A DNA stretch of 64,000 bases, taken from positions 86,071-150,070 of the forward strand of contig NZ_JBDVNU010000038.1 of assembly GCF_039969435.1 (NCBI RefSeq), read 5' to 3'. Source of the DNA: Ilumatobacter sp. GTDB lineage: Bacteria; Actinomycetota; Acidimicrobiia; Acidimicrobiales; Ilumatobacteraceae. Shown piece by piece: positions 1-64,000 of this stretch (within the stretch, counting starts at the first letter, position 1; the number at the start of each line of letters is the position of its first letter). The notes under the pieces were generated by a model. That model searched no databases. It saw nothing but the letters and a program-made list of their open reading frames with translations, and was not told where the DNA came from. Made by a program: the position numbers and the translations under genes.

Positions 1-1349
1 CCGCCGACGAGCTCGTCTACCTCTGGGACAACGGCGACGTCACGACCGTGGTGTTCCACGGAACGTTCACCGACCGGATCGAAGCCGTCCGTGCGCGCGT
101 TCCAGGGATCACCACCTGGCTGTGGGTCGACGACGGTGCCGGGACCTGCCCCGATTGGGCGACCCCCTACGAGGAGGTCGCGTCCGCCGGCTCCGACGAG
201 AACGTTTCCGGCACATGGGGGCGGTCAGGCGATCACCTGATGCTGATCTACACCGGCGGCACGACCGGCATGCCCAAGGGTGTGATGTGGCGCCAGGACG
301 ACGTGTTCGGAGTCCTCGACGCGAACAACAAGCAACGCATGCCTCCCGAGCAGGACCTCGACGCCGCCGCCGAACGGATCACGACGGCGGGTCCACGCAA
401 CCTGCCGAGCGCGCCGCTCATGCACGGAACCGGATTCTTCAACGCGTTGAGCAACCTGATGATCGGTGGCTCGATCACCACGATGGAGGGCCGCTCGTTC
501 GACCCGATCGAGTTCCTCGACACCGTCGAGACCTTCGACCTCAACTCGACGTCGATTGTCGGCGACGCCTTTGCCAAGCCCATCCTGCGAGCGCTCGACG
601 CCGAGCCCGACCGGTGGGACATCTCCTCGCTGCGGGTGATCGTGTCGTCGGGAGTGATGTGGTCGAAAGAGACCAAGGACGGTCTCCTGCGCCACAACCC
701 GCGGCTGATCCTCGTCGACGCACTCGGGTCGTCCGAGGCGATCGGGATGGCCACCAACACGACGACTGCTGGGGCGAGGGGCGAGACCGCCAGGTTCGTG
801 CTCGGTCCGAACACCCGCGTGGTGACCGATCCGACGGACATGGAACCGAGCCGGGACGTGATCCCGGGATCGGACGAACTCGGACGCGTCGCCCTGCGCG
901 GTCGCACCCCGATCGGCTACTACAAGGACGAGGAGAAGTCGGCCCAGACCTTCGTGCTCATCGACGGCGAGCGCTACTCGATCCCCGGCGACTACGCATC
1001 GGTGGACGTCGACGGGACGGTCAACCTCAAGGGTCGCGGGAGCCAGTGCATCAACACCGGCGGCGAGAAGGTCTACCCCGAGGAGGTCGAGGAGTGCCTG
1101 AAGCTGCACTCGAGCGTGAGGGATGCCGCGGTCGTGGGACTGCCCGACGAGAAGTGGGGGCAGGCGATCAACGCACTGGTCGAACTGCATCCCGGCAACG
1201 ACCTCGACCCCGAGGCGCTGCGCGACCACGTGAAGGCACACCTCGCGGCGTACAAGGCGCCCAAGACGATCACCGAGATCGAATCGGTCGGGCGAGCCGC
1301 CAACGGCAAGCTCGACTACGCGGCGCTCACGGTCCTCGCCGCGGGCTGA
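1..1349 (+). CDS. Acyl-CoA synthetase / AMP-dependent ligase (FadD family), 5'-truncated by window edge
   Basis: The frame is open from the window start (ADELVYLWDNG...). AMP-binding signature LIYTGGTTGMPKGV; C-terminal GEKVYPEEVE...YKAPK motifs typical of adenylate-forming enzymes. High GC3. Confidence 0.85.
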   Translation, partial: ADELVYLWDNGDVTTVVFHGTFTDRIEAVRARVPGITTWLWVDDGAGTCPDWATPYEEVASAGSDENVSGTWGRSGDHLMLIYTGGTTGMPKGVMWRQDDVFGVLDANNKQRMPPEQDLDAAAERITTAGPRNLPSAPLMHGTGFFNALSNLMIGGSITTMEGRSFDPIEFLDTVETFDLNSTSIVGDAFAKPILRALDAEPDRWDISSLRVIVSSGVMWSKETKDGLLRHNPRLILVDALGSSEAIGMATNTTTAGARGETARFVLGPNTRVVTDPTDMEPSRDVIPGSDELGRVALRGRTPIGYYKDEEKSAQTFVLIDGERYSIPGDYASVDVDGTVNLKGRGSQCINTGGEKVYPEEVEECLKLHSSVRDAAVVGLPDEKWGQAINALVELHPGNDLDPEALRDHVKAHLAAYKAPKTITEIESVGRAANGKLDYAALTVLAAG

Positions 1350-1420
1350 ACGTCGGGTCCGACGTCGAACCCACTCGACCCGGATCGCCACCGGGTGCGA
1401 CGAGCCGTAGCATCGCTCCG

Positions 1421-2170
1421 ATGGGTGATCTGACGGCGGACCGATTCGAGTGGAGCGACTACGACGGGGTGCTGTTCGACCTCGACGGCGTGATCACCCC
1501 GACGGCGGAGATCCACGAGCACGCGTGGGGGGAACTCTTCTCCGCCTACGACTACACGGCGGCCGACTACCTCGAACACATCGACGGCAGGCCCCGGTAC
1601 GACGGTGTCCGATCGTTCCTCGCCAGTCGCGGCGTCGAACTCCCCGAGGGTGACCTCGACGACGCACCGGGCGACGGCACGGTGTGTGCGCTCGGGAACC
1701 GCAAGAACGAGTTGTTCAATGAGATCCTCGACCGGGACGGCATCGCGCCGTATCCGGGGTCGCAGGCCACGCTCGACCTGTTGGGGTCCGCGGGCATCCC
1801 CGCAGCGATCGTGTCGTCGTCGAAGAACGCGGTGCCGGTCCTCGACGCCGCGGGCCTCGCGGATCGGTTCGACGTCGTGATCGACGGTGTGGTCGCCGCC
1901 GATCTCGGACTCGCCGGCAAGCCGGCCCCCGACGGCTACCTCCTCGGTGCCGCTCGACTCGGCGTGGACCCGTCACGCACCGTCGTCGTCGAAGACGCCT
2001 CGTCGGGCGTCGCCGCCGGCAAGGCGGGTTCCTTCGCCGTCACGATCGGCGTCGACCGTGGCGCCGGTCACGACACGCTGCTGGCGCACGGAGCGACCTT
2101 CGTCGTCGACGACCTCGCCGACCTGCTGGGGTCCGACCACCCGAGCGACGACACCCGAGAGGAACGCTGA
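1421..2170 (+). CDS. HAD-superfamily hydrolase, beta-phosphoglucomutase-like
   Basis: ATG at 1421 in the frame of the long 122-2170 ORF. N-terminal DxDGV motif (VLFDLDGVITPT) and HAD motifs; sits immediately upstream of a GH65 phosphorylase (classic pgmB arrangement). The upstream 430 codons of the ORF are an antisense-frame artefact of gene 1. Confidence 0.75.
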   Translation: MGDLTADRFEWSDYDGVLFDLDGVITPTAEIHEHAWGELFSAYDYTAADYLEHIDGRPRYDGVRSFLASRGVELPEGDLDDAPGDGTVCALGNRKNELFNEILDRDGIAPYPGSQATLDLLGSAGIPAAIVSSSKNAVPVLDAAGLADRFDVVIDGVVAADLGLAGKPAPDGYLLGAARLGVDPSRTVVVEDASSGVAAGKAGSFAVTIGVDRGAGHDTLLAHGATFVVDDLADLLGSDHPSDDTREER

Positions 2171-2173
2171 CCG

Positions 2174-4579
2174 ATGGCTCCCAACCACATGCCACCGCCG
2201 ACGGGCCTCGAGTCGCATCGCTTCCCCGTCGAACCGTGGCGGCTCGTCGAGACCGAGGTCGGTCACGAGGATCTCGGTCACACCGAGACGCTGTTCGGAG
2301 TCGGCAACGGCTACCTCGGCATGCGCGGCAACCCCGAGGAGGGGCGCGACGCCCACACCCACGGCACCTACGTGAACGGCTTCCACGAGACCTGGGAGAT
2401 CCAGCACGCCGAGAACGCGTTCGGGTTCGCGAAGGTGGGCCAGACCATCGTGAACGTCCCCGACGCGAAACTGATCAAGCTCTACGTCGACGACGAGCCC
2501 CTCCTGCTCTCCACCGCTGATCTCGACAGCTACGAACGGTCGATCGACTTCCGTTCGGGGCTCCTCTCCCGCGAGCTCGTCTGGCGGACGCCGGGCGGCA
2601 AGCGGGTGCACGTCCGCTCGACACGGATGGTGTCCATGGCCGAGCGCCATCTCGCCGTGATGACCTTCGAGGTCACCATGCTCGACGCGTCGGCGCCCGT
2701 CGTCATCTCCTCGCAGCTGCTGAACCGCCAGGACGGCGAGGACGAGTACCACGTCGCCGACGCCGCGCTCGGCGAGGGCGAGGAGGTCCACGATCCACGA
2801 CAGGCACGACTGTTCGATCACCGCGTTCTACAACCCACGTCGTCACGCGACGACACCGACGACCGCGGGCGCGGCAACGTCGTCCTCGGCTACACCTGCA
2901 CGAACAGTGCGATGACCCTCGCGTGCGGGTTCCACCACCGCATCGAGTGCGCCTCCGACGTGCGCGTCGAGACCTCGGTGAACCATGACAAGGCCAAGTC
3001 GGTCATCCAGGTGGACGCTCAGCCCGGAGTCCCGATCGTGTTGACGAAGTACGTCAGCTACCACACGTCCACGGGGGTGCCGTGCGAGGAACTGGCCGAC
3101 CGCTGTGCACGCACGCTCGACCGGGCGGCGCGCGAGGGCATCGCCACGGTCCACGCCGGCCAACGCGCGGAACTCGACCGCTTCTGGGCGGCGTCGGACA
3201 TCGAGATCGACGGAGACGACACCGCGCAGCAGGCCCTGCGTTGGAACCTCTTCCAACTCGCCCAGGCCTCGGTCCGCACGCAGGAGCAGGGGATCGCCGC
3301 CAAGGGCGTCACCGCCGGCGGTTACGACGGGCACTACTTCTGGGACACCGAGGTCTACGTCCTGCCGTTCCTCGTGTACACCGACCCCGAGGCGGCTCGC
3401 AAGGTGCTCCGGTTCCGATGGCACATGCTCGACGCCGCACGGCGGCGCGCCGAGGTGATGAACCAGCGCGGCGGGCTCTATCCGTGGCGAACCATCAACG
3501 GTGAGGAGGCGTCGGCCTACTACGCGGCCGGCACCGCTCAGTACCACATCAACGCCGCCGTGGCCTTCGCGCTGGCGCGCTACCTCGACGCCACGGGCGA
3601 CGTCGACTTCCTCGCGAACGAGGGTGCCGAGATCCTGGTCGAGACGGCCCGGCTGTGGTTCGACCTCGGCTTCTACGCCACCAACAACAGCGGCTCGTTC
3701 CACATCCACCGGGTGACGGGGCCCGACGAGTACACGACCGTCGTCAACGACAACTGCTACACGAACGTGATGGCGCGGTTCAACCTGCGCTATGCGGCAC
3801 GAACCGTCCGGTTCCTCGCCGAGTGGAACCCCGAGGCGTTCGCTGCGATCCAGCGCCGCACGGGGCTCGAACTGCGAGAACTCGACGACTGGGACGGCGC
3901 CGCCGACGCGATGTTCATCCCGTACGACGACGAACGGATGATCCATCCTCAGGACACGAACTTCCTTGACCTGGAGCCGTGGGACTGGGACGGCGTCCCC
4001 GCCGACGAGTACCCGCTCCTGTTGAACTTCCACCCGCTCGTCATCTACCGCCACCAGGTACTCAAGCAGGCCGACGTGGTGCTCGCGATGTACCTGCGCT
4101 CGCAGCATTTCAGCGACGAGCAGAAGCGGCGCAACTTCGACTTCTACGATCCGATCACCACCGGCGACTCCTCGCTGTCGGCGTGCGTCCAGGGCATCGT
4201 CGCCGCTCAGGTCGGCCATCGGAACCTGGCGATCGACTACTTCCGTCGAGCCCTCTACCTCGACATCTGCGACGTGCACCACAACACCGCCGACGGCGTC
4301 CACATCGCCAACTGCGGCGGCGTGTGGGCGGGCATCGTGCACGGCTTCGCCGGGCTCGTCGAGACCGGCGAGTACGTCCGGTTCTCACCACGCCTTCCCG
4401 ACTGCTGGGGAGCCGTGCGGTTCCGGCTGCACCGCCACGGTTCGACCGTCCAGGCCGAACTGACGTCCGCCGGCGTCACGCTGACCCATGTCGACGGCCT
4501 CGGTGTGCCGGTGCGCCACGACGAGCAGATCACTGTCGTCACCGAGGGAACCGTCCTGGCGATCCCCTCCCCCGGCTGA
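2174..4579 (+). CDS. Glycoside hydrolase family 65 phosphorylase (trehalose/maltose/kojibiose phosphorylase type)
   Basis: 801 aa; conserved GH65 N-terminal region (GFHETWEIQHAENAFGFAKVGQTIVNVPD) and central (alpha/alpha)6 catalytic domain; 4 bp after the beta-PGM-like gene. Confidence 0.85.
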   Translation: MAPNHMPPPTGLESHRFPVEPWRLVETEVGHEDLGHTETLFGVGNGYLGMRGNPEEGRDAHTHGTYVNGFHETWEIQHAENAFGFAKVGQTIVNVPDAKLIKLYVDDEPLLLSTADLDSYERSIDFRSGLLSRELVWRTPGGKRVHVRSTRMVSMAERHLAVMTFEVTMLDASAPVVISSQLLNRQDGEDEYHVADAALGEGEEVHDPRQARLFDHRVLQPTSSRDDTDDRGRGNVVLGYTCTNSAMTLACGFHHRIECASDVRVETSVNHDKAKSVIQVDAQPGVPIVLTKYVSYHTSTGVPCEELADRCARTLDRAAREGIATVHAGQRAELDRFWAASDIEIDGDDTAQQALRWNLFQLAQASVRTQEQGIAAKGVTAGGYDGHYFWDTEVYVLPFLVYTDPEAARKVLRFRWHMLDAARRRAEVMNQRGGLYPWRTINGEEASAYYAAGTAQYHINAAVAFALARYLDATGDVDFLANEGAEILVETARLWFDLGFYATNNSGSFHIHRVTGPDEYTTVVNDNCYTNVMARFNLRYAARTVRFLAEWNPEAFAAIQRRTGLELRELDDWDGAADAMFIPYDDERMIHPQDTNFLDLEPWDWDGVPADEYPLLLNFHPLVIYRHQVLKQADVVLAMYLRSQHFSDEQKRRNFDFYDPITTGDSSLSACVQGIVAAQVGHRNLAIDYFRRALYLDICDVHHNTADGVHIANCGGVWAGIVHGFAGLVETGEYVRFSPRLPDCWGAVRFRLHRHGSTVQAELTSAGVTLTHVDGLGVPVRHDEQITVVTEGTVLAIPSPG

Positions 4580-4667
4580 CGCCCGGTCGGGTCGGCGCAT
4601 CTCGGCGTGCCGTGCGTCACCACGTCGGTTTCGGCGCCGACCGTACCCACCGGTAGCTTCTCCCTCC

Positions 4668-5564
4668 ATGACTGATCTCGGATTCGACGGCAAGGTAGCG
4701 ATCATCACCGGAGCGGGTGGTGGCCTCGGGCGGCAACACGCGTTGATGATGGCGGCACGTGGTGCACTGATCGTCGTCAACGACCTCGGCGGCTCCGTCG
4801 ACGGTTCCGGCTCCGACAAGGGCGCCGCTCAACTCGTCGTCGACGAGATCAAGGCCGCGGGCGGCGACGCCGTCGCCAACACCGACTCCGTCGCCACCCC
4901 CGAGGGCGGCGAGAGCATCGTGCAGACCGCGGTCGATGCGTTCGGAACGGTCGACATCGTGATCAACAACGCCGGAATCCTGCGCGACAAGTCGTTCCAC
5001 AACATGACGCCCGACCTGTTCGACCCGGTCATCGACGTCCACCTCCGCGGTGCGTACCACGTGACCGCTCCGGCATGGAAGATCATGCGCGAGAAGTCCT
5101 ACGGCCGCATCGTTTCCACCTCCTCCGCTGCCGGCATCTTCGGCAACTTCGGCCAGGCGAACTACGGCGCCGCCAAGATGGGCTTGGTCGGTTTCACCAA
5201 CGTGCTCGCCGTCGAAGGCGCGAAGTACAACGTGCGGGCCAACGCCATCGCTCCCCTCGCGCTCACCCGGATGACCGAGGACCTCATGGGTGGCGACTTC
5301 GGTGCGAAGCTGCAGCCCGAACTCGTCTCGCCGCTCGTCACCTACCTCGCGCACGAGTCGTGTGAGTCGACCGGTCGCGTGTACTCCGTCGGCGGCGGTC
5401 GAGTGGCCGAGGTGTTCATCGCGGAATGTCAGGGATTCACCACCGACGACCTGACGCCCGAGACCCTGCGCGACAACTGGGCCACCGTCACCGACCAGAA
5501 CGGCTACGAGGTCCCTGCCGCCATCGCCGAGGAGACCGCGATGTTCCTCAAGGCCCTCGGCTGA
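4668..5564 (+). CDS. Short-chain dehydrogenase/reductase (SDR), MFE-2/hydroxyacyl-CoA dehydrogenase-like with C-terminal extension
   Basis: ATG at 4668 (MTDLGFDGKVAIITGAGGGLGR = Rossmann TGxxxGxG); NNAG and YxxxK motifs (ANYGAAK); about 100-aa C-terminal tail beyond the SDR core. Confidence 0.8.
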   Translation: MTDLGFDGKVAIITGAGGGLGRQHALMMAARGALIVVNDLGGSVDGSGSDKGAAQLVVDEIKAAGGDAVANTDSVATPEGGESIVQTAVDAFGTVDIVINNAGILRDKSFHNMTPDLFDPVIDVHLRGAYHVTAPAWKIMREKSYGRIVSTSSAAGIFGNFGQANYGAAKMGLVGFTNVLAVEGAKYNVRANAIAPLALTRMTEDLMGGDFGAKLQPELVSPLVTYLAHESCESTGRVYSVGGGRVAEVFIAECQGFTTDDLTPETLRDNWATVTDQNGYEVPAAIAEETAMFLKALG

Positions 5565-5611
5565 CCGTCTCCGTCTGACCGGCGTTCGGCCGACCGCCGC
5601 CCCGGCCGGGG

Positions 5612-6205
5612 TCAGGTGACCGATCGGAAGTGTCGGGCTGCCGTCGCTGCGCAGACGGCGATGGCGATCGCCACGATGACCGAGATCGAGATCCCGTAGC
5701 GGAGATGACGATCGAGGCCATCGTCGGTCGTGATCGAGGCCGCCATCCCGAGCAGCCCGACACGAGCGATCGCCACGACGATCACGGCGGTCATCGCGCC
5801 ACTCGACCTCGATCGGAGGCCGGCGAGCGTGATCCACGCCGAGACCCCGAGAACCACGAGCGACAGCCCGAGCAACCCGCCGACGGAGTCGCCGGTCCCG
5901 ACCAGGCTCAGGCCGCTCCTGACGGTGTCGAGGCCCGTGACCGCCCCGTCCTCCGCCCACGGAACAGCGAGCGCCACGAACTGGACCACGTGGAGCGCCA
6001 CCAAACCGGTCGCGAACAGACTCCACGTCCGCTGTTCGCTCGCTGCCGTCGCGATCATCCGCTCGATCTGGGCTCGCTCCAGGGTCGTGAGGTCGGCAGC
6101 GTCGTCGTGGGTCCGATGGTTCGATGCCGTGCGGGTCGCTTCGTTCTCCATGGAGCAAGTGGACCGTGTGGCTGCCGATGTCGCAACGGGGACGGATCCC
6201 CGCAT
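5612..6205 (-). CDS. Hypothetical integral membrane protein
   Basis: 197-aa ORF immediately downstream (3-bp gap) of the alpha/beta hydrolase on the same strand; 4-5 hydrophobic helices; high GC3. Start could be the internal MENEA. Confidence 0.5.
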   Translation of the reverse strand: MRGSVPVATSAATRSTCSMENEATRTASNHRTHDDAADLTTLERAQIERMIATAASEQRTWSLFATGLVALHVVQFVALAVPWAEDGAVTGLDTVRSGLSLVGTGDSVGGLLGLSLVVLGVSAWITLAGLRSRSSGAMTAVIVVAIARVGLLGMAASITTDDGLDRHLRYGISISVIVAIAIAVCAATAARHFRSVT

Positions 6206-6208
6206 CCG

Positions 6209-6970
6209 TCAGGTGTCGGGGTCCTCGGCCAACGCTTCGGCGACGGTGAGCCAGACGTCGGGGTCGATCCCGAGGCCGACGTGGGTGGAACCGACCTCGA
6301 CCATGGTGACGTCGAGGGAGAAACGGTCGATGCACGCACGCCAGTCGACGACGGAGTCGTTGCGGGTGAAGATCGCCGTGATCGGCGTGGTCACCGGTTC
6401 GGTCGCGTCGAGGTGCGCCTGGAGTTCGCGGATCCGAGCGACCTCTTCCGCGTCGTAGGCACCAACCCCTGCGGTGTGCGTGGGGCCGCCGACCACCGGT
6501 GAGCCGTAGATCACCACGCGATGGACCGATTCCGGAGCGCTGCGGGCGACCTCTCGTGCCACCACTCCCCCGAGGCTCCAGCCGAGCAGGTTGACGGGTC
6601 GTTCACTGCGTTGCGCCAACTCCCGAACCTGCTCGACCATCTGGTCGCGTTTGGCCTCGACGTCGCCCTGGTTGATCCCGAAGCCCCAGCTCCGAGCATC
6701 GTGGCCGATCGAACGGAGGTAGCCGCGCAGCGGCGCCGTCGTGACGTCAGGTGCCTTCCAGCCCGGCAGTGCGACGGCGATCCGGCCGTCTCCACGAGGA
6801 GCCGACAGCAACGCGCGACTCTTCAGGGCCAGGCGCCACGGTTGCAGTGCCGTGCCGAGTTCCGCAACCAGGCCGGCCCGGCGGGGGCTCCCCTCCGGCG
6901 GGGCGATCGCAGCCAGGTCGTCATGGCTCAGTGGTGCGATCGACAGCAGTGGTGTCGTGGAGTTCTTCAT
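6209..6970 (-). CDS. Alpha/beta-fold hydrolase
   Basis: Nucleophile elbow GWSLGG; 253 aa; divergent from the acyl-CoA dehydrogenase gene. Confidence 0.75.
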   Translation of the reverse strand: MKNSTTPLLSIAPLSHDDLAAIAPPEGSPRRAGLVAELGTALQPWRLALKSRALLSAPRGDGRIAVALPGWKAPDVTTAPLRGYLRSIGHDARSWGFGINQGDVEAKRDQMVEQVRELAQRSERPVNLLGWSLGGVVAREVARSAPESVHRVVIYGSPVVGGPTHTAGVGAYDAEEVARIRELQAHLDATEPVTTPITAIFTRNDSVVDWRACIDRFSLDVTMVEVGSTHVGLGIDPDVWLTVAEALAEDPDT

Positions 6971-7065
6971 GGCGATCTCATCGTCCCGGAGTCGAGTGAA
7001 CGGCTGTCAACGCTAGCGGTGGTCCGGGTTCTTCGAGAACGGGGCATGCAGGCGACACTGGGCAC

Positions 7066-8235
7066 ATGGAGACCACCACCGACAACGGCCCCGGCGACGA
7101 TCCCCACGCATCCGTGGATTCGTTCCAGGCCGACGCTGCCGACTGGTTGGCGGAACACGCCGCGTCCGCGCCACCCGACTACGGAGCCATCTGTCCACCG
7201 GAACTGATCGAGACGGGCATCGAGTGGCAGAGGAGCCTGCGCGACGCCGGCTACGCAGGCATCCACTGGCCGACCGAGCACGGCGGTCGTGGTCTGAGCA
7301 TCGAGCACAACGCTGCCTGGATGCTGGAATGCGCACGCGCCGGAGTCCCTCCCGTGCTGAACATGGTCGGCCTGGTCCTCACGGCCGGAGCACTGCTGCG
7401 CTTCGGCACACCCGAGCAGCAGCAGCGCCACCTGCGACCGACGCTCGACGCCGATCACGTGTGGTGTCAGCTGTTCTCCGAGCCGGGGTCGGGAAGCGAC
7501 CTCGCGTCACTGTCCACCCGCGCCGAACTCGACGGCGACCGGTTCGTCGTGAACGGCCAGAAGGTGTGGTGCTCGGGTGGGCGGTACAGCAACTGGGGCA
7601 TCCTGATGGCGCGCACCCGACCAATCGACCCGACGGGCGAGCACGGCGCACCGCAACACGAGGGCATCTCGTTCTTCCTCTGCCCGATGGACCTCCCCGG
7701 CATCGAGATCCGCCCGCTGAAGCAGATGACCGGCGAGTCGGAGTTCGACGAGGTGTTCTTCACCGACGTGCACCTCCCCGCCGACCACCTGCTCGGACCG
7801 CTGCACGGCGGATGGGGCGTGGCGATGGCCGTGCTGACCAGCGAACGCGGTCACATCGGCACGGCGGTGATCTCACTCGAGCGGCGCCTCGAGCACATGA
7901 CCCGACTCGCGGAAGGCCACGACCTCGACGCCACGGCCCGACAGGAGCTGATGCGGCTCGTCTCGACGGGCAGCGCCTACAAGGCGATGGCGCAGCGCCA
8001 GGGCCCCGTCGCGTCCACCGCAGCGTCGCTGATGAAACTGGGCATCACACAGATGACGTTCGACGCCGCGATGTTGCGTGGCGACCTGGCGGGGGCTGCG
8101 AGCCTGCTCGACGGCACCCAGGCATCTGGCATGCTGGCCGCACCGGGAGGTCGCATCGCAGGCGGCACCAGCCAGGTGCAGCGCAACATCATCGGTGAAC
8201 GACTGCTCGGCCTGCCCCGCGAACCGCGCGTGTGA
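7066..8235 (+). CDS. Acyl-CoA dehydrogenase
   Basis: 389 aa; ACAD middle-domain motifs (QLFSEPGSGSDLASL..., VNGQKVWCSGG), C-terminal helical domain. Confidence 0.85.
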   Translation: METTTDNGPGDDPHASVDSFQADAADWLAEHAASAPPDYGAICPPELIETGIEWQRSLRDAGYAGIHWPTEHGGRGLSIEHNAAWMLECARAGVPPVLNMVGLVLTAGALLRFGTPEQQQRHLRPTLDADHVWCQLFSEPGSGSDLASLSTRAELDGDRFVVNGQKVWCSGGRYSNWGILMARTRPIDPTGEHGAPQHEGISFFLCPMDLPGIEIRPLKQMTGESEFDEVFFTDVHLPADHLLGPLHGGWGVAMAVLTSERGHIGTAVISLERRLEHMTRLAEGHDLDATARQELMRLVSTGSAYKAMAQRQGPVASTAASLMKLGITQMTFDAAMLRGDLAGAASLLDGTQASGMLAAPGGRIAGGTSQVQRNIIGERLLGLPREPRV

Positions 8236-8290
8236 ACCGGATCCGATCCGGCCATCCGCCTCACGACCGACACGAAACGAGCAGACGACC

Positions 8291-8560
8291 ATGGACGATC
8301 TCGACAGGATCGGGGACGACCCGCAACCCACGTCGGAACCTCGCAGCGCGCCGTCGGTCTGGCTGATCCTGTTCGCCCTGGTGGCGATCTTCACGGCAGT
8401 CTTCATCGTGCAGAACGGCGAACGCGTCCCCGCCGAGTTCCTGTGGTTCGACCGCAGGATCCGGCTGTGGGTCGCGATCGTGGCGTCCGTCGTGCTCGGC
8501 ATCCTGCTCGACCGGTTGATCCTCACCTGGTGGCGCCGCCGCAAGCGTCATGACGACTGA
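8291..8560 (+). CDS. LapA-domain / DUF1049-like small membrane protein
   Basis: ATG at 8291 inside the 8078-8560 ORF; two TM helices followed by a basic tail (WWRRRKRHDD), typical of the lipopolysaccharide-assembly-protein-A-like family. Confidence 0.55.
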   Translation: MDDLDRIGDDPQPTSEPRSAPSVWLILFALVAIFTAVFIVQNGERVPAEFLWFDRRIRLWVAIVASVVLGILLDRLILTWWRRRKRHDD

Positions 8561-8626
8561 GGGTCACCGACGTCGGTCGCACGCACCGATTGGTCGGGTG
8601 GGGACCGCTGCGACGATGATGGGCGG

Positions 8627-9451
8627 GTGCGAGCGATGTCGTCGGACCAGGTCAGCGTTGCGATCCACGAATTCGGAGGCACCGGTCGGCCGCTGCTGCT
8701 CTCCCACGCCACCGGGTTCCACGGCTACTGCTATCTGCCGATCGCCGATCACCTGAACGAGCAGTTCACCACGTACGCGCTCGACTACCGAGGGCACGGA
8801 GCCACGTCGCGACCGGACGACTGGGCCGTCGACTGGGACCGCTACGGCGATGACGCTCTCGCCGCGGCTCTCAGGATCGCACCCGACGGCGGCCTGATCG
8901 GCTTCGGCCATTCGATGGGCGGTGCCGGCCTCCTCATGGCGGCACACCGCGAGCCCGGACTGTTCGACCTGATCGTCGCCTTCGAGCCGATCGTGTTCCC
9001 CACCGACGTCGATCGGTCGAGCGACGAACCGTCGGCGATGGTCGACGCAGCTCGCCGTCGTCGCCCGTCGTTCGACTCCTTCGAGGCAGCGGTGCAGAAC
9101 TACTCGTCGAAGCCGCCGATGGATGCGTTCGCACCCGACGTGGTCCGCCTGTACGTCGGACACGGATTCCGTCCGGCACCCGAGGGTGTCCGCCTCAAGT
9201 GCGACCCCGAACACGAGGCACGCACCTTCGAGACCGGAGCCTCTCACACGACGTGGGATGTCCTCCCCGAGATCGACACCCGCGTGGTGGTCGTGGCCGG
9301 GGGTGACGCGATGGGGCCCGCCGAGGTCGCTCCGCTGATCGCCGAACGGCTGGCGAACAGCATGTTCGTGGAGCAACCGGACTCGAACCACTTCGGTCCG
9401 TTCATCGATCCCGGCGGCACCGCCGACCTGATCGTCGACATGACCCACTGA
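8627..9451 (+). CDS. Alpha/beta-fold hydrolase
   Basis: 274 aa; nucleophile motif GHSMGG; His near C-terminus. The antisense 8564-9478 ORF is rejected. Confidence 0.75.
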   Translation: MRAMSSDQVSVAIHEFGGTGRPLLLSHATGFHGYCYLPIADHLNEQFTTYALDYRGHGATSRPDDWAVDWDRYGDDALAAALRIAPDGGLIGFGHSMGGAGLLMAAHREPGLFDLIVAFEPIVFPTDVDRSSDEPSAMVDAARRRRPSFDSFEAAVQNYSSKPPMDAFAPDVVRLYVGHGFRPAPEGVRLKCDPEHEARTFETGASHTTWDVLPEIDTRVVVVAGGDAMGPAEVAPLIAERLANSMFVEQPDSNHFGPFIDPGGTADLIVDMTH

Positions 9452-9501
9452 CGAAGCACGGATGATGACGTGTTCCAACTCTGGAGCACCCCTTCCGTAG
9501 T

Positions 9502-10416
9502 GTGGACCCCATGTCCGATGTCGTCGACGCCCAGCCGATCACCAGTCCGACGCGCGCTCCGTCGGTCGCGTCGGAGCCGGTGTGGCCGATCCCGTCGTCG
9601 CTGTCACCGTCACGCGTGTCGGCGTTCACCTCGTGTCCGATGCAGTTCCGCTTCTCGTCGGTCCAGCGTCTGCCCGAGCCCCCGGGCGTGGCAACGACAC
9701 GAGGGTCCGTCGTGCACCGTGCGTTGGAACTGCTCTTCGAACTGGCCCCTCCGGAGCGCACACCCGCCGCGCTCACCGGCATGCTCGACCGCGCCCTGGA
9801 GGAGTACGCCACCGACGCCGACTACGTCGGTCTGCGACTCGACGAAGCAGGAGCCACGTCGTTTCGCTCCGACTGCGACCGGCTGATCGAGAAGTACTTC
9901 GACATGGAGGACCCGACGAAGGTCCGTGACATCGGCCTCGAGGTGCGCATGGCAGCCGACGTCGGTTCGCTGGAACTCCGCGGCATCATCGACCGCCTGG
10001 AGTTGGACGACAACGGCGACCTGGTCGTCACGGACTACAAGACCGGCCGCGCACCGTCCGGGCGTTACGAACAGAAGTCGCTCGCAGGCGTCCACTTCTA
10101 CTCGTTCCTGTGCGAAGCCGTTCTCGGCAAGCGCCCGGCGAAGATCCGGCTGATGTACCTGTCGAACGGCGAGACCATCGAGACCATCCCGTCGCAACAG
10201 TCGGTCCGGTTCATCAACACCCGGACCACGGCGGTGTGGAAGGCGGTCGAACGAGCGTGCACCACGGGTGACTTCCGCCCGAACCAGAGCCGCCTGTGCG
10301 ACTGGTGCAGCTTCAAGCAGTGGTGTCCCGCCTTCGGGGGCGACCCCGACCTCGCCGCCACCGAGGCGGTCGCCGCCCACGAGGCACTCGTCGCAGACGG
10401 CGCCCGCGCCTCGTGA
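9502..10416 (+). CDS. PD-(D/E)XK nuclease (RecB-family/Cas4-like exonuclease with C-terminal Cys cluster)
   Basis: Nuclease core motifs (IIDRLE...DYKTG) and C-terminal C-x2-C-x5-C (CDWCSFKQWC) cluster typical of Cas4/AddB-type Fe-S nucleases. Confidence 0.7.
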   Translation: MDPMSDVVDAQPITSPTRAPSVASEPVWPIPSSLSPSRVSAFTSCPMQFRFSSVQRLPEPPGVATTRGSVVHRALELLFELAPPERTPAALTGMLDRALEEYATDADYVGLRLDEAGATSFRSDCDRLIEKYFDMEDPTKVRDIGLEVRMAADVGSLELRGIIDRLELDDNGDLVVTDYKTGRAPSGRYEQKSLAGVHFYSFLCEAVLGKRPAKIRLMYLSNGETIETIPSQQSVRFINTRTTAVWKAVERACTTGDFRPNQSRLCDWCSFKQWCPAFGGDPDLAATEAVAAHEALVADGARAS

Positions 10417-11048
10417 GCATCCTCGAGCACGACGATCCCGGCAGCCCGACCGTCGGCGAGAAGATCGACGAAGCCGTCACCGGCGAGGTTCCCGGACAGC
10501 ACCAGTTCGGTTCCGGAGTCGAGCGGTTCGACGAGATCGCCGACGCCCTGCTGGAACGAGTGCGTGGCAACCCGATCGCAGACCGGGTGTTCACCACGGC
10601 GAGTCACGTGGGCGACTTCAGCCTCGTGTGGCACTCGATCAACATCGCGATCGGCATCAGCGAACGCAAACCGAAACGCGTCGTCGCGTTCGCCGCGCTG
10701 ATCGGCGTGGAGAGCCTGGTGGTCAATCAGGGCGTGAAGCGGATGTTCAAGCGGTCACGTCCCACCGTCGCCGGCGAGACCGGCCTCGCCGTGCGCCGGC
10801 CGAGCACGTCGTCGTTCCCGTCCGGCCACGCCAGCGCTGCGACCTTCGCGGCAGCGATGCTGGCGCCGCGAGTCGGTCGGCCCTTCTCGGCTGCGGTGGT
10901 CGCCGCTGCGGTCGTCGTGGCCATCAGTCGCGCCTACGTCCGGATCCACCACGCCTCCGACGTCGTGGCCGGTGTGGTGACGGGGTCGCTGATCGTCGCA
11001 GCCACACGCCGCCTGGTGAAGAGGTTCGGTCGAGGCGACCTTCTCTGA
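10413..11048 (+). CDS. PAP2-family phosphatase (phosphatidic acid phosphatase type 2)
   Basis: GTG at 10413 overlaps the upstream stop (GTGA). PAP2 motifs KxxxxxxRP (KRMFKRSRP), PSGH (SFPSGHA), SRxxxxxHxxxD (SRAYVRIHHASD). Confidence 0.8.
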   Translation: MSILEHDDPGSPTVGEKIDEAVTGEVPGQHQFGSGVERFDEIADALLERVRGNPIADRVFTTASHVGDFSLVWHSINIAIGISERKPKRVVAFAALIGVESLVVNQGVKRMFKRSRPTVAGETGLAVRRPSTSSFPSGHASAATFAAAMLAPRVGRPFSAAVVAAAVVVAISRAYVRIHHASDVVAGVVTGSLIVAATRRLVKRFGRGDLL

Positions 11049-11149
11049 GACGGGTTGCCGTCGGACGGGGTGCCCTCGGACGGGCTGTTCCGACGCGGGC
11101 CCGGCCCGCGAGGGAGCGGACGAGCGCCGGTGAATCGGGAAGCGGCGTC

Positions 11150-11389
11150 TCAGGCGAGTTCGCTGGTGACCGGCGTGATGTCGCTGACATCGACGGCGGA
11201 CGCAGCGCGGCCGAGGTCGGTGAGGTTGACATCGGTGAGCAGCGTGCGGACGTCGAGCAGGAGGTCTGCGACCTCGTTCGTCGACACCAGGTCACGCTGC
11301 ATCATCTTGGCCAGTGCACCATCGATCACGCCCAACGCCTCGTTGATCACGGCGTCGTTGCTGTCAGAGGCATTCTGCTGATCTGTCAT
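11150..11389 (-). CDS. Small acidic hypothetical protein
   Basis: 79 aa; strong GC3 bias when read on the minus strand; divergent from the 11514 ORF. Confidence 0.45.
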   Translation of the reverse strand: MTDQQNASDSNDAVINEALGVIDGALAKMMQRDLVSTNEVADLLLDVRTLLTDVNLTDLGRAASAVDVSDITPVTSELA

Positions 11390-11513
11390 TGCGCTTCACG
11401 GTACCCCGCCATGCCTGAGGGCGCGCGCACCTGGCCCAAGTTCTCGGAGCGTTCACGAGAACGGAGGATGCGGCGTCCGGCTGTCCGGGCATCGGTTCCA
11501 CTCGGCATCTACG

Positions 11514-11945
11514 ATGCGCCGATGGACTCCGCAGGCCGAGCGACCGTCGACGCAGACCGCACACTCGGCGGCTGAGCGAGCAGAAGCCTCGACCTCCGTG
11601 TTCCGGTCCGAGTCGGCACTCGCTCGCCTGGGTCTGCGTCCGGCCGAGGCCATCCGCTTCAGGCGCAACGACAAAGGCCGGTGGGTCGTCGGCAAGGTCG
11701 AGGGAATCGAGGTCGACGGCAGCGTCACGCTGCGCGACCCGGACGGTTCCGCACGGTCCCTGCGTGCGGAGAGACTCGAGATCCGTCGGCCCGGCCCTCA
11801 CGGTCGTCTGACGTGGCAGGTCGTGAGCGACGTGGCGATCACGTGGGAGCAACTCGAACTCTTCGAACCCGTACCCGAGCCGACCGACGCGCCGGGTCCG
11901 CCGACGAGAATCCGCCGGAGCCGGCCGAAGTTGTTCGACGCGTGA
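11514..11945 (+). CDS. Hypothetical protein (likely true start GTG 11598)
   Basis: GC3 bias becomes strong only from about 11598 (MFRSESALARL...); the basic N-terminal region before that looks noncoding. Confidence 0.45.
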   Translation: MRRWTPQAERPSTQTAHSAAERAEASTSVFRSESALARLGLRPAEAIRFRRNDKGRWVVGKVEGIEVDGSVTLRDPDGSARSLRAERLEIRRPGPHGRLTWQVVSDVAITWEQLELFEPVPEPTDAPGPPTRIRRSRPKLFDA

Positions 11946-12015
11946 ACGAGACCGACGCACGGACATCGCAGCCAGTGCGCACGTGTACCCACGGTGAAGT
12001 GGCATCATCGGCACC

Positions 12016-13209
12016 GTGACGACGCCCGGCGCCGACGACGACGACCACCCGCCGACCAACCCGCCCGATCCACTCGATCCACACCCGAGCGGCACGGTCG
12101 CCGGGCCCCGATTCGGTGACGGAGGCACCGGTGAGTTCTCGCCGGGCTACGACGCGACCGTCCATCCCGATCCACACGCACGCCCACCCGGAGCGCCGAC
12201 GGCCGGCGGACCGCCGCCCCCGGCATCGGCGTCTCCTCCGCCGAACTCCCCGCCTCCCCCACCCCCCGATTCCGCGCGTCCGCCGACACCCCTCTCGACC
12301 GCCTCAGCGTCCATCGCAGCCGACGGTCGCGGCGCGAACCGGGCGTGGATCGCTCCCGTGATCGCCGCCGTCGTGCTCCTCGGTGGTGTCGGCGTGCTGG
12401 TGCTCGGACGAGGGAGCGACGGCGGGCCCGAACCCGTCACCACTGCCCTGATCGCCGAGGCCAACGACCCCGACGATCCGATCGTGGAGACCACCGTGCC
12501 CTTCGTGACCTCGCCGCCGTTGCTCGAACCGACCACGACGATCACCACGGACTCGACCACCACGATCGCCACCACGACGACGAGCACCACGACCACGAGC
12601 ACCACGACCACGGTTGCACCGGCCGCGGGTGGGCCGACCCAGGTGCAACTGGACAACGCCCTTCTCGGCATCGGCGACATCGGTGACGGCGCATGGCTCG
12701 AACAGGTGCCCGAGCCCGACGACGACCTGTGCGGCACGGCACCCGACGCGGTCGAACCCGACGCTCGAGCCGACTCGTTGTTCCAGGAGATCGTCGGTGA
12801 GCCGATCGGCGTCCGCCAGGTGTCGAACTCGCTCTTCACCTACGCGACTCCCGAGATCGCCGAGCAGGCCTTCACCGCCGACGTCGACCTGCTGGTGAGC
12901 TGCAACGCGACCACGGTCGAGGTGGAGGGCACGCAGTACCGCGTCGAGGTCGACGACGACTCGTTCACCGCCGAGGAGTCGGTCGACTTCCCCTGTGCCG
13001 ACCAGTCGGCGTTCCTCGTCACCCAACTCGTCAACGACCAGGCCGCCGTGCCCTACATCGCCCAGTCGGCCGTCGCCTTCCGGTGCGGCCGCAACATCAC
13101 CCTGACGACCCTCACCACGACCCTGGCCATCGACGATCTCAGTGACGACGACTTCTTCGACGCTGCGGGCCTCTCCAACATCCGCGTCGGTGAGCTCGCC
13201 GGATCCTGA
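12016..13209 (+). CDS. Pro-rich / Thr-rich single-pass membrane protein with C-terminal extracytoplasmic domain
   Basis: N-terminal Pro-rich segment, one TM helix (WIAPVIAAVVLLGGVGVLVLG), poly-Thr linker (TTTSTTTTSTTTT), then a Cys-containing globular domain. Confidence 0.55.
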   Translation: MTTPGADDDDHPPTNPPDPLDPHPSGTVAGPRFGDGGTGEFSPGYDATVHPDPHARPPGAPTAGGPPPPASASPPPNSPPPPPPDSARPPTPLSTASASIAADGRGANRAWIAPVIAAVVLLGGVGVLVLGRGSDGGPEPVTTALIAEANDPDDPIVETTVPFVTSPPLLEPTTTITTDSTTTIATTTTSTTTTSTTTTVAPAAGGPTQVQLDNALLGIGDIGDGAWLEQVPEPDDDLCGTAPDAVEPDARADSLFQEIVGEPIGVRQVSNSLFTYATPEIAEQAFTADVDLLVSCNATTVEVEGTQYRVEVDDDSFTAEESVDFPCADQSAFLVTQLVNDQAAVPYIAQSAVAFRCGRNITLTTLTTTLAIDDLSDDDFFDAAGLSNIRVGELAGS

Positions 13210-13236
13210 GCACTCGGATCGATCCGCCGCCGATCG

Positions 13237-14112
13237 CTACGAGTCCTCGTCCAGCCACGCCCGGATGATCTTGCCGGCGATGCTGATCTCGGGCGGGATC
13301 ATCGGCATCGCGTCCTTGCGATACCACTGAGCGTCCATGATCTCGGCTTCCTCGCAGACGATGTCGCCGCCGACGTAGGCCGCTCGGAAGCCGACCATCA
13401 GGCTGTGCGGGAACGGCCACGGCTGGCTCCCGACGTAGCACACGTCGTCGACGTCGACACCGACCTCCTCCTTCACCTCGCGGATCACGGCTCCTTCGAG
13501 ATCCTCACCCGGCTCGACGAATCCGGCGAGGCAGGAGTACATCGGCATGGGGAACCGCACACCGCGGGCCAGCAGCGCCTCCTGATCGGGGCCTGGCGCG
13601 CCGCGGGTGACCAGGGTGATCATCGCCGGCGCCACTCGCGGATAGGAGATCAGGTCGCACGCCGGACACTTCAGACCGCGCTCGCCCGGCGACGGCTCCG
13701 TCGGCATCGCACACCTCCCACAGAACTGGTGGGTGCGCGCCCACTCGACGGTCTGCACCGCACGCCCCGCCAGCAGCCACTCGGACTGCGACGCGACGGA
13801 GAAGTACCCGTACAGGTCGATCGCTGCGCCGTAGGACGGGTCGTCGCCCTCGGGGACGTCGACGGCCCACCAGCCCTCGCCGTCGAGCAGGCCGATGAAG
13901 TGGGCGGGCCACGCCGGGTCCTCGGGTCGATCGTCGACGAACACCTTGGTGGCGATCACGTGGACGTAGCGACGCAGCCCGTCGAACCCGTCGGGGAGTG
14001 CGTTCAGCGCGTCGAACATCGTCGCCGTGTTCATCGAGACGGTGTTCACGACGGTGGTGGCGAGTGGCTCGGAGACGGGGTCGCTGGTGGTCATCGCCGC
14101 CATCTGTAGCAC
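13237..14112 (-). CDS. nudC: NAD(+) diphosphatase NudC (NUDIX hydrolase with zinc ribbon)
   Basis: C-x2-C...C-x2-C zinc ribbon ([10 protein letters not shown]...KCPACD) followed by the Nudix box ([23 protein letters not shown]). Confidence 0.8.
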
Positions 14113-14143
14113 GCCACCCGACCGCCGCTCCTACGCTCACCCC

Positions 14144-14728
14144 ATGACCGCTGGCCCCGACTCCGCCGCGACCACTCCGGCCACGGACATCGCGACGCCG
14201 CAGGCGGCGCCGCAACGCGACGACGGGGTTCTGCACCCGGGCATCGAGGTGCTGGCGCCGCTGCTCGGCACGTGGACCGGCAGCGGTTCGGGTGAGTACC
14301 CCACGATCGAGCCGTTCGCGTACGACGAGACCGTCACGTTCGGCCACGTCGGCAAGCCGTTCCTCGCCTACTCACAACGGACGTCGTCCCGACCGGTCGC
14401 AGCGGACGACGTCGCTCGCCCGTTGCACGCCGAGTCGGGCTACTGGCGCACCCCCTCGCACGGTCTCGCAGAGATCGTGCTGGCCCATCCGACCGGAATC
14501 ACCGAGGTCCTCGAGGGCTTCGCCGCACCGAACAGCGCCGGCGCCACCGACACCCTGATCATCGACGTGCGATCAGCCACCGTGGCGCGCTCGTCCTCGT
14601 CGAAGGAGGTCACCCGCACCGAGCGGACCTTCGAGGTCACCGGCGACGTGTTGCGCTACACGGTCCGCATGGCCGCCGTGGGCCAACCGTTGCAGCATCA
14701 CCTGAGCGCCACCCTGCACCGCGTGTGA
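14144..14728 (+). CDS. Nitrobindin/THAP4-like FABP-fold heme-binding protein (UPF0678)
   Basis: ATG at 14144 in frame; [37 protein letters not shown] matches the nitrobindin beta-barrel signature. Confidence 0.65.
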
Positions 14729-14742
14729 ACGACGGTTCGTGA

Positions 14743-16371
14743 TCAGACGTCCAGTGCCACGCCGTCCAGTTCGGGCGGGAGCGCCTCGGTGCGGAGCCAG
14801 TCGTCGAAGAAGTCGTCGAGGTCGTCGCCGGAGAGTTCCTCTGCGAGCGCTTCGAAGTCGGCGGTGGTGGCGTTGCCGCCGCCGAAGCGTTGGCTCCACG
14901 TCGTGAGGATGTCGAAGAACACGTCGTCGCCGACCTCGACCCGCAGCGCGTGCAACGTGAACGCTCCACGCAGGTACACCTGGGGACCGAACAGATCCCC
15001 CGGGCCGGGATCCTGCACGTGGCGTTCGAGCGACGAACCGGCGAGGAGCAGGCCGCGGATCCAACGGTCGTAGGCGAAGTCGGGGTCCGATGCCTCGTCC
15101 CACAGCGCCTCGCCGTACGTGGCGAATCCCTCGTTGAGCCAGATGTCCTCCCAGCGATCGACGGTCACGTTGTTGCCGAACCACTGGTGGGCGAGTTCGT
15201 GGGCGATGACCGCCTGCGCGTCGCCGAACTGAAGGATGTCGGCGCCGTAGATCGACAGTGTCTGCGTCTCGAGCGCCCCGCCGAAGGAATCCTCGACCAC
15301 GGCTGACCCGTACACGTCGAACGGATACGGCCCGAAGAGCTCCTCGAAGGCGTCGATCATCGCCGGCTGATCGTCGAACACCTGGCCGAGTGGTTCGACG
15401 AGATCGGTGTCGATCACGTTCCGGACCGGGGTGCCGCCGGCACTCGTGCCGCCGTCGGTGACCGTGAAGTCGCCGATCAGGATCGTCGTGAGGTAGGTCG
15501 CCTGCGGGGCGGGCTGGACGAAGGTCCACGTCGTCAGTCCGCCGACGACCTCGGTGTCCTGCAGCGTGCCGTTCGCCGCCACGGTCAGGTCGGACGGCGC
15601 GGTGATCCGGTACGTGAACGACGCCTTGTCACTCGGATGGTCGTTCGCGGGGTGGAACGTCGACGCTGCCAGCGGCTCGCCGGCCACGTAGGCGTACCCG
15701 TCCTCGGTGTGCCAGCCGGACGGTCGACCGACGTCGCCGGCGACGAACTCGTTGTCCTGCGGCGTGCCCGAGTACTCCACGACCGTGGTGAACTCCGTGC
15801 GATCCTCGATCGCAACGCTCGGTGCGATCGTCAACTCGTCCTCGTCGCGCGTGACGACCGCGTCCTGCCCGTCGACCTGGACGAGCGAGACCTCGAAGCC
15901 GGTCAGTTCGAGGTTGAACGCCGCCAGGTCCTGGGTGGCCGTCGACACGATCCGGGCGACTCCGTCGAGTCGCTCCGCAACGGGGTCCCAGTCGAGCGTC
16001 AGGTCGTAGCTCTGCACGTCGTAGCCGCCGTTGCCGAAGTCGCCGACGTACGGGTCGCCCAACGAGGCGGCCCCCGGTTCCGCCTCGGCGCCGGACGTCG
16101 AGACGGGCTCCTCGACGGAGGTGGGCGCGTCGGTCACGGCGACATCGGGCACGTCAAGGGTCGTGATCGGTGCGGTCGTGGCGACGTCCGGCGCCGGCTC
16201 GGTGGCCGGCACCGAACGATCGGGAGTGGATCCGTCACGGGACGCCGTCGGCGACTCTCCGACGATCGGTTCGGAGTCCACGCCGATCGCCGTGCGGTCG
16301 GCCTGGTTCGCGCACGCCGCTCCCACGCCGACCGTGAGCACGCAGACGGCGATGCTGGAGAACTTTCGCAT
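14743..16371 (-). CDS. M1-family zinc metallopeptidase (aminopeptidase N-like), secreted/lipoprotein
   Basis: HEXXH-x18-E (IAHELAHQWFGN...WLNEGFATY). Start ATG at 16371 gives signal peptide MRKFSSIAVCVLTVGVGAAC. The upstream 166 codons of the 708-aa ORF overlap the divergent thiolase promoter region and are low-complexity. Confidence 0.8.
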   Translation of the reverse strand: MRKFSSIAVCVLTVGVGAACANQADRTAIGVDSEPIVGESPTASRDGSTPDRSVPATEPAPDVATTAPITTLDVPDVAVTDAPTSVEEPVSTSGAEAEPGAASLGDPYVGDFGNGGYDVQSYDLTLDWDPVAERLDGVARIVSTATQDLAAFNLELTGFEVSLVQVDGQDAVVTRDEDELTIAPSVAIEDRTEFTTVVEYSGTPQDNEFVAGDVGRPSGWHTEDGYAYVAGEPLAASTFHPANDHPSDKASFTYRITAPSDLTVAANGTLQDTEVVGGLTTWTFVQPAPQATYLTTILIGDFTVTDGGTSAGGTPVRNVIDTDLVEPLGQVFDDQPAMIDAFEELFGPYPFDVYGSAVVEDSFGGALETQTLSIYGADILQFGDAQAVIAHELAHQWFGNNVTVDRWEDIWLNEGFATYGEALWDEASDPDFAYDRWIRGLLLAGSSLERHVQDPGPGDLFGPQVYLRGAFTLHALRVEVGDDVFFDILTTWSQRFGGGNATTADFEALAEELSGDDLDDFFDDWLRTEALPPELDGVALDV

Positions 16372-16534
16372 GATGTCGATCCGAGTTGGAAGGTCCGGGG
16401 GCAGCACGAACGGAACGAGGAGGGCCGTCGCTGCCCGTCGACGGCCCTCCCCATCATCCCAGATCCGGCGGGTGCGATGCCGTCGGTTCGAGCCGACTTC
16501 GTTCCGCGGCACCCCATTGCGTAGCGTCTGGGTC

Positions 16535-17713
16535 ATGTCTGATGTCGTGATCGTCGATGCCGTCCGCACTCCCATCGGGAAGCGCAACGGCGGCTTGTCC
16601 ACCATGCACCCGGCCGAGACCCTCGGGCTCGTCCAGAAGGCGCTGATCGACCGGACGGGGATCGACCCGACGCTCGTCGAGCAGGTCGTCGGTGGTTGCG
16701 TGAGCCAGGCCGGCGAGCAGGCGTTCAACCTCACCCGGACCGCCTGGCTCGCAGCGGGCCTCCCACTCACCACGGCCGCCACCACCGTCGACACACAGTG
16801 CGGATCCAGCCAGCAGGCCACCGGCCTGGCTGCGTCACTGATCGGCTCGGGTGTCGTCGACGTCGCCATCGCCTGCGGCGTCGAGGCGATGAGTCGGGTG
16901 CCGATCGGTGCGAGCGGCGCGAAGCAGCTCGGCCTCGGCGTACCGATCCCGCCGCCCTACTTCGACCAGTACGAGATGACCTCGCAGTTCGAGGGTGCCG
17001 AGCGCATCGCCGACAAGTGGGAGATCACCCGCGAGGACACCGACGCATTCGGTCTGGCCTCCCAGCAGCGGGCGATCCAAGCGTGGGAGGAGGACCGCTT
17101 CGCCGGTCAGTACATCAGCGTCGAGGCCCCCGACGTCGACGAGGAGGGCAACCCCACCGGCACGACCCACGTCGTGTCGCGCGACGAAGGGCTGCGCGAG
17201 ACCTCGCTCGAGAAGCTCGCCACGCTCAAACCCGTCGGCCGCGAGAACGGTGTGCACACCGCCGGCAACGCATCACAGATCTCCGACGGAGCCGCTGCCA
17301 TCCTGATGATGACCCAGGAGAAGGCCGACGAGCTCGGCCTGACGGCACGAGCCCGAGTCGTCGACTCCTGCCTCGTCGGCACCGACCCGATCCTGATGCT
17401 CACCGGCCCGATCGACGCCACGCAGCGCCTGCTGACGCGCAACGACCTGACGATCGACGACATCGACGTCTTCGAGATCAACGAGGCCTTCGCCTCGGTC
17501 GTGCTCGCCTGGGCGAAGGAGACCGGCGCCGACCTGGCCAAGACCAACCCGAACGGTGGGGCGATCGCTCTCGGGCATCCGCTCGGCGGGACAGGTGCAT
17601 TCCTCCTGACGAAGGCGCTCTACGAGCTCGAGCGCATCGAGGGGAAGTACGCCCTCGTGTCGATGTGCTGCGGTGGCGGCCTCGGCACCGGCACGTTGAT
17701 CGAACGCATGTGA
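16535..17713 (+). CDS. Acetyl-CoA C-acyltransferase (thiolase)
   Basis: ATG at 16535 (MSDVVIVDAVRTPIGK); active-site Cys region (VDTQCGSSQQA) and C-terminal thiolase signatures (NPNGGAIALGHPLG, CGGGLGTG). Confidence 0.9.
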   Translation: MSDVVIVDAVRTPIGKRNGGLSTMHPAETLGLVQKALIDRTGIDPTLVEQVVGGCVSQAGEQAFNLTRTAWLAAGLPLTTAATTVDTQCGSSQQATGLAASLIGSGVVDVAIACGVEAMSRVPIGASGAKQLGLGVPIPPPYFDQYEMTSQFEGAERIADKWEITREDTDAFGLASQQRAIQAWEEDRFAGQYISVEAPDVDEEGNPTGTTHVVSRDEGLRETSLEKLATLKPVGRENGVHTAGNASQISDGAAAILMMTQEKADELGLTARARVVDSCLVGTDPILMLTGPIDATQRLLTRNDLTIDDIDVFEINEAFASVVLAWAKETGADLAKTNPNGGAIALGHPLGGTGAFLLTKALYELERIEGKYALVSMCCGGGLGTGTLIERM

Positions 17714-17850
17714 CCACCATGCTGTGACCACCATCCTCTGAGCGCGATGCGGTGAGTCTTCGTCGGCCTCCGGCCGACGCAGACTCACCGCACGCGTGTT
17801 GGGGGGTGCGAGGTGGAGCGAGCCCGCACGCGGACGGATAGAACGACGAC

Positions 17851-18369
17851 GTGGTCGACCGCAACGGTGCCGTCATCGTGTTCGTGGTCCTGGCCTGCAC
17901 GGCGTGCGACGGCGCCGACGACTCGGCTCCGACCACGCTCGTTCCTGGTGCGCTGGAGGCGAACGCCGTCGTCGAAGACGTCGTCGACGGCGACACCATC
18001 GACGCGACGATCGACGGTCGCACCGACCGGGTGCGACTCATCGGGATCGACACGCCCGAGACCAAGAAGCCGAACACGCCCGTCGAGTGCTTCGGCCCCG
18101 AGGCCACGTCGTTCACCGAATCGCTCCTGCCCGTCGGCACCGCGATCCGGATCGAACGAGACACGGTCAACCGTGACGACTTCGGTCGTCTGCTCGGCTA
18201 CGTCTACCGCGCCGAGGACGGAGTGTTCGTCAACTACGAGTCGATCCGTCAAGGGTTCGCCACGCCGCTCTCGATCGAGCCGAACACCGCCTACGTCGAA
18301 CTCTTCGTCGAGGCCGCCCGCTCGGCCGAGTCCGACGACGTCGGACTCTGGTCGGCCTGCAAGGAGTAG
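17851..18369 (+). CDS. Thermonuclease (staphylococcal nuclease homologue), lipoprotein
   Basis: Lipobox VLAC; SNase motifs (DGDTID..., RLIGIDTPE, RLLGYVY). Confidence 0.8.
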   Translation: MVDRNGAVIVFVVLACTACDGADDSAPTTLVPGALEANAVVEDVVDGDTIDATIDGRTDRVRLIGIDTPETKKPNTPVECFGPEATSFTESLLPVGTAIRIERDTVNRDDFGRLLGYVYRAEDGVFVNYESIRQGFATPLSIEPNTAYVELFVEAARSAESDDVGLWSACKE

Positions 18370-18379
18370 CGTCTCGGTC

Positions 18380-19213
18380 GTGGAGTCACTGGTCGAACGG
18401 TTGGGGTACGCCGCCGACACGAAGGTCGTGATCCTCTCGTGCGACGACCTCGGCGCGAGTCACGCGTCGAACGAAGGCGTGTTCCGTGCGCTCCATGACG
18501 GCGCCGCCACCTGCGCATCGCTGATGGTTCCCGCGCCGTGGGCATGCCACGCGGCGAACAACGCCCTGCCCGACGACGACATCGGCGTGCACCTCACGCT
18601 CAACTCCGAACACGGTTGCTACCGCTGGGGTCCCGTCACGCACTCGCCGTCGCTGCAGTCGGGCGAGGGCGGGTTCCCGCGCACGCTCGCCGACCTCTGG
18701 GAGCACGCCGATCCCGCCGAGGTCCTCCGCGAGCTCCGCGCCCAGGTCGAGCGCGCCATGGTCTGGGGCGTCGACGTCACCCACCTCGCACCGCATCTGT
18801 CGGCGATCACGCTGCGACCCGAGTTCTTCGACGTGTACCTCGAACTCGCATTCGAGTACCAGCTGCCGATCCGTCTCCCGTCGACGATCTCGGCCGAACA
18901 GGCCGGGTTCCCCTTCCGCTCGCTCGCCGCCGAGGAGGGCGTCGTGTTCCCCGACCACTTCGACCACGACTGGCGCGCCGGCAGCAGGACGAGAGTGTTC
19001 GATGCGATCGGGTCGTTGCAGCCGGGTGTCACGGAAATCCACGTTCAACCGGCCATCGACACACCCGAGGTGCGTGCCTTCGCCGGCGATGCCGCCGACG
19101 GGTGGATCGCCGATCTCGACCTGGTCACCAGCGACGAGCTGCGTCGGCGTCTCGACGACGCCGGCGCCGTGATGATCGGCTTCCGCGACCTCCGCGACCT
19201 CATGCGCTCCTGA
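18380..19213 (+). CDS. YdjC/ChbG-family carbohydrate deacetylase
   Basis: GTG at 18380 (in frame with the 17813 ORF); KVVILSCDDLGASHASNEGV and HLTLNSEHGCYRWGP motifs typical of the YdjC family. Confidence 0.65.
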   Translation: MESLVERLGYAADTKVVILSCDDLGASHASNEGVFRALHDGAATCASLMVPAPWACHAANNALPDDDIGVHLTLNSEHGCYRWGPVTHSPSLQSGEGGFPRTLADLWEHADPAEVLRELRAQVERAMVWGVDVTHLAPHLSAITLRPEFFDVYLELAFEYQLPIRLPSTISAEQAGFPFRSLAAEEGVVFPDHFDHDWRAGSRTRVFDAIGSLQPGVTEIHVQPAIDTPEVRAFAGDAADGWIADLDLVTSDELRRRLDDAGAVMIGFRDLRDLMRS

Positions 19214-19228
19214 ACCATCGGGTGTCAT

Positions 19229-19253
19229 CCATTCGGTGTCTGACACCGAATGG
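19229..19253. terminator. Bidirectional terminator-like palindrome (12-bp arms, 1-nt spacer) between convergent genes
   Basis: ccattcggtgtc t gacaccgaatgg; lies between the ydjC-like stop (19213) and the convergent small ORF stop (19271). Confidence 0.5.
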
Positions 19254-19273
19254 GTCAGACACCGAATGGGTCA
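19242..19273. repeat. 16-bp perfect tandem direct repeat (gacaccgaatgggtca x2)
   Basis: Copy 1 at 19242-19257, copy 2 at 19258-19273; overlaps the right arm of the palindrome and the stop codon of the 19271-19510 ORF. Confidence 0.7.
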
Positions 19274-19510
19274 GACGGTGGCGACGAGGGACTCGATGGC
19301 GGTGGCGGCGTCGCCCGACTTCAGCAGGTCGAGGATCTCGCCGGTGTCGCCCGCGGCCTTCAGCTTGCCGCGCATGAACGCCACCGTCGGATCGAAGTCG
19401 GCTGCAGCCGCGTCGACGATCGGCACCGTGACGACGATCTCCGCGTCGTCCGGGCCCTGGACCCGTTCGTCCTTCTTGGCCACGACGACGCGGTACTGGA
19501 CCGTGCTCAT
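19271..19510 (-). CDS. Small SCP2-like (sterol-carrier-domain-like) protein, translationally coupled to mca
   Basis: 79 aa; C-terminal FMRGKLKAAGDTGEILDLLK resembles the SCP2 signature F..GKLK..G....A.KL; start ATG overlaps the mca stop (ATGA). Confidence 0.5.
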   Translation of the reverse strand: MSTVQYRVVVAKKDERVQGPDDAEIVVTVPIVDAAAADFDPTVAFMRGKLKAAGDTGEILDLLKSGDAATAIESLVATV

Positions 19511-20424
19511 ACGTTCGCATCCTGACGGATGCCGGCGAACAGGTCACGTTCGGTGTCGGAGTCCGGGATCGGGCCGACCTCGTTGCGCGCCAGGATCCAG
19601 TCCTCCCACGGGTACGTCTCGCGGAGTTGCTCGTCGGTCAGACCGAACCACCAACCGGCGTTCGGGTCGACCTGCGTGGCGTGTGCCCGCAACGCCCCGG
19701 TGCGTGCCCACTGGTAGTCGGCGACGTCGATCTTGGTGGTGATCCGGTCGTCCTGACCCTCGCGAGCCAGCCATTCCTCGGTGAACGGCGACTCGCCGGT
19801 GTACTTCAGCATCGCGTCGTGCACGGCCAGGATCCGCGCCTTGGCCCACACGGCGTAATAGAGCTTCAGCGGCTGGAACGGCTCGCCGAGCTCGGGGTAC
19901 CACTCGGCGTCGCCGGCACGGTCGAATGCGAGCACCGAGATGTCGTGCACGCGCAGGTGATCGGGGTGCGGGTAGCCGGCCTGGTCGTCGCCGTAGGTGA
20001 TGATGACCTGCGACTTCGTTCGTCGGATGACCGCCACGAGGCGACCGACGGCTTCGTCGAGGTCGGCCTGGTGGAAGCAGTCGGGGTGCTCGTTCGGTTC
20101 GGTCTCGGCCATCCCCGAGTCGCGATAACCGAGCATCACGACCTCGTCGAATCCGATGACGGCCGCCGACTCGGCCAGCTCCGACGCGCGCAGGGACGCC
20201 ACGAGTTCGCGCTCCTGCTCCGGCGTGAGCCCGTGGAAGGGCTGGCCCTCCTCACGAAGCGACGGGTTCTGCAGATCGCCCTCCTCGCCACCGGTGCAGC
20301 ACACCAGCACGGTGTTCGCGCCGTGCGCCTTGTACTTCGCCAGCGTGGGTGCGCCCTTCGATGCTTCGTCGTCGGGGTGGGCGTGCACCGTCAGGATGGT
20401 CAGTGGGGGATTCGTCTCGGACAC
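19507..20424 (-). CDS. mca: Mycothiol S-conjugate amidase (LmbE family)
   Basis: From GTG 20424: MSETNPPLTILTVHAHPDDEASKGAPTLAKY..., GYPHPDH, KLYY, ALRAHATQVDPNA, ELFAGI, closely matching mycobacterial Mca rather than MshB. The upstream 141 codons of the 447-aa ORF are low-complexity and rejected. Confidence 0.8.
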   Translation of the reverse strand: MSETNPPLTILTVHAHPDDEASKGAPTLAKYKAHGANTVLVCCTGGEEGDLQNPSLREEGQPFHGLTPEQERELVASLRASELAESAAVIGFDEVVMLGYRDSGMAETEPNEHPDCFHQADLDEAVGRLVAVIRRTKSQVIITYGDDQAGYPHPDHLRVHDISVLAFDRAGDAEWYPELGEPFQPLKLYYAVWAKARILAVHDAMLKYTGESPFTEEWLAREGQDDRITTKIDVADYQWARTGALRAHATQVDPNAGWWFGLTDEQLRETYPWEDWILARNEVGPIPDSDTERDLFAGIRQDANV

Positions 20425-20554
20425 GTCGGCCACGCTACCCACGGCGACCGACCGGCTCCCACGAACCGTCACGCACGACCAGGCCCCGTCGGGCCCGAGA
20501 GGATCGGGTGGTGCGCCGCCCTGGGGCGCAACGGTGCCACTATCCTCGCCCACC

Positions 20555-21280
20555 GTGTCCCGACGCCCCGTTCGCCTCGCCGTCGCCCTCGTCGCGGCGG
20601 CGCTCCTGAGCGCCTGCGACACCGGCGATGGGACCACCCTGCGAGAGCCCGTGGCACCGACCACGCTTCCCCCACCGGACACGACACCGCTCGAGACCGT
20701 CCCGTTGGAGGATCCGGCCCTCGACGCCCCGATCGTCTCGGACCCGATCATCGGGAACCCGATCGTCGAGAGCGACCCGCCGATCGACGGTGGCCAGACG
20801 ATTCCGGCCGCTGAGACCGACAACTCGACGACGGGTTTCGCGCTCTTCACCCCCTGGGCGCCGAACGCTCCGATCGACGTCGTCTACACGTGCGACGGGG
20901 CGGACTCGTCGCCGGCGCTCTCCTGGACCGGCGTCCCCGCCGGCACACAGGAGTTGGCCATCAGTTTGGTCGACGAGTCGAACCTGTCCAACGGTCGACC
21001 GTTCATCCACTGGGTGCTCGCGGGGATCGCCCCGGACATCGACCGGATCGGTGACGGCGAGGTCCCCGCGGGTGCGATCCGCGGTCTGAACTTCTTCGGC
21101 GACGTCGGGTACACGGGTCCGTGCCCCGACCCCGGTTCGTCGGGCACCTTCACGATCACCCTGTTCGCGCTCAACCAGCAACTCGAACTTGCCGATGGAA
21201 CTCCCGCAGCAGAATTGCTGGACGTCATCGCCACGGTGTCGATCGACTCCACGAGCTCGACCGGAACCGTCACCCGCTGA
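20555..21280 (+). CDS. YbhB/YbcL (PEBP/RKIP-like) family lipoprotein
   Basis: GTG 20555 (alt 20534) giving signal peptide plus lipobox LLSAC. PEBP motifs (YTCDGADSSPALSW, LVDESNLSNGRPFIHWVLAGI, GYTGPCP). Confidence 0.7.
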   Translation: MSRRPVRLAVALVAAALLSACDTGDGTTLREPVAPTTLPPPDTTPLETVPLEDPALDAPIVSDPIIGNPIVESDPPIDGGQTIPAAETDNSTTGFALFTPWAPNAPIDVVYTCDGADSSPALSWTGVPAGTQELAISLVDESNLSNGRPFIHWVLAGIAPDIDRIGDGEVPAGAIRGLNFFGDVGYTGPCPDPGSSGTFTITLFALNQQLELADGTPAAELLDVIATVSIDSTSSTGTVTR

Positions 21281-21334
21281 CGGCCCGCCGTTCGGCTGCG
21301 CGAAGCGGGAGGAGTACTCCACGGAACGGGACCG

Positions 21335-23278
21335 ATGACGAACGACCAACCTCAGCCGGCGACATCGACGTCGTCGTCGCCGCCGTCATCGCCGCCGCCT
21401 CCACCGCCGGCGTCGGCTGCTCCACCCTGGCCGCAGTTCGCCTCCCCGCCGTCCGTTCCTCCACCACCGCCGTCGACGGCCGCTCCCCCATCACCGACCC
21501 CGCCCCCACCGCCGAACCCGCCCGCTCCACCGTCACCACCGCACCCACCTCCGGCCTCGACGCCTCCAGCGCCTCCCGCCGTCGTGGACCTCCCGCCCGC
21601 GCTCCGTCGACTGCTGCACCACGACGGCACGGCGATCGCAGTGTTCGGCCTCGACGGGTCGATCCGCGACGTGAACACGCCGATGCTCCGCCTCGTCGGG
21701 GCCTCGTCGGTCGTCGAGGTGAACGCCGGATCCCCCGCCGACGGCGTGCTGCGCTCGTTCCTCGACCAGATCCCGTCCGAGTTGTTCCGCAGCGGAGCAC
21801 ACGTCTGGCACGGTCGAGTCGACCACCACGATCCGAGCGGACGGCGACTCGTGTTGCGTGCGACGGCCAGTGCCTCCCACGACGCAGCTGCGTCGGGCGG
21901 TGGCGATCTGGCACTGCTGCTGCACGACATCACCGACTCCGACGACCGGATGCGCGCCCTCGTCCATCGGGCGACGCACGACCCGCTGACCGGACTCGCG
22001 AACCGCCATCAACTCCTGCGTCAGCTCGCCGGTGCGGTCGCTGCACAACGCGGCCGCGTCGGCCACGTCGCCGTGATCTTCCTCGACCTCGACCACCTCA
22101 AGTACGTCAACGATGCCTTCGGACACGGAGCCGGCGACCGGCTGCTGGCGTCCTCCGCACGGCGTCTCGAGCAGGCCGTTCGACCCGCCGACGACGTCGC
22201 CCGCATCGGTGGCGACGAGTTCCTGGTGATCGCCACCGACGTGACCGACTCGGTCGATGCACTCGAACTCGCCGATCGCATCCGTCGAGCCCTCACGGGT
22301 CACCTGAGCGTCGGCGAGATCGACCTCGACTTCTCCGTCAGCGTCGGGGTCGCCCTCACCGACGAGGACGTGATGGACCTCGACGACGACGACGCCGCAT
22401 CGATGCTGATCAGCAACGCCGACTCCGCGATGTACGAGTCGAAACAGAACGGGCGCGGCCGGTGCACGGTGTACACGTCCCAGATGCGTTCCACGGCGCG
22501 GCGTCGCACCGAGATGGCCGGCGAACTCGCCCGTGCCCTGACCGACGGCGCCGTCGGCGTCGCCTACCAGCCCATCCACTCGGCCGTGTCGGGTGCCGTC
22601 GTGGCCGCCGAGGCGCTCGTGCGCTGGAGCCATCCGACGATGGGTGACATCGACGCCGCCACCGTCGTCGAGGTGGCCGAGGGTTCGGGGGCGATGGGCC
22701 GACTCGGTGAGTTCGTGCTCGAGCAGGCGCTCGTCGACCTCGGCGCATGGCAGGCGACGGGTTCGGCCGACTCGACGTTCGCGGTCCACGTGAACGTCTC
22801 ACGGGTCCAGCTGGCATCGTCGTCGTTCGTCAATCTCGTGATGGACCGCCTGCGCCACCACCGTCTCGCTCCGGCGCAGCTCGTGTTGGAGGCGCGGGAT
22901 TCGCCGCTCCTCGGGCGCGAATCGGAGGTCGTCCGATCGATCCGCGCCCTGCGTCGTTTCGGTGTGCAGATCGCCGTCGACAACTTCGGCACCGGCGCCA
23001 AGGCGCTCGCGGTACTGACCGATGTCGGTGCCGACGTGTTGAAGCTCGACGGCTCGCTCGCGCTGCCGTCGGGCTCCACGGACACCGACATGAGACTCGT
23101 GCGCGCCGTCGTGCTGCTCGCACACTCGCTCGACATGGAAGTGGGAGCCGAACGCGTCAGCGGCAACGACCAACTCCGTCGACTGCAGGCCGCGGGCTGC
23201 GACATGGTGCAGGGCAACTTCATCGGCCGACCCGTGCCGGCCCACGCCCTCGATTTCTCGGTGTCGCCCACCATCTGA
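21335..23278 (+). CDS. GGDEF-EAL diguanylate cyclase/phosphodiesterase with Pro-rich N-terminus and PAS-like region
   Basis: GGDEF motif (RIGGDEFLV) and EAL domain (EALVRWSHP..., QIAVDNFGTG, KLDGS). Confidence 0.85.
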   Translation: MTNDQPQPATSTSSSPPSSPPPPPPASAAPPWPQFASPPSVPPPPPSTAAPPSPTPPPPPNPPAPPSPPHPPPASTPPAPPAVVDLPPALRRLLHHDGTAIAVFGLDGSIRDVNTPMLRLVGASSVVEVNAGSPADGVLRSFLDQIPSELFRSGAHVWHGRVDHHDPSGRRLVLRATASASHDAAASGGGDLALLLHDITDSDDRMRALVHRATHDPLTGLANRHQLLRQLAGAVAAQRGRVGHVAVIFLDLDHLKYVNDAFGHGAGDRLLASSARRLEQAVRPADDVARIGGDEFLVIATDVTDSVDALELADRIRRALTGHLSVGEIDLDFSVSVGVALTDEDVMDLDDDDAASMLISNADSAMYESKQNGRGRCTVYTSQMRSTARRRTEMAGELARALTDGAVGVAYQPIHSAVSGAVVAAEALVRWSHPTMGDIDAATVVEVAEGSGAMGRLGEFVLEQALVDLGAWQATGSADSTFAVHVNVSRVQLASSSFVNLVMDRLRHHRLAPAQLVLEARDSPLLGRESEVVRSIRALRRFGVQIAVDNFGTGAKALAVLTDVGADVLKLDGSLALPSGSTDTDMRLVRAVVLLAHSLDMEVGAERVSGNDQLRRLQAAGCDMVQGNFIGRPVPAHALDFSVSPTI

Positions 23279-23280
23279 CG

Positions 23281-23385
23281 GCGCTCGGGCTGACGGTGCT
23301 CGGGCTAACGGCGCTCGGGCTGACGGTGCTCGGGCTGACGGTGCTCGGGCTGACGGCGCTCGGGCTGACGGCGCTGGGGCTGACT
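23281..23385. repeat. Intergenic tandem repeat, 15-bp unit x7 (gYgctcgggctRacg)
   Basis: Starts 3 bp after the GGDEF-EAL stop; copies 1-6 near-identical, copy 7 degenerate; would read LGLT(A/V) x7 or (VSPS[AT])n in spurious ORFs on either strand. Confidence 0.85.
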
Positions 23386-23517
23386 CGACGCAGCGGACGC
23401 CCACCCGACCGCGGGTGGATGCCTCCCGGGACTCGGTGTCGATCGCCGCTCGTGCGCTGCTCCGTGCGGGGGCCGGTGTTTCGGGATCGGTCAGACATCG
23501 CTCGGTAGCCTGGTCGC

Positions 23518-24558
23518 GTGCCGTTGCCGTTGCCTTCGTCCGACTCCGGAGATGCCGACCGTCGCTCGACCCTGCCGCCGCCGCCACCGTCGCGCGGCAC
23601 ATCGCCCGGGAACATCCAGTCCGCCACCGCACCCGCAGGTCCGCCGCCGCCCGCGAGCACGCTGCCGAGCGCTCCGTCGGGGAACGACGTCTGCTACCGC
23701 CACCCCTCGCGGCCCGTCGGTCGCCACTGCACGCGATGCGGAAAGCCCGCCTGCGCCGAGTGCCTGCACCAGGTGTCGGTCGGCAGTCACTGCACCGAAT
23801 GCGTCAAGGCCGCCCGACCGGACATCAGGACCCGGGCCAAGTACTGGCAGGCAGGCAAGCCGGCGATCGTCACCACCACGCTCATCGCGCTCAACGTCGT
23901 TGTGTTCGTGATCCTCGGCCTCGTCTACGGCCTGAGCGACATGATCGGGCAGTCCGGCGGGGAGGCCCACGCCCGCTTCGGACTCTTCGGCCCGGCTCTC
24001 GGCGGCGATCCCATCGGCCTGTTCCGCACCGCCGACGGCGACCTCGTCACCTCGAACGGGAACGAGTGGTACCGCCTCGTCACCAGTGGGTTCCTGCACT
24101 ACGGGATCATCCACATCGGCTTCAACATGTACATCCTGTTCATGCTCGGCAACATGCTCGAGCCACAGCTCGGACGGGTCAAGTTCCTGTCGATCTACTT
24201 CGCATCGATGCTCGGCGGGTCGGCCGGAGCGCTGCTGATCGAACCGAACGCCCTGACGGCCGGCGCGTCGGGTGCCGTCTTCGGGCTGCTCGGCGCGGCG
24301 GCCGTCGGCATGTGGCACCAGGGCATCAATCCGTTCTCCACGGGCGTCGGTCGGTTGCTGTTGATCAACCTCGCGTTCACGTTCCTCTGGCCGAACATCT
24401 CGATCGGCGGGCACCTCGGCGGCGTGGTGGCCGGAGCGCTGTGCGCCTTCGTGATGATGGCCCCCGCCTACAAGGGATTCCCGCGCTGGGCCGCGAGCAT
24501 CACTCCTCTCGCCGTCGCCGTGGTCGCCGTCGTCGCCTCGGTCGTCGCGGTTCGCTGA
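23518..24558 (+). CDS. Rhomboid-family intramembrane serine protease with N-terminal zinc-ribbon
   Basis: CxxC...CxxC (HCTRCGKPACAECL...HCTECV) then 6 TMs with the rhomboid GxSG motif (GASGAVFGLLGA) and catalytic His (GGHLGG). Confidence 0.8.
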   Translation: MPLPLPSSDSGDADRRSTLPPPPPSRGTSPGNIQSATAPAGPPPPASTLPSAPSGNDVCYRHPSRPVGRHCTRCGKPACAECLHQVSVGSHCTECVKAARPDIRTRAKYWQAGKPAIVTTTLIALNVVVFVILGLVYGLSDMIGQSGGEAHARFGLFGPALGGDPIGLFRTADGDLVTSNGNEWYRLVTSGFLHYGIIHIGFNMYILFMLGNMLEPQLGRVKFLSIYFASMLGGSAGALLIEPNALTAGASGAVFGLLGAAAVGMWHQGINPFSTGVGRLLLINLAFTFLWPNISIGGHLGGVVAGALCAFVMMAPAYKGFPRWAASITPLAVAVVAVVASVVAVR

Positions 24559-24596
24559 TCGTCGACTCACCGCCGAGGCGGGCGTAGCCTCGGGCC

Positions 24597-26297
24597 ATGG
24601 CCCTGCGTCAGACGCACATCGACCGAATCCGCGACGGCAGCTTCGACACGCTGATCATCGGCGGCGGGATCAACGGCGCGGTCACGGCGGCGTCGCTGGC
24701 CGGACGCGGTGCGAGTGTCGCACTCGTCGACCGCGGCGACTTCGCCCACTTCACGAGCCAGGCATCGTCAAACATGGTGTGGGGCGGTTTCAAGTACCTC
24801 GAGAACTACGAGTTCTGGCTCGTGTTCAAGCTCTGCCAGTCCCGCAACCGCCTGATGCGGGCCTATCGAGCGAACATCAAGGAGATCGGCTTCTACGCCG
24901 CCCTCCAGGACAAGCCCTACAAGCCCTGGTTCGCCGCCCTCGGAGCGTTCGGCTACTGGGGCATCGGTCAGTTCGGCACGAAGCCCCCTCGCTATCTCTC
25001 CACCGAGAGGATCGAGAAGGAGGAACCGGCGATCAACACCCAGGAGGTGGCCGGAGGAATCGAGTACCGCGACGGCCTGTTGATCGACAACGACGCCCGA
25101 TTCGTGTTCAGCTTCGTCCGCTCGGCGATCGAAGCCGGCGCGGCTGCGGCCAACTACGTCGAACTCGTGTCGGCGCGCCGCGACGGCAACCGCTGGATCG
25201 CACGCCTGCGCGACGTCGACACCGGTGACGAGTTCCAGACCCACGCCCGCACCATCGTCAACGCAGCGGGCCCGTTCGTCGACGAGACCAACCAGGGCTG
25301 GGGCCTGCAGACCGACCACCGCATCGTCTACTCCAAGGGCATCCACCTGGTCGTCCCCCGTCTCACCACCCGCAACCACGACAAGGTGCTGGCGTTCTAC
25401 GACGACGCCGAGCGCCTGTTCTACGTCATTCCCATGGGGCACCGTTCGGTCATCGGAACCACCGACACGCGTGTCGACACGCCCTACACCGAGGTCACCG
25501 ACGACGACATCGACTTCCTGCTCGCCCAGATCAACGCGCGACTCGATCTCGACGAACCGCTGACGCGCTCCGACATCATCGCCGACCGCTGTGGGGTGCG
25601 ACCGCTCGTGGTGCAGACCGACGGCGGCGACCAGCAGGACGTCGACTGGACCAAGCTCTCCCGCAAGCACGCCGTGGAGACCGACCACCGCCAGCGGGTG
25701 GTCACGATCTTCGGCGGCAAGCTCACCGACTGCCTGAACATCGGTGAGGAGGTGGCCGCCGAGATCGAGCAACTCGGTGTGCCGCTCGAACGCGATCTCC
25801 ACAACTGGTACGGGGAGCCGGCCAAGGCCACGAAGAAGGAGTTCTTCCGCCAGGCCCGCCTGATGAAGCTCGACCGGATCCGGTCGAAGCCCGAGGTCGA
25901 ACCGTTGTCCGACCGCCTGTGGCGCCGTTACGGCCGCCGTGCGTTCGCGATGCTCGACGCGATCCGTGAGGAGCCGGCGATGGCCGAGGACATCATGGGT
26001 TCGGCCGACTACATCCGCATCGAACTGCACGAGGCCGCCCGGTCCGAGATGGTCACGAAGCTCGAGGACTTCATGCGGCGTCGTTCCAAGATCGAGCTGG
26101 TCGTGCGCGACGAGGACATCGCTGCGTCAGCGGGCCTGCGCGAGGTGGCCGAGATCCTGTTCGGCGCCGACGACGCCGACCGACGCCTCGCCGAGTACTT
26201 CGGAGGCGAGGACCGGGTTCCCGCCGCCGTCAGGGCCGGACCCCGCCCGACCGAGGCCACCAAGTCCGCCGGCCACACGCTGGTCTCCCCGCGCTGA
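24597..26297 (+). CDS. glpD: FAD-dependent glycerol-3-phosphate dehydrogenase
   Basis: N-terminal FAD fold (DTLIIGGGINGAVTA) and GlpD-like length and architecture (566 aa). Confidence 0.75.
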   Translation: MALRQTHIDRIRDGSFDTLIIGGGINGAVTAASLAGRGASVALVDRGDFAHFTSQASSNMVWGGFKYLENYEFWLVFKLCQSRNRLMRAYRANIKEIGFYAALQDKPYKPWFAALGAFGYWGIGQFGTKPPRYLSTERIEKEEPAINTQEVAGGIEYRDGLLIDNDARFVFSFVRSAIEAGAAAANYVELVSARRDGNRWIARLRDVDTGDEFQTHARTIVNAAGPFVDETNQGWGLQTDHRIVYSKGIHLVVPRLTTRNHDKVLAFYDDAERLFYVIPMGHRSVIGTTDTRVDTPYTEVTDDDIDFLLAQINARLDLDEPLTRSDIIADRCGVRPLVVQTDGGDQQDVDWTKLSRKHAVETDHRQRVVTIFGGKLTDCLNIGEEVAAEIEQLGVPLERDLHNWYGEPAKATKKEFFRQARLMKLDRIRSKPEVEPLSDRLWRRYGRRAFAMLDAIREEPAMAEDIMGSADYIRIELHEAARSEMVTKLEDFMRRRSKIELVVRDEDIAASAGLREVAEILFGADDADRRLAEYFGGEDRVPAAVRAGPRPTEATKSAGHTLVSPR

Positions 26298-26305
26298 ACA
26301 CCGCG

Positions 26306-27070
26306 ATGCTCTCCACCCTCCGCAGTTGGTTCACCCGTCCCGCACCGGAATTCGATCCGGCCTGGGAGTCGATCCTGCGTGAGAAGTACGCACACTGGTC
26401 GATCCTCGACACCGACGAACTCGCCCGGATGCGGATGCTGACCGCCCGGTTCATCGCCGACAACGACTGGGAAGCCGCCCAGGGGATGAAGATCACCACC
26501 GAGGTGCAGGTGCTGATCGCCGCGCAGGCCTCGATGCTCCTGCTCGGGCTCGAGATCGACGAGTTCTTCGACGTCACGTCGATCATCGTGCACACCTCCA
26601 CGGTTCGTCTCCGGGGTACCCGACGGAGCGCGGCGGGAACGATGAGCGACGGCGTGCAACACCTCGCCGGCCAGGCCACGCCGAAGGGTCCGGTGGTCCT
26701 GTCGTGGTCGGCGGTGAAGCGAGGCGCGCTGCGTCCCGACGCCGGCGAGAACGTCACGTACCACGAGTTCGCCCATCGTCTCGACATGCTCGACGGCATC
26801 ACCGACGGCACGCCGCCGCTCGGCAGCGACGAGGCGACCACGCGTTGGGCGGCGATCTGCACGCCGGCCTTCGAGCGGGTCCAGACCGGCGACTCCGTCC
26901 TGCGCAACTACGCCGCGACGAACATCGCCGAGTTCTTCGCCGTGGCCACCGAAGCCTTCCTGAACCGCCCCGACGTGCTCGTCGTCCACGAACCCGACCT
27001 CTACGCCCAGCTCCGGTCCTTCTACGGACAGGATCCGGCAGCGAGACTGTCACGAACGACGATCGCCTGA
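26306..27070 (+). CDS. mtfA: Zinc-dependent peptidase MtfA (M90 family)
   Basis: HEFAHRLD HExxH motif and overall MtfA/DUF980-like layout; 8 bp after glpD. Confidence 0.65.
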   Translation: MLSTLRSWFTRPAPEFDPAWESILREKYAHWSILDTDELARMRMLTARFIADNDWEAAQGMKITTEVQVLIAAQASMLLLGLEIDEFFDVTSIIVHTSTVRLRGTRRSAAGTMSDGVQHLAGQATPKGPVVLSWSAVKRGALRPDAGENVTYHEFAHRLDMLDGITDGTPPLGSDEATTRWAAICTPAFERVQTGDSVLRNYAATNIAEFFAVATEAFLNRPDVLVVHEPDLYAQLRSFYGQDPAARLSRTTIA

Positions 27071-27116
27071 CCGCATCCGATTCAAGCCCGGCCCCGACGG
27101 TACCGATGACTGCCGC

Positions 27117-30086
27117 GTGACATCGTCGTGGAGGCCGACAGGGTTCTCGTTCGCCCTGCGACTGCTCGCGCTCCTGCTCCCACCTCTCCTCGGCGTCGGA
27201 GTCCTGGCATTCCAGCGGATCGAGACCGAGCAGACCGCGTCCGCCAACGCCCGTCGAGTCGTCGACGAGGCTCGACTCCAACAGGACGTGGCTGCGGTGT
27301 ACGGACCGGCCCAGCTCGAACAGGTTGCGCTCGAGGGGTTGGCGGCGGTCGACGCCCTCGGTGTCGACCGCGAGATCGTCGTCTCGGTCACCGGTGTCGA
27401 CTTCGGGCAGGTGTACGGCGACAACGGGGCGCTCCTCGACGCCCGCCTGGACGACCTGATCGAACGACACGGCTCCGTGGCGGTCGCCGGCTCCACGCTC
27501 GCCATCCGACTCACGTTCATCCGCGGCGCGATCGCCACGCAGCGCCGGTTGTCCGGGGAGTTCCGCGCGACAGAACGCGATGTGCGCCTCGTGTTCGAGG
27601 ACCTCAACCGACTCCTGGCCGACGCCCTCGACACCAGGAACCCCACGGCGTCCCCGTCGGCCACACCGCGCATTCTCGTCGCCGACCAGATGCGACTCGC
27701 CGCACTGAGCGACGTGCTGTCGGCGGCCGGTGGTCGGGGCACGGCTCTCCTCGACGGTCTCCTCAACCGGACCGAGCTGACGATCGGCGCCATCGAACAG
27801 GCGTCGGGCCGTCTCGACTACGCGATCGAGAGATACGAATCGCTGATCGGCACCGACGCCGGGTTCGCTGCCGTCCTCGCTGGCCTCGAACCGGTCCCCG
27901 ACGAACTGCTGTTGCGTTCGCTCACCGAGTCGGACGCCGACGTGTACGACCCCGTGTACATCCAGACCTCTGCCGGGGCTCTGCTCAACCAACTGGAATT
28001 CCTGGGGTCGATCGAGGCGTACTCGGCCCGTGTCCACGAAACAGTGGTCGACGGTCTCGATGCCGACGCCGTGGCCGCGAACTCCGCGGTGTCCAACACC
28101 CGTCTGTTCGCCGGCGCCATCGCGATCGTCAGCCTCGCCACCCTGCTCCTCCTGGCCTGGTCGACGTTGCGACCGCTGCGACGCCTCACGAATCGTGCTC
28201 GCGACATCAGCGACGGGTCGTTCGACGTCGAGCCGCTCCCCGAACGCGGTCCCCGTGACGTGCGGTTCCTGACCACGACGATGAACTCGATGGCCACGAC
28301 GCTGCGGATGGTGGATCGCGAGATCGCCGATCTCGCATCGGACTCACCCGGCGAACACGACCGCAACCTCCCCGGCGCCATCGGCATCTCGATCACCCGC
28401 TCGTTCGATCGGCTCGAAGAGGTGTCCGCTCGTCTCCAGGAGAGCGAGCAACTGGCATCGGCCATCGTCGAGCACGCCGCCGACGCGATCTGGACGATCG
28501 ACGCCCACGGGCTGATCACTTCGGCCAACGGCGCCTCGGTGGGTCTGACCGGCGTGTCTGCCACTCGACAACTCGGTGAACCGCTCGAGCGATACCTCCC
28601 GAGCACTGCGGGTGAGGTCGACATCCGCAGCGAATCGGGCGAAACCCTGAGGGTCCTCGTGGCGAGCAGCGAGATCACCAGCGGTGATCAGGCGCTGACG
28701 ACCGTGATCGCACACGACATCTCCGAGCGCCTGCGGTTCGAGCAGAAGCTCGCCCACCAGGCCAACCACGACGCACTCACGGGTCTCCCGAACCGCTATG
28801 CCGTCCTCGAAGCGCTCGTCGCGACGCCCGTCGGCGACTCGGTGTCGGTCCTCTTCCTGGACCTCGACGGCTTCAAGTCCGTGAACGACACACGCGGGCA
28901 CCTCGCCGGCGACCGTGTGCTGGCCGACGTCAGCCGCCGCCTCTCGAGCAATGTGCGGCCGGGTGACTTCGTCGGACGACTCGGCGGAGACGAGTTCGTC
29001 GTGATCATGCGCCACGTCGAGGACGGCGACGACGCGATCTCGTTCGCCCACCGCCTGATCCGCGAGATCGAGCAGCCGTACCACGACGGGCAAAACCTGT
29101 TCGCCCTCTCGGCAAGCGTCGGGATCGCCGTCTTCCCCCACGGCATCGCTGCCGAGGGATGCGACGCGCTCGGTGCCATCCGACGCGCCGACTCCGCCGT
29201 CTACGCGGCCAAGGGCAAGGGGCGGGGTCGTGTCGAGGCGTTCGACGAACGACTCCAGAACCGCATCGTGGACGAAGCAGAGATCGAACTGGCTCTGCGC
29301 AGCGCCGTGCGCAACGACGAACTCGAGATGCACCTCCAGCCGGTCTTCGACGCCGTGCTCGGCCGGTTCACCAGCGCCGAGGCGCTCGTGCGTTGGATCC
29401 GACCCGGCCACGGCATGATGCCTCCCGGCCAGTTCATCCCGATCGCCGAGCGGTCGTCGCTGATCGACGAGATCGGTCGATGGGTCCTGGATCGTGCGTG
29501 TGCGATCCTCGCCCGCTGGGCACAGGACGACGTGCTGCGCGAGTTCAGGATCGCCGTCAACGTGGCCGGATCGCACCTCCTCGACGGGGACCTCGTGGCC
29601 GACCTGGACGCTGCGGTTCGCCGTTCCGGAGCCGACCCGACGCGCCTCGAGTTCGAACTCACCGAGACACAGTTGATGGCCGACCACGAGCGTGCTGCAT
29701 CGATCCTGCGCACGATCCGTCGACGCGGCATCAAGGTCGCGATCGACGACTTCGGCACCGGGTACTCGTCGATGGCATACCTCCGACAACTCCCCATCGA
29801 CACCCTCAAGATCGACCGGAGCTTCATCGCCCCGATCGGCGGCAGCGATGCCGACGGCGACACCACCGTGGTCGACGCACTTCTGACGATCGGCCACGCA
29901 CTGGGGCTGTCGGTGGTCGCTGAAGGTGTCGAGACCACTGCCCAGATGGAGTACGTGACGACACACGGGGCCGACCGTGTCCAGGGTTTCCTGCTCGCCC
30001 GTCCGGCCTCGATCTCCGCCATCGAGACGGTACTGCGTCAGGGGCGAACCGCTGATGCTGAGTCCGCCTCGGCGCATCAGCCATGA
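27117..30086 (+). CDS. Membrane sensor GGDEF-EAL protein (periplasmic sensor-HAMP-PAS-GGDEF-EAL)
   Basis: 989 aa; N-terminal TM, second TM about residue 330, PAS-like region, GGDEF (RLGGDEFVV), EAL (EALVRWIRP..., KVAIDDFGTG, KIDRSF). Confidence 0.85.
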   Translation: MTSSWRPTGFSFALRLLALLLPPLLGVGVLAFQRIETEQTASANARRVVDEARLQQDVAAVYGPAQLEQVALEGLAAVDALGVDREIVVSVTGVDFGQVYGDNGALLDARLDDLIERHGSVAVAGSTLAIRLTFIRGAIATQRRLSGEFRATERDVRLVFEDLNRLLADALDTRNPTASPSATPRILVADQMRLAALSDVLSAAGGRGTALLDGLLNRTELTIGAIEQASGRLDYAIERYESLIGTDAGFAAVLAGLEPVPDELLLRSLTESDADVYDPVYIQTSAGALLNQLEFLGSIEAYSARVHETVVDGLDADAVAANSAVSNTRLFAGAIAIVSLATLLLLAWSTLRPLRRLTNRARDISDGSFDVEPLPERGPRDVRFLTTTMNSMATTLRMVDREIADLASDSPGEHDRNLPGAIGISITRSFDRLEEVSARLQESEQLASAIVEHAADAIWTIDAHGLITSANGASVGLTGVSATRQLGEPLERYLPSTAGEVDIRSESGETLRVLVASSEITSGDQALTTVIAHDISERLRFEQKLAHQANHDALTGLPNRYAVLEALVATPVGDSVSVLFLDLDGFKSVNDTRGHLAGDRVLADVSRRLSSNVRPGDFVGRLGGDEFVVIMRHVEDGDDAISFAHRLIREIEQPYHDGQNLFALSASVGIAVFPHGIAAEGCDALGAIRRADSAVYAAKGKGRGRVEAFDERLQNRIVDEAEIELALRSAVRNDELEMHLQPVFDAVLGRFTSAEALVRWIRPGHGMMPPGQFIPIAERSSLIDEIGRWVLDRACAILARWAQDDVLREFRIAVNVAGSHLLDGDLVADLDAAVRRSGADPTRLEFELTETQLMADHERAASILRTIRRRGIKVAIDDFGTGYSSMAYLRQLPIDTLKIDRSFIAPIGGSDADGDTTVVDALLTIGHALGLSVVAEGVETTAQMEYVTTHGADRVQGFLLARPASISAIETVLRQGRTADAESASAHQP

Positions 30087-30125
30087 CCTGAGACGGCGGG
30101 CGGGCACACCGCCACGAGCTGGGAA

Positions 30126-30150
30126 ATGCTGAGTGTCTCCGACTCAGCAT
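30126..30150 (+). terminator. Stem-loop (9-bp stem, 7-nt loop) followed by a T-rich stretch; terminator after the GGDEF-EAL gene, upstream of the NfeD-like gene
   Basis: atgctgagt gtctccg actcagcat, then ...ggtgttttcgg. Confidence 0.45.
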
Positions 30151-30218
30151 CATGACGGTTCGGTGTTTTCGGATCGGCGTGGCTTCCCAAATCACCGGCA
30201 CTCTGGCATCGTGAGGAC

Positions 30219-30842
30219 ATGAGTGATGTCCTGTCCGCCTCCATCGAACTCCCGACGCTGGTGTTCACCGCGCTGCTCGCCATCGCCGGCTGCATGTGGC
30301 TGCTCTCGCTGATGGGCGCGATCGACATCGAGATCGATGCGGCCGACGGCCTGCTCGACGACGCGCTCGAACCACTCGGCCTGTCCGAGGTCCCCGCCAC
30401 GATCATGCTCACCGTGTTCGCTCTGGCCGGCTGGTTCGTGTCGGTGCTCACGAGCGTCTACGTCCTCGACGGCTGGTTCGGCACCACCGCCGTCCTCGCC
30501 CTGCTGGCCACGGGGATCGGCGCTGCGCTGGTCGCTCTGCTCTTCGTGGCGTGGCTGGCACCTCGACTCGCCGTGGTCTTCGTCACCACCACGGCGCCGT
30601 CGAAGCGCGAGCTCCTCGGTCGGATCGCCGAGGTGCGCTCCGCCACCGTCACCGAGACGACGGGCCGAGGCGAGGCAACGTGGCCGGACGGCACCGTGTC
30701 GACCGTCGACCTGCGCACCACGGCCGGCACCGGCGTGGCCCCGGGCGAACTCAAGCGCGGCGATCTCGCCCTGATCGTGGAGTGGAACGAGGCCACCGAC
30801 GACTTCTTCGTCGGCCGCGTTCCCGCCGAGTTGCTCGACTGA
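30219..30842 (+). CDS. NfeD/YqiJ-like membrane protein (N-terminal TM helices plus C-terminal OB-fold)
   Basis: 3-4 TM helices, then a soluble C-terminal about 80-aa beta-rich domain (GEATWPDGTVSTVDLRT...LALIVEWNEATDDFFVG); sits immediately upstream of a flotillin gene as in yqiJ-yqiK and yuaF-floT operons. Confidence 0.65.
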   Translation: MSDVLSASIELPTLVFTALLAIAGCMWLLSLMGAIDIEIDAADGLLDDALEPLGLSEVPATIMLTVFALAGWFVSVLTSVYVLDGWFGTTAVLALLATGIGAALVALLFVAWLAPRLAVVFVTTTAPSKRELLGRIAEVRSATVTETTGRGEATWPDGTVSTVDLRTTAGTGVAPGELKRGDLALIVEWNEATDDFFVGRVPAELLD

Positions 30843-30848
30843 GGCAGG

Positions 30849-30870
30849 GTGCGGGGAGACATCCCCGCAC
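30849..30870 (+). promoter_or_regulatory. Perfect 9-bp stem / 4-nt loop hairpin between the NfeD-like and flotillin genes (intra-operon attenuator or processing site)
   Basis: gtgcgggga gaca tccccgcac, starting 7 bp after the NfeD-like stop; 120 bp before the flotillin start. Confidence 0.4.
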
Positions 30871-30992
30871 ATCCATCGGTTCGTTTCGACCATGATGTGT
30901 CCGTACATCGTGGTCACCACCAGATGATCGACGCTCACTCCCATCCGGGATCGGCGCTCGACATCGCTTCGAGAAAGAGTCAGTGATTCAAC

Positions 30993-33008
30993 ATGGGAAG
31001 TGCCCTCGCAGCGGCCGGCGTCGTCGTCGTCATCGTGGTCGTCGTCGTCCTCCTCGTCGCCGTGATGGTGTCGAGGCTGTTCCTCAAGGTCCCGCAGGGT
31101 CAGGCGCTGGTCGTGTCGAAGTGGCGGTCGGTCGTGGTCACCTTCACCGGCCAGATCGTCATCCCGGTGATCCACAAGGCCGAGATCATGGACATCTCGG
31201 TCAAGAACATCCAGATCGAGCGGCGCGGCAAGGGCAACGGTCTGATCTGCAAGGACAACATCCGTGCCGACATCTCGGTCGAGTTCTTCGTGAAGGTCGA
31301 TCCCACCGAGGAGGCCGTCAAGAAGGTGGCTCAGGCGATCGGCTGCGAGCGGGCGTCGGACATCCAGACGCTGAACACGCTGTTCGCCGCGAAGTTCTCC
31401 GAGGCACTCAAGACGGTGGGCAAGAAGTTCGAGTTCGAATCGCTCTACACCGACCGTGATTCGTTCCGTGACGAGATCGTCGAGATCATCGGCAAGGACC
31501 TCAACGGATACGTCCTCGAAGACGTCGCCATCGACTACCTCGAGCAGACGCCGCTGGCCGATTTCGACCCCGACAACATCCTCGACGCCGACGGCATTCG
31601 CAAGATCACCGAGCGCACCGCCATCCAGCACATCGAGACCAACAAGGCCGAACAGCACGAGCGCGAGGAGACCACTCGTCGCACCGTCGACGCCGACAAG
31701 GCGGTGTTCGAGATGGAGCGCGATCGTGCCGAGGCCGAGGCACGTCAGCAGCAGGAGATCCGCACCGTCATCGCGCATGCCGACGCCGAGGCGAAACTCG
31801 TGGAGGAGGCGGAACGCAAGCGTTCCGAGGAGGCCCGACTCGGTGCCGAGCAGGGCATCGGTGTCGCGAACGAGAACAAGGAACGCGAGGTCGCCATCGC
31901 GGGCTTGAACCGTGAACGCGTGGTCAAGGTCGAAGCCGAGAACATCGAGCGGGATCGACTGCTCGCGGTCACCGGCCGGGAGACCGCCGTGGCCGAAGCG
32001 AACAAGGAGAAGGAGGAGCGGGCGCGCGAACTCGCCGACGTCGCCCGTGGCCGCGTCGAGGCCGACCTGGGTGTGGCCGAGAAGGAAGAGGCCATCGCGA
32101 CCCTGCGCGTCGTGGAGGACGCCCAGCGCCGGGCGGACGCCGCGATCCGCACCGCCGAAGGTGACGCCCAGGCGTTGTTCGTCGGGACCGTGAAGGAAGC
32201 CGAGGCCTCCCGTCAGGCTGCGACATCCGAAGCCGAGCGGGCCACCATCCTCGCCCGCGCGAACGCCGACGCCGCCCAGCAGGATTCGCTCGCCGCACAA
32301 CGACGTGCCGAAGGCGCCAAGGCCGAGGCCGCAGCCGGCGGTCTCGCCGAGGTGCAGGTCGAGCGCGAGCGCGCCGACGCCGTCCGGGCGCTCGGTCTGG
32401 CCGAGGTCGAGGTCAAGCAGGCCGACGCCGAAGCCGTCCGATCACTCGGCGCCGCCGAAGGCGATGCCACCAAGTCCAGGCTGTCGGGTGAAGGCCAAGG
32501 TCTATCGGCCAAGGCCGAGGGCGTCGGAGCGATGACGGCGGCCGGCCAGGAGCACGAGGAGTTCCGCCTGCGCCTCGAGACCGACAAGGAAGTGGCGCTG
32601 GCCGGCGTCAACGCCAAGGCCGACGTGGCGCGGTCCGCTGCGGCAGCGCTGGGCGAGGCCATGGCGAACGCCGACATGAAGATCGTGTCCGACGAGTCGA
32701 TCGTCGAGCGGATCCTGTCCGCGGCCGGTGCCGGTCAGGCGATCGACGGTTTCGTCGGGAGCAGCGACAGCGCACGGCGCCTGCTCCAGCCCTACTTGGA
32801 AGGCGACTCGAACCTGGTGCAGGACGTCGCCGCCGGAGTCGGCGGCGTGGGTGCCGCAGGCATCCGTGACCTGACGATCGCCGAGTTCGTCGCCCGTCTG
32901 GGTGGTCGCATGGGCGGCGACTCCGCGCTGATCGACCAACTCAAGGCCGCGGTGGAGTCGAGCGGCCTCGCGACCGAGAACGTCGGCAACGTCATCGATG
33001 TCGACTGA
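30993..33008 (+). CDS. Flotillin-family SPFH (band-7) protein, YqiK/FloT-like
   Basis: N-terminal TM; SPFH domain (QALVVSKWRSVVVTFTGQIVIPVIHKAEIMDISVKNIQIERRGKGNGLICKDNIRADISVEFFVKV); long Ala/Glu-rich coiled-coil flotillin region; 671 aa. Confidence 0.85.
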   Translation: MGSALAAAGVVVVIVVVVVLLVAVMVSRLFLKVPQGQALVVSKWRSVVVTFTGQIVIPVIHKAEIMDISVKNIQIERRGKGNGLICKDNIRADISVEFFVKVDPTEEAVKKVAQAIGCERASDIQTLNTLFAAKFSEALKTVGKKFEFESLYTDRDSFRDEIVEIIGKDLNGYVLEDVAIDYLEQTPLADFDPDNILDADGIRKITERTAIQHIETNKAEQHEREETTRRTVDADKAVFEMERDRAEAEARQQQEIRTVIAHADAEAKLVEEAERKRSEEARLGAEQGIGVANENKEREVAIAGLNRERVVKVEAENIERDRLLAVTGRETAVAEANKEKEERARELADVARGRVEADLGVAEKEEAIATLRVVEDAQRRADAAIRTAEGDAQALFVGTVKEAEASRQAATSEAERATILARANADAAQQDSLAAQRRAEGAKAEAAAGGLAEVQVERERADAVRALGLAEVEVKQADAEAVRSLGAAEGDATKSRLSGEGQGLSAKAEGVGAMTAAGQEHEEFRLRLETDKEVALAGVNAKADVARSAAAALGEAMANADMKIVSDESIVERILSAAGAGQAIDGFVGSSDSARRLLQPYLEGDSNLVQDVAAGVGGVGAAGIRDLTIAEFVARLGGRMGGDSALIDQLKAAVESSGLATENVGNVIDVD

Positions 33009-33013
33009 CCCCG

Positions 33014-33106
33014 GGTGTGGGAGGGGTCTGACCCACTCCACACCCGAGGCGCACGACCCCGCTCCGCACCTCGATGGTGTGGAGTGGGTCAGACCCCTCC
33101 CACACC
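33014..33106. repeat. Intergenic element: 31-bp perfect inverted repeat (arms 33014-33044 and 33076-33106) with 31-nt spacer; each arm is itself internally palindromic
   Basis: Arm A ggtgtgggaggggtctgacccactccacacc; arm B is its exact reverse complement. Within each arm ggtgtgg...ccacacc and gggtc.gaccc can pair. Sits between the flotillin stop (33008) and the ATG (33107) of the large gene. Confidence 0.85.
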
Positions 33107-36100
33107 ATGACTGACACCTCCACCACCGAGACACCGCAGGGTGATGCCGCTCCCGAGCAGACGCTGCGGGGCGGGTCCTACGACCTGCTGCGTCGACGAC
33201 TCGCCGGCCAGGCGAGCGAGCTCGAACAGATCGCCCTCGGGATCGACGCGGCCCGCATCGAGGCCTTCGGCTCGGTCGATCTCGCGCTGACCGGTGCGGA
33301 TCGTCTCGCCACCGATCTGGCCTGCCTGCCGCGCGACATCGCTCGGATCGGCGACCTGTTGCTGCTCGGCTTCAACATCGACGTCGAATTGAGCATCCAA
33401 CGACCCGAGCAGGTGTTCGCGTTGTACGCGGCGAGCGAGGTCTCCACCGATCAGCCGACCCTGACCCCCGTCGCCGACGACGATCCGCGCAACTTCCTGG
33501 CCGATCCCGAGTTCCGCAGCGAGTTCGACAAGCTCGTGCGGTTCTTCGGCAAGAGTCGGTTCACCGACCTGCGCACCACCCAGAACCAGCTCTTGGCAGT
33601 GTTCCAGGTCGGCGACCGCGTGGACGACGTCCGCGCGTTCCGATGGACGCTCAGCGGCGACGGTGCGTCACGAACGGCCACGTTCGTCGATGCCCGTGGA
33701 GACCGTGACTACACGTGGCCGCCTGCGCACGACCAGGAATGGACCGCAGCGACTCGAGAGGATCAGCGTGCGGGTGCGTACCCGGTCGTGTCGATCAAGG
33801 ACGAGGTGTTCGTCGGATTCCGCCGCGGCCGACTCCAACTGCGCGTCGAGACGGGGCAGGGCGGCTCGCACGCCGAGATCGACGAACCCGTCACGAACGT
33901 CGGCCAGTCGCTCGCCGACATCTCCGTCGACCACCTGACGATCGGCGACATCCTGCTGATCCGCGTCCGCCTGTACGAGGAGGCGCCGCGGACGTACGTC
34001 TTCTCCCGACGCAGTCGGTCGGGTCAACGCGTCGATGCCGCAGGTGTCGCGTCACGGCTCCTGCCGGGCGGCGAGGGCGTCGTGTTCCCGGGCGGCTTCC
34101 ATCTCACGTCGACCGGCACCCGCGTGTTCGACGTCGACGTCGACGGCCTCCAGTTCGAGGAGACGATCGCCTCACCCAACGGTGAGGACGTCCTGTACGT
34201 GTTCCACCGGCGTGAGACGGGCACCTATCTGCTGATGCCCTACAACCTGGTGAAACGCCAGGTCGCACAGGTCATCACCGCACACGGTTTCGCCACGTTC
34301 GCCGATGGGTCGATGGTCCTGTTCCGCGACCAGGGCGTCGACGCCGATTCGGCGAAGATCCACCCGATCCAGTGGTGGAGAACGCCGTTCGCCGACGCCG
34401 ACCACGTCCCCGATGCGGGTGACGACAACCCGTGGATGCAACGTGTGGGGAACGCCTCGCTCGTGGCAGGCCTCGGCGACGTCTACGACGTGGTGCGACT
34501 CAGCCGTGACGAGCAACCGACCGCCCGGTCGTGGGAAGGACTCGCCTCGGCGACCCGCCGATCGATGGATCAGCACCTCTGGTTCGTCGACCCCGAGGCC
34601 GCAGGTCTCCACGCCGCAGCGCACGAGGTGCTCACCACGGCGGGCCAGTTGCTCGACGAACACAAACTGGTCGAGCGCAAACGCTCCGCTGCGCGCGGCT
34701 CGCTCGCCGCCGCCGAGACATCGGTCCGCCAGGTGCTCAACGGCATCTCGACCGCCTCGACCCCCGACCAGGTGGTGGGCGCACTCGGGCAGTTGCGCCG
34801 GGCACGAGGTGAGATGTCCGTCGTCGCCGACATCGACTCGATCGACACCGGTCGCGTCGAGGAACTCATCGGTGAGCTGGACGCAGGTGTGGCCGAACTG
34901 TCCACGCGCGCCGTCGACGTGTTGTCACGACCCGGTGCATTCGCCTCGCTCGAGTCCGAGATCGCCTCGGCGGAAGCGGGCGTGACGGACGCGACGACAT
35001 CGGCGCACCTGGACGAGATCGGTCGACGGCTCCAGTCGATCGGCAACGACCTCGACGCGGTGATCGACACGGTGTCGGCGCTCGAAGGAGGCGACCCGAC
35101 GGTGCGCACCACGATCGTGCGCAGCGTCTCGGAGGTCGCAGGATCCGCCAACCGGGTCACTGCGCAGCTCGACTCGAAACGACGCAACCTCGGAGCCAAG
35201 GAGGCCGAGGCCGCGTTCGACGCCGAACTCGCACTCGTCGAGCAGACCTTGAACGGCTCGGTCGCCGGTGCCGGCACACCCGACGAGTGCGACTCCGTGC
35301 TCGCCCGACTGCTCGTCACGATCGAACGGTTGGAGTCCCGCTACGGCGACGACCCCGACGCCAGCGCGTCCATCGCCGAGGTGCGCGCCACAGCGCACGA
35401 GGTCGTCGGCGAGCGGCGCACCGCGCTCCTCGACGAACGCAACCGGCGCGCCACCCGCATCGTGGACGCCGCCACCCGACTCCTCGCGACCGTCACCCGT
35501 CGTGCGAGCGAGTTCGCCGACGACAAGGAGATCGCATCGTTCTTCGCGACCGACCAGCTCACCTCCCGGGTGCGTGAACTCGCCGACGAGTTGGAGTCGC
35601 TCGACGACGCCGGTCGCGCTGCCGAGGTGCGCAGTGGCCTCCGCGACGCCGCCGAGGAAGCACGCCGTCGCATCCGCGACAAGGCCGCCCTGGTGTCCGA
35701 CGACGGCGCGGTGGTGCTCGGTGGCGTGCGGCTCGCACAGAACAACCAACCCTTCGAGATGGTTCTGTCCTCGCGCACGGACCCGCAGGGCAACGACACC
35801 GTCGCGGCGACCATCACCGGCACCGACTTCTCGGCCGACGTCAGCGCCGAACTCTCCGGGTTCGAGGATCTGCTCGGTCGCACCTTCCCGTCCGAGACGT
35901 CCGGCGCCCGCGGCGTCTCACGCAGCGAGTACCTGGCGTGGGCGGTCCTCGAGACGATGACCGACCGGCCGGGCGGACTCACCGAACTCCTGGCGGCCAC
36001 CGCGAACCCGGCGAAGATGAACGAGCTGTGTCAGGCCGAGGCCGAACGCCGGCACGGCGACGGCTATCAGCGTGGCGTCCACGACCAGGATGCAGCACGC

Positions 36101-38077
36101 ATCCTCTCCGCCGTGATGCCTGCACTCGAAGCCGAGCCGCTCCTGCGCTACACCGGCACCGTCCGCGGCCTCGCCCGGCTCTGGCTGTCGCAACTCTCCT
36201 CCCCTGCCCTCGATGGCTGGGTCGCGAAGGCGAAGGCCGCCGAGACCGCCGCCCAGCGACTCGGTGCCACTGGACCGGCACGCCGCCTGGCCGAGGAGGC
36301 AGCGCACGAGATCGAACAGTTCGTCGCAGCGTCGTCGGCGCCCGAGACGCACCGAGCCGTGTTCGGGCCGATCGAGATCGAGCGCGCAGCCGACTACCTG
36401 ATCGACGAACTCGCGGTCGGCCCGGAGGTCATCGCGTCTTCGGCGGCCACATCGCTCGTCGGGGAGATGCAGAAAGATCTCGGCAAGGACGGCGTGGCCG
36501 AGCTGCACGTGGCACTCGCTTCGGAGGCCGATGCGGTGGAGCGGTTCGTTCTTGCCCAGGACTGGGTCGCGGCTTTCGTGGCCGCCGATCCGTCACGAGC
36601 CGATCGGGAGTTCGACGTGGCCGAGGCTGCGTCGATGTTGGCCACGCCGGACCTCGCCGTGCGGACGGCGAACCAGGGCGGGGCGATCACGGTGACCGGG
36701 CTCGTGGCCGACCATCCGCGTCTCGTCGACGGGCAGCTCGTCACCCGGACCGACGAACTCGCCGAAGGAGCGGGCGCCCTGTTCGCCGAGATGCAGTCGC
36801 GGTGGCCGGCCTACTCCGAGGCGCGGCGCCGGGTGGTGGATCGCCAGAGCGCAGTCGTCAAGCTCGACGAACACCGACCCCAGGTCATGTCGGGCTTCGT
36901 GCGCAACACGCTGATCGACACCGCACTGCTCCCGCTGTTCGGCCCGAACCTCGGTCGACAGCTCGGCACGGTCGATCCGACCGACGTGGCACGTCAGGGC
37001 CTCCTCGTCGTCGTGTCGCCCCCCGGGTACGGCAAGACGACGCTGATGGAGTGGATCGCCGACCGGTTGGGCCTGCTGATCGTGAAGGTGAACGGCCCGG
37101 CGCTCGGCCACGACACGACCAGCCTCGACCCCGCCGATGCCCCGAATGCGGCCGCCCGCGCCGAGATCGAGAAGGTCAACCTGGCGTTCCGGATGGGTCG
37201 CAACGTGATGCTGTACGTCGACGACATCCAGCACACCTCCCCCGTCCTGCTGTCCCGGTTCATCCCGCTGGCCGATGCGACCCGGCGGATCGAGGGGGTC
37301 GTCGACGGCGAGCCGACCACGTTCGACCTGCGCGGCAAGCGGTTCTGCGTGGTCATGGCAGGCAACCCGTACACCACTGGCGGCGGGCGCTTCGAGATGC
37401 CCGACATGCTCGTCAACCGTTCCGACGTGTTCAACCTCGGCGACGTGTCGGGCGAACACGGCGAGGCATTCGCCCGCTCCTACATCGAGAACTCACTCAC
37501 CGCGTGTCCGACCATCGCGCCGCACGCGTCGAAGCTGCTCGACGACCTCGCTCCGGTGCTGCAGATGGCGGCGGGCCGCGCACCGGTCGAGACGAGTGGC
37601 CTGGAGCACGCCTGGGACGGCGCCGAACTCGATGGGACGGTTCGTGCCGTGTCCATGCTGCGTCGTGCCCAGGAGGTGCTGCTGAAGGTCAACGCGTCCT
37701 ACATCGCATCGGCGGCCACGGCCGACGAGGACCGGGTCGCGCCGCCGTTCCTCCTCCAGGGCTCGTACCGCAACATGGCCCGCATCGCGAGTCGGGTGGT
37801 GCCCGTGATGACCGAGGCCGAACTCGACATGGTCGTCGACGACCACTACACCTCCGAGGCCCAGACCCTCACCGACAAGGCAGAACAGAACCTGCTCGCC
37901 TACAAGTCGCTCACCGGCCGCTCGACCGCCGCCGAGGCCGCTCGCTGGCAGGAGATCCTCGATCGCGCCGGCGCCCGAGCCGCAGCCGCCGACGGCGTGG
38001 GACGCGTGGTCGGCGCACTCGACCGCCTCACCGGCGCCGTGCTGCACGACCCCGACCACCCCGCCCCCGGCGTCTGA
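33107..38077 (+). CDS. 1656-aa multidomain protein with a single C-terminal AAA+ ATPase module (MoxR/dynein-like clade); N-terminal about 1250 aa of unassigned function
   Basis: ATG at 33107 (MTDTSTTE...; the in-frame ATG at 33074 lies inside repeat arm B). Walker A VVSPPGYGKTTL, Walker B MLYVDDIQH, sensor-1-like CVVMAGNPYTTGGGRFEMPDMLVNRSDVF; long helical/coiled stretches in the middle; no TM segment seen; continuous GC3 bias over about 5 kb. Confidence 0.7.
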   Translation: MTDTSTTETPQGDAAPEQTLRGGSYDLLRRRLAGQASELEQIALGIDAARIEAFGSVDLALTGADRLATDLACLPRDIARIGDLLLLGFNIDVELSIQRPEQVFALYAASEVSTDQPTLTPVADDDPRNFLADPEFRSEFDKLVRFFGKSRFTDLRTTQNQLLAVFQVGDRVDDVRAFRWTLSGDGASRTATFVDARGDRDYTWPPAHDQEWTAATREDQRAGAYPVVSIKDEVFVGFRRGRLQLRVETGQGGSHAEIDEPVTNVGQSLADISVDHLTIGDILLIRVRLYEEAPRTYVFSRRSRSGQRVDAAGVASRLLPGGEGVVFPGGFHLTSTGTRVFDVDVDGLQFEETIASPNGEDVLYVFHRRETGTYLLMPYNLVKRQVAQVITAHGFATFADGSMVLFRDQGVDADSAKIHPIQWWRTPFADADHVPDAGDDNPWMQRVGNASLVAGLGDVYDVVRLSRDEQPTARSWEGLASATRRSMDQHLWFVDPEAAGLHAAAHEVLTTAGQLLDEHKLVERKRSAARGSLAAAETSVRQVLNGISTASTPDQVVGALGQLRRARGEMSVVADIDSIDTGRVEELIGELDAGVAELSTRAVDVLSRPGAFASLESEIASAEAGVTDATTSAHLDEIGRRLQSIGNDLDAVIDTVSALEGGDPTVRTTIVRSVSEVAGSANRVTAQLDSKRRNLGAKEAEAAFDAELALVEQTLNGSVAGAGTPDECDSVLARLLVTIERLESRYGDDPDASASIAEVRATAHEVVGERRTALLDERNRRATRIVDAATRLLATVTRRASEFADDKEIASFFATDQLTSRVRELADELESLDDAGRAAEVRSGLRDAAEEARRRIRDKAALVSDDGAVVLGGVRLAQNNQPFEMVLSSRTDPQGNDTVAATITGTDFSADVSAELSGFEDLLGRTFPSETSGARGVSRSEYLAWAVLETMTDRPGGLTELLAATANPAKMNELCQAEAERRHGDGYQRGVHDQDAARILSAVMPALEAEPLLRYTGTVRGLARLWLSQLSSPALDGWVAKAKAAETAAQRLGATGPARRLAEEAAHEIEQFVAASSAPETHRAVFGPIEIERAADYLIDELAVGPEVIASSAATSLVGEMQKDLGKDGVAELHVALASEADAVERFVLAQDWVAAFVAADPSRADREFDVAEAASMLATPDLAVRTANQGGAITVTGLVADHPRLVDGQLVTRTDELAEGAGALFAEMQSRWPAYSEARRRVVDRQSAVVKLDEHRPQVMSGFVRNTLIDTALLPLFGPNLGRQLGTVDPTDVARQGLLVVVSPPGYGKTTLMEWIADRLGLLIVKVNGPALGHDTTSLDPADAPNAAARAEIEKVNLAFRMGRNVMLYVDDIQHTSPVLLSRFIPLADATRRIEGVVDGEPTTFDLRGKRFCVVMAGNPYTTGGGRFEMPDMLVNRSDVFNLGDVSGEHGEAFARSYIENSLTACPTIAPHASKLLDDLAPVLQMAAGRAPVETSGLEHAWDGAELDGTVRAVSMLRRAQEVLLKVNASYIASAATADEDRVAPPFLLQGSYRNMARIASRVVPVMTEAELDMVVDDHYTSEAQTLTDKAEQNLLAYKSLTGRSTAAEAARWQEILDRAGARAAAADGVGRVVGALDRLTGAVLHDPDHPAPGV

Positions 38078-38098
38078 CCGCTCGGTCCGTCACGCCAC

Positions 38099-38118
38099 CC
38101 GCAACGTGTGCGTTGCGG
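38099..38118 (+). terminator. Stem-loop (8-bp stem, 4-nt loop) 21 bp after the large gene stop
   Basis: ccgcaacg tgtg cgttgcgg; no U-tract (common in high-GC actinobacteria). Confidence 0.35.
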
Positions 38119-38255
38119 CTCGCTCGGCGGGTTCAGCTGCACGAATTCCACCCCTGGGTCGCCGACATCTTCGCCTGACGTGTCCCTCGTCGCCTCGGTC
38201 GTTCGTCGTGTAGTTGAATCGGGAGACACCCGATCACGACAGACAGGATCCGATC

Positions 38256-38609
38256 ATGAAGTACGCATTCCTCCTCTACGACGACCCGACCAACGGTGCC
38301 GAGATGGGCACCCCCGAGATGGATCTCGAGATGCAGCAGTGGTTCACGTTCACCGATGAACTCACGGCGTCCGGCAAGAACCTGGGTGGCGAGGCGTTGA
38401 ATCCGGTGGAGACCGCCACGACCGTCAGGGTCCGAGACGGCAGGACCGTCACCGTCGACGGCCCCTTCGCCGAGACGAAGGAGACGCTCGGCGGGTTCTA
38501 CATCGTTGAGGCCGCCGACCTCGACGAAGCGATCGAGTGGGCGGCGAAGGTTCCGAACGCTCCGACCGGTTCGGTCGAGATCCGACCGATCATGGAATTC
38601 GACGGCTGA
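38256..38609 (+). CDS. YciI-like (DGPF-domain) protein
   Basis: 117 aa; MKYAFLLYDD... and the GGFYIVEAADLDEAIEWAAKVP motif of YCII-related proteins; typically paired with ECF sigma factors. Confidence 0.75.
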   Translation: MKYAFLLYDDPTNGAEMGTPEMDLEMQQWFTFTDELTASGKNLGGEALNPVETATTVRVRDGRTVTVDGPFAETKETLGGFYIVEAADLDEAIEWAAKVPNAPTGSVEIRPIMEFDG

Positions 38610-38618
38610 CGAGTCACC

Positions 38619-39854
38619 ATGCGCGCCCGGATCTCCCCGGTCGACCACGCCTTTCGGACCGAATGGGCGCCTCTGGTCGCGACGCTGCTGAGGGAGACCC
38701 GGAGTCTGCAACTCGCCGAGGACGTGGTGTCCGAGGCGTTCGTGGAGGCGTCGGTCCGCTGGCGGACCGACGGCCCTCCACGGAGTCCCGGTGCGTGGTT
38801 GCTCACGACGGCACGTCGCAAGGCGATCGACCGGATCCGGCGGCAGCGGCGTTTCGACGAGCGACTTCCCGGTCTGGCCGCCGAACTCGACGACCCGCCG
38901 AGCCACGGCGACGAGCGGCTGGGCGATGACCAACTCGCGCTGATCGCAGGGTGCGCCCACCCGGCACTCGACGCCGAAGCGCAGGTCGCGCTCACGTTGC
39001 GGTACGTGTGCGGGCTCACGACCGAGCAGATCGCCCACTCGTTCATGGTTCCGAGCGAGACCATGAAGAAGCGACTGACACGTGCCAAGGCGAAGATCTC
39101 CGCGGCCGGTGTCCCGTTCGACATCCCGGACCGGCACCGTCTCCCCGAGCGCCTCACCGCGGTGTGTGGTGTGATCTACGCCGTGTTCAACGAGGGCTAT
39201 GCGAGTTCGGTCGGGTCCGATCTCGTACGCGGTTCGTTGTGCGACGAGGCGGTGTGGTTGTCGGAACTGCTCTGCGGACTGGCACCCGACGACGGTGAGG
39301 TACACGGCCTCGCAGGTCTGATCCTGTTGACCGATTCACGCCGATCGGCACGCACCGACGCGGACGGACTGCCGGTGCTCCTCGAGGATCAGGATCGTTC
39401 GACGTGGGACTCCGCCAAGGTGGCGCGAGGTCTCGCGCACCTCGCTCGGAGTGCGTCGCTCGAAGGCGTCGGGCCGTACCGACTGATGGGGTCGATCGCC
39501 GGCCTGCACGCCCGGTCTCCGTCGGTCGAGGAGACCCCGTGGGCTCGCATCGCCGGTCTGTACGGTGCGCTGATCGCCCTGCACGACTCACCGGTCCTGC
39601 GGCTGAACCAGGCAGCCGCACTCGCCTGGAGCGAGGGCAGCGCCACCGGTCTGGCGCTGATGGACCAACTCGTCGGGGAACTCGACGACTACTCGTACCT
39701 CCACTCGTCGCGAGCCGCGCTGCTGGTCAAGCTGGGTCGGGTCGACGAGGCACACGCCGCCTACGACCGGGCGATCTCCCTCACGAGCAACGAGGCCGAG
39801 CGTCGCTGGATGATGCTCCGTCGAAGCGAACACCCGACTCCTCGGACCTCGTAG
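38619..39854 (+). CDS. ECF-type RNA polymerase sigma factor with long C-terminal (TPR-like) extension
   Basis: Sigma-2 region (ARRKAIDRIRRQRR), sigma-4 HTH (LTLRYVCGLTTEQIAHSFMVPSETMKKRLTRAKAKI), plus about 230-aa C-terminal helical extension as in the YciI-associated ECF group. Confidence 0.8.
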   Translation: MRARISPVDHAFRTEWAPLVATLLRETRSLQLAEDVVSEAFVEASVRWRTDGPPRSPGAWLLTTARRKAIDRIRRQRRFDERLPGLAAELDDPPSHGDERLGDDQLALIAGCAHPALDAEAQVALTLRYVCGLTTEQIAHSFMVPSETMKKRLTRAKAKISAAGVPFDIPDRHRLPERLTAVCGVIYAVFNEGYASSVGSDLVRGSLCDEAVWLSELLCGLAPDDGEVHGLAGLILLTDSRRSARTDADGLPVLLEDQDRSTWDSAKVARGLAHLARSASLEGVGPYRLMGSIAGLHARSPSVEETPWARIAGLYGALIALHDSPVLRLNQAAALAWSEGSATGLALMDQLVGELDDYSYLHSSRAALLVKLGRVDEAHAAYDRAISLTSNEAERRWMMLRRSEHPTPRTS

Positions 39855-39866
39855 TGTCGCGGGCGC

Positions 39867-40856
39867 ATGAAGCGCTCGGTGACTCTCGGTTCGGTGCTCG
39901 TCGCCGTCTGCGTGTGGAGCGTCGCCAGTGCGACGTTCCCGGACACCATCGACGGATCGGCGCGTGCCACCGAACGCGCCGTTCGTCGCGCTCCGCCGAC
40001 GACCGGTCCGACCGTCGGCGGATGCCCGGTGTTTCCCGCCGACAACCCGTGGAACCAGGACATCTCGGGGTTCCCCGTGCACGCGCGCAGCAACCGGATC
40101 ATCGCGAAGATCCAGGCGACGGGCAGCGACGATCTCCATCCCGACTTCGGCGAGAACCCGAACTACGGCATCCCGTACGTGGTGGTCGGTGGCGATCAGG
40201 AGCGCGTGCCGATCGTCTACGACGCGTACGGCGACGAGAGCGATCCCGGACCGTTCCCGATTCCTCTCGGAGCACGTGTCGAGGGCGAACCCGGTGCGAC
40301 CACCGGAGATCGTCACGTGATCGCACTGCAGACCGGTACCTGTGAGCTCTTCGAGTTGTACGTCGCACGCCGTGCCGGAGCGGGCTGGACTGCCGAGTCC
40401 GGTGCGCGGTTCGATCTCCGGTCGAACGCACTCCGCCCGATGGGTTGGACCAGCGCCGACGCCGCCGGACTCGCGATCTTCCCCGGCCTCGTCCGTTACG
40501 ACGAGGTCGCCGACGGCGAGATCAGGCACGCGATCCGGGTGACGATGAGTCGGACGCAGCGCGGATACATCCTCCCGGCAACCCACTTCGCATCCAGTTC
40601 GACCGACCCCGACCTCCCGCCGATGGGGCTCCGCCTCCGACTCCGTGCCGACGCCGACCTGAGCGGTCTCACCGGGCAGGCGCTCGTGATCGCCACGGCG
40701 ATGCAGCGCTACGGCCTGATCGTCGCCGACAACGGATCCAACTGGTTCTTCCAGGGATCCCACGATCCGCGGTGGGACGACGGCGACCTCGACCAGTTGA
40801 AGGACATCCCCGGCACGGCCTTCGAAGTGGTCGACACCGGACCGGTCATCGGGTGA
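39867..40856 (+). CDS. Secreted hypothetical protein
   Basis: Signal peptide MKRSVTLGSVLVAVCVWSVASA; 329 aa; Cys pairs; no family recognised by eye. Confidence 0.55.
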   Translation: MKRSVTLGSVLVAVCVWSVASATFPDTIDGSARATERAVRRAPPTTGPTVGGCPVFPADNPWNQDISGFPVHARSNRIIAKIQATGSDDLHPDFGENPNYGIPYVVVGGDQERVPIVYDAYGDESDPGPFPIPLGARVEGEPGATTGDRHVIALQTGTCELFELYVARRAGAGWTAESGARFDLRSNALRPMGWTSADAAGLAIFPGLVRYDEVADGEIRHAIRVTMSRTQRGYILPATHFASSSTDPDLPPMGLRLRLRADADLSGLTGQALVIATAMQRYGLIVADNGSNWFFQGSHDPRWDDGDLDQLKDIPGTAFEVVDTGPVIG

Positions 40857-40873
40857 CACCTCGAACGGGCAGG

Positions 40874-41368
40874 TCAACCAGCCAGTTCGTCGGCGAGGAG
40901 TTCGAGTGCGGTGGTGGCGAAGGCCACCATGTTCGCGAGGCGATCGTCGTCGCCCGTGAGCACGTGTCGGGCGGTCTCGGTCGGGCCGCTCACGGCGACC
41001 CACGCGTGACCGGGCGGGTCGCCGTAGGGATTGCCGGAGGGGCCGGTGGCACCGCCCTCGCCGACTCCCCACGTGGCACGGAGATGGATCCGCGTGGCGC
41101 GTGCCAGGTGGATCGCCCACGGTTCGGATGCCCCTCGGAGCCGATGTGGTCGTTCGACGGGACCGGTGAGCATCCCGTCGAGCGCGTTGCGGGTGTAGAT
41201 CACGCTGCCACCGAGGTAGAAGGCCGACGCGCCGGGCACGGCGAGCAGTGCAGCGGAGGTGAGGCCGCCGGCGCTTCCCTCGGCGACCGCCACCGTCTCG
41301 CCGCGTCGCCGGAGCAGTTCGCCGCACTTCGCTCCGGCGTCGAGCAGCGCCGAGGGAAGCAGGCTCAT
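40874..41368 (-). CDS. CinA-family protein (CinA C-terminal / PncC-like domain)
   Basis: 164 aa; VAVAESCTGGL-like motif ([23 protein letters not shown]) and overall CinA C-terminal domain pattern. Confidence 0.7.
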
Positions 41369-41511
41369 CGAGTGGTTCCGTCGTCGCGTGGCATCTGCGG
41401 AAGGTAACGCAACACACGGGATTGGTCGCCGGTCGGACGGGGTCGGTAGCGTCGTGGCACACCCGTCGCCGAACGATCCGAGTTCGTGACGAAGATTCCA
41501 GGAGTTCCGAG

Positions 41512-42684
41512 ATGCCCGAAGCAGTGTTCGTTTCCTATGCCCGTACCGGGTTGGCCAAGGCCGGTCGCGGCGGGTTCAACATGACCCCGGCGATGTCGAT
41601 GGCTGCGCACGCCATCAAGCACGCCGTCGCCAAGTCGGGCGTCGAACCCGAAGCCGTCGAGGACGTCAACCTCGGCAACGGTGCCCACGGCGCCGGCAAC
41701 CTCGGACGCCTCGCTGCGCTGCTCGCCGGGCTCCCCACCACGGTGAGCGGCAACACCATCCAGCGTCACTGCTCCTCGGGCCTGAACTCGATCGCCATCG
41801 CTGCGAACCACATCAAGATGGGCGAGGCCGACGTGTCGGTCGCTGCGGGCGTGGAATCGATCACGATGCCCGGAGGTGGCCTCGACAGCCTCGGTGGCGT
41901 CGATCCCGCTCTCACCGAGCAGTACCCGGCGATCTTCATGGCGATGATCGAGACCGCCGACATCGTGGCGGAGCGCTACGGCGTGTCGCGCGAGTCCCAG
42001 GACGAGTACTCCTTCGAGTCGCAGATGCGCATGGCCAAGGCGCAGGAGAACGAACTGTTCGTCGACGAGATCGTTCCGATGGAGACGAAGATGAAGCTCG
42101 TCGACCGCGAGACCAAGGAGGAGACCATCGTCGACTACGTGGTCGACAAGGACGAGTGCAACCGTCCGACCACCACCCTCGAAGGGCTGTCCCAGCTCGG
42201 CCCGGTCCGCGGCGAGGGCAACTACATCACCGCCGGCAACGCCTCTCAGCTCTCCGACGGCGCCGCAGCCGTGGTGATGATGTCCGACGCCGAGGCCTCC
42301 AGGCGCGACATCGAGCCGCTCGGCGCCTTCAAGGGCTGGGCAGTGGCCGGTTGCGAGCCCGACGAGATGGGCATCGGCCCGATCTACGCCGTGCCCAAGC
42401 TGCTCGAGCGCCACGGCCTCACCGTCGACGACATCGACATCTGGGAACTCAACGAAGCGTTCGCGTCGCAGTGCCTGTACAGCCGTGACACGCTCGGCAT
42501 CGACCCCGAGAAGTACAACGTCAACGGTGGCTCGATCGCCATCGGCCACCCCTTCGGCATGACCGGCACGCGTTGCGCCGGCCACATCCTGCAGGAAGGA
42601 AAGCGTCGGGGCGCCAAGTACGGCGTCGTCACGATGTGCGTGGGTGGCGGCATGGGCGCCGCCGGACTCATCGAGATCTACTGA
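41512..42684 (+). CDS. Acetyl-CoA acetyltransferase (thiolase)
   Basis: ATG 41512 preceded by aggag; active-site Cys region ([13 protein letters not shown]), C-terminal [14 protein letters not shown] and CVGGGMGAA signatures. Confidence 0.9.
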
Positions 42685-42697
42685 TCCGATCCGCAGG

Positions 42698-42726
42698 AGG
42701 GCCGGTTCGCTTCGGCGGGCCGGCCC
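42698..42726 (+). terminator. GC-rich hairpin (7-bp stem gggccgg/ccggccc) followed by tttcc, 14 bp after the thiolase stop
   Basis: gggccggttcgcttcggcgggccggccctttcc. Confidence 0.45.
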
Positions 42727-42807
42727 TTTCCGCGTCCGTTCGCTCGTACACCATCGCTGAGCAGGGGTTTCGCGACTCCAGAAACTCTGGAGTACCCCTT
42801 CGCTTCA

Positions 42808-43062
42808 ATGGAGTGCATGACCTCCACCGCCACCCGCAACGAGCGCACCGCACCCCAGCAGCTCACGCTGCTCTCGGATTCCCCGACCGATCGGGAACTC
42901 GCCGAGTCGAAGGCTCCGACGCAGTTCCGTCTGTCCAGGACCACCCGGCAACGCGGCCTCGCCCACGTCGCCCAGATCCGTCGTCAACTCGCCGACGCCC
43001 AGGCCCGCCAGGCCGCGGCGCAGGCACGACCGCTTCCGCACCGCCACTCCCACGCAGCCTGA
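42808..43062 (+). CDS. Small Arg/Gln-rich hypothetical protein in a 400-bp gap
   Basis: 84 codons with about 85% GC at third positions; convergent with the LLM oxidoreductase. Start could be the second ATG (42817). Confidence 0.45.
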   Translation: MECMTSTATRNERTAPQQLTLLSDSPTDRELAESKAPTQFRLSRTTRQRGLAHVAQIRRQLADAQARQAAAQARPLPHRHSHAA

Positions 43063-43084
43063 CGGCCTCCGGCTGCGGGTGGAC

Positions 43085-44068
43085 TCAGCCCGCCGAGGGA
43101 GCCAGGTCGCGTACTGCCTGCCAGTGGTTCAGTTCGGGGTCGAGCGGGAGGATCGCGAGCGAACTCGTGGTCACACCGTTGTCGAAGTAGGCCTGGATCT
43201 TCCGGCGGCACTCGGCCGGCGAGCCGTGGATGATCAGGTCGTCGACGACCTCGTCGGGGATCTCACCGAGCGCCGCCTTGCGGTCCCCCGCCTTCCATGC
43301 GTCCCACATGCCACCGAGCGCATCCCCTCGCCCCATCCATTCGTGGAAGGCCGCGTAGACCGGGACGTTGAGGTAGGCAGCGATCGCGAAGCGTGCGGCG
43401 GCGCGCACCACGTCGCTGTTCTCACTCGGGCAGCAGAAGATACGACACACGATCTCCTTGTCCGAGCCGTCGCCGGCCTCGTGCACGATCGGGGCTACCG
43501 TCGCGACGTCGTCCGCCGACAACCAGTTGACGATCGCCCCGTCGGCCTCGCGGCCGGCGAGGCGCAACATCCCCTCGCGCAGCGCAGCGACGAGGATCTG
43601 CGGCTTCTGCTCCGGGACGATGCCGAGACGGAACCCGTCGACCGCGAACGTGTCGTACTCGTGCTTGACCTTCTCGCCGCCGAGGGCGTCGTTGAGGAAC
43701 CGGACGACGTCTCGGACCTTCTTGTACGGCTCCTCGAACGGGATGCCGTTCCACCGCTCCACGATCACGTTGCTCGACGAGCCGACACCGATCGCGAATC
43801 GGCCGGGTGCGGCGTCGGCGAGGGACGCCACGCTCTGAGCGAACAGCGCAGGCGAACGCGTGTAGGCGGGAACGATCGCCGTCCCCAGACGGAGTCGCGG
43901 TTCCCACGCCGCCGCCATCGACAGCGGGGTGAAGGCGTCGGCGCCGTCCGCCTCGGCCGACCAGATGTCGGTGTAGCCGAGGTCGGCCAGTTCGTGCAGC
44001 TTGGCCTCGTGCGAGTGCAGCGGCCCCGGGAGCGGGACGGTCATGCCAGGACGGTGGGGAAGTGCCAT
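43085..44068 (-). CDS. LLM-class (luciferase-like) F420-dependent oxidoreductase
   Basis: 327 aa; TIM-barrel LLM pattern (LGYTDIWSAEADGADAF..., GVGSSSNVIVERWNGIPF...). The true start may be the internal MTVPLPG. Confidence 0.75.
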   Translation of the reverse strand: MALPHRPGMTVPLPGPLHSHEAKLHELADLGYTDIWSAEADGADAFTPLSMAAAWEPRLRLGTAIVPAYTRSPALFAQSVASLADAAPGRFAIGVGSSSNVIVERWNGIPFEEPYKKVRDVVRFLNDALGGEKVKHEYDTFAVDGFRLGIVPEQKPQILVAALREGMLRLAGREADGAIVNWLSADDVATVAPIVHEAGDGSDKEIVCRIFCCPSENSDVVRAAARFAIAAYLNVPVYAAFHEWMGRGDALGGMWDAWKAGDRKAALGEIPDEVVDDLIIHGSPAECRRKIQAYFDNGVTTSSLAILPLDPELNHWQAVRDLAPSAG

Positions 44069-44125
44069 CTCCCGACCCTACGCATCGGACCGATCCCGGC
44101 CCGATTCGCTCCGAGACGTGACCGA

Positions 44126-44944
44126 TCAGACGTCGCGGAGGCGGGCGATCACGCTCTGACTCGCGGTGGCCAGCAGCGTGCCGTCCTCGGCGAACATGTG
44201 GACCAGGCCGTGGCCGAATCCGCGCTCGACGGCATGGATGCGGATGTCCATCAGAACCCAGTCGGTCGGCACCATCCGGCCGACCCGCAGCGTGTTGTCG
44301 AGGCTGTTCCCACCACCACGCCGTCCGAGCGCCTGACCGACCCCCATCGGCACGAAATCGCCGAGGATCGCCAGCGTGACGGCGTCGACGTCGGCGATCA
44401 CCTCGGGAATCCGCGCCCACATCAGCGTCTGGCCGTCTCCCTGCACCACGTCCTTCGGCCGCGTGGCGAGGTCGTCCCACTCCACGCCCTTGACCATCCG
44501 CTGGTCGAGTTGTGCGGTGATGGTCCCCTCACCGTCGGTCGAGGTCGGTCTGCGCGGCAACGAGAGCGGTGCGGGGAGATCGACCGGCATCGACTCCCAC
44601 TGACCGCTCGCCTCGAAGTCACGGTCACCGAGGGCTGCGTTCACCGTGAGGATCTCGCGATCGGCGACGTGGCACACCGCTCGGGCCTGCGTGATCGAGC
44701 GGCCGTCGACGGCGATCGTGACGTCGATGTCCACCACGTCGCCGAGCTGCGTGTAGGACAGGTACTGAGCGGTCGCCCACACGCATCGTCGCCCCGACGT
44801 GCCTTCGAGAGCCGAGATCGCCGCGGCGAGGCCGCACCCGCCGAACATGAACCCTTCGTTCACCGAGATCTTGCGCGTCACCGGCAGCTTCCAGCGAAAG
44901 CGGTTGTGCGTCGATTCGAGTCCGAGAAAGCTTCGCGAGTCCAT
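44126..44944 (-). CDS. tesB: Acyl-CoA thioesterase II
   Basis: ATG at 44944 (MDSRSFLGLE...); double hot-dog TesB pattern (VNEGFMFGGCGLAAA..., LDNTLRVGRMVPTDWVLMDIRIHAVERGFGHG). The upstream 125 codons of the ORF are low-complexity and rejected. Confidence 0.75.
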   Translation of the reverse strand: MDSRSFLGLESTHNRFRWKLPVTRKISVNEGFMFGGCGLAAAISALEGTSGRRCVWATAQYLSYTQLGDVVDIDVTIAVDGRSITQARAVCHVADREILTVNAALGDRDFEASGQWESMPVDLPAPLSLPRRPTSTDGEGTITAQLDQRMVKGVEWDDLATRPKDVVQGDGQTLMWARIPEVIADVDAVTLAILGDFVPMGVGQALGRRGGGNSLDNTLRVGRMVPTDWVLMDIRIHAVERGFGHGLVHMFAEDGTLLATASQSVIARLRDV

Positions 44945-45008
44945 GGCGGGTTCGATCGTAGAGCGCGCCGGTCGCGAGCACCGGCGCGATGTTCTGTACG
45001 GTCCGACC

Positions 45009-46412
45009 ATGACGACAGACACCTGGCAGGGCGATGCGGTCGGACTCGTGGAGGCCTTCCGCTCGGGCGAGCGGTCACCGATCGAGGAACTCGACGCGGC
45101 ATACGAAGCGATCGACGCGAGCGACCTGAACGCCGTGTGCTTCACCGATCGTGACGCAGCACGCGCCGACGCCGTTGCGGCCGACGTGTCCAAGCCGTTC
45201 GGTGGCGTGCCGATCGGGGTGAAATCACTCAACGAGGTCGAAGGATGGCCCAACGACGAGGCATCGGTTCCGCTGAAGGACCACGTCGGGAAGATCACCA
45301 CCACGCAGGTCGACCGCATCCGTCGCCTCGGCGGGGCGGTCCTCGCGGCTCAGTGCACGTCCAGCGAGTTCGGTGGTGTCAACCTCACGCGCACGGTGCT
45401 CCACGGCGCCACACACAATCCCTGGCAACACGGGCGCACGCCGGGCGGGTCGTCGGGCGGATCGGCGTCCGTGGTCGCAGGTGGCCTGCTGCCGATCGCC
45501 ACCGGTGGCGATGGCGGAGGCTCGATCCGGATTCCGTGTGGGTTCACCGGGCTCGTCGGCCTGAAGGCGACGTTCGGACGCATCCCCCTCGGTCCGAACA
45601 CGCAGTACGGGAACCTCACCGTGACGACGGGCTGCATGGCTCGCTCGGTCCGTGACACCGCTCGCTGGTTCGACGTGTGCAACGGCCACGACCCGACCGA
45701 CCCGCTGAGTCTTCCCCGGGTCGAAGGCTGGGAGCGCGGCCTCGGCTCCCACGGAGACGCGTTGCGCGGAGCACGGGTCGCCGTCGTCCCGGACTGGGGC
45801 GGAGCGGTGGTGTCGCCGGTGATGTGGGAACTCCTGGAGGAGGCGGCGACACAGCTGATCGCCGACGTCTCGATGACCCGCACCGATGACGTCGACACCC
45901 ACGTCCCGCGGATGGGTGGAGCCTGGTCGATCTCGGGGATGATCGAGATCCGGGCCGCCCTCGGCGACCTCTACCCCGACTGCGCCGACGACCTCACCCC
46001 CGAGATGAAGTTCGGACTCGCGTCGACCGACGGCAAGTACAGCGAGGAGGGTCGGGCTCGGATCGAGCGTCGGCGGACCGAGGTCAATCAAGCGATGGCG
46101 AAGATCTTCGACCCGGTCGACGGTGTCGACTTCGTCATCACGGCGTCCAACCCCGACGTGGCCTTCGACGCGAACGGCCCGTTGGCCTCGGTGTTCGGCG
46201 GGATCGAGGCCGGGATGGGCAACAACGGCCAACTCACCTTCCCGGCGAACCTCCACGGCAACCCGGCGATCTCGGTTCCCGCGGGTCAGCTCGACGGCCT
46301 CCCGATCGGACTGCAGATCGTCGGTCGCCACTTCAGCGAACCGCTGCTGCTCGACCTGGCTCGCACGATGGAGCAGAACCGACCCTGGCCTCTGACGAGC
46401 CTGACCACCTGA
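45009..46412 (+). CDS. Amidase-signature family amidase
   Basis: ATG 45009 (MTTDTWQGD...); AS signature GGSSGGSASVVAGGLLPIATGGDGGGSIRIPCGFTGLVGLKATFGRIP. Confidence 0.85.
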   Translation: MTTDTWQGDAVGLVEAFRSGERSPIEELDAAYEAIDASDLNAVCFTDRDAARADAVAADVSKPFGGVPIGVKSLNEVEGWPNDEASVPLKDHVGKITTTQVDRIRRLGGAVLAAQCTSSEFGGVNLTRTVLHGATHNPWQHGRTPGGSSGGSASVVAGGLLPIATGGDGGGSIRIPCGFTGLVGLKATFGRIPLGPNTQYGNLTVTTGCMARSVRDTARWFDVCNGHDPTDPLSLPRVEGWERGLGSHGDALRGARVAVVPDWGGAVVSPVMWELLEEAATQLIADVSMTRTDDVDTHVPRMGGAWSISGMIEIRAALGDLYPDCADDLTPEMKFGLASTDGKYSEEGRARIERRRTEVNQAMAKIFDPVDGVDFVITASNPDVAFDANGPLASVFGGIEAGMGNNGQLTFPANLHGNPAISVPAGQLDGLPIGLQIVGRHFSEPLLLDLARTMEQNRPWPLTSLTT

Positions 46413-46476
46413 CCGGTTGCTGCTGCTCACGCGACCGACGACGACCATGACGGTCCGAACGTCTCGATGACTTACG

Positions 46477-48030
46477 GTGTCGGGCATGAAGGTCGCACTC
46501 ACCGTCACTGACTTCATCCGCCGGGCCGAACTCGTCTACCCCGACCGCGTCGCCGTCGTCGACGAGCCCGACCAACCCGCAGAGTCCTGGGGGTCGATCG
46601 ACTATCGCGAGATGGCGCGACGCGCGAGAGCGATCGCCGCGGGCCTCGACGAACTGGGCATCGGCGTCGGCGAACGGGTCGCCATGGTCAGCCACAACTC
46701 GGCCCGACTGCTCACCGCCCTGTTCGGAGTGTCGGGGTCGGGGCGCGTCCTGGTGCCGATCAACTTCCGACTCGTCGCCGCCGAGGTGAAGTACATCGTC
46801 GAGCACTCCGGAGCCCGACTGCTGCTCGTCGATCCCGAACTCGCCGATGCGCTCGCCGACGTCGAGTGCGAGCGCACGATGATCATCGGAGCGGAGTCCG
46901 ACGCGGTCCTCATGAAGTTCGACACCGAGCCCGTCGGATGGGAGCCCGACGAGGACGCCACCGCCACGATCAACTACACGTCGGGGACGACGGCACGGCC
47001 GAAGGGTGTGCAGCTGACGCACCGCAACCTGTGGATCAACGCAACCACGTTCGGGTGGCACATGGGCGTGTCGGACCGTGACGTGTATCTGCACACACTG
47101 CCCCAGTTCCACTGCAACGGCTGGGGGATGCTGTACGCCGTCAGCGCCATGGGTGGCCGGCACGTCATCATCCGCAAGATCGACGGTCACGAGATCCTGC
47201 GGCGCGTCGAGGAGCACGGCGTCACCCTGATCTGCGGGGCACCGGCGGTCCTCAACGCGGTCCTCGATGCCGCTGCCGAACTGGCTGCCGACGGCAGGCC
47301 GATCCCCGGCAGCGGGACGATGCGCATCGTCGTCGCCGGCGCTCCCCCACCGACGAAGACGATCGAACGGACCGAGACCGAACTCGGGTGGGAGTTCGTC
47401 CAGATCTACGGTCTCACCGAGACGGCGCCGCTCATCACGATCAACCGCAACCGGGTCGAGTACGACGACCTGACCCCGCACGAACGGGCCCAGAAGCTGA
47501 GTCGCGCCGGCGCTCCGAGCTTCGGCACGACGATGGCCGTCGACGCCGAGGGCGAGATCATGGCGCGCAGCAACACGATCATGGCCGGCTACTGGGAACA
47601 GCCCGACCAGACCGATGCGGCCATCCGTGACGGTTTCTTCCACACCGGCGACGGCGGGACGATCGACGACGACCACTACGTCGTGATCTCGGACCGCAAG
47701 AAGGACGTGATCATCTCCGGTGGCGAGAACGTGTCGTCGATCGAGGTGGAGGATGCGATCTTCCAGCACCCCGACGTGACCGAGGTCGCGGTGATCGGGA
47801 TCCCCGACGAGAAGTGGGGCGAACTGGTCACTGCGCTCGTCGTCACCGCTCCGGGCAGCGACCTCGACGAGGCGACACTGATCGCCCACACGCGAGGTCT
47901 CCTCGCCGGCTACAAGTGCCCGAAGAAGATCGAGTTCCGCGACGAACTGGCCAGGACTGCAACGGGCAAGCTGCAGAAGTTCAAGCTCCGTGAACCCTTC
48001 TGGCACGGCGCAGAGAAGCAGATCAACTGA
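46477..48030 (+). CDS. Acyl-CoA synthetase / AMP-dependent ligase (FadD family)
   Basis: 517 aa; AMP-binding motif INYTSGTTARPKGV; C-terminal GYKCPKKIEFRDELARTATGKLQK. Confidence 0.85.
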   Translation: MSGMKVALTVTDFIRRAELVYPDRVAVVDEPDQPAESWGSIDYREMARRARAIAAGLDELGIGVGERVAMVSHNSARLLTALFGVSGSGRVLVPINFRLVAAEVKYIVEHSGARLLLVDPELADALADVECERTMIIGAESDAVLMKFDTEPVGWEPDEDATATINYTSGTTARPKGVQLTHRNLWINATTFGWHMGVSDRDVYLHTLPQFHCNGWGMLYAVSAMGGRHVIIRKIDGHEILRRVEEHGVTLICGAPAVLNAVLDAAAELAADGRPIPGSGTMRIVVAGAPPPTKTIERTETELGWEFVQIYGLTETAPLITINRNRVEYDDLTPHERAQKLSRAGAPSFGTTMAVDAEGEIMARSNTIMAGYWEQPDQTDAAIRDGFFHTGDGGTIDDDHYVVISDRKKDVIISGGENVSSIEVEDAIFQHPDVTEVAVIGIPDEKWGELVTALVVTAPGSDLDEATLIAHTRGLLAGYKCPKKIEFRDELARTATGKLQKFKLREPFWHGAEKQIN

Positions 48031-48081
48031 GCCGCTGAGCGTCAGGGGAACCGCCCCGCACGGCGAAGCGTCAGATCACGC

Positions 48082-49056
48082 ATGCCTGTACGAACCGCGA
48101 CAACGATCGCGATCCTCCTCGCCTCGGCAGCTGCCTGCGGCACGTCAGCGGCCTCGCCATCCGCCACGCCTCCGGCCACCGGCGTCGCTGCGAGCACCCC
48201 GAGCTCGATCCCGCAGGAGCCCGACGAGCAACCAGCGACGACCGGCGCAGCCGCATCCATCATCGGGCCCGTGTGGTGGCTGTCTGCGGCAAGTATCGAC
48301 GGCGTCGAAGTCCCTCCGAAGGAATCGATCTTTCGACGCGCCCGCTTCCAGTTCGTCGACGACTTCGGTTGCCATCACGGCGAGTGCCGCGACGGGTTGA
48401 CCCTGGTGGGCAACGACGCGTGCAACGACTTCTCCAGCGACGTCGTCATCGAGGCATCCACCGTCACACTCGGCACCAACGGAGAATCCACGTCGGGGGC
48501 CTGCGACGACGACCTGACCCAGGCGTTCAGACAGGTCCTCACCGGATCGTTCGATGTCGACATCGACGGCGGCGGCGAACTGGTGGCCACGTCCGCCGAC
48601 GATGCCATCGCACTGCGATTCGAACTCGTGGACGACCCGTTCGGGCCGACCGACCAGGACATCGTCGTCAGTGGCCGGGTCGGCGAGGTCGTCTACCGCA
48701 TCGCGTGGGAGGGCACCGATCCAGCGGGCGGGCAAGGCGGCGTCCTCGAAGCGCTCGACACGTCGATCACTGCGTTCCAACGCAACGCCAGCGGCATCGG
48801 AATCGGCCCCGACTCTCCACTCGACGCCAACCTTCGAGCCGTCGATTCAGGAGCGCTGCTCTACGGAGTCGCCCACGGCGAGGCCGCCCGGGTCGAGTAC
48901 GAGTCCGGTGATCAGGCGCCGACCGAGTTGATGCTGATCGAGGCGCCAGGCGGGACCGCGTGGGTGTTCGCCGACGTCGTCGAAAACAGCGATGACCCAT
49001 GGTCCGTCGTCAGCTACGACGCCGCCGGAGACGAACTCGCTCGCCTCGACCGCTGA
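48082..49056 (+). CDS. Hypothetical lipoprotein (possible META/HslJ-like domain)
   Basis: Signal peptide plus lipobox LLASAAAC; Cys-rich globular region (FVDDFGCHHGECRDG...GNDACNDF). Confidence 0.55.
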   Translation: MPVRTATTIAILLASAAACGTSAASPSATPPATGVAASTPSSIPQEPDEQPATTGAAASIIGPVWWLSAASIDGVEVPPKESIFRRARFQFVDDFGCHHGECRDGLTLVGNDACNDFSSDVVIEASTVTLGTNGESTSGACDDDLTQAFRQVLTGSFDVDIDGGGELVATSADDAIALRFELVDDPFGPTDQDIVVSGRVGEVVYRIAWEGTDPAGGQGGVLEALDTSITAFQRNASGIGIGPDSPLDANLRAVDSGALLYGVAHGEAARVEYESGDQAPTELMLIEAPGGTAWVFADVVENSDDPWSVVSYDAAGDELARLDR

Positions 49057-49075
49057 GCGCCGGCTCAGTGCATCC

Positions 49076-50338
49076 TCACTCGAGCGTCGCGTAGGTGGTC
49101 GAGCGGTCGTCGGTGGTCGTGCCGCCGATCTCGCCAATGCAGGCGTCGAGATCGGTGAGGTAGTCGTCGATCACTCCGGTGTTGGTGTTCGACACGGTGG
49201 AGTGGAGGTTGTCGGGAGGCGTCTGGCGATCGTGATACCAACCACGCTGCAGCAGTGCGTCCCCCAGTGCGAACATGTCGAGCCCGCTGTCGGGCTCGGC
49301 GGCCATCGCGACGAGGTGGAACTGCCCGTTGCCGAGGACCCGGACCCCGTCGATCGCCATGATCCCGGCCCGCATCCGGTCGGCGTTGATCAGGGTCTGG
49401 CGGGTCAGTTCGACGTAGCCGTCGATCCCGAGGTGTTGCATCACCGCCCACGCACACGCCATCGGCAGACCCGACCGGGTGCCCTGCATGTTGGGCGACG
49501 CGTAGAACCCACCGAGCCAACCGTCGAAGACGAAGGTCTGGTACTGACGTGATGCCTTGGACCGGTGCAGGATCACCGACACCCCCTTGGGTGCGTAGCC
49601 GAGCTTGTGGATGTCCGCCGAGATGGTGGTGACGCCCGGGACCCGGAAGTCCCACGGCTCGACCTCACGACCCAGACGCTCGGCGAACGGCAGGACGAAC
49701 CCACCCATGCATGCATCGACATGGCAGTTCGCGTCGACCGACATGGCGATCTGAGCGATGGCAGCGATGTCGTCCTGCACCCCCTGCGGATACTGCGGCG
49801 CCGACCCGACGACGAGGACCGTGTCGGCGTTCACCGTCGTCTCCATGGCCTCGACGTCGGCGGTGTAGTCCTCGCGTACCGGAGCGGTTCGGACGGTGAG
49901 ACCGAAGTTGTGCGCAGCTTTGTGGAAGGCGGCGTGAGCGGTCTCGGGCAGCACCATCTCGGGTTCGGTGACGCCGCGTTCGACGGCTCCCCGCTCGCGA
50001 GCTGCGAGCACCGCACAGAGGATCGACTCGGTGCCACCGCTCGTGAGGAATCCCGACGCCGCACCCTCGTCGAGGAGTTCTCCGTGCAGCAGCGACGACG
50101 TCCACCCGACGACTTCGCGCTGGATCGCCGCGAGTGACGGGAACGCCTGGGTGTTCAGTGCGTTCTCGTGCAGGTAGAGCCGTGCTGCCTGCTCGGCGAC
50201 CTCGTGGACCGACGGCCCTCCGTCGTAGACCATGCCGAAGGTCTTGCCATCGGCCCACTTCACGTCGTTCGCTTGCTTCTCGGTCAGGTCGGCGATGACC
50301 TCGTCGACCGGCCGCCCCTGTGTGCCCAGCTCCGTCAT
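49076..50338 (-). CDS. PLP-dependent decarboxylase (group II; sphingosine-1-phosphate lyase / glutamate decarboxylase-like)
   Basis: 420 aa; fold-type I PLP motifs (TSGGTESILCAVLAARE...; Lys region SADIHKLGYAPKG). Confidence 0.75.
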   Translation of the reverse strand: MTELGTQGRPVDEVIADLTEKQANDVKWADGKTFGMVYDGGPSVHEVAEQAARLYLHENALNTQAFPSLAAIQREVVGWTSSLLHGELLDEGAASGFLTSGGTESILCAVLAARERGAVERGVTEPEMVLPETAHAAFHKAAHNFGLTVRTAPVREDYTADVEAMETTVNADTVLVVGSAPQYPQGVQDDIAAIAQIAMSVDANCHVDACMGGFVLPFAERLGREVEPWDFRVPGVTTISADIHKLGYAPKGVSVILHRSKASRQYQTFVFDGWLGGFYASPNMQGTRSGLPMACAWAVMQHLGIDGYVELTRQTLINADRMRAGIMAIDGVRVLGNGQFHLVAMAAEPDSGLDMFALGDALLQRGWYHDRQTPPDNLHSTVSNTNTGVIDDYLTDLDACIGEIGGTTTDDRSTTYATLE

Positions 50339-50417
50339 CGGTCGATCCTCTCACACGACGTGACTTCCGAACCCTCCGAGCGAAGAGCGAGGAGACGCTC
50401 CTCTCGGCGCAGGAGCG

Positions 50418-51998
50418 TCAGCCGGCGACGAAGCCACCGGCTGCGAACGCGTCGTTCATGATCCGCTCGAGCGCCGTCGACTCGCCCGGGAACTGACCCG
50501 CCACGGTGATCGCCCAGATCACCCCGTCTCCTCGGTTCAGGACCATCGCGTGGGTCGACTCGATCGTCCCGGTGTGGCCGTAGCGGTCGTCGCCGTAGGA
50601 GATCACCCCGAGGCCGTAGCCCTGCTGACCGAGCGTTCCGCCCGGCGGGATGAGCATCGCCAGGACCGTCTCCACACTCAACGGCTTGAACCCACCGGAA
50701 TCGACGTCGAGGGAGTCGAAGATCGTGACGAGGTCGGTCGGCGTCGCCACCCAGGCGCCGGCACCACCGAGGGTCTCCATGTAGTTCCGACCCGGCGTGG
50801 TGACGTGCTGGATCTCGTCGGGGCCGGGGTCGAAGGTCGGGGCGAGTCGCATCCCGGTGATCCCCAGTGGCGTGAGGAGATATCGGTACACGGCCTGCTC
50901 GTAGTCGAGGCCGGTGACCGCCTCGATGGCGAGGCCGGCGACGCAGAAGTTCATGTTGCTGTAGACGTAGCCGCCACCGCCACCGCCGACGCCGCTCGAC
51001 AGCCCGGCCCGAGCGGCGTCGATGCAGTCGGCCGCCCCGCCGCGGAAGAACGTCCCGTCGTACTTCCCGAAGCCGCTGCGATGCGTCAGCAACTGCCGCA
51101 GGGTGAGGTTCGCCGACGCGCCGTTCGCCTCGGCGAGCCCGACGTGACGGGCGATCGCATCGCCGAGTGGATCGTCGAGTCCGATGACGCCGTCCTCCAC
51201 GAGGGCCATCACGGTGATCGCCGTGATCGGCTTGGAGATCGACGCGATGCGGAACCGGTCCTGGGGCTCTGCCCGATCACCGGTGATCGGGTCGCGCACG
51301 CCGAACGCAGCGCTGTGGACCACGTCACCGTCGATCGACACCGCCACCGATGCGGCGGTGTTGCCGGGGCGGATCAGGATCGATTCGAGAAAGCGATCGA
51401 CGCCCGACCAACCCGAGACGGCGGGAGCCTGGGCCTCGTCGACCGCGTCACCCGCCGCACCGCCGGCGTCGTCGACCACCGGCGTGGTCGGCTCCCCGCC
51501 GATACCGGCATCGTCGGTTGGGAACCGAGCCACGTCGACGTCGAGCACGACATCGGGCCCGAGGTCGAACGATGGTTCCTCGGTGTCGCCCTCCTCCTCG
51601 TCGACCTCCTCCTCGTCGCCCGCCGCAGGCGCGCCGACGTCTCCCGTGCCCTCCTCGACCGACTCGACTCCGACGCTGCCGTCCCCGACCGTGGCGTCGT
51701 CCGTCGTCGCATCCGGCGCCGAACCGGTCGATCGTGCGTCACCCGCACTCGCACTGTCCGCTCCTTCGTCGTCGAGCGCCACGTCGGCGTCCGTCGGCAT
51801 CGACTCGACTCCGCTCCGGGAGCCACCGCCTGTGCCGTCGCGAACACCGTCGTCGTCCGACGACGGTGTTCGATCGCTCCCGCCATCGGGAATCGACGAC
51901 ACAGGTCGAGACACGGTGTCGTCGGCACGCCCGGCGGCGCACGACGCAGCCGACACTCCGGCGGTGAGCGCGAGGGCGAGTGCGATCCGTCGTCTCAT
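50418..51998 (-). CDS. Serine hydrolase (beta-lactamase/PBP-like transpeptidase fold) with acidic low-complexity N-terminal region
   Basis: SxxK motif (RIASISKPITAI), YSN motif (VYSNMNF), C-terminal HTG (YGHTGT); N-terminal signal peptide; about 170-aa D/E/G-rich linker. Confidence 0.75.
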   Translation of the reverse strand: MRRRIALALALTAGVSAASCAAGRADDTVSRPVSSIPDGGSDRTPSSDDDGVRDGTGGGSRSGVESMPTDADVALDDEGADSASAGDARSTGSAPDATTDDATVGDGSVGVESVEEGTGDVGAPAAGDEEEVDEEEGDTEEPSFDLGPDVVLDVDVARFPTDDAGIGGEPTTPVVDDAGGAAGDAVDEAQAPAVSGWSGVDRFLESILIRPGNTAASVAVSIDGDVVHSAAFGVRDPITGDRAEPQDRFRIASISKPITAITVMALVEDGVIGLDDPLGDAIARHVGLAEANGASANLTLRQLLTHRSGFGKYDGTFFRGGAADCIDAARAGLSSGVGGGGGGYVYSNMNFCVAGLAIEAVTGLDYEQAVYRYLLTPLGITGMRLAPTFDPGPDEIQHVTTPGRNYMETLGGAGAWVATPTDLVTIFDSLDVDSGGFKPLSVETVLAMLIPPGGTLGQQGYGLGVISYGDDRYGHTGTIESTHAMVLNRGDGVIWAITVAGQFPGESTALERIMNDAFAAGGFVAG

Positions 51999-52127
51999 CG
52001 GATGTCCATGATGACCCCCGACGGTGCCTCCCGTGCGGCACCCCGTGCGAATGCGCCCACATCACGGCCGGCATCGCGGCCGGGTCCGACGACGGAGACC
52101 TCGGCCGTGTTCCACCGCGAGCACGGT

Positions 52128-53030
52128 TCACCCGGTGGTGGGGAGCTCCTGCTCGATCGTGAGGACGGGGGCGAAGAGGTCGCCCAGGGCGGCCAAGCGT
52201 TCGAGGACGTCGGCGGACTCGAAGACGAGCGCGAGCCGCCCGGACGCACATGCATCGACCTCGTCCCAGGTCACCGGGGTGGACACCGTCGGACGGTCTC
52301 GTGCCCGCAACGAGTACGGCGCGATCGTCGTCTTGTGGTGGGCGTTCTGACTCCAGTCGACGAACACCTTCCCCGGTCGCTCGACCTTCGCCATCACCGT
52401 GGTCACCCGTCCGACGAGTTGACGCTCGAGCACCTGGCCGACGGCGAGTGCGAAGTCTGCGGCGCCCTGATGGGTCGCCGTCGGCGTGTTCAGCGGGACG
52501 TACATCTGCAGCCCCTTCGAGCCGGACGTCTTGCACCATCCCCTCAGCCCGACCGCGTCGAGAACGCTCTGCGCCGCGAGCGCCACCTGGCAGCACTCGA
52601 CCACGGACGCCTGGGGTCCGGGGTCGAAGTCGAACACCAACGTGCGCGGCGTGTCGAGATCGGATGCATACGCCATCGGCGCGTGCAGTTCGAGTGCGGC
52701 CAGGTTGGCCGCCCATGCCATCGTGGCGGTGTCCTCGACCCGGCAGTACTCGATCCCGCCGCGTCGATCTCCGGGCCCCAGGGACACCGGCACCCAGTCG
52801 GGTCGGTGTCGATTGCACCGCTTCTCGAAGAAGCCGTCGCGGTCGGACCCGTCGGGAAACCTGCGGAACGTGATGCACCGGTGGGCCAGGTGATTCGTGG
52901 CCACCGGTGCGATCCGCACGAAGTAGTCGATCACCTCGGCCTTGGTGAAGCCCGACGGGTAGAGCACCTTGTCGAGGTTCGTCAGCGTGACCTGACGCCC
53001 CTCGACCTCGATGACGGTCGGCGGACTCAC
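52128..53030 (-). CDS. Stand-alone LigD-type polymerase/primase domain (NHEJ PolDom)
   Basis: GTG at 53030 overlaps the Ku stop (GTGA). Archaeo-eukaryotic primase-like LigD-Pol motifs (VFDFDPG, KTSGSKGLQMYVPL, VDWSQNAHHKTTIAPYSLRA). The upstream 86 codons of the ORF are the antisense shadow of Ku's AKKT repeats. Confidence 0.8.
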   Translation of the reverse strand: MSPPTVIEVEGRQVTLTNLDKVLYPSGFTKAEVIDYFVRIAPVATNHLAHRCITFRRFPDGSDRDGFFEKRCNRHRPDWVPVSLGPGDRRGGIEYCRVEDTATMAWAANLAALELHAPMAYASDLDTPRTLVFDFDPGPQASVVECCQVALAAQSVLDAVGLRGWCKTSGSKGLQMYVPLNTPTATHQGAADFALAVGQVLERQLVGRVTTVMAKVERPGKVFVDWSQNAHHKTTIAPYSLRARDRPTVSTPVTWDEVDACASGRLALVFESADVLERLAALGDLFAPVLTIEQELPTTG

Positions 53031-54106
53031 GCCGACTTCTTCACCGCCGACTTCTTCGCCGCAGTCTTCTTCGCCGCAGTCTTCTTCGCCGTGGTCTTCT
53101 TGGAGGTGGTCTTCCTCGCCGCGGTCTTCTTCGCCGCAGTCTTCTTCGCTGCGGCCTTCCCGGCGGTGGACTTCTTCGCTGCCGCCTTCTTCTGTGCAGT
53201 CGTCGTCGCCGTCGACTTCGTCGCCGCTGACGAGCCGGGTTCGGACGCCTCCTCCTCGTCGGAGCCGGCGCGGTCCTTTGCTCCCCACTTGGCGGCCGCA
53301 GCGCGACGCGCCGGGTGGTTCTCACGAGAGGCCTTGGCCGCGGCGACGCTCGCTTCCAGCGCCGCCATGATGTCGATCACCTTCGGCGCCTCGGCGGCCG
53401 CCGCCGGGGCGACCATCTCCTCGCCGTCACGCTTCATCTCGATCAGTGTCATGACCTGCTCGTAGTACTCGTCGTGGTACTTCCACGGCTCGAAGTCGGC
53501 GCTGAGCGACTCGACCAGCGACTCGGCCATCAGCACTTCCTTGTCGCTCACCTCGATGTCGGCCAGCTCCGCGATCGCCTCGATCTCGGCGGGGTCGACC
53601 ACTTCGTCGGCATAGGCCAGCGACGACATCACCAGCCTCCCCTCCTCTGCCCGGATCGCAGCCGTGTACTGCTTGTTGCGCATCACGTACCGGCCGATGC
53701 CGACCTTGCCCGACGCCTCCATCGCGCGCGCGAGCAGGGCGTACGGCTTGGCGTTGACGTCGGGGGCCAGGTGGTAGGCGGTGTCGAAGTACACCGGGTC
53801 GATCTGATCGAGGTCGACGAACTCCTCGAGGTCGATCGTCTTGGTCGCCGCCGGCATGAACGGCTCGAGTTCGTCGGGGTCGATCACGATGTAGCTGCCC
53901 TTGGAGACCTCGTAGGCCTTGACGATGTGTTCGTCGGCCACCTCCTCGCCGGTCTCGCCGTTGACCTTGCGATAGCGGATGCGCGCCATGTTCCGCTCGT
54001 CGAGTTGGTTGAACGACACCGACTTCTTGCGGACCGCGTGGAAGAGCTTGACCGGGATCGCCACCAGGCCGAACGAGATCGTGCCACTCCAGACGGGTCG
54101 TGCCAT
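53027..54106 (-). CDS. ku: Ku protein (NHEJ) with C-terminal lysine-rich AKKT-repeat tail
   Basis: MARPVWSGTISFGLVAIPVKL... canonical bacterial Ku core; about 80-aa C-terminal tail of (A/T)AKK(T/S) repeats. Confidence 0.9.
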   Translation of the reverse strand: MARPVWSGTISFGLVAIPVKLFHAVRKKSVSFNQLDERNMARIRYRKVNGETGEEVADEHIVKAYEVSKGSYIVIDPDELEPFMPAATKTIDLEEFVDLDQIDPVYFDTAYHLAPDVNAKPYALLARAMEASGKVGIGRYVMRNKQYTAAIRAEEGRLVMSSLAYADEVVDPAEIEAIAELADIEVSDKEVLMAESLVESLSADFEPWKYHDEYYEQVMTLIEMKRDGEEMVAPAAAAEAPKVIDIMAALEASVAAAKASRENHPARRAAAAKWGAKDRAGSDEEEASEPGSSAATKSTATTTAQKKAAAKKSTAGKAAAKKTAAKKTAARKTTSKKTTAKKTAAKKTAAKKSAVKKSA

Positions 54107-54184
54107 GTCCAGACCTTACCGATCACGCCCACCTGCGACCGCGTCCCGCCGGCCTCCCGCGACCTCGACGTCGCTTCGAGACGG

Positions 54185-55393
54185 TCAGGCCACCTGGAAC
54201 GTGTCGACGATCAACTGGCGGATGCCCGGCTCCTCGCTCGGGTGGATCAGCAGGAGCATCGCGTACAGCGACTCGTCGGCGGTCGTGCCTCCGAGGAGGC
54301 GGACGTCGAGTCCGTCCGTTCCGCAGTCGAAGCTGCGTTCCTGGCCGCTGTAGACGCCGTCGTCGTAGTCGGTCTCGGCCACGACGGTGCATCCGATCCC
54401 TTCGAGGTCTGCCTGGAACTCGAGGACGCGACCGACGAATCCGCCGTCACGGAAGCCGCCCTCGCCACGCAGCATCAGCACGCCGGGGGTCGCCAGTCCG
54501 TAGAACGTGTCGATGTCGGACGATGCGACGAGTTGTTGCCGGCCGTCCTCGAGCGACTCCTCGGTCTCGGTCCAGTCGACCGGGACGGAGAGGCTGATGT
54601 TCGACGCCTCGTTGGTGATCGGGGTCCCTGCGGCCGCTGCGACCGGTTCGGCGGGTTCGGCGGGTTCGATGGTCTCACCCGCAGCTGCTGCGGCTGCCTC
54701 GACGGCTCCCTGCGATTGCTCGTCGAGCACGTCACCCTCGGCACCGCAGACGTCGACGAGGAAGGTGCGCAACGAATCGCGCGTCGACGTGAACCCACGG
54801 ACCGCCTCGAGGAGCGCATCCGGATCCGACACCTCCGAGGCACGGGTGTTGTCGTAGCCGACCTCCTCGAACGCCGGGATGATGACGGCGAGCTGGTCCT
54901 GCGCGTCCGTCGGCTCGGCGGCGAACTCGTCCGACGGTGCCGACTCGATCACCGAGGGGATGACAGCCGCCAACGCTGCGAACAACTGCTGCGAGGTACC
55001 GAACTGACCGTCGCGAACCAGGTCGACGGCGTTCGCCGCGATGTAGAACGAGCGACTCGACTCACAGAACGGAACGAGCTCCACGGGCAGTTCGAGCAGG
55101 CCGGTGTCGGTCTGCACGGTGGCCAGTTCGCCCGATGCCCAGTCGGGGCGATCCGATGCCGGTTCCGTCGAGGGCGGCTCGGTGGCGGGCGGCTCGGTCG
55201 TCGACGGCTCCGTCGCTGGTGGCTCGGTCGCTGGTGGCTCCGTCGGTGGCGTGGTGGCGGGCGACGTCGTCTCGACCGCCGCCTCGTCGTCGGCGGCGTC
55301 GGTGGCGACGGGCTCGCCGCCGCTTCCACCGCAGGCCGCGAGCAGACCGATCGCGGTGACCAGTCCCGTACAGAGTCGTGTGCGCTTGTTCAC
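54185..55393 (-). CDS. Hypothetical lipoprotein with PATEPP tandem repeats
   Basis: Signal peptide plus lipobox LLAAC; five (P)ATEPP repeats; about 300-aa acidic C-terminal domain. Confidence 0.55.
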   Translation of the reverse strand: MNKRTRLCTGLVTAIGLLAACGGSGGEPVATDAADDEAAVETTSPATTPPTEPPATEPPATEPSTTEPPATEPPSTEPASDRPDWASGELATVQTDTGLLELPVELVPFCESSRSFYIAANAVDLVRDGQFGTSQQLFAALAAVIPSVIESAPSDEFAAEPTDAQDQLAVIIPAFEEVGYDNTRASEVSDPDALLEAVRGFTSTRDSLRTFLVDVCGAEGDVLDEQSQGAVEAAAAAAGETIEPAEPAEPVAAAAGTPITNEASNISLSVPVDWTETEESLEDGRQQLVASSDIDTFYGLATPGVLMLRGEGGFRDGGFVGRVLEFQADLEGIGCTVVAETDYDDGVYSGQERSFDCGTDGLDVRLLGGTTADESLYAMLLLIHPSEEPGIRQLIVDTFQVA

Positions 55394-55457
55394 CCGAGCA
55401 GCATCCGTTGCACGCGTGAACGACGCGTGAACCGGGCGGGCGGCGCGCTGCGAGCGC

Positions 55458-56432
55458 TCAGGTCTGGTCGAGGACGGCGCGAGCGACGATGTCGGTGCCG
55501 AAGGCCGTGAGGATCGCGAGGTAGAGCAGGCCCGTCGCCGCCATGACGGCCGAGTAGTACCGCTCCTTCAGCGCCGCTCTCGTCACGAGCACGAGGACGA
55601 TCGTGGTGATCGCACACATCCCCCACATCCAGCCGAGGAGTCCGCCCCAACCGTCGTCGACGGTGCCGAGCCAGACGCTGATCATCCCCGTCGGGAGCAG
55701 CAGCGCCCCGACCTCGAGCGGCCAGAGCCAGCCCAGTGCGGTGACCATCTCGTTGAGCAGACGCCGCGGCAGCCCGGGCTGGACGAGATACCAGTGACCG
55801 AGCAGCATGCCGTCACTGATCGCACCGATGAAGGCGGCTCCGATGATGGTGCGGAGCAGGGCGACTGCGGTGTTGCCACCTGCGTCGACGGCGGCGGCGA
55901 CCAGGCCGATCATGCCGATCGCCGCCGGTATTAGATCGAGGACCGGGTTGAACTCGGGCCCCGCCGTCGACGAACCGCCGGCGCCGGCTCGGGTCACCTC
56001 CGCGTCGGGAGCGACCTGGCGATCGATGCCCGTCATCGCCGCGACACGCTCGGATCGACGGTCGAACTCTGCGTCCTGGCCCGACACGCCTGCGCCCTTG
56101 CGGACGATCGACACCACGAGGCCGACGAGGCACGCAACGGCCACGCCCGCCGACGCCGCCTCGCGGATCGGATCGAGGCCGAAGGCGAGGCCTGCGGCGA
56201 ACGCTCCGGCAGCGAAGCAGAAGTAGGTGCCGCGGAGCAGCCAGCCGTACCCCAGTCCGACGATGCGGTGGCGGGTGGTGAACCAGCAGAACAGCATTCC
56301 GCCGGTTGCCCACTGCAGCAGCACGGTGGCGGCGTCGAGTCGGATCACCGTCACGATCGTAACGGTCGGTCCTGACCGTCGTTCGGGCAGTGCCGCTCGT
56401 AGCCTCGGGGTGACATGGCGCACCTCCCGCAT
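55458..56432 (-). CDS. Hypothetical polytopic membrane protein
   Basis: 8-9 predicted TM helices, Trp/Gly-rich; the true start is probably an internal GTG (VTIVTV.../VIRLD...), avoiding the overlap with the divergent lipoprotein gene. Confidence 0.5.
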   Translation of the reverse strand: MREVRHVTPRLRAALPERRSGPTVTIVTVIRLDAATVLLQWATGGMLFCWFTTRHRIVGLGYGWLLRGTYFCFAAGAFAAGLAFGLDPIREAASAGVAVACLVGLVVSIVRKGAGVSGQDAEFDRRSERVAAMTGIDRQVAPDAEVTRAGAGGSSTAGPEFNPVLDLIPAAIGMIGLVAAAVDAGGNTAVALLRTIIGAAFIGAISDGMLLGHWYLVQPGLPRRLLNEMVTALGWLWPLEVGALLLPTGMISVWLGTVDDGWGGLLGWMWGMCAITTIVLVLVTRAALKERYYSAVMAATGLLYLAILTAFGTDIVARAVLDQT

Positions 56433-57086
56433 CTGCCGGTCACGACGTGGCGACGTCTCGGTGCCGTCGCCGTCGCCGGCGTCTCACTGACCGGGTGTTT
56501 CACCGGTCAACGGCCCGAGTTCGAGGACGAGACCGGCGCGCCGGCGGCGAGCACCGGAAACGCCGACATCGACCGGGTGCTCGGCCTGCTCGACTCGGTC
56601 GACCGTTCGGAATTCACCGTGGGGTACGACATCGAGACGAAGTTCAACACCGTGTCGTCGACGGGGATCGTGGTGCAGGCGGTCGGTCAGCGCCGCTCGA
56701 TCACGGTCGAGAACGACGAGCGAACGGTCCGGTTCATCGAGGATGGCGGTGAGGAACTCACGTGCGACCTGCTCGTCGGAGAGTGCGAGACCTCACTCAA
56801 CGACGCGCGCATCAGCGACACCCAGCTCTCGCACACGTTCTACGGTCCGGCGTTCGCCAGCCGTCTCCGCGCCGACGCCGACCGACGGATCGGCGACCCC
56901 GTGGCGTACACGAAGAACCTCGCCGGTCAGGAGGCCCAGTGTGTCGACATCTCGGTCGCCGGCGGCACCAAGACCTACTGTGCGTTGGCCACCGGTCCAC
57001 TCGCGGAGTTCGTCGGCGCCGACGTCACGATCGAGCTCACCAGCTACTCCCCCGAACCAGACTCGACCAAGTTCGAGACGTCCTGA
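56415..57086 (+). CDS. Hypothetical lipoprotein
   Basis: Signal peptide plus lipobox VSLTGC; 223 aa, Cys pairs. Confidence 0.5.
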   Translation: MAHLPHLPVTTWRRLGAVAVAGVSLTGCFTGQRPEFEDETGAPAASTGNADIDRVLGLLDSVDRSEFTVGYDIETKFNTVSSTGIVVQAVGQRRSITVENDERTVRFIEDGGEELTCDLLVGECETSLNDARISDTQLSHTFYGPAFASRLRADADRRIGDPVAYTKNLAGQEAQCVDISVAGGTKTYCALATGPLAEFVGADVTIELTSYSPEPDSTKFETS

Positions 57087-57126
57087 CGGTCGGGTTCGCG
57101 CGAGTCGCTCGAACCGGCGGCGCGAT

Positions 57127-58500
57127 CTACTCGTCGCCGAACCAACTGCCGTGGAACCCGTGAGGCACGCGCTGGGGGATGTCGATGGTCGCGACCGGGT
57201 CGGCGGACATGTCCGCGGCGTCGAGCACCACGAACTGCGAGGTCCGGTCGGCCTTGTCGTACACGAACGACAGCACCCAGCCATCGTCCTCTCCGACATC
57301 GGCAGCGGCGGGCACGAACACGGGCTCCGACGTCGATCGACCCGCCCCGAAGTCGTGGAAGGTGGACGATCCGTCGGTGACGTCGTACTTGACCACGCCG
57401 GTCGCCGCGTCGGTGATCGCCGGCTCGCCGGGTCGACCCATCACGGCCCAGCTGTACCGGTTGGCGAGGCCGGCGCGGCGATCGTCGATCCTCGGGAAGG
57501 CGTGCTCGACGTCGTCGAGCTGCTGCTCGGTGACCGATCCGGTGCGCAGATCGAAGCGCCACCGCCACAGGTAGCACGGTTCGAATGCATCGGGACTGGC
57601 ATCCCACATCGACGGGTGGCGGCCGGCGTCGAGAACGACGACGTCGCCGTCGTCCTCCTCCCAGGCGTTCACGATGTGGAACACGTAGCAGCTGTCGATG
57701 TCGAACCACCGCGTCTCCACCGGTGCGCCGTTCGCGATCTTGCGGCGATCCACGAGGCCGACACGCGACCCGTTGTCGGGTCGCCAACAGAAGGGCATCC
57801 CGGCGCCACTCATCGCGACGTCGAGATCGAACACGACCGGCAGGTCGAGGAAGATCGCATGGTTCCGGCTGATCGCGAAGTCGTGCATCATCACTGGAGT
57901 CGGGGTGACGATCGGCTGGGCGTGGATCACCTGTCCGCTCGCGTCGGCCACGTAATAGGTGACGGACGGCTCCGACACGAGGCCGTACCCGAAGAAGTGC
58001 ATCTCGCCCGTCTCGGCGCACACGTGCGGGTGTGCCGTGACCGGCGTGGTGACGGCGCCTCCGAAGTCGGTGGGGCCGAGCGTGTCGAGATCGGGTGAGA
58101 TCTCGTTCGGGAAGCTGCCTTCCTCGAGTGCGTAGATCCGCCCGGCGTGGCGCAGAACGTGGGTGTTGGCCCGCCCGGCGCGCAGGTCGAACTCGAACGT
58201 CGTGGGGTCGAAGCGCTCCTCCCCGGCGAGCAGCTTCGTGCGCACCCACCGATTCCGGTACCACTCGGCCTTGCCGTCACGCAGCCGGATGCCGTGGAGC
58301 ATCCCGTCGCCGTCGAACCAGTGGCTCGGGGTGACGCCGTCGGGTGGGTTGGCGCCGTTGCGGAAGAAGCGGCCGTTGAGTTCCGGCGGGAGTCGACCCA
58401 CGACGGGCAGGTCGTACGCCTCGATCTCGTCCTGGACGGGGGCGTAGTTGCCCTTCATGTAGAACGGCAGTGCGGTCCGTGGTTCCTCGACGGCGGTCAT
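57127..58500 (-). CDS. Carotenoid cleavage oxygenase family (RPE65 / lignostilbene dioxygenase-like)
   Basis: 457 aa; seven-bladed propeller family hallmarks (YMKGNYAPV, FFRNGANP, HWFDGDGMLHGIR; four conserved His spread along the sequence). Confidence 0.8.
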   Translation of the reverse strand: MTAVEEPRTALPFYMKGNYAPVQDEIEAYDLPVVGRLPPELNGRFFRNGANPPDGVTPSHWFDGDGMLHGIRLRDGKAEWYRNRWVRTKLLAGEERFDPTTFEFDLRAGRANTHVLRHAGRIYALEEGSFPNEISPDLDTLGPTDFGGAVTTPVTAHPHVCAETGEMHFFGYGLVSEPSVTYYVADASGQVIHAQPIVTPTPVMMHDFAISRNHAIFLDLPVVFDLDVAMSGAGMPFCWRPDNGSRVGLVDRRKIANGAPVETRWFDIDSCYVFHIVNAWEEDDGDVVVLDAGRHPSMWDASPDAFEPCYLWRWRFDLRTGSVTEQQLDDVEHAFPRIDDRRAGLANRYSWAVMGRPGEPAITDAATGVVKYDVTDGSSTFHDFGAGRSTSEPVFVPAAADVGEDDGWVLSFVYDKADRTSQFVVLDAADMSADPVATIDIPQRVPHGFHGSWFGDE

Positions 58501-58580
58501 GTGTGGACGCTAGACCCCGGCTCGAGCGGGTGTCGGGCCGGAACCTCGAGGTCGTCGAGATCCGGCGCCGACCCTCGCCG

Positions 58581-59699
58581 TCACGCGTGGACGGACACGA
58601 GGGCGCGGTCGGAGTTGTTCAGCGGACGACACCCGTCGTCCGTCGCGACGGCGATGTCCTCGAGTCGCATCCCCCACTGACCTGGCACGTAGATGCCCGG
58701 CTCGATGCTGAAGGCATGCCCCGCTTCGAGCGGCAGCTCGTTGCCTTCGACGATGTATGGATCCTCGTGCGCCTCCAGCCCGATGCCGTGCCCGGTCCGG
58801 TGGATGAAGAACTCCCCGTAGCCCGCACCGGCGATCACCGATCGTGCAGCGCGGTCCACGTCCTGGCATGCGGCGCCGACCACGGCCGCAGCAGTGGCGG
58901 CCTGTTGCGCCTGGTGCAGGACGTCGTAGGCCTCGGCGACCTGCGCGGGGACGTCTCCGGTGAACACGCAGCGCGTGGTGTCCGAGCAGTAGCCGTTCAT
59001 CGTGCCGCCGAAGTCGGTGAGCACGATCTCGTCCTCGCGGATCACCCGGTCTCCGGGGTGATGGTGCGGGCTCGACGCGTTCTCCCCTGCGGCCACGATC
59101 GCGAAGTTCACCTTCTGATGTCCTTCCTCCACGATCCGCCGTCCGAGGTGGTCCGACACCTGGGCCTCGGTCCGACCCACCAGCGGGATCTCGCCTCGCT
59201 GCAACTCCCCGGCGATCCTGTCGACGGCAGCGCCCGCAGCCGCGAGGGCCTCGACCTCTGCACCGTCCTTGCGAATCCGCAGCGCGCCCACCACGTCGAC
59301 CGAGCGCTCGAAGACGACACCGGGGAGGTGCGGGAGCAGTTCGACCAGGAACCGCGCCCACATCTGGTCACCGACCGCGACGCGCCGCGACCCGGCCGTC
59401 AGCTCGGCGACGATCGCCGACGGGTCCTGCGTCTCGGACCAGGGGCGCAGATCGAACACTCCGGGTTGCTCGACGACGCGTGCGGCTTCGAGTTCGGGGA
59501 TCACCATCGTCGCGTCGCCCTCCCGGGGCACGACGAGCATCGTGAGCCGCTCGAGTGGCATCGCCAGGTAGCCACTCAGGTACGGCATGTCCTGGCCGAT
59601 CGAGAGCAGGACGGTGTCGATGTCGTGGACCGCCATGGCGGCACGGACTCTCGCCATCCGGTCGAGGTAGACGGACGTGTCCAGGACGGGAGCGCTCAT
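58581..59699 (-). CDS. M24-family metallopeptidase (Xaa-Pro aminopeptidase/dipeptidase)
   Basis: ATG 59699 (MSAPVLDT...); pita-bread fold motifs (HHPGDRVIREDEIVLTDFGG, HRTGHGIGLEAHE, SIEPGIY). Confidence 0.8.
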   Translation of the reverse strand: MSAPVLDTSVYLDRMARVRAAMAVHDIDTVLLSIGQDMPYLSGYLAMPLERLTMLVVPREGDATMVIPELEAARVVEQPGVFDLRPWSETQDPSAIVAELTAGSRRVAVGDQMWARFLVELLPHLPGVVFERSVDVVGALRIRKDGAEVEALAAAGAAVDRIAGELQRGEIPLVGRTEAQVSDHLGRRIVEEGHQKVNFAIVAAGENASSPHHHPGDRVIREDEIVLTDFGGTMNGYCSDTTRCVFTGDVPAQVAEAYDVLHQAQQAATAAAVVGAACQDVDRAARSVIAGAGYGEFFIHRTGHGIGLEAHEDPYIVEGNELPLEAGHAFSIEPGIYVPGQWGMRLEDIAVATDDGCRPLNNSDRALVSVHA

Positions 59700-59854
59700 C
59701 TCGCGAGTCTGCCACCGGTCGTCGTTCGACGGGCCCCGTGCACACGATCCACGCCCCGTCGGCACATGCGTCCCGAGGCCGTCTCGCGAAGCCTCTCCGC
59801 AGGCGACCACCGGCCGTCGGCCCCACCCGTCCGATTCTCCTAGATTGAGGACCC

Positions 59855-62800
59855 GTGAGCGCACACCCCTCCGACGGTCCGGCCCGTCACCGCGGATTCA
59901 CGTCGAACCGGCCGATGTTGTCCCGCACCCGACTGCTCGACCTGATGGCGGCTCGGCTCGATCGCAGCGTGACCGTCATCTCCGCCGGGGCCGGATTCGG
60001 CAAGAGCACACTCCTCGCCCAGACGATCGCCGACCCGCTCACCGCGGATCGCGTCCACTACGTCGTGCACCGGGTCGGCCCGACCGACCCGAACGGTGAA
60101 GCCATGGCCGCGGCCCTCGCCGACCAACTCGCTGCGATCGCAGGCACGCTCGTGGCTGTTCCGGTCGACGACCCGGCGGCGTCGACGACCGGGATCTCAC
60201 CCGGCACCACCGCATCCGACGTCTCACTCGCCGACCAGATCTGGCACCTCAGCCCCGCGTACGTCACCATCGTGGTCGACGACATCCACCTGCTCGGCGC
60301 CGGGAGCGCCGGTTGGTCGCTGCTCGACGACCTGATCCACGACCTCCCGGAGAACGGCGACGCCGTGCTCAGCGGTCGCGGCTTCCACGAACTCACCCTC
60401 GCCCGGCTGCTCACACGTGGCGAGGCCGTGGAGATCGACGAGTCGATGCTGGCGTTCACCGCCGACGAGATCGACGAATTCGCCCGACTCCGCTCCGTCG
60501 ACCGCACCGCCCTCGACGACCACGGATGGCCGGCCCTGATCGAGTTGGAGGCGCGAGCCGGGGTGGCCGGTGCCCATGCGTTCGTGGCCGAGGAGGTACT
60601 CGACGCACTCGAACCCCGACGTCTCGACGCGCTGCGCCGGATCGCACTGCACGACCACATCGACGATGCTCTGGTCCGTGCGACCACCTCCTTCCCGGGT
60701 TCGGCCGACGACCTGCTCGCCGACCTGCCACTCACGAGCAGGAACACCGACGGTGGGTGGACGCTGCACGACCTGTGGAAGAGCGTGCTCGTCGCCGGGC
60801 TCGACACCGACGCGAGAACCGAGTCGCTGACCGCCGGTGCCCAGTTGCTGCGCGAGCGGGGAGCGGTACGCGACGCCATCGCGCTCGCCGTCGAAGCGGG
60901 CGACAACGACATCACGCTCGACCTGCTGGCGGACTTCGCCCGCGACCTCCCGTTGGCGAACAGCATCGGCGACCGCCGGTTCGTGCTGGAACTCCTCCCC
61001 CACTCGCTGTCGGGAACCGCCGAGGCGGAACTACTGCGCGCCGACATCGTGTTCGCCAGCGAACCGATGCGGGCAGCGGGTCCGCTCCAGCACGCGATCG
61101 ACGCGGCGACCGCGCAGGATCGTCCCGAGGTGACGGTGCTCGCGCTGCTCCGCCTCGGTGACATGGCCTACCGTTCGGGTGACCGTGCCGGACTCCGGGA
61201 CTCACACGAGCGTCTCGGCCGACTCGACGCGCTCGGTGGCACGGGTGCCGCTGCGGCACTCGTCCTCACCGAGTCCTGGCTGCTGCTGCTCGACAACGAT
61301 CCCACGTCCGCGATCGCGCTGATGGGGAGTGAAGCTCTCCGGTCCTACCCGCCGGTGGGATCGATGGCCGACTACTACCGGGCCGTGCAGCTGGGCCACG
61401 CGGGCCAGGCCGAGGCGTCACTGCGTGCGCTCGAACATCTCGCATCGATGCCGGACGCGCGCATCCTCGAACGACGGGGTGGATTCGCTGCGCTGATGCG
61501 CTGGTGGACCGGCTCCCTCGACGCCGACGGTCGTCTGGCAGCCGACCGGCTGTTGGATCGCGTCGACGGCGACCACCAGCAGCACTTCTTCGTCGAGGGT
61601 GCCGCGACGTCGGCGCTCTGGCATGCCGGCGCCGGCGACGTCGCCACCGCTCAGGCGCTGCTGGCACGAGCCCGGGCGCAACGCGACCGTGTCCCCGCCG
61701 GATCGTGGGCCGCGATCTCGGTCGAGACCGCCGGCGCGGTGGTGGAACTCGTCGGCGGCGACGAGGCGGCCGCAGCACGGCGCCTCGAGGGAGTCCTTCC
61801 CGACACCGGCCCGTTCGACGGATTCGCTCGCCACGTGTTCGGCAACGTCGGCGCCCTCCTCTACGTGCTCGTCCCGCGGTCGCGGCCGTTCTTCGACGAG
61901 GAGCGACCCGGCCCCGACCTGGCCGTCGCCACCGACGTGGGCCGTGCGATCGTTGCGTTGCGTGAACACGGTTCTGCGTCGCTCGCGTCCCGACTGCCCT
62001 GGCAGGACATCTCCCGGCTGCGGACCTGGGCCTACGAACCGCATCTCGCCGAACTCGCCATCGCCGCCATGAGCAACGGCGTGATCCAGGCCGGCACGGC
62101 ACTGGCCGGGTTGCGGATCGACCCACGCCGCACGCTGCGCGGGGTCGCTGAGCGACACGCCGGCACGGTCGCCACCCTCGCTCGCGAAGAACTGGATCGC
62201 ACACCGACTCGTCCGTCGCTCACCACCCACGTCCGTGTCCTCGGACCCACCGCCGTGTCCGTCGGGTCCGAACCCGGGTCGGATGCCCCACCGATCCGAC
62301 GCAAGATGGTCCGCGAACTGCTGCTGCTGCTCGTCCATCGCGGCCGGTTGCGGCGAGACGAGATCGCCGCGCTGATGTGGCCCGACAGGGACGAGACCTC
62401 TGCTCGCAACAACCTGCGGGCGACCCTCAACCACCTCCGCACGCTGCTCGAGCACAGCGTCGACGATGCCGACGCCGGACCGCCCTGGCACGTCCGCTCC
62501 GACGGCGAGTCCCTCGAACTGTTCGCGAGCGACCGACTCGTCATCGACGCCGTCGCGTTCGAACAGTCGGTCAGGTCGGCTCGTCGCGCCGACGCCGAGC
62601 GCCGGCCCGCCGACGCACTGGCCCACTGTCGTCACGCGATCGCCCGGTACCGCGGGCCGTACCTCCACGACGCCCTCGACCAGGACTGGGCCTTCAACCA
62701 TCGGATGACGCTGCACCTCGATCACGTCGAGATGTGCATCCGGGCCAGTGAACTGCTCGACGCCCGCGGCGACGTCGGCGAGGCACTCGCGCTCGCACGC

Positions 62801-62977
62801 ACCGCGGTCGACGCCGAACCGCTGTCGGAGCGGGCCCATCGCGCCCTGGTCCGGGCACTCCTCACCTCCGAGGACCGCCCGGGCGCCCGGCGAGCACACG
62901 CCCGCTGCCTCGAACTGCTCGGCGCCGACGGACTCTCCGCGTCCGCGGACACGATCCGCCTCGGCGCAGGTCTCTGA
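59855..62977 (+). CDS. Large transcriptional regulator: N-terminal P-loop NTPase (STAND/AAA-like), TPR-like central region, C-terminal OmpR-type winged HTH plus BTAD domain
   Basis: Walker A ISAGAGFGKSTLLAQ, Walker B IVVDDIHLL; C-terminal RVLGPTAVSV...RKMVRELLLLLVHRG...(wHTH) followed by BTAD (LDQDWAFNHRMTLHLDHVEMCIRA...AHRALVRALL). Confidence 0.75.
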   Translation: MSAHPSDGPARHRGFTSNRPMLSRTRLLDLMAARLDRSVTVISAGAGFGKSTLLAQTIADPLTADRVHYVVHRVGPTDPNGEAMAAALADQLAAIAGTLVAVPVDDPAASTTGISPGTTASDVSLADQIWHLSPAYVTIVVDDIHLLGAGSAGWSLLDDLIHDLPENGDAVLSGRGFHELTLARLLTRGEAVEIDESMLAFTADEIDEFARLRSVDRTALDDHGWPALIELEARAGVAGAHAFVAEEVLDALEPRRLDALRRIALHDHIDDALVRATTSFPGSADDLLADLPLTSRNTDGGWTLHDLWKSVLVAGLDTDARTESLTAGAQLLRERGAVRDAIALAVEAGDNDITLDLLADFARDLPLANSIGDRRFVLELLPHSLSGTAEAELLRADIVFASEPMRAAGPLQHAIDAATAQDRPEVTVLALLRLGDMAYRSGDRAGLRDSHERLGRLDALGGTGAAAALVLTESWLLLLDNDPTSAIALMGSEALRSYPPVGSMADYYRAVQLGHAGQAEASLRALEHLASMPDARILERRGGFAALMRWWTGSLDADGRLAADRLLDRVDGDHQQHFFVEGAATSALWHAGAGDVATAQALLARARAQRDRVPAGSWAAISVETAGAVVELVGGDEAAAARRLEGVLPDTGPFDGFARHVFGNVGALLYVLVPRSRPFFDEERPGPDLAVATDVGRAIVALREHGSASLASRLPWQDISRLRTWAYEPHLAELAIAAMSNGVIQAGTALAGLRIDPRRTLRGVAERHAGTVATLAREELDRTPTRPSLTTHVRVLGPTAVSVGSEPGSDAPPIRRKMVRELLLLLVHRGRLRRDEIAALMWPDRDETSARNNLRATLNHLRTLLEHSVDDADAGPPWHVRSDGESLELFASDRLVIDAVAFEQSVRSARRADAERRPADALAHCRHAIARYRGPYLHDALDQDWAFNHRMTLHLDHVEMCIRASELLDARGDVGEALALARTAVDAEPLSERAHRALVRALLTSEDRPGARRAHARCLELLGADGLSASADTIRLGAGL

Positions 62978-63020
62978 ACCGACAGGAAGCACGCGCCGAC
63001 CCGGGAGACCTCCGTAGCCT

Positions 63021-63365
63021 GTGGCCATGGCGACCGACACCCCGACTCCCACCCAGATCGACCTCTACTGGCGGCCCGGCTGCGGGTTCTGCTCGTCGTT
63101 GCGCGGGCAGTTGGACGCGCTGGGCATCGAGCGCGTCGAACACAACATCTGGGACGAACCCGACAAGGCCGCCGTGGTGCGCGAGCACGCGAACGGCAAC
63201 GAGACCGTTCCGACCGTGGTGGTCGGCGGCGTCGGCATGGTCAACCCGTCACCTCGTGATCTCGCCGCCCACCTCGCAACTCACGCTCCGCACCTGCTGC
63301 CCGACGGCTTCGAAGCTCCCCAGCCCGGCGCCGTCGAGCGCGCCATCGGCAAGATCTTCCGATAG
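63021..63365 (+). CDS. Glutaredoxin-like protein (mycoredoxin-type, CGFC active site)
   Basis: IDLYWRPGCGFCSSL thioredoxin-fold CxxC motif near the N-terminus; 114 aa. Confidence 0.7.
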   Translation: MAMATDTPTPTQIDLYWRPGCGFCSSLRGQLDALGIERVEHNIWDEPDKAAVVREHANGNETVPTVVVGGVGMVNPSPRDLAAHLATHAPHLLPDGFEAPQPGAVERAIGKIFR

Positions 63366-63415
63366 CCGATCCGACGACGACCCCCGGCACCTTCCGTCGT
63401 TCGTCGTCGGATCGG
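63366..63415 (+). terminator. 15-bp perfect inverted repeat (20-nt loop) immediately after the mycoredoxin stop
   Basis: ccgatccgacgacga ...20 nt... tcgtcgtcggatcgg. Confidence 0.5.
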
Positions 63416-63453
63416 GTCCTCGGAGTCCGGTCCCAGGGCGTAGCGTCGGACAC

Positions 63454-64000
63454 ATGACCGACAACGAACGGCACCCCGCGCTCGAGGGAACCGAGATCGT
63501 CGACTCCGTCCTCGACCTCATCGGCGAGACGCCCATGGTCCGGATGAAGCGGGTGAGCGAGGACCAGGGCATCCGCTGCGTGCTCGCGATGAAGCACGAG
63601 GTGACCAACCCCGGTGGCTCGTCGAAGGACCGCCCCGCCCTCGAGATGATCCTCGCCGCCGAGGCCAGCGGTGAACTGAAACCGGGCGGCACGATCGTGG
63701 AGCCGACCTCCGGCAACACCGGCGTCGGCCTCGCCATCGTCGCCGCACAGCGCGGGTACACGTGCGTCTTCGTCATGACGACCAAGGTCGGCAAGGAGAA
63801 GGTCGACCTGCTCCGCGCGTACGGCGCCGAAGTCGTGGTGTGCGACGTGGCCGTGGCCCCCGACGACCCGAACAGTTACTACTCCGTCGCCGAGCGACTC
63901 ACCCACGAGCGCAACGCGTTCCGCCCGAACCAGTACGCGAACCCTCACAACGCCACCGCCCACACCAAGACCACGGGCCCCGAGATCTGGCGTCAGACCG
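63454..64000 (+). CDS. PLP-dependent cystathionine beta-synthase / cysteine synthase family protein, 3'-truncated by window edge
   Basis: ATG 63454; PLP-Lys region EVTNPGGSSKDRPAL, TSGNTGVGLA glycine loop; frame runs open to the end of the window. Confidence 0.8.
   Translation, partial: MTDNERHPALEGTEIVDSVLDLIGETPMVRMKRVSEDQGIRCVLAMKHEVTNPGGSSKDRPALEMILAAEASGELKPGGTIVEPTSGNTGVGLAIVAAQRGYTCVFVMTTKVGKEKVDLLRAYGAEVVVCDVAVAPDDPNSYYSVAERLTHERNAFRPNQYANPHNATAHTKTTGPEIWRQT

Follow-up and report, generated by a model that had tools for sequence, protein, structure and literature searches.

Gene organization of the locus

Translation of the open reading frames (ORFs) in the window, i.e., the whole 64,000-nucleotide stretch of Ilumatobacter DNA analyzed here, places three genes in a row on the + strand, as a reading of the sequence alone had described. 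They code for a YqiJ-like membrane protein, a flotillin and a giant ATPase.

30219-30842, + strand: gene 1, 207 aa, three predicted transmembrane (TM) helices followed by a C-terminal soluble beta-rich domain; probable equivalent of Pseudomonas aeruginosa BacC
30993-33008, + strand: gene 2, a 671-aa flotillin; probable equivalent of BacD/PaFlo3
33107-38077, + strand: gene 3, a 1656-aa soluble ATPase; orthologue of BacE, labeled 'DNA repair ATPase' in databases

The longest ORF of gene 3 extends from 33074 to 38077 (1667 codons). The Met at position 12 of this ORF (33107) is invariant among 12 homologues, and we therefore take gene 3 to encode 1656 aa and the gap between the flotillin and ATPase genes to be 98 bp, in agreement with the earlier reading.

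The module is flanked on the 5' side by genes for GlpD, an M90 peptidase and a HAMP-PAS-GGDEF-EAL protein, and a rhomboid gene is located four genes upstream, both in the window and in its relatives. On the 3' side, a YCII gene (38214-38609) and then an ECF sigma factor gene with DUF6596 stand in the place of a bacF-type PLD gene, which is absent downstream of gene 3. Synteny around the module is conserved between the window and its relatives, and the neighbors have housekeeping or signaling functions. Neither PspA nor YjfI was found in the window by tblastn. Consensus scans detected no terminator-like site on the + strand and no sigma-70 promoter in the window, although for this high-GC actinobacterium the scans were uninformative.

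Genes 1 and 2 encode YqiJ- and YqiK-related proteins

The assignment of gene 2 to the flotillins (SPFH proteins) was corroborated by a Pfam Band_7 match at aa 32-220 (E 6.5e-9; 36.5 bits against a cut-off of 23.6) and by BLAST comparison with Escherichia coli YqiK (27% identity, E 6e-35). In the protein, a hydrophobic N-terminal membrane anchor and the SPFH/Band_7 domain precede a long coiled coil rich in Ala and Glu, and the C-terminal region is specific to the subfamily. Its identity to the flotillins encoded at 73 related loci is 39-83%. The flotillins of this module are about 120 aa longer than YqiK and carry extra C-terminal motifs, HEEFRLRLE ... IVSDE/IVGGD, which are conserved among them and not aligned in YqiK.

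Direct searches with gene 1 in Pfam, NCBIfam and PADLOC gave no meaningful match. When a profile of the gene 1 family was compared with E. coli YqiJ, hhalign aligned the two over 132 columns with a probability of 86.5% (E 4.6e-6). The alignment runs through the C-terminal part, where an NfeD-type OB-fold is a candidate, and there is no match to Pfam NfeD or YqiJ_OB. Pfam YqiJ_N scored above its cut-off in two of 10 gene 1 relatives, and some relatives are named 'DUF1449 family protein' at NCBI. Judged by these profile comparisons, the gene 1 product is a distant relative of YqiJ/YuaF (DUF1449, short NfeD-like), and the match to E. coli YqiJ supports the original call of a YqiJ-like membrane protein.

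Domain architecture of the giant ATPase

Pfam searches, AlphaFold2 (AF2) models and Foldseek, the kind of check that had been proposed for gene 3, resolved a propeller, long helices and a C-terminal AAA+ module.

33284-34381, + strand (aa 60-425): seven-blade beta-propeller, core of Pfam DUF3686 (Pfam E 5e-128; AF2 pLDDT about 90)
34430-35692, + strand (aa 442-862): long-helix, coiled-coil-like region with helices of up to 58 residues (AF2 secondary structure)
34937-35188, + strand: Pfam DUF7902, inside the long-helix region (E 1.5e-19)
35711-36964, + strand (aa 869-1286): middle region, comprising a small beta domain followed by helical domains, another small beta element and, leading into the AAA+ module, a helical linker (AF2)
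37004-37489, + strand (aa 1300-1461): AAA+ alpha/beta core with Walker A, Walker B, pre-sensor-1 beta-hairpin, sensor-1 Asn (AGNP) and a conserved Arg in NRSD
37016-37042, + strand: Walker A, SPPGYGKTT
37208-37225, + strand: Walker B, hhhhDD rather than DE
37517-38044, + strand (aa 1471-1646): AAA+ lid and C-terminal helical domain (AF2 model; invariant columns)

The propeller is preceded by a 30-aa helix, and the middle region was modeled with pLDDT values mostly of 85-97. The N-terminal stretch of about 1250 aa had been thought to hold no recognizable domain, which proved incorrect, as DUF3686 and DUF7902 cover part of it. Almost all occurrences of DUF3686 are N-terminal and in proteins of this kind (556 clusters at 50% identity). 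Full-length homologues of about 1650 aa occur in many phyla at 34-41% identity, an unusually high conservation.

All of the motifs quoted from the sequence (SPPGYGKTTL, YVDDIQH and AGNP...RFEMPDMLVNRSDVF) are present, and, together with the AF2 models, they bear out a single C-terminal AAA+ module of the MoxR/dynein type. Walker A, the sensor-1 Asn, the Arg residues, the pre-sensor-1 hairpin and a closest fold of the MoxR type all place it in the MoxR/AAA_5 (dynein-related) clade, and an invariant LQGSYRNM in the C-terminal helical domain provides a candidate sensor-2 Arg. The Walker B sequence DDIQH showed no variation in sets of 12 and 40 homologues, in which DE with its catalytic Glu was not encountered. 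Since DD is present in every homologue, hydrolysis may be slow, and the ATPase might work as a nucleotide-dependent switch instead of a motor. MoxR-type ATPases usually have a VWA partner, and none with VWA/MIDAS is present among the three conserved genes. Gene 3 thus differs from CbbQ, NorQ, RavA and the midasin/dynein modules both in this partner and in its Walker B, and, whereas typical MoxR proteins are about 300 aa long, its AAA+ module forms the C-terminus of a 1650-aa protein.

Foldseek searches with the N-terminal model returned generic propellers alone (E 1e-4 to 1e-3); dynein and axonemal matches to this model were dismissed on account of TM scores below 0.1. No specific PDB match was obtained for the long-helix region, nor any for the middle and C-terminal models except in the AAA+ part, and a PDB sequence search gave matches at the level of the P-loop only. 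Gene 3 showed no peptidase family match, no TM or hydrophobic segment, and no nuclease or other effector domain.

The flotillin-ATPase arrangement is conserved across phyla

The gene neighborhood check that had been suggested was carried out by collecting loci from the ATPase. All 73 loci with upstream DNA, the only ones that the count takes in, have a co-directional flotillin gene directly 5' of the ATPase gene; they come from at least eight phyla. These loci belong to Actinomycetota, Myxococcota, Gamma- and Betaproteobacteria, Planctomycetota, Acidobacteriota and one Clostridia MAG, and the arrangement was also seen in Deinococcota and Bacteroidota. Of 71 loci, at least 67 carry a YqiJ-like gene upstream of the flotillin gene. 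An adjacency found in 73 of 73 loci is far beyond chance, and the possibility that the large gene was a chance neighbor is rejected. All-against-all comparison of the ORFs of the loci revealed no fourth universally conserved gene.

A CesT/Tir-PspA pair directly upstream of the module was observed at 7-8 proteobacterial loci, on pQBR103, in P. aeruginosa and in Hymenobacter; among loci collected in this manner, PspA is an occasional partner of the ATPase and flotillin the invariable one. A rhomboid gene directly follows the module at four loci (L055, L070, L076 and L077) and also lies within the pQBR103 cluster. The distribution of the module is patchy and resembles that of horizontally transferred genes. 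Among 72,556 plasmids, only 13 carried a copy, and most of these were megaplasmids or chromids; a viral origin was rejected, with no copy among 2.9 million viral contigs.

A link to c-di-GMP was considered because of the GGDEF-EAL gene 5' of the module in the window, a GGDEF gene 5' of it in Deinococcus and a 'PilZ' match, only faint, in one homologue. It was not adopted, since GGDEF-type genes are numerous in any genome; they lie near the module in only 3-4 lineages.

Stem-loops at the gene junctions

Hairpins had been reported at every junction of the module. Two of them stood up to folding analysis.

33014-33106, + strand (arms 33014-33044 and 33076-33106): perfect 31-bp inverted repeat with a 31-nt loop, dG -83 kcal/mol, z -12.4
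30849-30870, + strand: 9-bp GC-rich hairpin just past the gene 1 stop codon, with no T-run after it

The other two did not, the regions around 30126 and 38099 folding no better than shuffled sequences (z -1.3 and +1.6, respectively). The inverted repeat occupies the flotillin-ATPase gap, ends one base 5' of the ATPase start codon and is present as a single copy within the window. Other lineages have unrelated structures of equal strength at this junction. Among flotillin-ATPase gaps of at least 57 nt (n=41), the median z was -2.9 and 29 had z < -2, and the median z of the gene 1-flotillin gaps at 20 other loci was 0.06. That strong stem-loops recur at the flotillin-ATPase junction across phyla is a new detail of this operon type. 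The closest relative of the window locus (L088) has a gap of 8 nt and no such repeat, and the two genes overlap by 4 bp (stop/start) in at least 11 loci. With about 25 loci, including L088, leaving no room for a hairpin, an element of this kind that tunes expression would be optional. In the gene 1-flotillin gap of the window, none of 200 shuffles was as stable as the fold of 30843-30992 (z -3.4), and the 30849 hairpin did not recur in the 20 other loci.

Relationship to known operons

The three genes very probably make up the conserved core of an AAA+ system coupled to flotillin, as counterparts of bacC-bacD-bacE of P. aeruginosa. Gene 3 is 36% identical over its full length to BacE (P0251) in its bac operon context, where the order is DUF2170, PspA, 213 aa, 688 aa, DUF3686 ATPase and PLD; PLDc_2 was confirmed at this locus (L087). 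The bacABCDEF operon (PA3732-PA3727 / PA14_16140-16200) and the window encode the same three products one after another: a YqiJ-like protein (about 210 aa), then a flotillin (about 690 aa), then the DUF3686/DUF7902/AAA+ protein. The window lacks bacA (DUF2170/YjfI, CesT/Tir-like), bacB (PspA) and bacF (PLD-like). In PA14, bacA-F form a single transcript by RT-PCR; a sigma-54-dependent promoter has been proposed for P. aeruginosa, and mutation of bacA raises BacB-F 6- to 13-fold (PMC10948618). The operon affects biofilm and virulence in P. aeruginosa, the published phenotypes being those of bacA and bacB, not bacE. Deletion of the orthologous flotillin, PaFlo3, reduces biofilm by about 20% and is otherwise without phenotype in standard assays (PMC13086221), and PA3728-PA3732 are induced upon phage infection (PMC12041424).

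Operons of PspA-associated band-7/flotillin, YqiJ/YuaF and a novel AAA+ protein with coiled-coil and beta-propeller have been described by Ravi et al. (2024, mSystems), who noted the ATPase 'in some cases' and suggested that abbreviated operons work with PspA encoded elsewhere (PMC11237479). [quoted passage not shown] The module, put forward earlier as a candidate uncharacterized one, is therefore not new, and for the window itself the result is modest: it is a further actinobacterial (Ilumatobacter) member of an operon type already described. The work of Ravi et al. is computational and PspA-centered, whereas our comparison starts from the ATPase and thereby brings out the constant presence of flotillin. 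A literature search for DUF3686/PF12458, or for flotillin with 'DNA repair ATPase', found nothing; the relevant literature is that on PspA/YjfI.

Genes 1 and 2 are also homologous to, and in equal order with, yqiJ-yqiK of E. coli and yuaF-floT of Bacillus subtilis, operons that have no ATPase gene (the E. coli locus was inspected). The coupling of an SPFH scaffold to an AAA+ ATPase has precedents in HflK/C-FtsH, where SPFH cages enclose AAA+ proteases, and in prohibitin-m-AAA protease. FtsH, a member of the classic AAA clade, is anchored in the membrane and has an M41 protease domain, whereas the gene 3 ATPase is soluble and MoxR-type, with a propeller and long helices in place of a protease domain.

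Possible function of the module

Flotillins have been studied from bacteria to humans. The invariable company of the ATPase and a flotillin gene suggests that flotillin function includes a step that depends on energy. A flotillin-coupled AAA+ system acting in envelope stress is the best overall explanation of the data, with a little better than an even chance of being right, and ATP-driven remodeling of the flotillin cage is a possible mechanism for it, to which we give distinctly less than even weight. By homology to YqiJ-YqiK and to solved SPFH cages, the YqiJ-like 3-TM protein and the flotillin would form a membrane-attached cage on the cytoplasmic face. The fold of the soluble 1656-aa ATPase suggests that it may form a ring, held together by its one AAA+ module of the MoxR/dynein type. 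Its N-terminal propellers, on long helical arms, might then bind the flotillin assembly or the proteins held by it, a contact suggested solely by the obligate gene linkage. ATP turnover would open or disassemble the assembly, or free its clients, under envelope stress, in Proteobacteria and Bacteroidota perhaps jointly with the adjacent, ESCRT-III-like PspA. The stem-loop found in many lineages, including the window, may keep the ATPase below the level of flotillin, which would fit a few motors serving a cage built from dozens of subunits. The slight PaFlo3 phenotype, the DD in Walker B, the missing VWA partner and the loci with no room for a hairpin weigh against this scheme. A more specific and more tentative proposal is that gene 3 encodes a dedicated motor that opens, disassembles or recycles SPFH domes with ATP, like Vps4 on ESCRT-III, with the propellers reading the subfamily-specific C-terminus of the flotillin and the stem-loop setting the flotillin:motor ratio. 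If real, such a motor would have no known precedent, in any organism, as an energy-dependent regulator of a flotillin scaffold.

PspA is itself a member of the ESCRT-III superfamily, and the ATPase might mainly target PspA/ESCRT-III-like polymers in the manner of Vps4, with flotillin marking the site and three-gene genomes encoding PspA elsewhere. The CesT/Tir-PspA genes joined to the module in Proteobacteria and Bacteroidota, and the suggestion of Ravi et al. for abbreviated operons (PMC11237479), favor this reading, which we consider unlikely all the same. Rather unlikely, too, is a hub for membrane-protein quality control, in which a flotillin cage would corral clients and the ATPase would unfold or extract them for proteases such as rhomboid, comparable to HflK/C-FtsH and mitochondrial SLP2-PARL-YME1L. 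SPFH cages around AAA+ proteases are established, and rhomboid genes recur near the module, as in the window; however, most loci have none, some proximity is expected by chance because rhomboid genes are common, and the ATPase has neither a protease domain nor a TM segment.

That the module is an abortive infection (anti-phage) system sensing phage-induced membrane perturbation is improbable, although the patchy distribution, the phage induction of the P. aeruginosa operon (PMC12041424) and the frequency of large AAA+/P-loop proteins in defense systems would suit it. The best match of gene 3 in PADLOC-DB 2.0 was IetA (E 0.002; 29 residues around Walker A), and genes 1 and 2 had none. The near or complete absence from plasmids and viral contigs, the conserved housekeeping and signaling neighbors, the lack of an effector domain and the high conservation of the 1650-aa protein between phyla also argue against it, and phage induction is equally expected of a Psp-type membrane stress response. 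The sequence-only reading, which had left a defense role open, is supported in part: it holds for the conserved three-gene flotillin/ATPase unit, but no known defense family matches and the N-terminus is not free of domains. That gene 3 is a DNA repair ATPase with an incidental flotillin neighbor is scarcely credible. The Pfam description of DUF3686, the NCBI name and RuvB among the Foldseek matches speak for it, but the NCBIfam RuvB score was 14 bits against cut-offs of 282-299, the fold is AAA+ and not ABC, and the PDB sequence matches cover the P-loop region only. The database name 'DNA repair ATPase' is without support and misleading.

Across more than 560 species, P. aeruginosa, Proteus mirabilis and many Streptomyces among them, the gene 3 type of ATPase is never found without a flotillin gene, and an energy-dependent step in flotillin function is directly testable in tractable organisms.

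Composition of the module and architecture of the ATPase

The module occupies the following positions of the window.

30219–30842, + strand: gene 1, YqiJ-like membrane protein (207 aa ORF)
30993–33008, + strand: gene 2, flotillin (671 aa ORF)
33074–38077, + strand: gene 3, large AAA+ ATPase (longest ORF, 1667 codons)

The Met residue at position 12 of the gene 3 ORF is invariant among the 12 diverse homologues compared, and therefore the real start is at 33107, which gives a protein of 1656 aa and a gap of 98 bp. The 11 codons added by the ATG at 33074 are not conserved among the homologues. With the start at 33107, the three plus-strand ORFs, the protein length and the gap described in the sequence-only reading were all borne out. 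The ATG at 33074, the first in the ORF, falls within the 3' arm of an inverted repeat, and automated annotation may choose it wrongly over 33107.

The product of gene 2 is a flotillin: it scores above the Pfam Band_7 cut-off, is 27% identical to Escherichia coli YqiK (E 6e-35), and has a hydrophobic anchor at the N-terminus and a long Ala/Glu-rich coiled coil. Compared with YqiK, the module flotillins are about 120 residues longer and share the C-terminal motifs HEEFRLRLE and IVGGD..FF, which cannot be aligned in YqiK and are candidate contact sites for the ATPase. For gene 1, we obtained no meaningful direct family match in Pfam, NCBIfam or PADLOC. Some of its close relatives are named "DUF1449 family protein" by NCBI, two of 10 relatives pass the Pfam YqiJ_N cut-off, and a 15-sequence profile gave a 132-column alignment with E. 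coli YqiJ (hhalign probability 86.5%, E 4.6e-6). Because of these several indirect lines, gene 1 can be tied to YqiJ, and its earlier label "NfeD/YqiJ-like" appears right in the sense of a distant relative. One metagenomic lineage (L082–L084) has an extra short Band_7 gene (207 aa; 6759–7382, or 6341–6964 in L084) between the YqiJ-like and flotillin genes; the ATPase of this lineage is 1890 aa long, with an N-terminal extension that gives merely a "faint" PilZ match.

The sequence-only reading had recognized no domain N-terminal of the AAA+ module, but this region matches Pfam DUF3686 (E 5e-128) and DUF7902 (E 1.5e-19). Gene 3 was modelled as two overlapping AlphaFold2 models from 40-sequence alignments, both confident (pLDDT 85.2 and 90.9), and structure comparisons were made from these predicted models.

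Domains of the gene 3 product predicted by AlphaFold2
before the propeller: N-terminal helix of 30 residues
aa 60–425: seven-blade beta-propeller
aa 442–862: very long helices, about 420 residues
aa 869–1286: small beta domain and helical domains
aa 1300–1461: single AAA+ module, followed by a lid and a C-terminal helical domain

Among 1.84 billion representatives, the propeller domain forms 556 clusters at 50% identity and is almost confined to the N-terminus of proteins with the gene 3 architecture. The Walker A, Walker B and sensor motifs noticed earlier were all found, and the nucleotide-binding motifs are intact. Walker B (37208–37225) reads hhhhDD (DDIQH), not hhhhDE, and is invariant in all 40 aligned homologues, which hints at slow hydrolysis or switch-like behaviour.

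Conservation of the gene order

The window has a GC content of 0.65–0.70, and the nearest relatives of its proteins come from Ilumatobacter (Acidimicrobiia) MAGs and isolates, the large protein being 80–88% identical. When one genome per GTDB species was scanned, relatives of the ATPase turned up in at least 567 species, and the 80 best matches to the window protein among those listed were kept as loci. Seven of them are cut by a contig end right at the ATPase gene, leaving 73 informative loci. A flotillin homologue lies directly upstream on the same strand in every one of these; the flotillins show 39–83% identity with E values of 1e-44 or better (1e-106 or better wherever the locus is not cut inside the flotillin gene). 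The YqiJ-like gene is present in at least 67 of the 71 loci that extend far enough upstream, and an all-against-all comparison of flanking ORFs detected no fourth gene conserved across the set. The median gap between the flotillin and ATPase genes is 79 bp, and in 11 or more loci their stop and start codons overlap by 4 bp. The loci span Actinomycetota, Myxococcota, Gamma- and Betaproteobacteria, Planctomycetota, Acidobacteriota and one Clostridia MAG, and the gene order is identical in plasmid or chromid copies of Deinococcus and Hymenobacter. The adjacency proposed from the window is thus more than chance, and the idea that the large gene lacks synteny with flotillin genes elsewhere is therefore rejected.

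Relationship to the bac operon

Our literature search on DUF3686 or the database name "DNA repair ATPase" found no paper. The link to the PspA-operon literature was made through the Pseudomonas fluorescens SBW25 megaplasmid pQBR103 (NC_009444.1, 84437–97641), because its module comes after YjfI and PspA genes. There, the module ends a 12-gene same-strand block with the order YjfI, PspA, rhomboid, DUF2491, DUF350, DUF1190, glutathionylspermidine-synthase-like, YqiJ-like, flotillin, ATPase. Ravi et al. 2024 (PMC11237479) described operons uniting a CesT/Tir-PspA dyad with three further genes, some versions in Proteobacteria adding a PLD gene; according to them, abbreviated operons that lack the dyad have a wider distribution. 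Both of their PspA operon classes come together in the pQBR103 cluster.

In Pseudomonas aeruginosa, the bac operon consists of bacA (DUF2170/YjfI), bacB (PspA), bacC and bacD, to which bacE and bacF (PA14_16190 and PA14_16200) were added after RT-PCR gave one transcript and a bacA mutant showed 6- to 13-fold higher levels of all five proteins (PMC10948618). The P. aeruginosa "DNA repair ATPase" (BacE, 1746 aa) shares 36% full-length identity with the window protein, and its gene context is DUF2170 - PspA_IM30 - 213 aa - 688 aa - ATPase - PLDc_2. Identity and gene order confirm the match at the sequence level. The window module adds a new actinobacterial member to a previously described operon type, which in P. 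aeruginosa already has a name; we regard this identification as very probable. Deletion of the flotillin PaFlo3 (BacD) reduces biofilm by merely about 20% (PMC13086221), and phage infection induces PA3728–PA3732 (PMC12041424); the RsmA regulon of P. aeruginosa includes PA14_16190. The role of BacE is not addressed in the published work on these operons cited here.

With the ATPase as the starting point, flotillin is a constant partner (73/73) and PspA an occasional one. PspA adjoins the module in two phyla: in 7–8 proteobacterial loci of the set, pQBR103 and P. aeruginosa, and in Hymenobacter. Among directly adjacent genes, no PspA was found in the actinobacterial, myxobacterial, planctomycete, acidobacterial or Deinococcus loci. 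The window contains no PLD gene and, by tblastn, no relative of PspA or YjfI, and therefore represents the three-gene core only.

Possible mechanism

By analogy with solved SPFH cages, the flotillin and the YqiJ-like protein would form a membrane-attached cage; the ATPase would assemble into a ring whose propellers bind this cage, and ATP turnover would remodel it during envelope stress. We propose this mechanism as a whole only tentatively. The earlier guess of an energy-dependent machine recruited to flotillin microdomains is judged to point in the right direction. A Vps4-like action of the ATPase on PspA is unlikely. The recurrence of rhomboid genes near the module would suit a hub for client extraction or quality control, a role that we consider rather improbable.

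Anti-phage defence, also suggested earlier, is very doubtful, since the module proteins gave no meaningful PADLOC matches, no copies turned up among 2.9 million viral contigs, and the window and its relatives show no defence-island context. As for the database name, a true role in DNA repair is scarcely credible: RuvB models reach 14 bits where the cut-offs lie near 290, and the searches revealed no DNA-related domain.

Structure between the flotillin and ATPase genes

Hairpins had been reported at every junction of the module. This holds for the flotillin–ATPase gap, where the 31-bp arms of a perfect inverted repeat and the 31-nt loop between them fill the space (33014–33106, + strand; dG -83 kcal/mol, z -12.4 relative to shuffled sequence), and for the gap between gene 1 and the flotillin gene, which has a 9-bp hairpin (region z -3.4), but the predicted folds at the outer junctions are no more stable than those of shuffled versions. 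No terminator-like site was found on the + strand. The 3' arm of the repeat comes to its end one base ahead of the ATPase start codon. The sole Shine-Dalgarno-like run (GGGAGGGG) is part of the 5' arm and thus some 80 nt away on the upstream side.

In 41 other loci whose flotillin–ATPase gap is 57 nt or longer, z has a median of -2.9 (below -2 in 29 and below -3 in 19), while 20 gaps between gene 1 and the flotillin gene have a median of 0.06. The flotillin–ATPase gaps of a Clostridia MAG, Polyangiales, Planctomycetota and Streptomyces contain long, nearly perfect inverted repeats that are unrelated in sequence, and in another Ilumatobacter genome the matching place holds a different palindrome.

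Long near-perfect inverted repeats in the gap
window 33014–33106
L089:8878–9000
L019:7840–7979
L067:7765–7982
L068:7863–8003

Strong structure between the scaffold and motor genes therefore recurs independently, which fits an ATPase that is expressed at a lower level than the flotillin. The element is optional: a hairpin would not fit in about 25 loci, among them the closest relative L088 with its 8-nt gap.

Neighbouring genes

Genes near the module in the window
23518–24558, + strand: rhomboid protease, four genes upstream of the module
27117–30086, + strand: HAMP-PAS-GGDEF-EAL protein, directly upstream, 132 bp from gene 1
38214–38609, + strand: YCII-domain protein, downstream
38619–39854, + strand: ECF sigma factor with DUF6596, after the YCII gene

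Rhomboid genes recur near the module: one has the same position in the Ilumatobacter relatives, one lies directly downstream of the ATPase gene in four gammaproteobacterial loci (L055, L070, L076 and L077), and one is found inside the Psp-like cluster of pQBR103 (L085:2484–3038). This arrangement recalls the mitochondrial SPFH-rhomboid-AAA hub (SLP2-PARL-YME1L), although the proximity may be chance. The HAMP-PAS-GGDEF-EAL gene is kept in the Ilumatobacter relatives L088 and L089, and in a Deinococcus plasmid copy a GGDEF gene likewise immediately precedes the module. The positions noted for such genes outside the window are L086:1229–2710 and L002:44–1402. A link to c-di-GMP is possible, but such neighbours are confined to 3–4 lineages. 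The YCII and ECF sigma pair is also found no more than a few kb from the module in Nocardiopsis (L014, L018), Herbidospora (L057) and the Ilumatobacter relatives. In 13 Streptomyces loci (L029:3323–4405, - strand, and 12 others), a divergent PucR-type regulator (GGDEF_2-like and HTH_30) lies immediately upstream and is a candidate local regulator.

Follow-up and report, generated by a model that had tools for sequence, protein, structure and literature searches.

The region separating a flotillin gene from a large ATPase gene in the 64-kb stretch of Ilumatobacter DNA analysed here (hereafter the window) carries two inverted copies of a 31-nt REP-like palindrome that is dispersed in related genomes. 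We consider, with a probability of about 0.78, that this doublet (positions 33014-33106) represents a BIME-1/REPIN-like pair inserted, in the lineage of the window, into a flotillin-ATPase junction that is otherwise short and probably coupled in translation. The preliminary description of this locus had put forward a regulatory function specific to these genes, as an attenuator, RNase III site or riboregulator. A function as a dedicated regulator of the flotillin and ATPase genes is not supported by the results presented below: the riboregulator-like hairpin is one copy of a genomic repeat and is not to be annotated as a regulatory RNA of these two genes.

Architecture and predicted folding of the doublet

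At the junction, the TGA codon that terminates the flotillin gene (33006-33008) is followed by CCCCG, arm A, a spacer, arm B and the ATG of the ATPase gene at 33107. Arm A, the left unit of the doublet (33014-33044, GGTGTGGGAGGGGTCTGACCCACTCCACACC), is an imperfect palindrome of 31 nt reading GGTGTGG-GAG-GGGTC-T-GACCC-ACT-CCACACC, which corresponds to the general unit GGTGTGG-NNN-GGGTC-N-GACCC-NNN-CCACACC. Arm B, the right unit (33076-33106, GGTGTGGAGTGGGTCAGACCCCTCCCACACC), is its exact reverse complement. In agreement with the perfect 31-bp inverted repeat and 31-nt gap claimed initially, a repeat finder scored the two arms as complementary at 31/31 positions, and they constitute the longest inverted repeat of the window. 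The spacer (33045-33075, 31 nt, CGAGGCGCACGACCCCGCTCCGCACCTCGAT) ends in CGAGG and CCTCG, and these ends lengthen the stem by 5 bp beyond a 2-nt bulge, as had been anticipated. With up to 3 mismatches allowed, the arm had no further match in the 64-kb window, and 100 shuffles gave none either. The symmetry of the doublet also produces open reading frames encoding the same peptide on both strands (MVWSGSDPSHT on the plus strand and ...VWSGSDPSHTRG on the minus strand); these mirrored peptides are present as described, and are a trivial consequence of the inverted repeat. A direct repeat, GACTGAC, is found on both sides of the doublet.

The surroundings consist of ordinary chromosomal genes, and both neighbouring genes are read on the plus strand. 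The upstream gene (30993-33008) encodes a 671-aa flotillin of the SPFH/Band_7 type, the stop codon of which lies 5 nt 5' of arm A, and the downstream gene (33107-38077) encodes a 1656-aa DUF3686/DUF7902/AAA ATPase whose ATG stands directly 3' of arm B. This abutment, also part of the preliminary description, is confirmed. Alignment with eight orthologues, the N-termini of which read M/V-T/S-D-T..., fixes the ATPase start at 33107, and an independent assembly calls the same start. The alternative ATG at 33074, which would add the 11-aa extension MVWSGSDPSHT, was rejected by the N-terminal alignment. No Shine-Dalgarno sequence is recognisable at the ATPase start, nor in its orthologues. The flotillin of the window shares 89% identity with its I. 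coccineus and I. nonamiensis counterparts, which identifies the window as Ilumatobacter-like, and a contig of GCA_039981155.1 matches the window with 100% identity over 7.4 kb.

Minimum free energy (MFE) folding predicted that the doublet RNA adopts one hairpin of ~36 bp with a free energy of about -84 to -89 kcal/mol and a z-score of ~-10. When 141 nt were folded, the value was -88.8 kcal/mol (z = -9.75), and 0/200 shuffled sequences were as stable; the minus strand of the region gave -98.8. The predicted stem reaches position -1 of the ATPase gene, so that its start region would indeed be buried, as proposed earlier. Taken alone, each arm also folds on itself with -18.3 kcal/mol into a 7-bp outer stem, a 3x3 internal loop and a GGGT/ACCC apical stem. 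The preliminary description had considered that the RNA could form either one very long stem or two tandem hairpins. The former is borne out by the folding; the latter is predicted at -50.5 kcal/mol compared to -84.4 kcal/mol for the long stem, with an ensemble frequency of ~1e-25. Because it is ~34 kcal/mol less stable, the two-hairpin state is no equilibrium alternative, and a riboswitch-like switch between two states was rejected on energy as thermodynamically implausible. According to this model, tandem hairpins could at most be a transient co-transcriptional intermediate.

A search of Rfam returned only sub-threshold matches to miRNA-precursor models (35.9 bits, the gathering score being 60), which are accounted for by the generic long hairpin. 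A terminator scan of positions 33000-33120 detected no terminator-like site and no U tract, the sequence 3' of the hairpin being ATGACTGACACC; an intrinsic (Rho-independent) terminator was ruled out on the lack of a U tract. No promoter was found at the doublet.

Dispersed copies and related palindromes

The pattern GGTGTGGNNNGGGTCNGACCCNNNCCACACC, in which 24 exact bases were required, was used to scan one genome per prokaryotic species and then a metagenome collection. In the genome scan, 11 units were recovered on 10 contigs, all of them from the metagenome-assembled genome Acidimicrobiales bacterium LS6_sbin.24. The metagenome scan added at least 6 units on 5 contigs of assembly RCMY01, one of which carries a degenerate second arm as well. 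At least 17 further units are thus present on 15 contigs of congeneric genomes, LS6_sbin.24 being assigned to Ilumatobacter on account of a PepA that shares 98% identity with a protein of Ilumatobacter sp. These counts are lower bounds, as the pattern demands 24 exact bases and the assemblies are fragmented. The source genome of the window is not among the matches of the genome scan. The preliminary description had itself opposed a gene-specific element to a generic repeat found at many unrelated intergenic sites and had recommended a search for further copies of the arm in relatives; the outcome of this search is a dispersed repeat.

Copies placed in the same orientation agree at 29-31 of 31 nt, have boundaries at exactly 31 nt and lie in unrelated flanks. 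Between arm B and the LS6_sbin.24 master copy, GGTGTGGAGTGGGTCAGACCCCTGCCACACC, there is a difference of 1 nt. All units examined (18/18) are located outside open reading frames supported by GC3, most of them no more than 50 nt from a stop codon, and the typical position is just 3' of stop codons or between convergent genes. One unit lies within the nadB-nadC operon (L015). The neighbours are all unrelated housekeeping genes; they encode a metallopeptidase, a chorismate-binding enzyme, a SpoU methylase, PhoD, leucyl aminopeptidase, enoyl-CoA hydratase, melibiase, CcmF, pyruvate kinase and RbfA. No transposase was found among 20 genes flanking the units, and viral contigs, plasmids and phages contained no copies of the 31-nt unit.

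Single units prevail over doublets by 9:1 in LS6_sbin.24 and by 4:1 in RCMY01. Inverted doublets were observed at 3 of ~16 sites, namely in the window, in L011 (32-nt spacer, -80.5 kcal/mol) and in L026 (26-nt spacer, -70.1 kcal/mol), and the two latter are predicted to form a long hairpin like that of the window. The similarity of the three spacers to each other is not significant (p ~0.13), and a common spacer, which would indicate that the doublet is copied as one unit, was not retained. Copies truncated to the initial 12-14 nt (GTGTGGAGTGGG...) occur directly 5' of complete units at L008 1612-1625 and L010 917-934; they may be the trace of a copying or slippage mechanism.

Other palindromes of ~31 nt in the loci examined share a GTCWGAC centre, and their outer stems are different yet self-complementary. 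Examples are CGGCCGAAGTGGGTCAGACCCGATCCGGCCG, GTCCAGGTTTGGGTCAGACCCAAACCTGGAC and GTCGAGGTTGGGGTCTGACCCCAACCTCGAC, in addition to the GGTGTCWGACACC family. Among the 145 GTCNGAC sites present in the 219 kb examined, palindromic arms reach 15 nt or more in 28, no fewer than 12 of which possess outer stems other than those of the window unit. In shuffled sequence, 0-5 GTCNGAC sites had arms of 8 nt or more. Covariation over 13 units of the superfamily amounted to 57 double-sided changes, a number as high being obtained in 0/500 shuffles; this count is descriptive, the units having been preselected as palindromes. A BIME-like cluster of ~210 nt, comprising five GTCAGAC-centred units from three families, is located at L017 2323-2535, where it is flanked by a PAC2-family gene and a gene for an aminotransferase.

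A second site of the superfamily is present in the window itself at 19222-19276, where cGGTGTCTGACACCg is accompanied by two tandem CACCGAATGGGTCAGA (-45 kcal/mol, 34.7 bits); a YdjC-like gene (17813-19213) converges on it from one side, and a small open reading frame of the minus strand (19274-19543) lies on the other. The superfamily covariance model applied to the 64-kb window matched only this site and both arms of the doublet, arm A scoring 36.9 bits. Regarding the GGTGTCWGACACC family, the 25-mer CAAACGGTGTCTGACACCGGATGAC is identical at L003 5048-5072, which is the flotillin-ATPase junction of I. coccineus (AP012057), and, in LS6_sbin.24, at L009 1842-1866, an intergenic site unrelated to it. 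The junction has therefore also received a second repeat family.

The flotillin-ATPase junction in other lineages

The junctions of nine other Ilumatobacter lineages were read directly and the element of the window was absent from all of them, which identifies the 93-nt doublet as a lineage-specific insertion. The coding ends are kept on both sides of the junction (...V-D-stop upstream and M-T-D... downstream). The shortest junction, TGAcccgGTG in L007, has a 4-nt spacer typical of translational coupling, a length that may be off by a homopolymer base, given that the flotillin (502 + 161 aa) and ATPase open reading frames are broken by frameshifts in this locus (L007 3001-7509); these frameshifts are probably long-read assembly errors. 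The other spacers measure 30 nt in I. nonamiensis, 36-37 nt in L018/L019, 66 nt in I. coccineus, 69 nt in the L028 group, 75 nt in L038, 81 nt in L021 and 129 nt in L006.

Several of these spacers contain palindromes of their own. A different doublet occupies the same junction in L006/L027 (3492-3590, flotillin 92% identical), where 31-nt self-palindromic arms (GTTACCGCTGGGGACAGGCACCAGCGGTAAC) are separated by ~33 nt and give 23 pairs and -68 kcal/mol; no second copy of this arm (GTTACCGCTGG...) was found in 13.5 kb of its own contig or in viral contigs. In marine Ilumatobacter, the junction palindrome is AGAGTTGCGAA-T-GGGGTCAGGCCCC-TT-TCGCAACTCT in L028-L037 (2620-2688, 15 pairs) and GGACACGAGGTGTCTGACCCCTCGTGTCC in L038 (2683-2757, 14 pairs), each with a partial tandem duplication of the left arm. 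I. coccineus has a shorter palindrome of 13 bp, GGTGTCTGACACC. Palindromes of differing sequence are thus observed at the junction in 4-5 of 10 lineages, and 5/10 lineages have spacers of 4-81 nt devoid of strong structure (z ~0). As a control, the spacer upstream of the flotillin gene, which is longer, has a stem of 14 or more pairs in only 1/10 lineages. The enrichment (4-5 of 10 compared to 1 of 10) falls short of statistical significance and concerns a locus that was chosen for having a hairpin; the recurrence of palindromes hints weakly at a hotspot or at selection. It should also be mentioned that contig L020 (ERZ6863740, 3304 nt), with a flotillin 91% identical to that of the window, ends 7 nt past the flotillin stop codon, a break consistent with the presence of a repeat there.

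What the doublet may do inside the operon can be outlined from its position and its predicted structure. Transcribed within the operon, it would fold into the ~36-bp hairpin, which could act as a barrier to 3'->5' exonucleases and thereby favour the upstream flotillin message, and which might also be a substrate of RNase III. Such protection of the flotillin message would parallel that attributed to enterobacterial intercistronic REPs, whose effects on expression were reported by Higgins (1982) and Newbury (1987), as cited in PMC3116915 and PMC7509114. The same hairpin would occlude the initiation region of the ATPase gene from -36 to -1, so that initiation by free ribosomes should be poor if the model is correct. 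Between the stop codon and the helix there are 5 nt, and between the other end of the helix and the ATG 0 nt, so that folding would place the two codons side by side. A terminating ribosome could thus be delivered beside the ATPase start, as at the 4-nt junction of L007. The insertion may have been tolerated in a coupled gene pair because the hairpin keeps the stop codon beside the start codon. By analogy with the enterobacterial cases, any effect on the expression of both genes could be a side effect of the repeat or a case of co-option.

Relation to known repeats and alternative explanations

REPs consist of a GT(A/G)G head and a GC-rich imperfect palindrome, are extragenic and abundant, and form BIMEs when units alternate in orientation (PMC2817692). 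A REPIN is an inverted REP doublet with a spacer that forms a near-perfect hairpin, of 89 bp in SBW25, and its spacers vary between copies (PMC3337134). The Ilumatobacter unit is a stem-loop within the GC-rich, ~20-40 nt range of REPs. In every unit GTGG stands at positions 4-7 on both strands, with GGGTC-N-GACCC beginning 3 nt later, and all 18 examined units are extragenic. The inverted pair typical of BIMEs and REPINs is found in the window (31/31 complementary, -84 kcal/mol) as well as in L011 and L026 with the energies given above. Regarding abundance, the 11 copies seen in LS6_sbin.24 and the 6 or more in RCMY01, obtained with the 24-base exact search in fragmented assemblies, fall well short of the more than 100 per genome usual for classical REPs; the source genome contributes 2 units in its 64-kb window, with no further match of the covariance model to the 31-nt unit. 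The predominance of doublets that characterises REPINs was not observed, single units prevailing in LS6_sbin.24 and RCMY01. A RAYT (Y1) transposase was looked for in 224 kb with a regular expression for the HUH...Y motif and a tblastn search with an approximate E. coli YafM query, a weak test that returned neither motif nor match.

The unit resembles enterobacterial REP/BIME-1 (Higgins 1982, Gilson 1991; PMC2817692), which are likewise GC-rich imperfect palindromes of ~30 nt that possess a GT(A/G)G-type head, extragenic and dispersed, often placed just after stop codons or inside operons, and found as single units, inverted pairs joined by a short linker, or clusters such as that of L017. The REPs of hisJ-hisQ and malE-malF have an intercistronic position comparable to that of the window doublet. 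By contrast, the host is here a member of the Acidimicrobiia, within the Actinomycetota, instead of the Proteobacteria, the unit is a nearly complete palindrome of 31 nt with a head on both strands, and the copies demonstrated are in the tens and not in the hundreds. With the REPINs of SBW25 (Bertels & Rainey 2011; PMC3116915, PMC3337134) the doublet shares two inverted REPs around a spacer, a near-perfect hairpin (93 compared to 89 bp), and spacers that vary between copies yet lengthen the hairpin. Arm A starts with GTGGGAGGGG, similar to the group I REP of SBW25, GTGGGAGGGGGCTTGCCCCCGAT, and SBW25 also harbours long palindromic REP singlets of the form 'a-palindrome-a^c'. Unlike in SBW25, single units are common here and doublets rare, each unit is already a long palindrome, and there is no sign of excision or of a cognate RAYT. 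Stem-loop MITEs (Correia, ERIC/IRU, RUP, Nezha) are also small intergenic hairpin insertions, which are transcribed together with adjacent genes and can change how the mRNA is processed; the present element differs from them in lacking a target-site duplication and a related IS, and in that its 'ends' exist as solitary units. Finally, terminators and intercistronic stabiliser hairpins have in common with the doublet a stable GC-rich stem 3' of a stop codon, whereas the doublet has no U tract, is immediately followed by a gene start and consists of sequence also present at unrelated loci.

These comparisons bear on the other ways in which the locus might be explained. That the repeat is generic but that selection favours a stable hairpin at the flotillin-ATPase junction is conceivable, although we regard it as unlikely. 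Such a hairpin would set the flotillin:ATPase ratio through stabilisation of the upstream mRNA, masking of the start, or termination and reinitiation bridged by the hairpin. This reading draws on the unrelated long palindromes seen at the junction in the window, L006/L027, the L028 group and L038, together with the 13-bp palindrome of I. coccineus, on their scarcity in the control spacer, on the perfect complementarity of arms whose helix base is flanked by stop and start, and on the precedent of intercistronic REPs affecting expression, as cited above. However, the hairpin is not required, half of the lineages having junctions with no strong structure, and the excess over the control is not significant at a locus picked for its hairpin. 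The dedicated cis-regulatory RNA of the preliminary description, whether attenuator, RNase III site or translational riboregulator, has in its favour a very stable hairpin between two co-transcribed genes, a start that would be sequestered and arms that fold locally. It is nevertheless highly improbable, since copies of the arm sequence are scattered over unrelated loci, the element is absent from the orthologous junction in nine lineages, no Rfam family is matched at threshold, no U tract is present and the alternative fold is 34 kcal/mol worse.

A transposon origin as a MITE, that is, a 93-bp non-autonomous element of the DDE type with 31-bp terminal inverted repeats, would be in keeping with perfect terminal repeats, small size, intergenic location and insertion relative to empty sites. 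We give it very little credence. The GACTGAC repeat is not a target-site duplication, as both copies pre-exist in the empty sites as coding sequence (...V-D-stop and M-T-D), and no other target-site duplication was found around the copies. The supposed terminal repeat is mostly a solitary, complete and self-palindromic 31-mer, which is typical of REPs, and neither a related IS nor matches in plasmids, phages or viral contigs were found. The Streptomyces DasR box is ACTGGTCTAGACCACT, and the GGTC-N-GACC core of the unit resembles its half-sites. The two identical palindromes, 62 bp apart or about six helical turns, could on this ground be viewed as an operator pair with a GntR-type-box-like core for a dimeric or tetrameric regulator. 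This is the explanation in which we place the least belief: the copies are mostly at gene 3' ends or between convergent genes and not at promoters, conservation extends over the whole 31 nt, outer stems included, and stops sharply at the boundaries, and the half-site spacing is 1 nt off that of the DasR box. Moreover, the related families keep the core and vary their outer stems self-complementarily, which argues for a hairpin rather than a duplex operator. An inserted pair of REP-like units thus remains our preferred reading of the doublet. A wider proposal, which we consider quite unlikely and put forward as speculation, is that Ilumatobacter hosts an undescribed superfamily of ~31-nt GTCWGAC hairpin repeats, different families of which have been repeatedly fixed at this junction because a helix joining stop and start tunes or preserves coupled translation, possibly with a mode of spread independent of RAYTs.

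REP, BIME and REPIN repeats are documented almost entirely in Proteobacteria, and the published RAYT surveys consulted mention none in Actinobacteria. A well-defined family from the Acidimicrobiia, with a conserved GTCWGAC apex and variable stems, would offer a handle on RAYT-like domesticated transposases or on another mechanism through which such units may have spread. The repeats would also explain contig breaks in Ilumatobacter MAGs. The flotillin-ATPase junction itself constitutes a natural experiment on translational coupling, with a 4-nt junction in L007 and a 98-nt hairpin junction in the window. If the wider proposal above were true, the doublet would be a co-opted 'hairpin-bridged' intercistronic element in a phylum in which REP/RAYT systems are essentially uncharacterised.

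Some additional features of the window were recorded. Strong and unique hairpins lie 3' of genes at 17748-17792 (21-nt arms, 3-nt loop) and 63366-63415 (22-nt arms, 6-nt loop); they are terminator-like without T tracts. The flotillin and ATPase genes belong to a conserved three-gene module (30219-38077) that encodes a 207-aa protein, the SPFH/flotillin protein and the 1656-aa DUF3686/DUF7902/AAA ATPase. The 207-aa protein has no Pfam match and the module no PADLOC or NCBIfam match. Homologues of the flotillin with ~50% identity are carried by Streptomyces and Amycolatopsis. Upstream of the module, a HAMP-PAS-GGDEF-EAL gene (27117-30086) lies between an M90 peptidase gene and the gene for the 207-aa protein, and the same arrangement is found in I. 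coccineus. I. nonamiensis and L007 (L005/L007 comparison) are without this gene at that position, and an insertion or deletion has therefore taken place next to the three-gene module.
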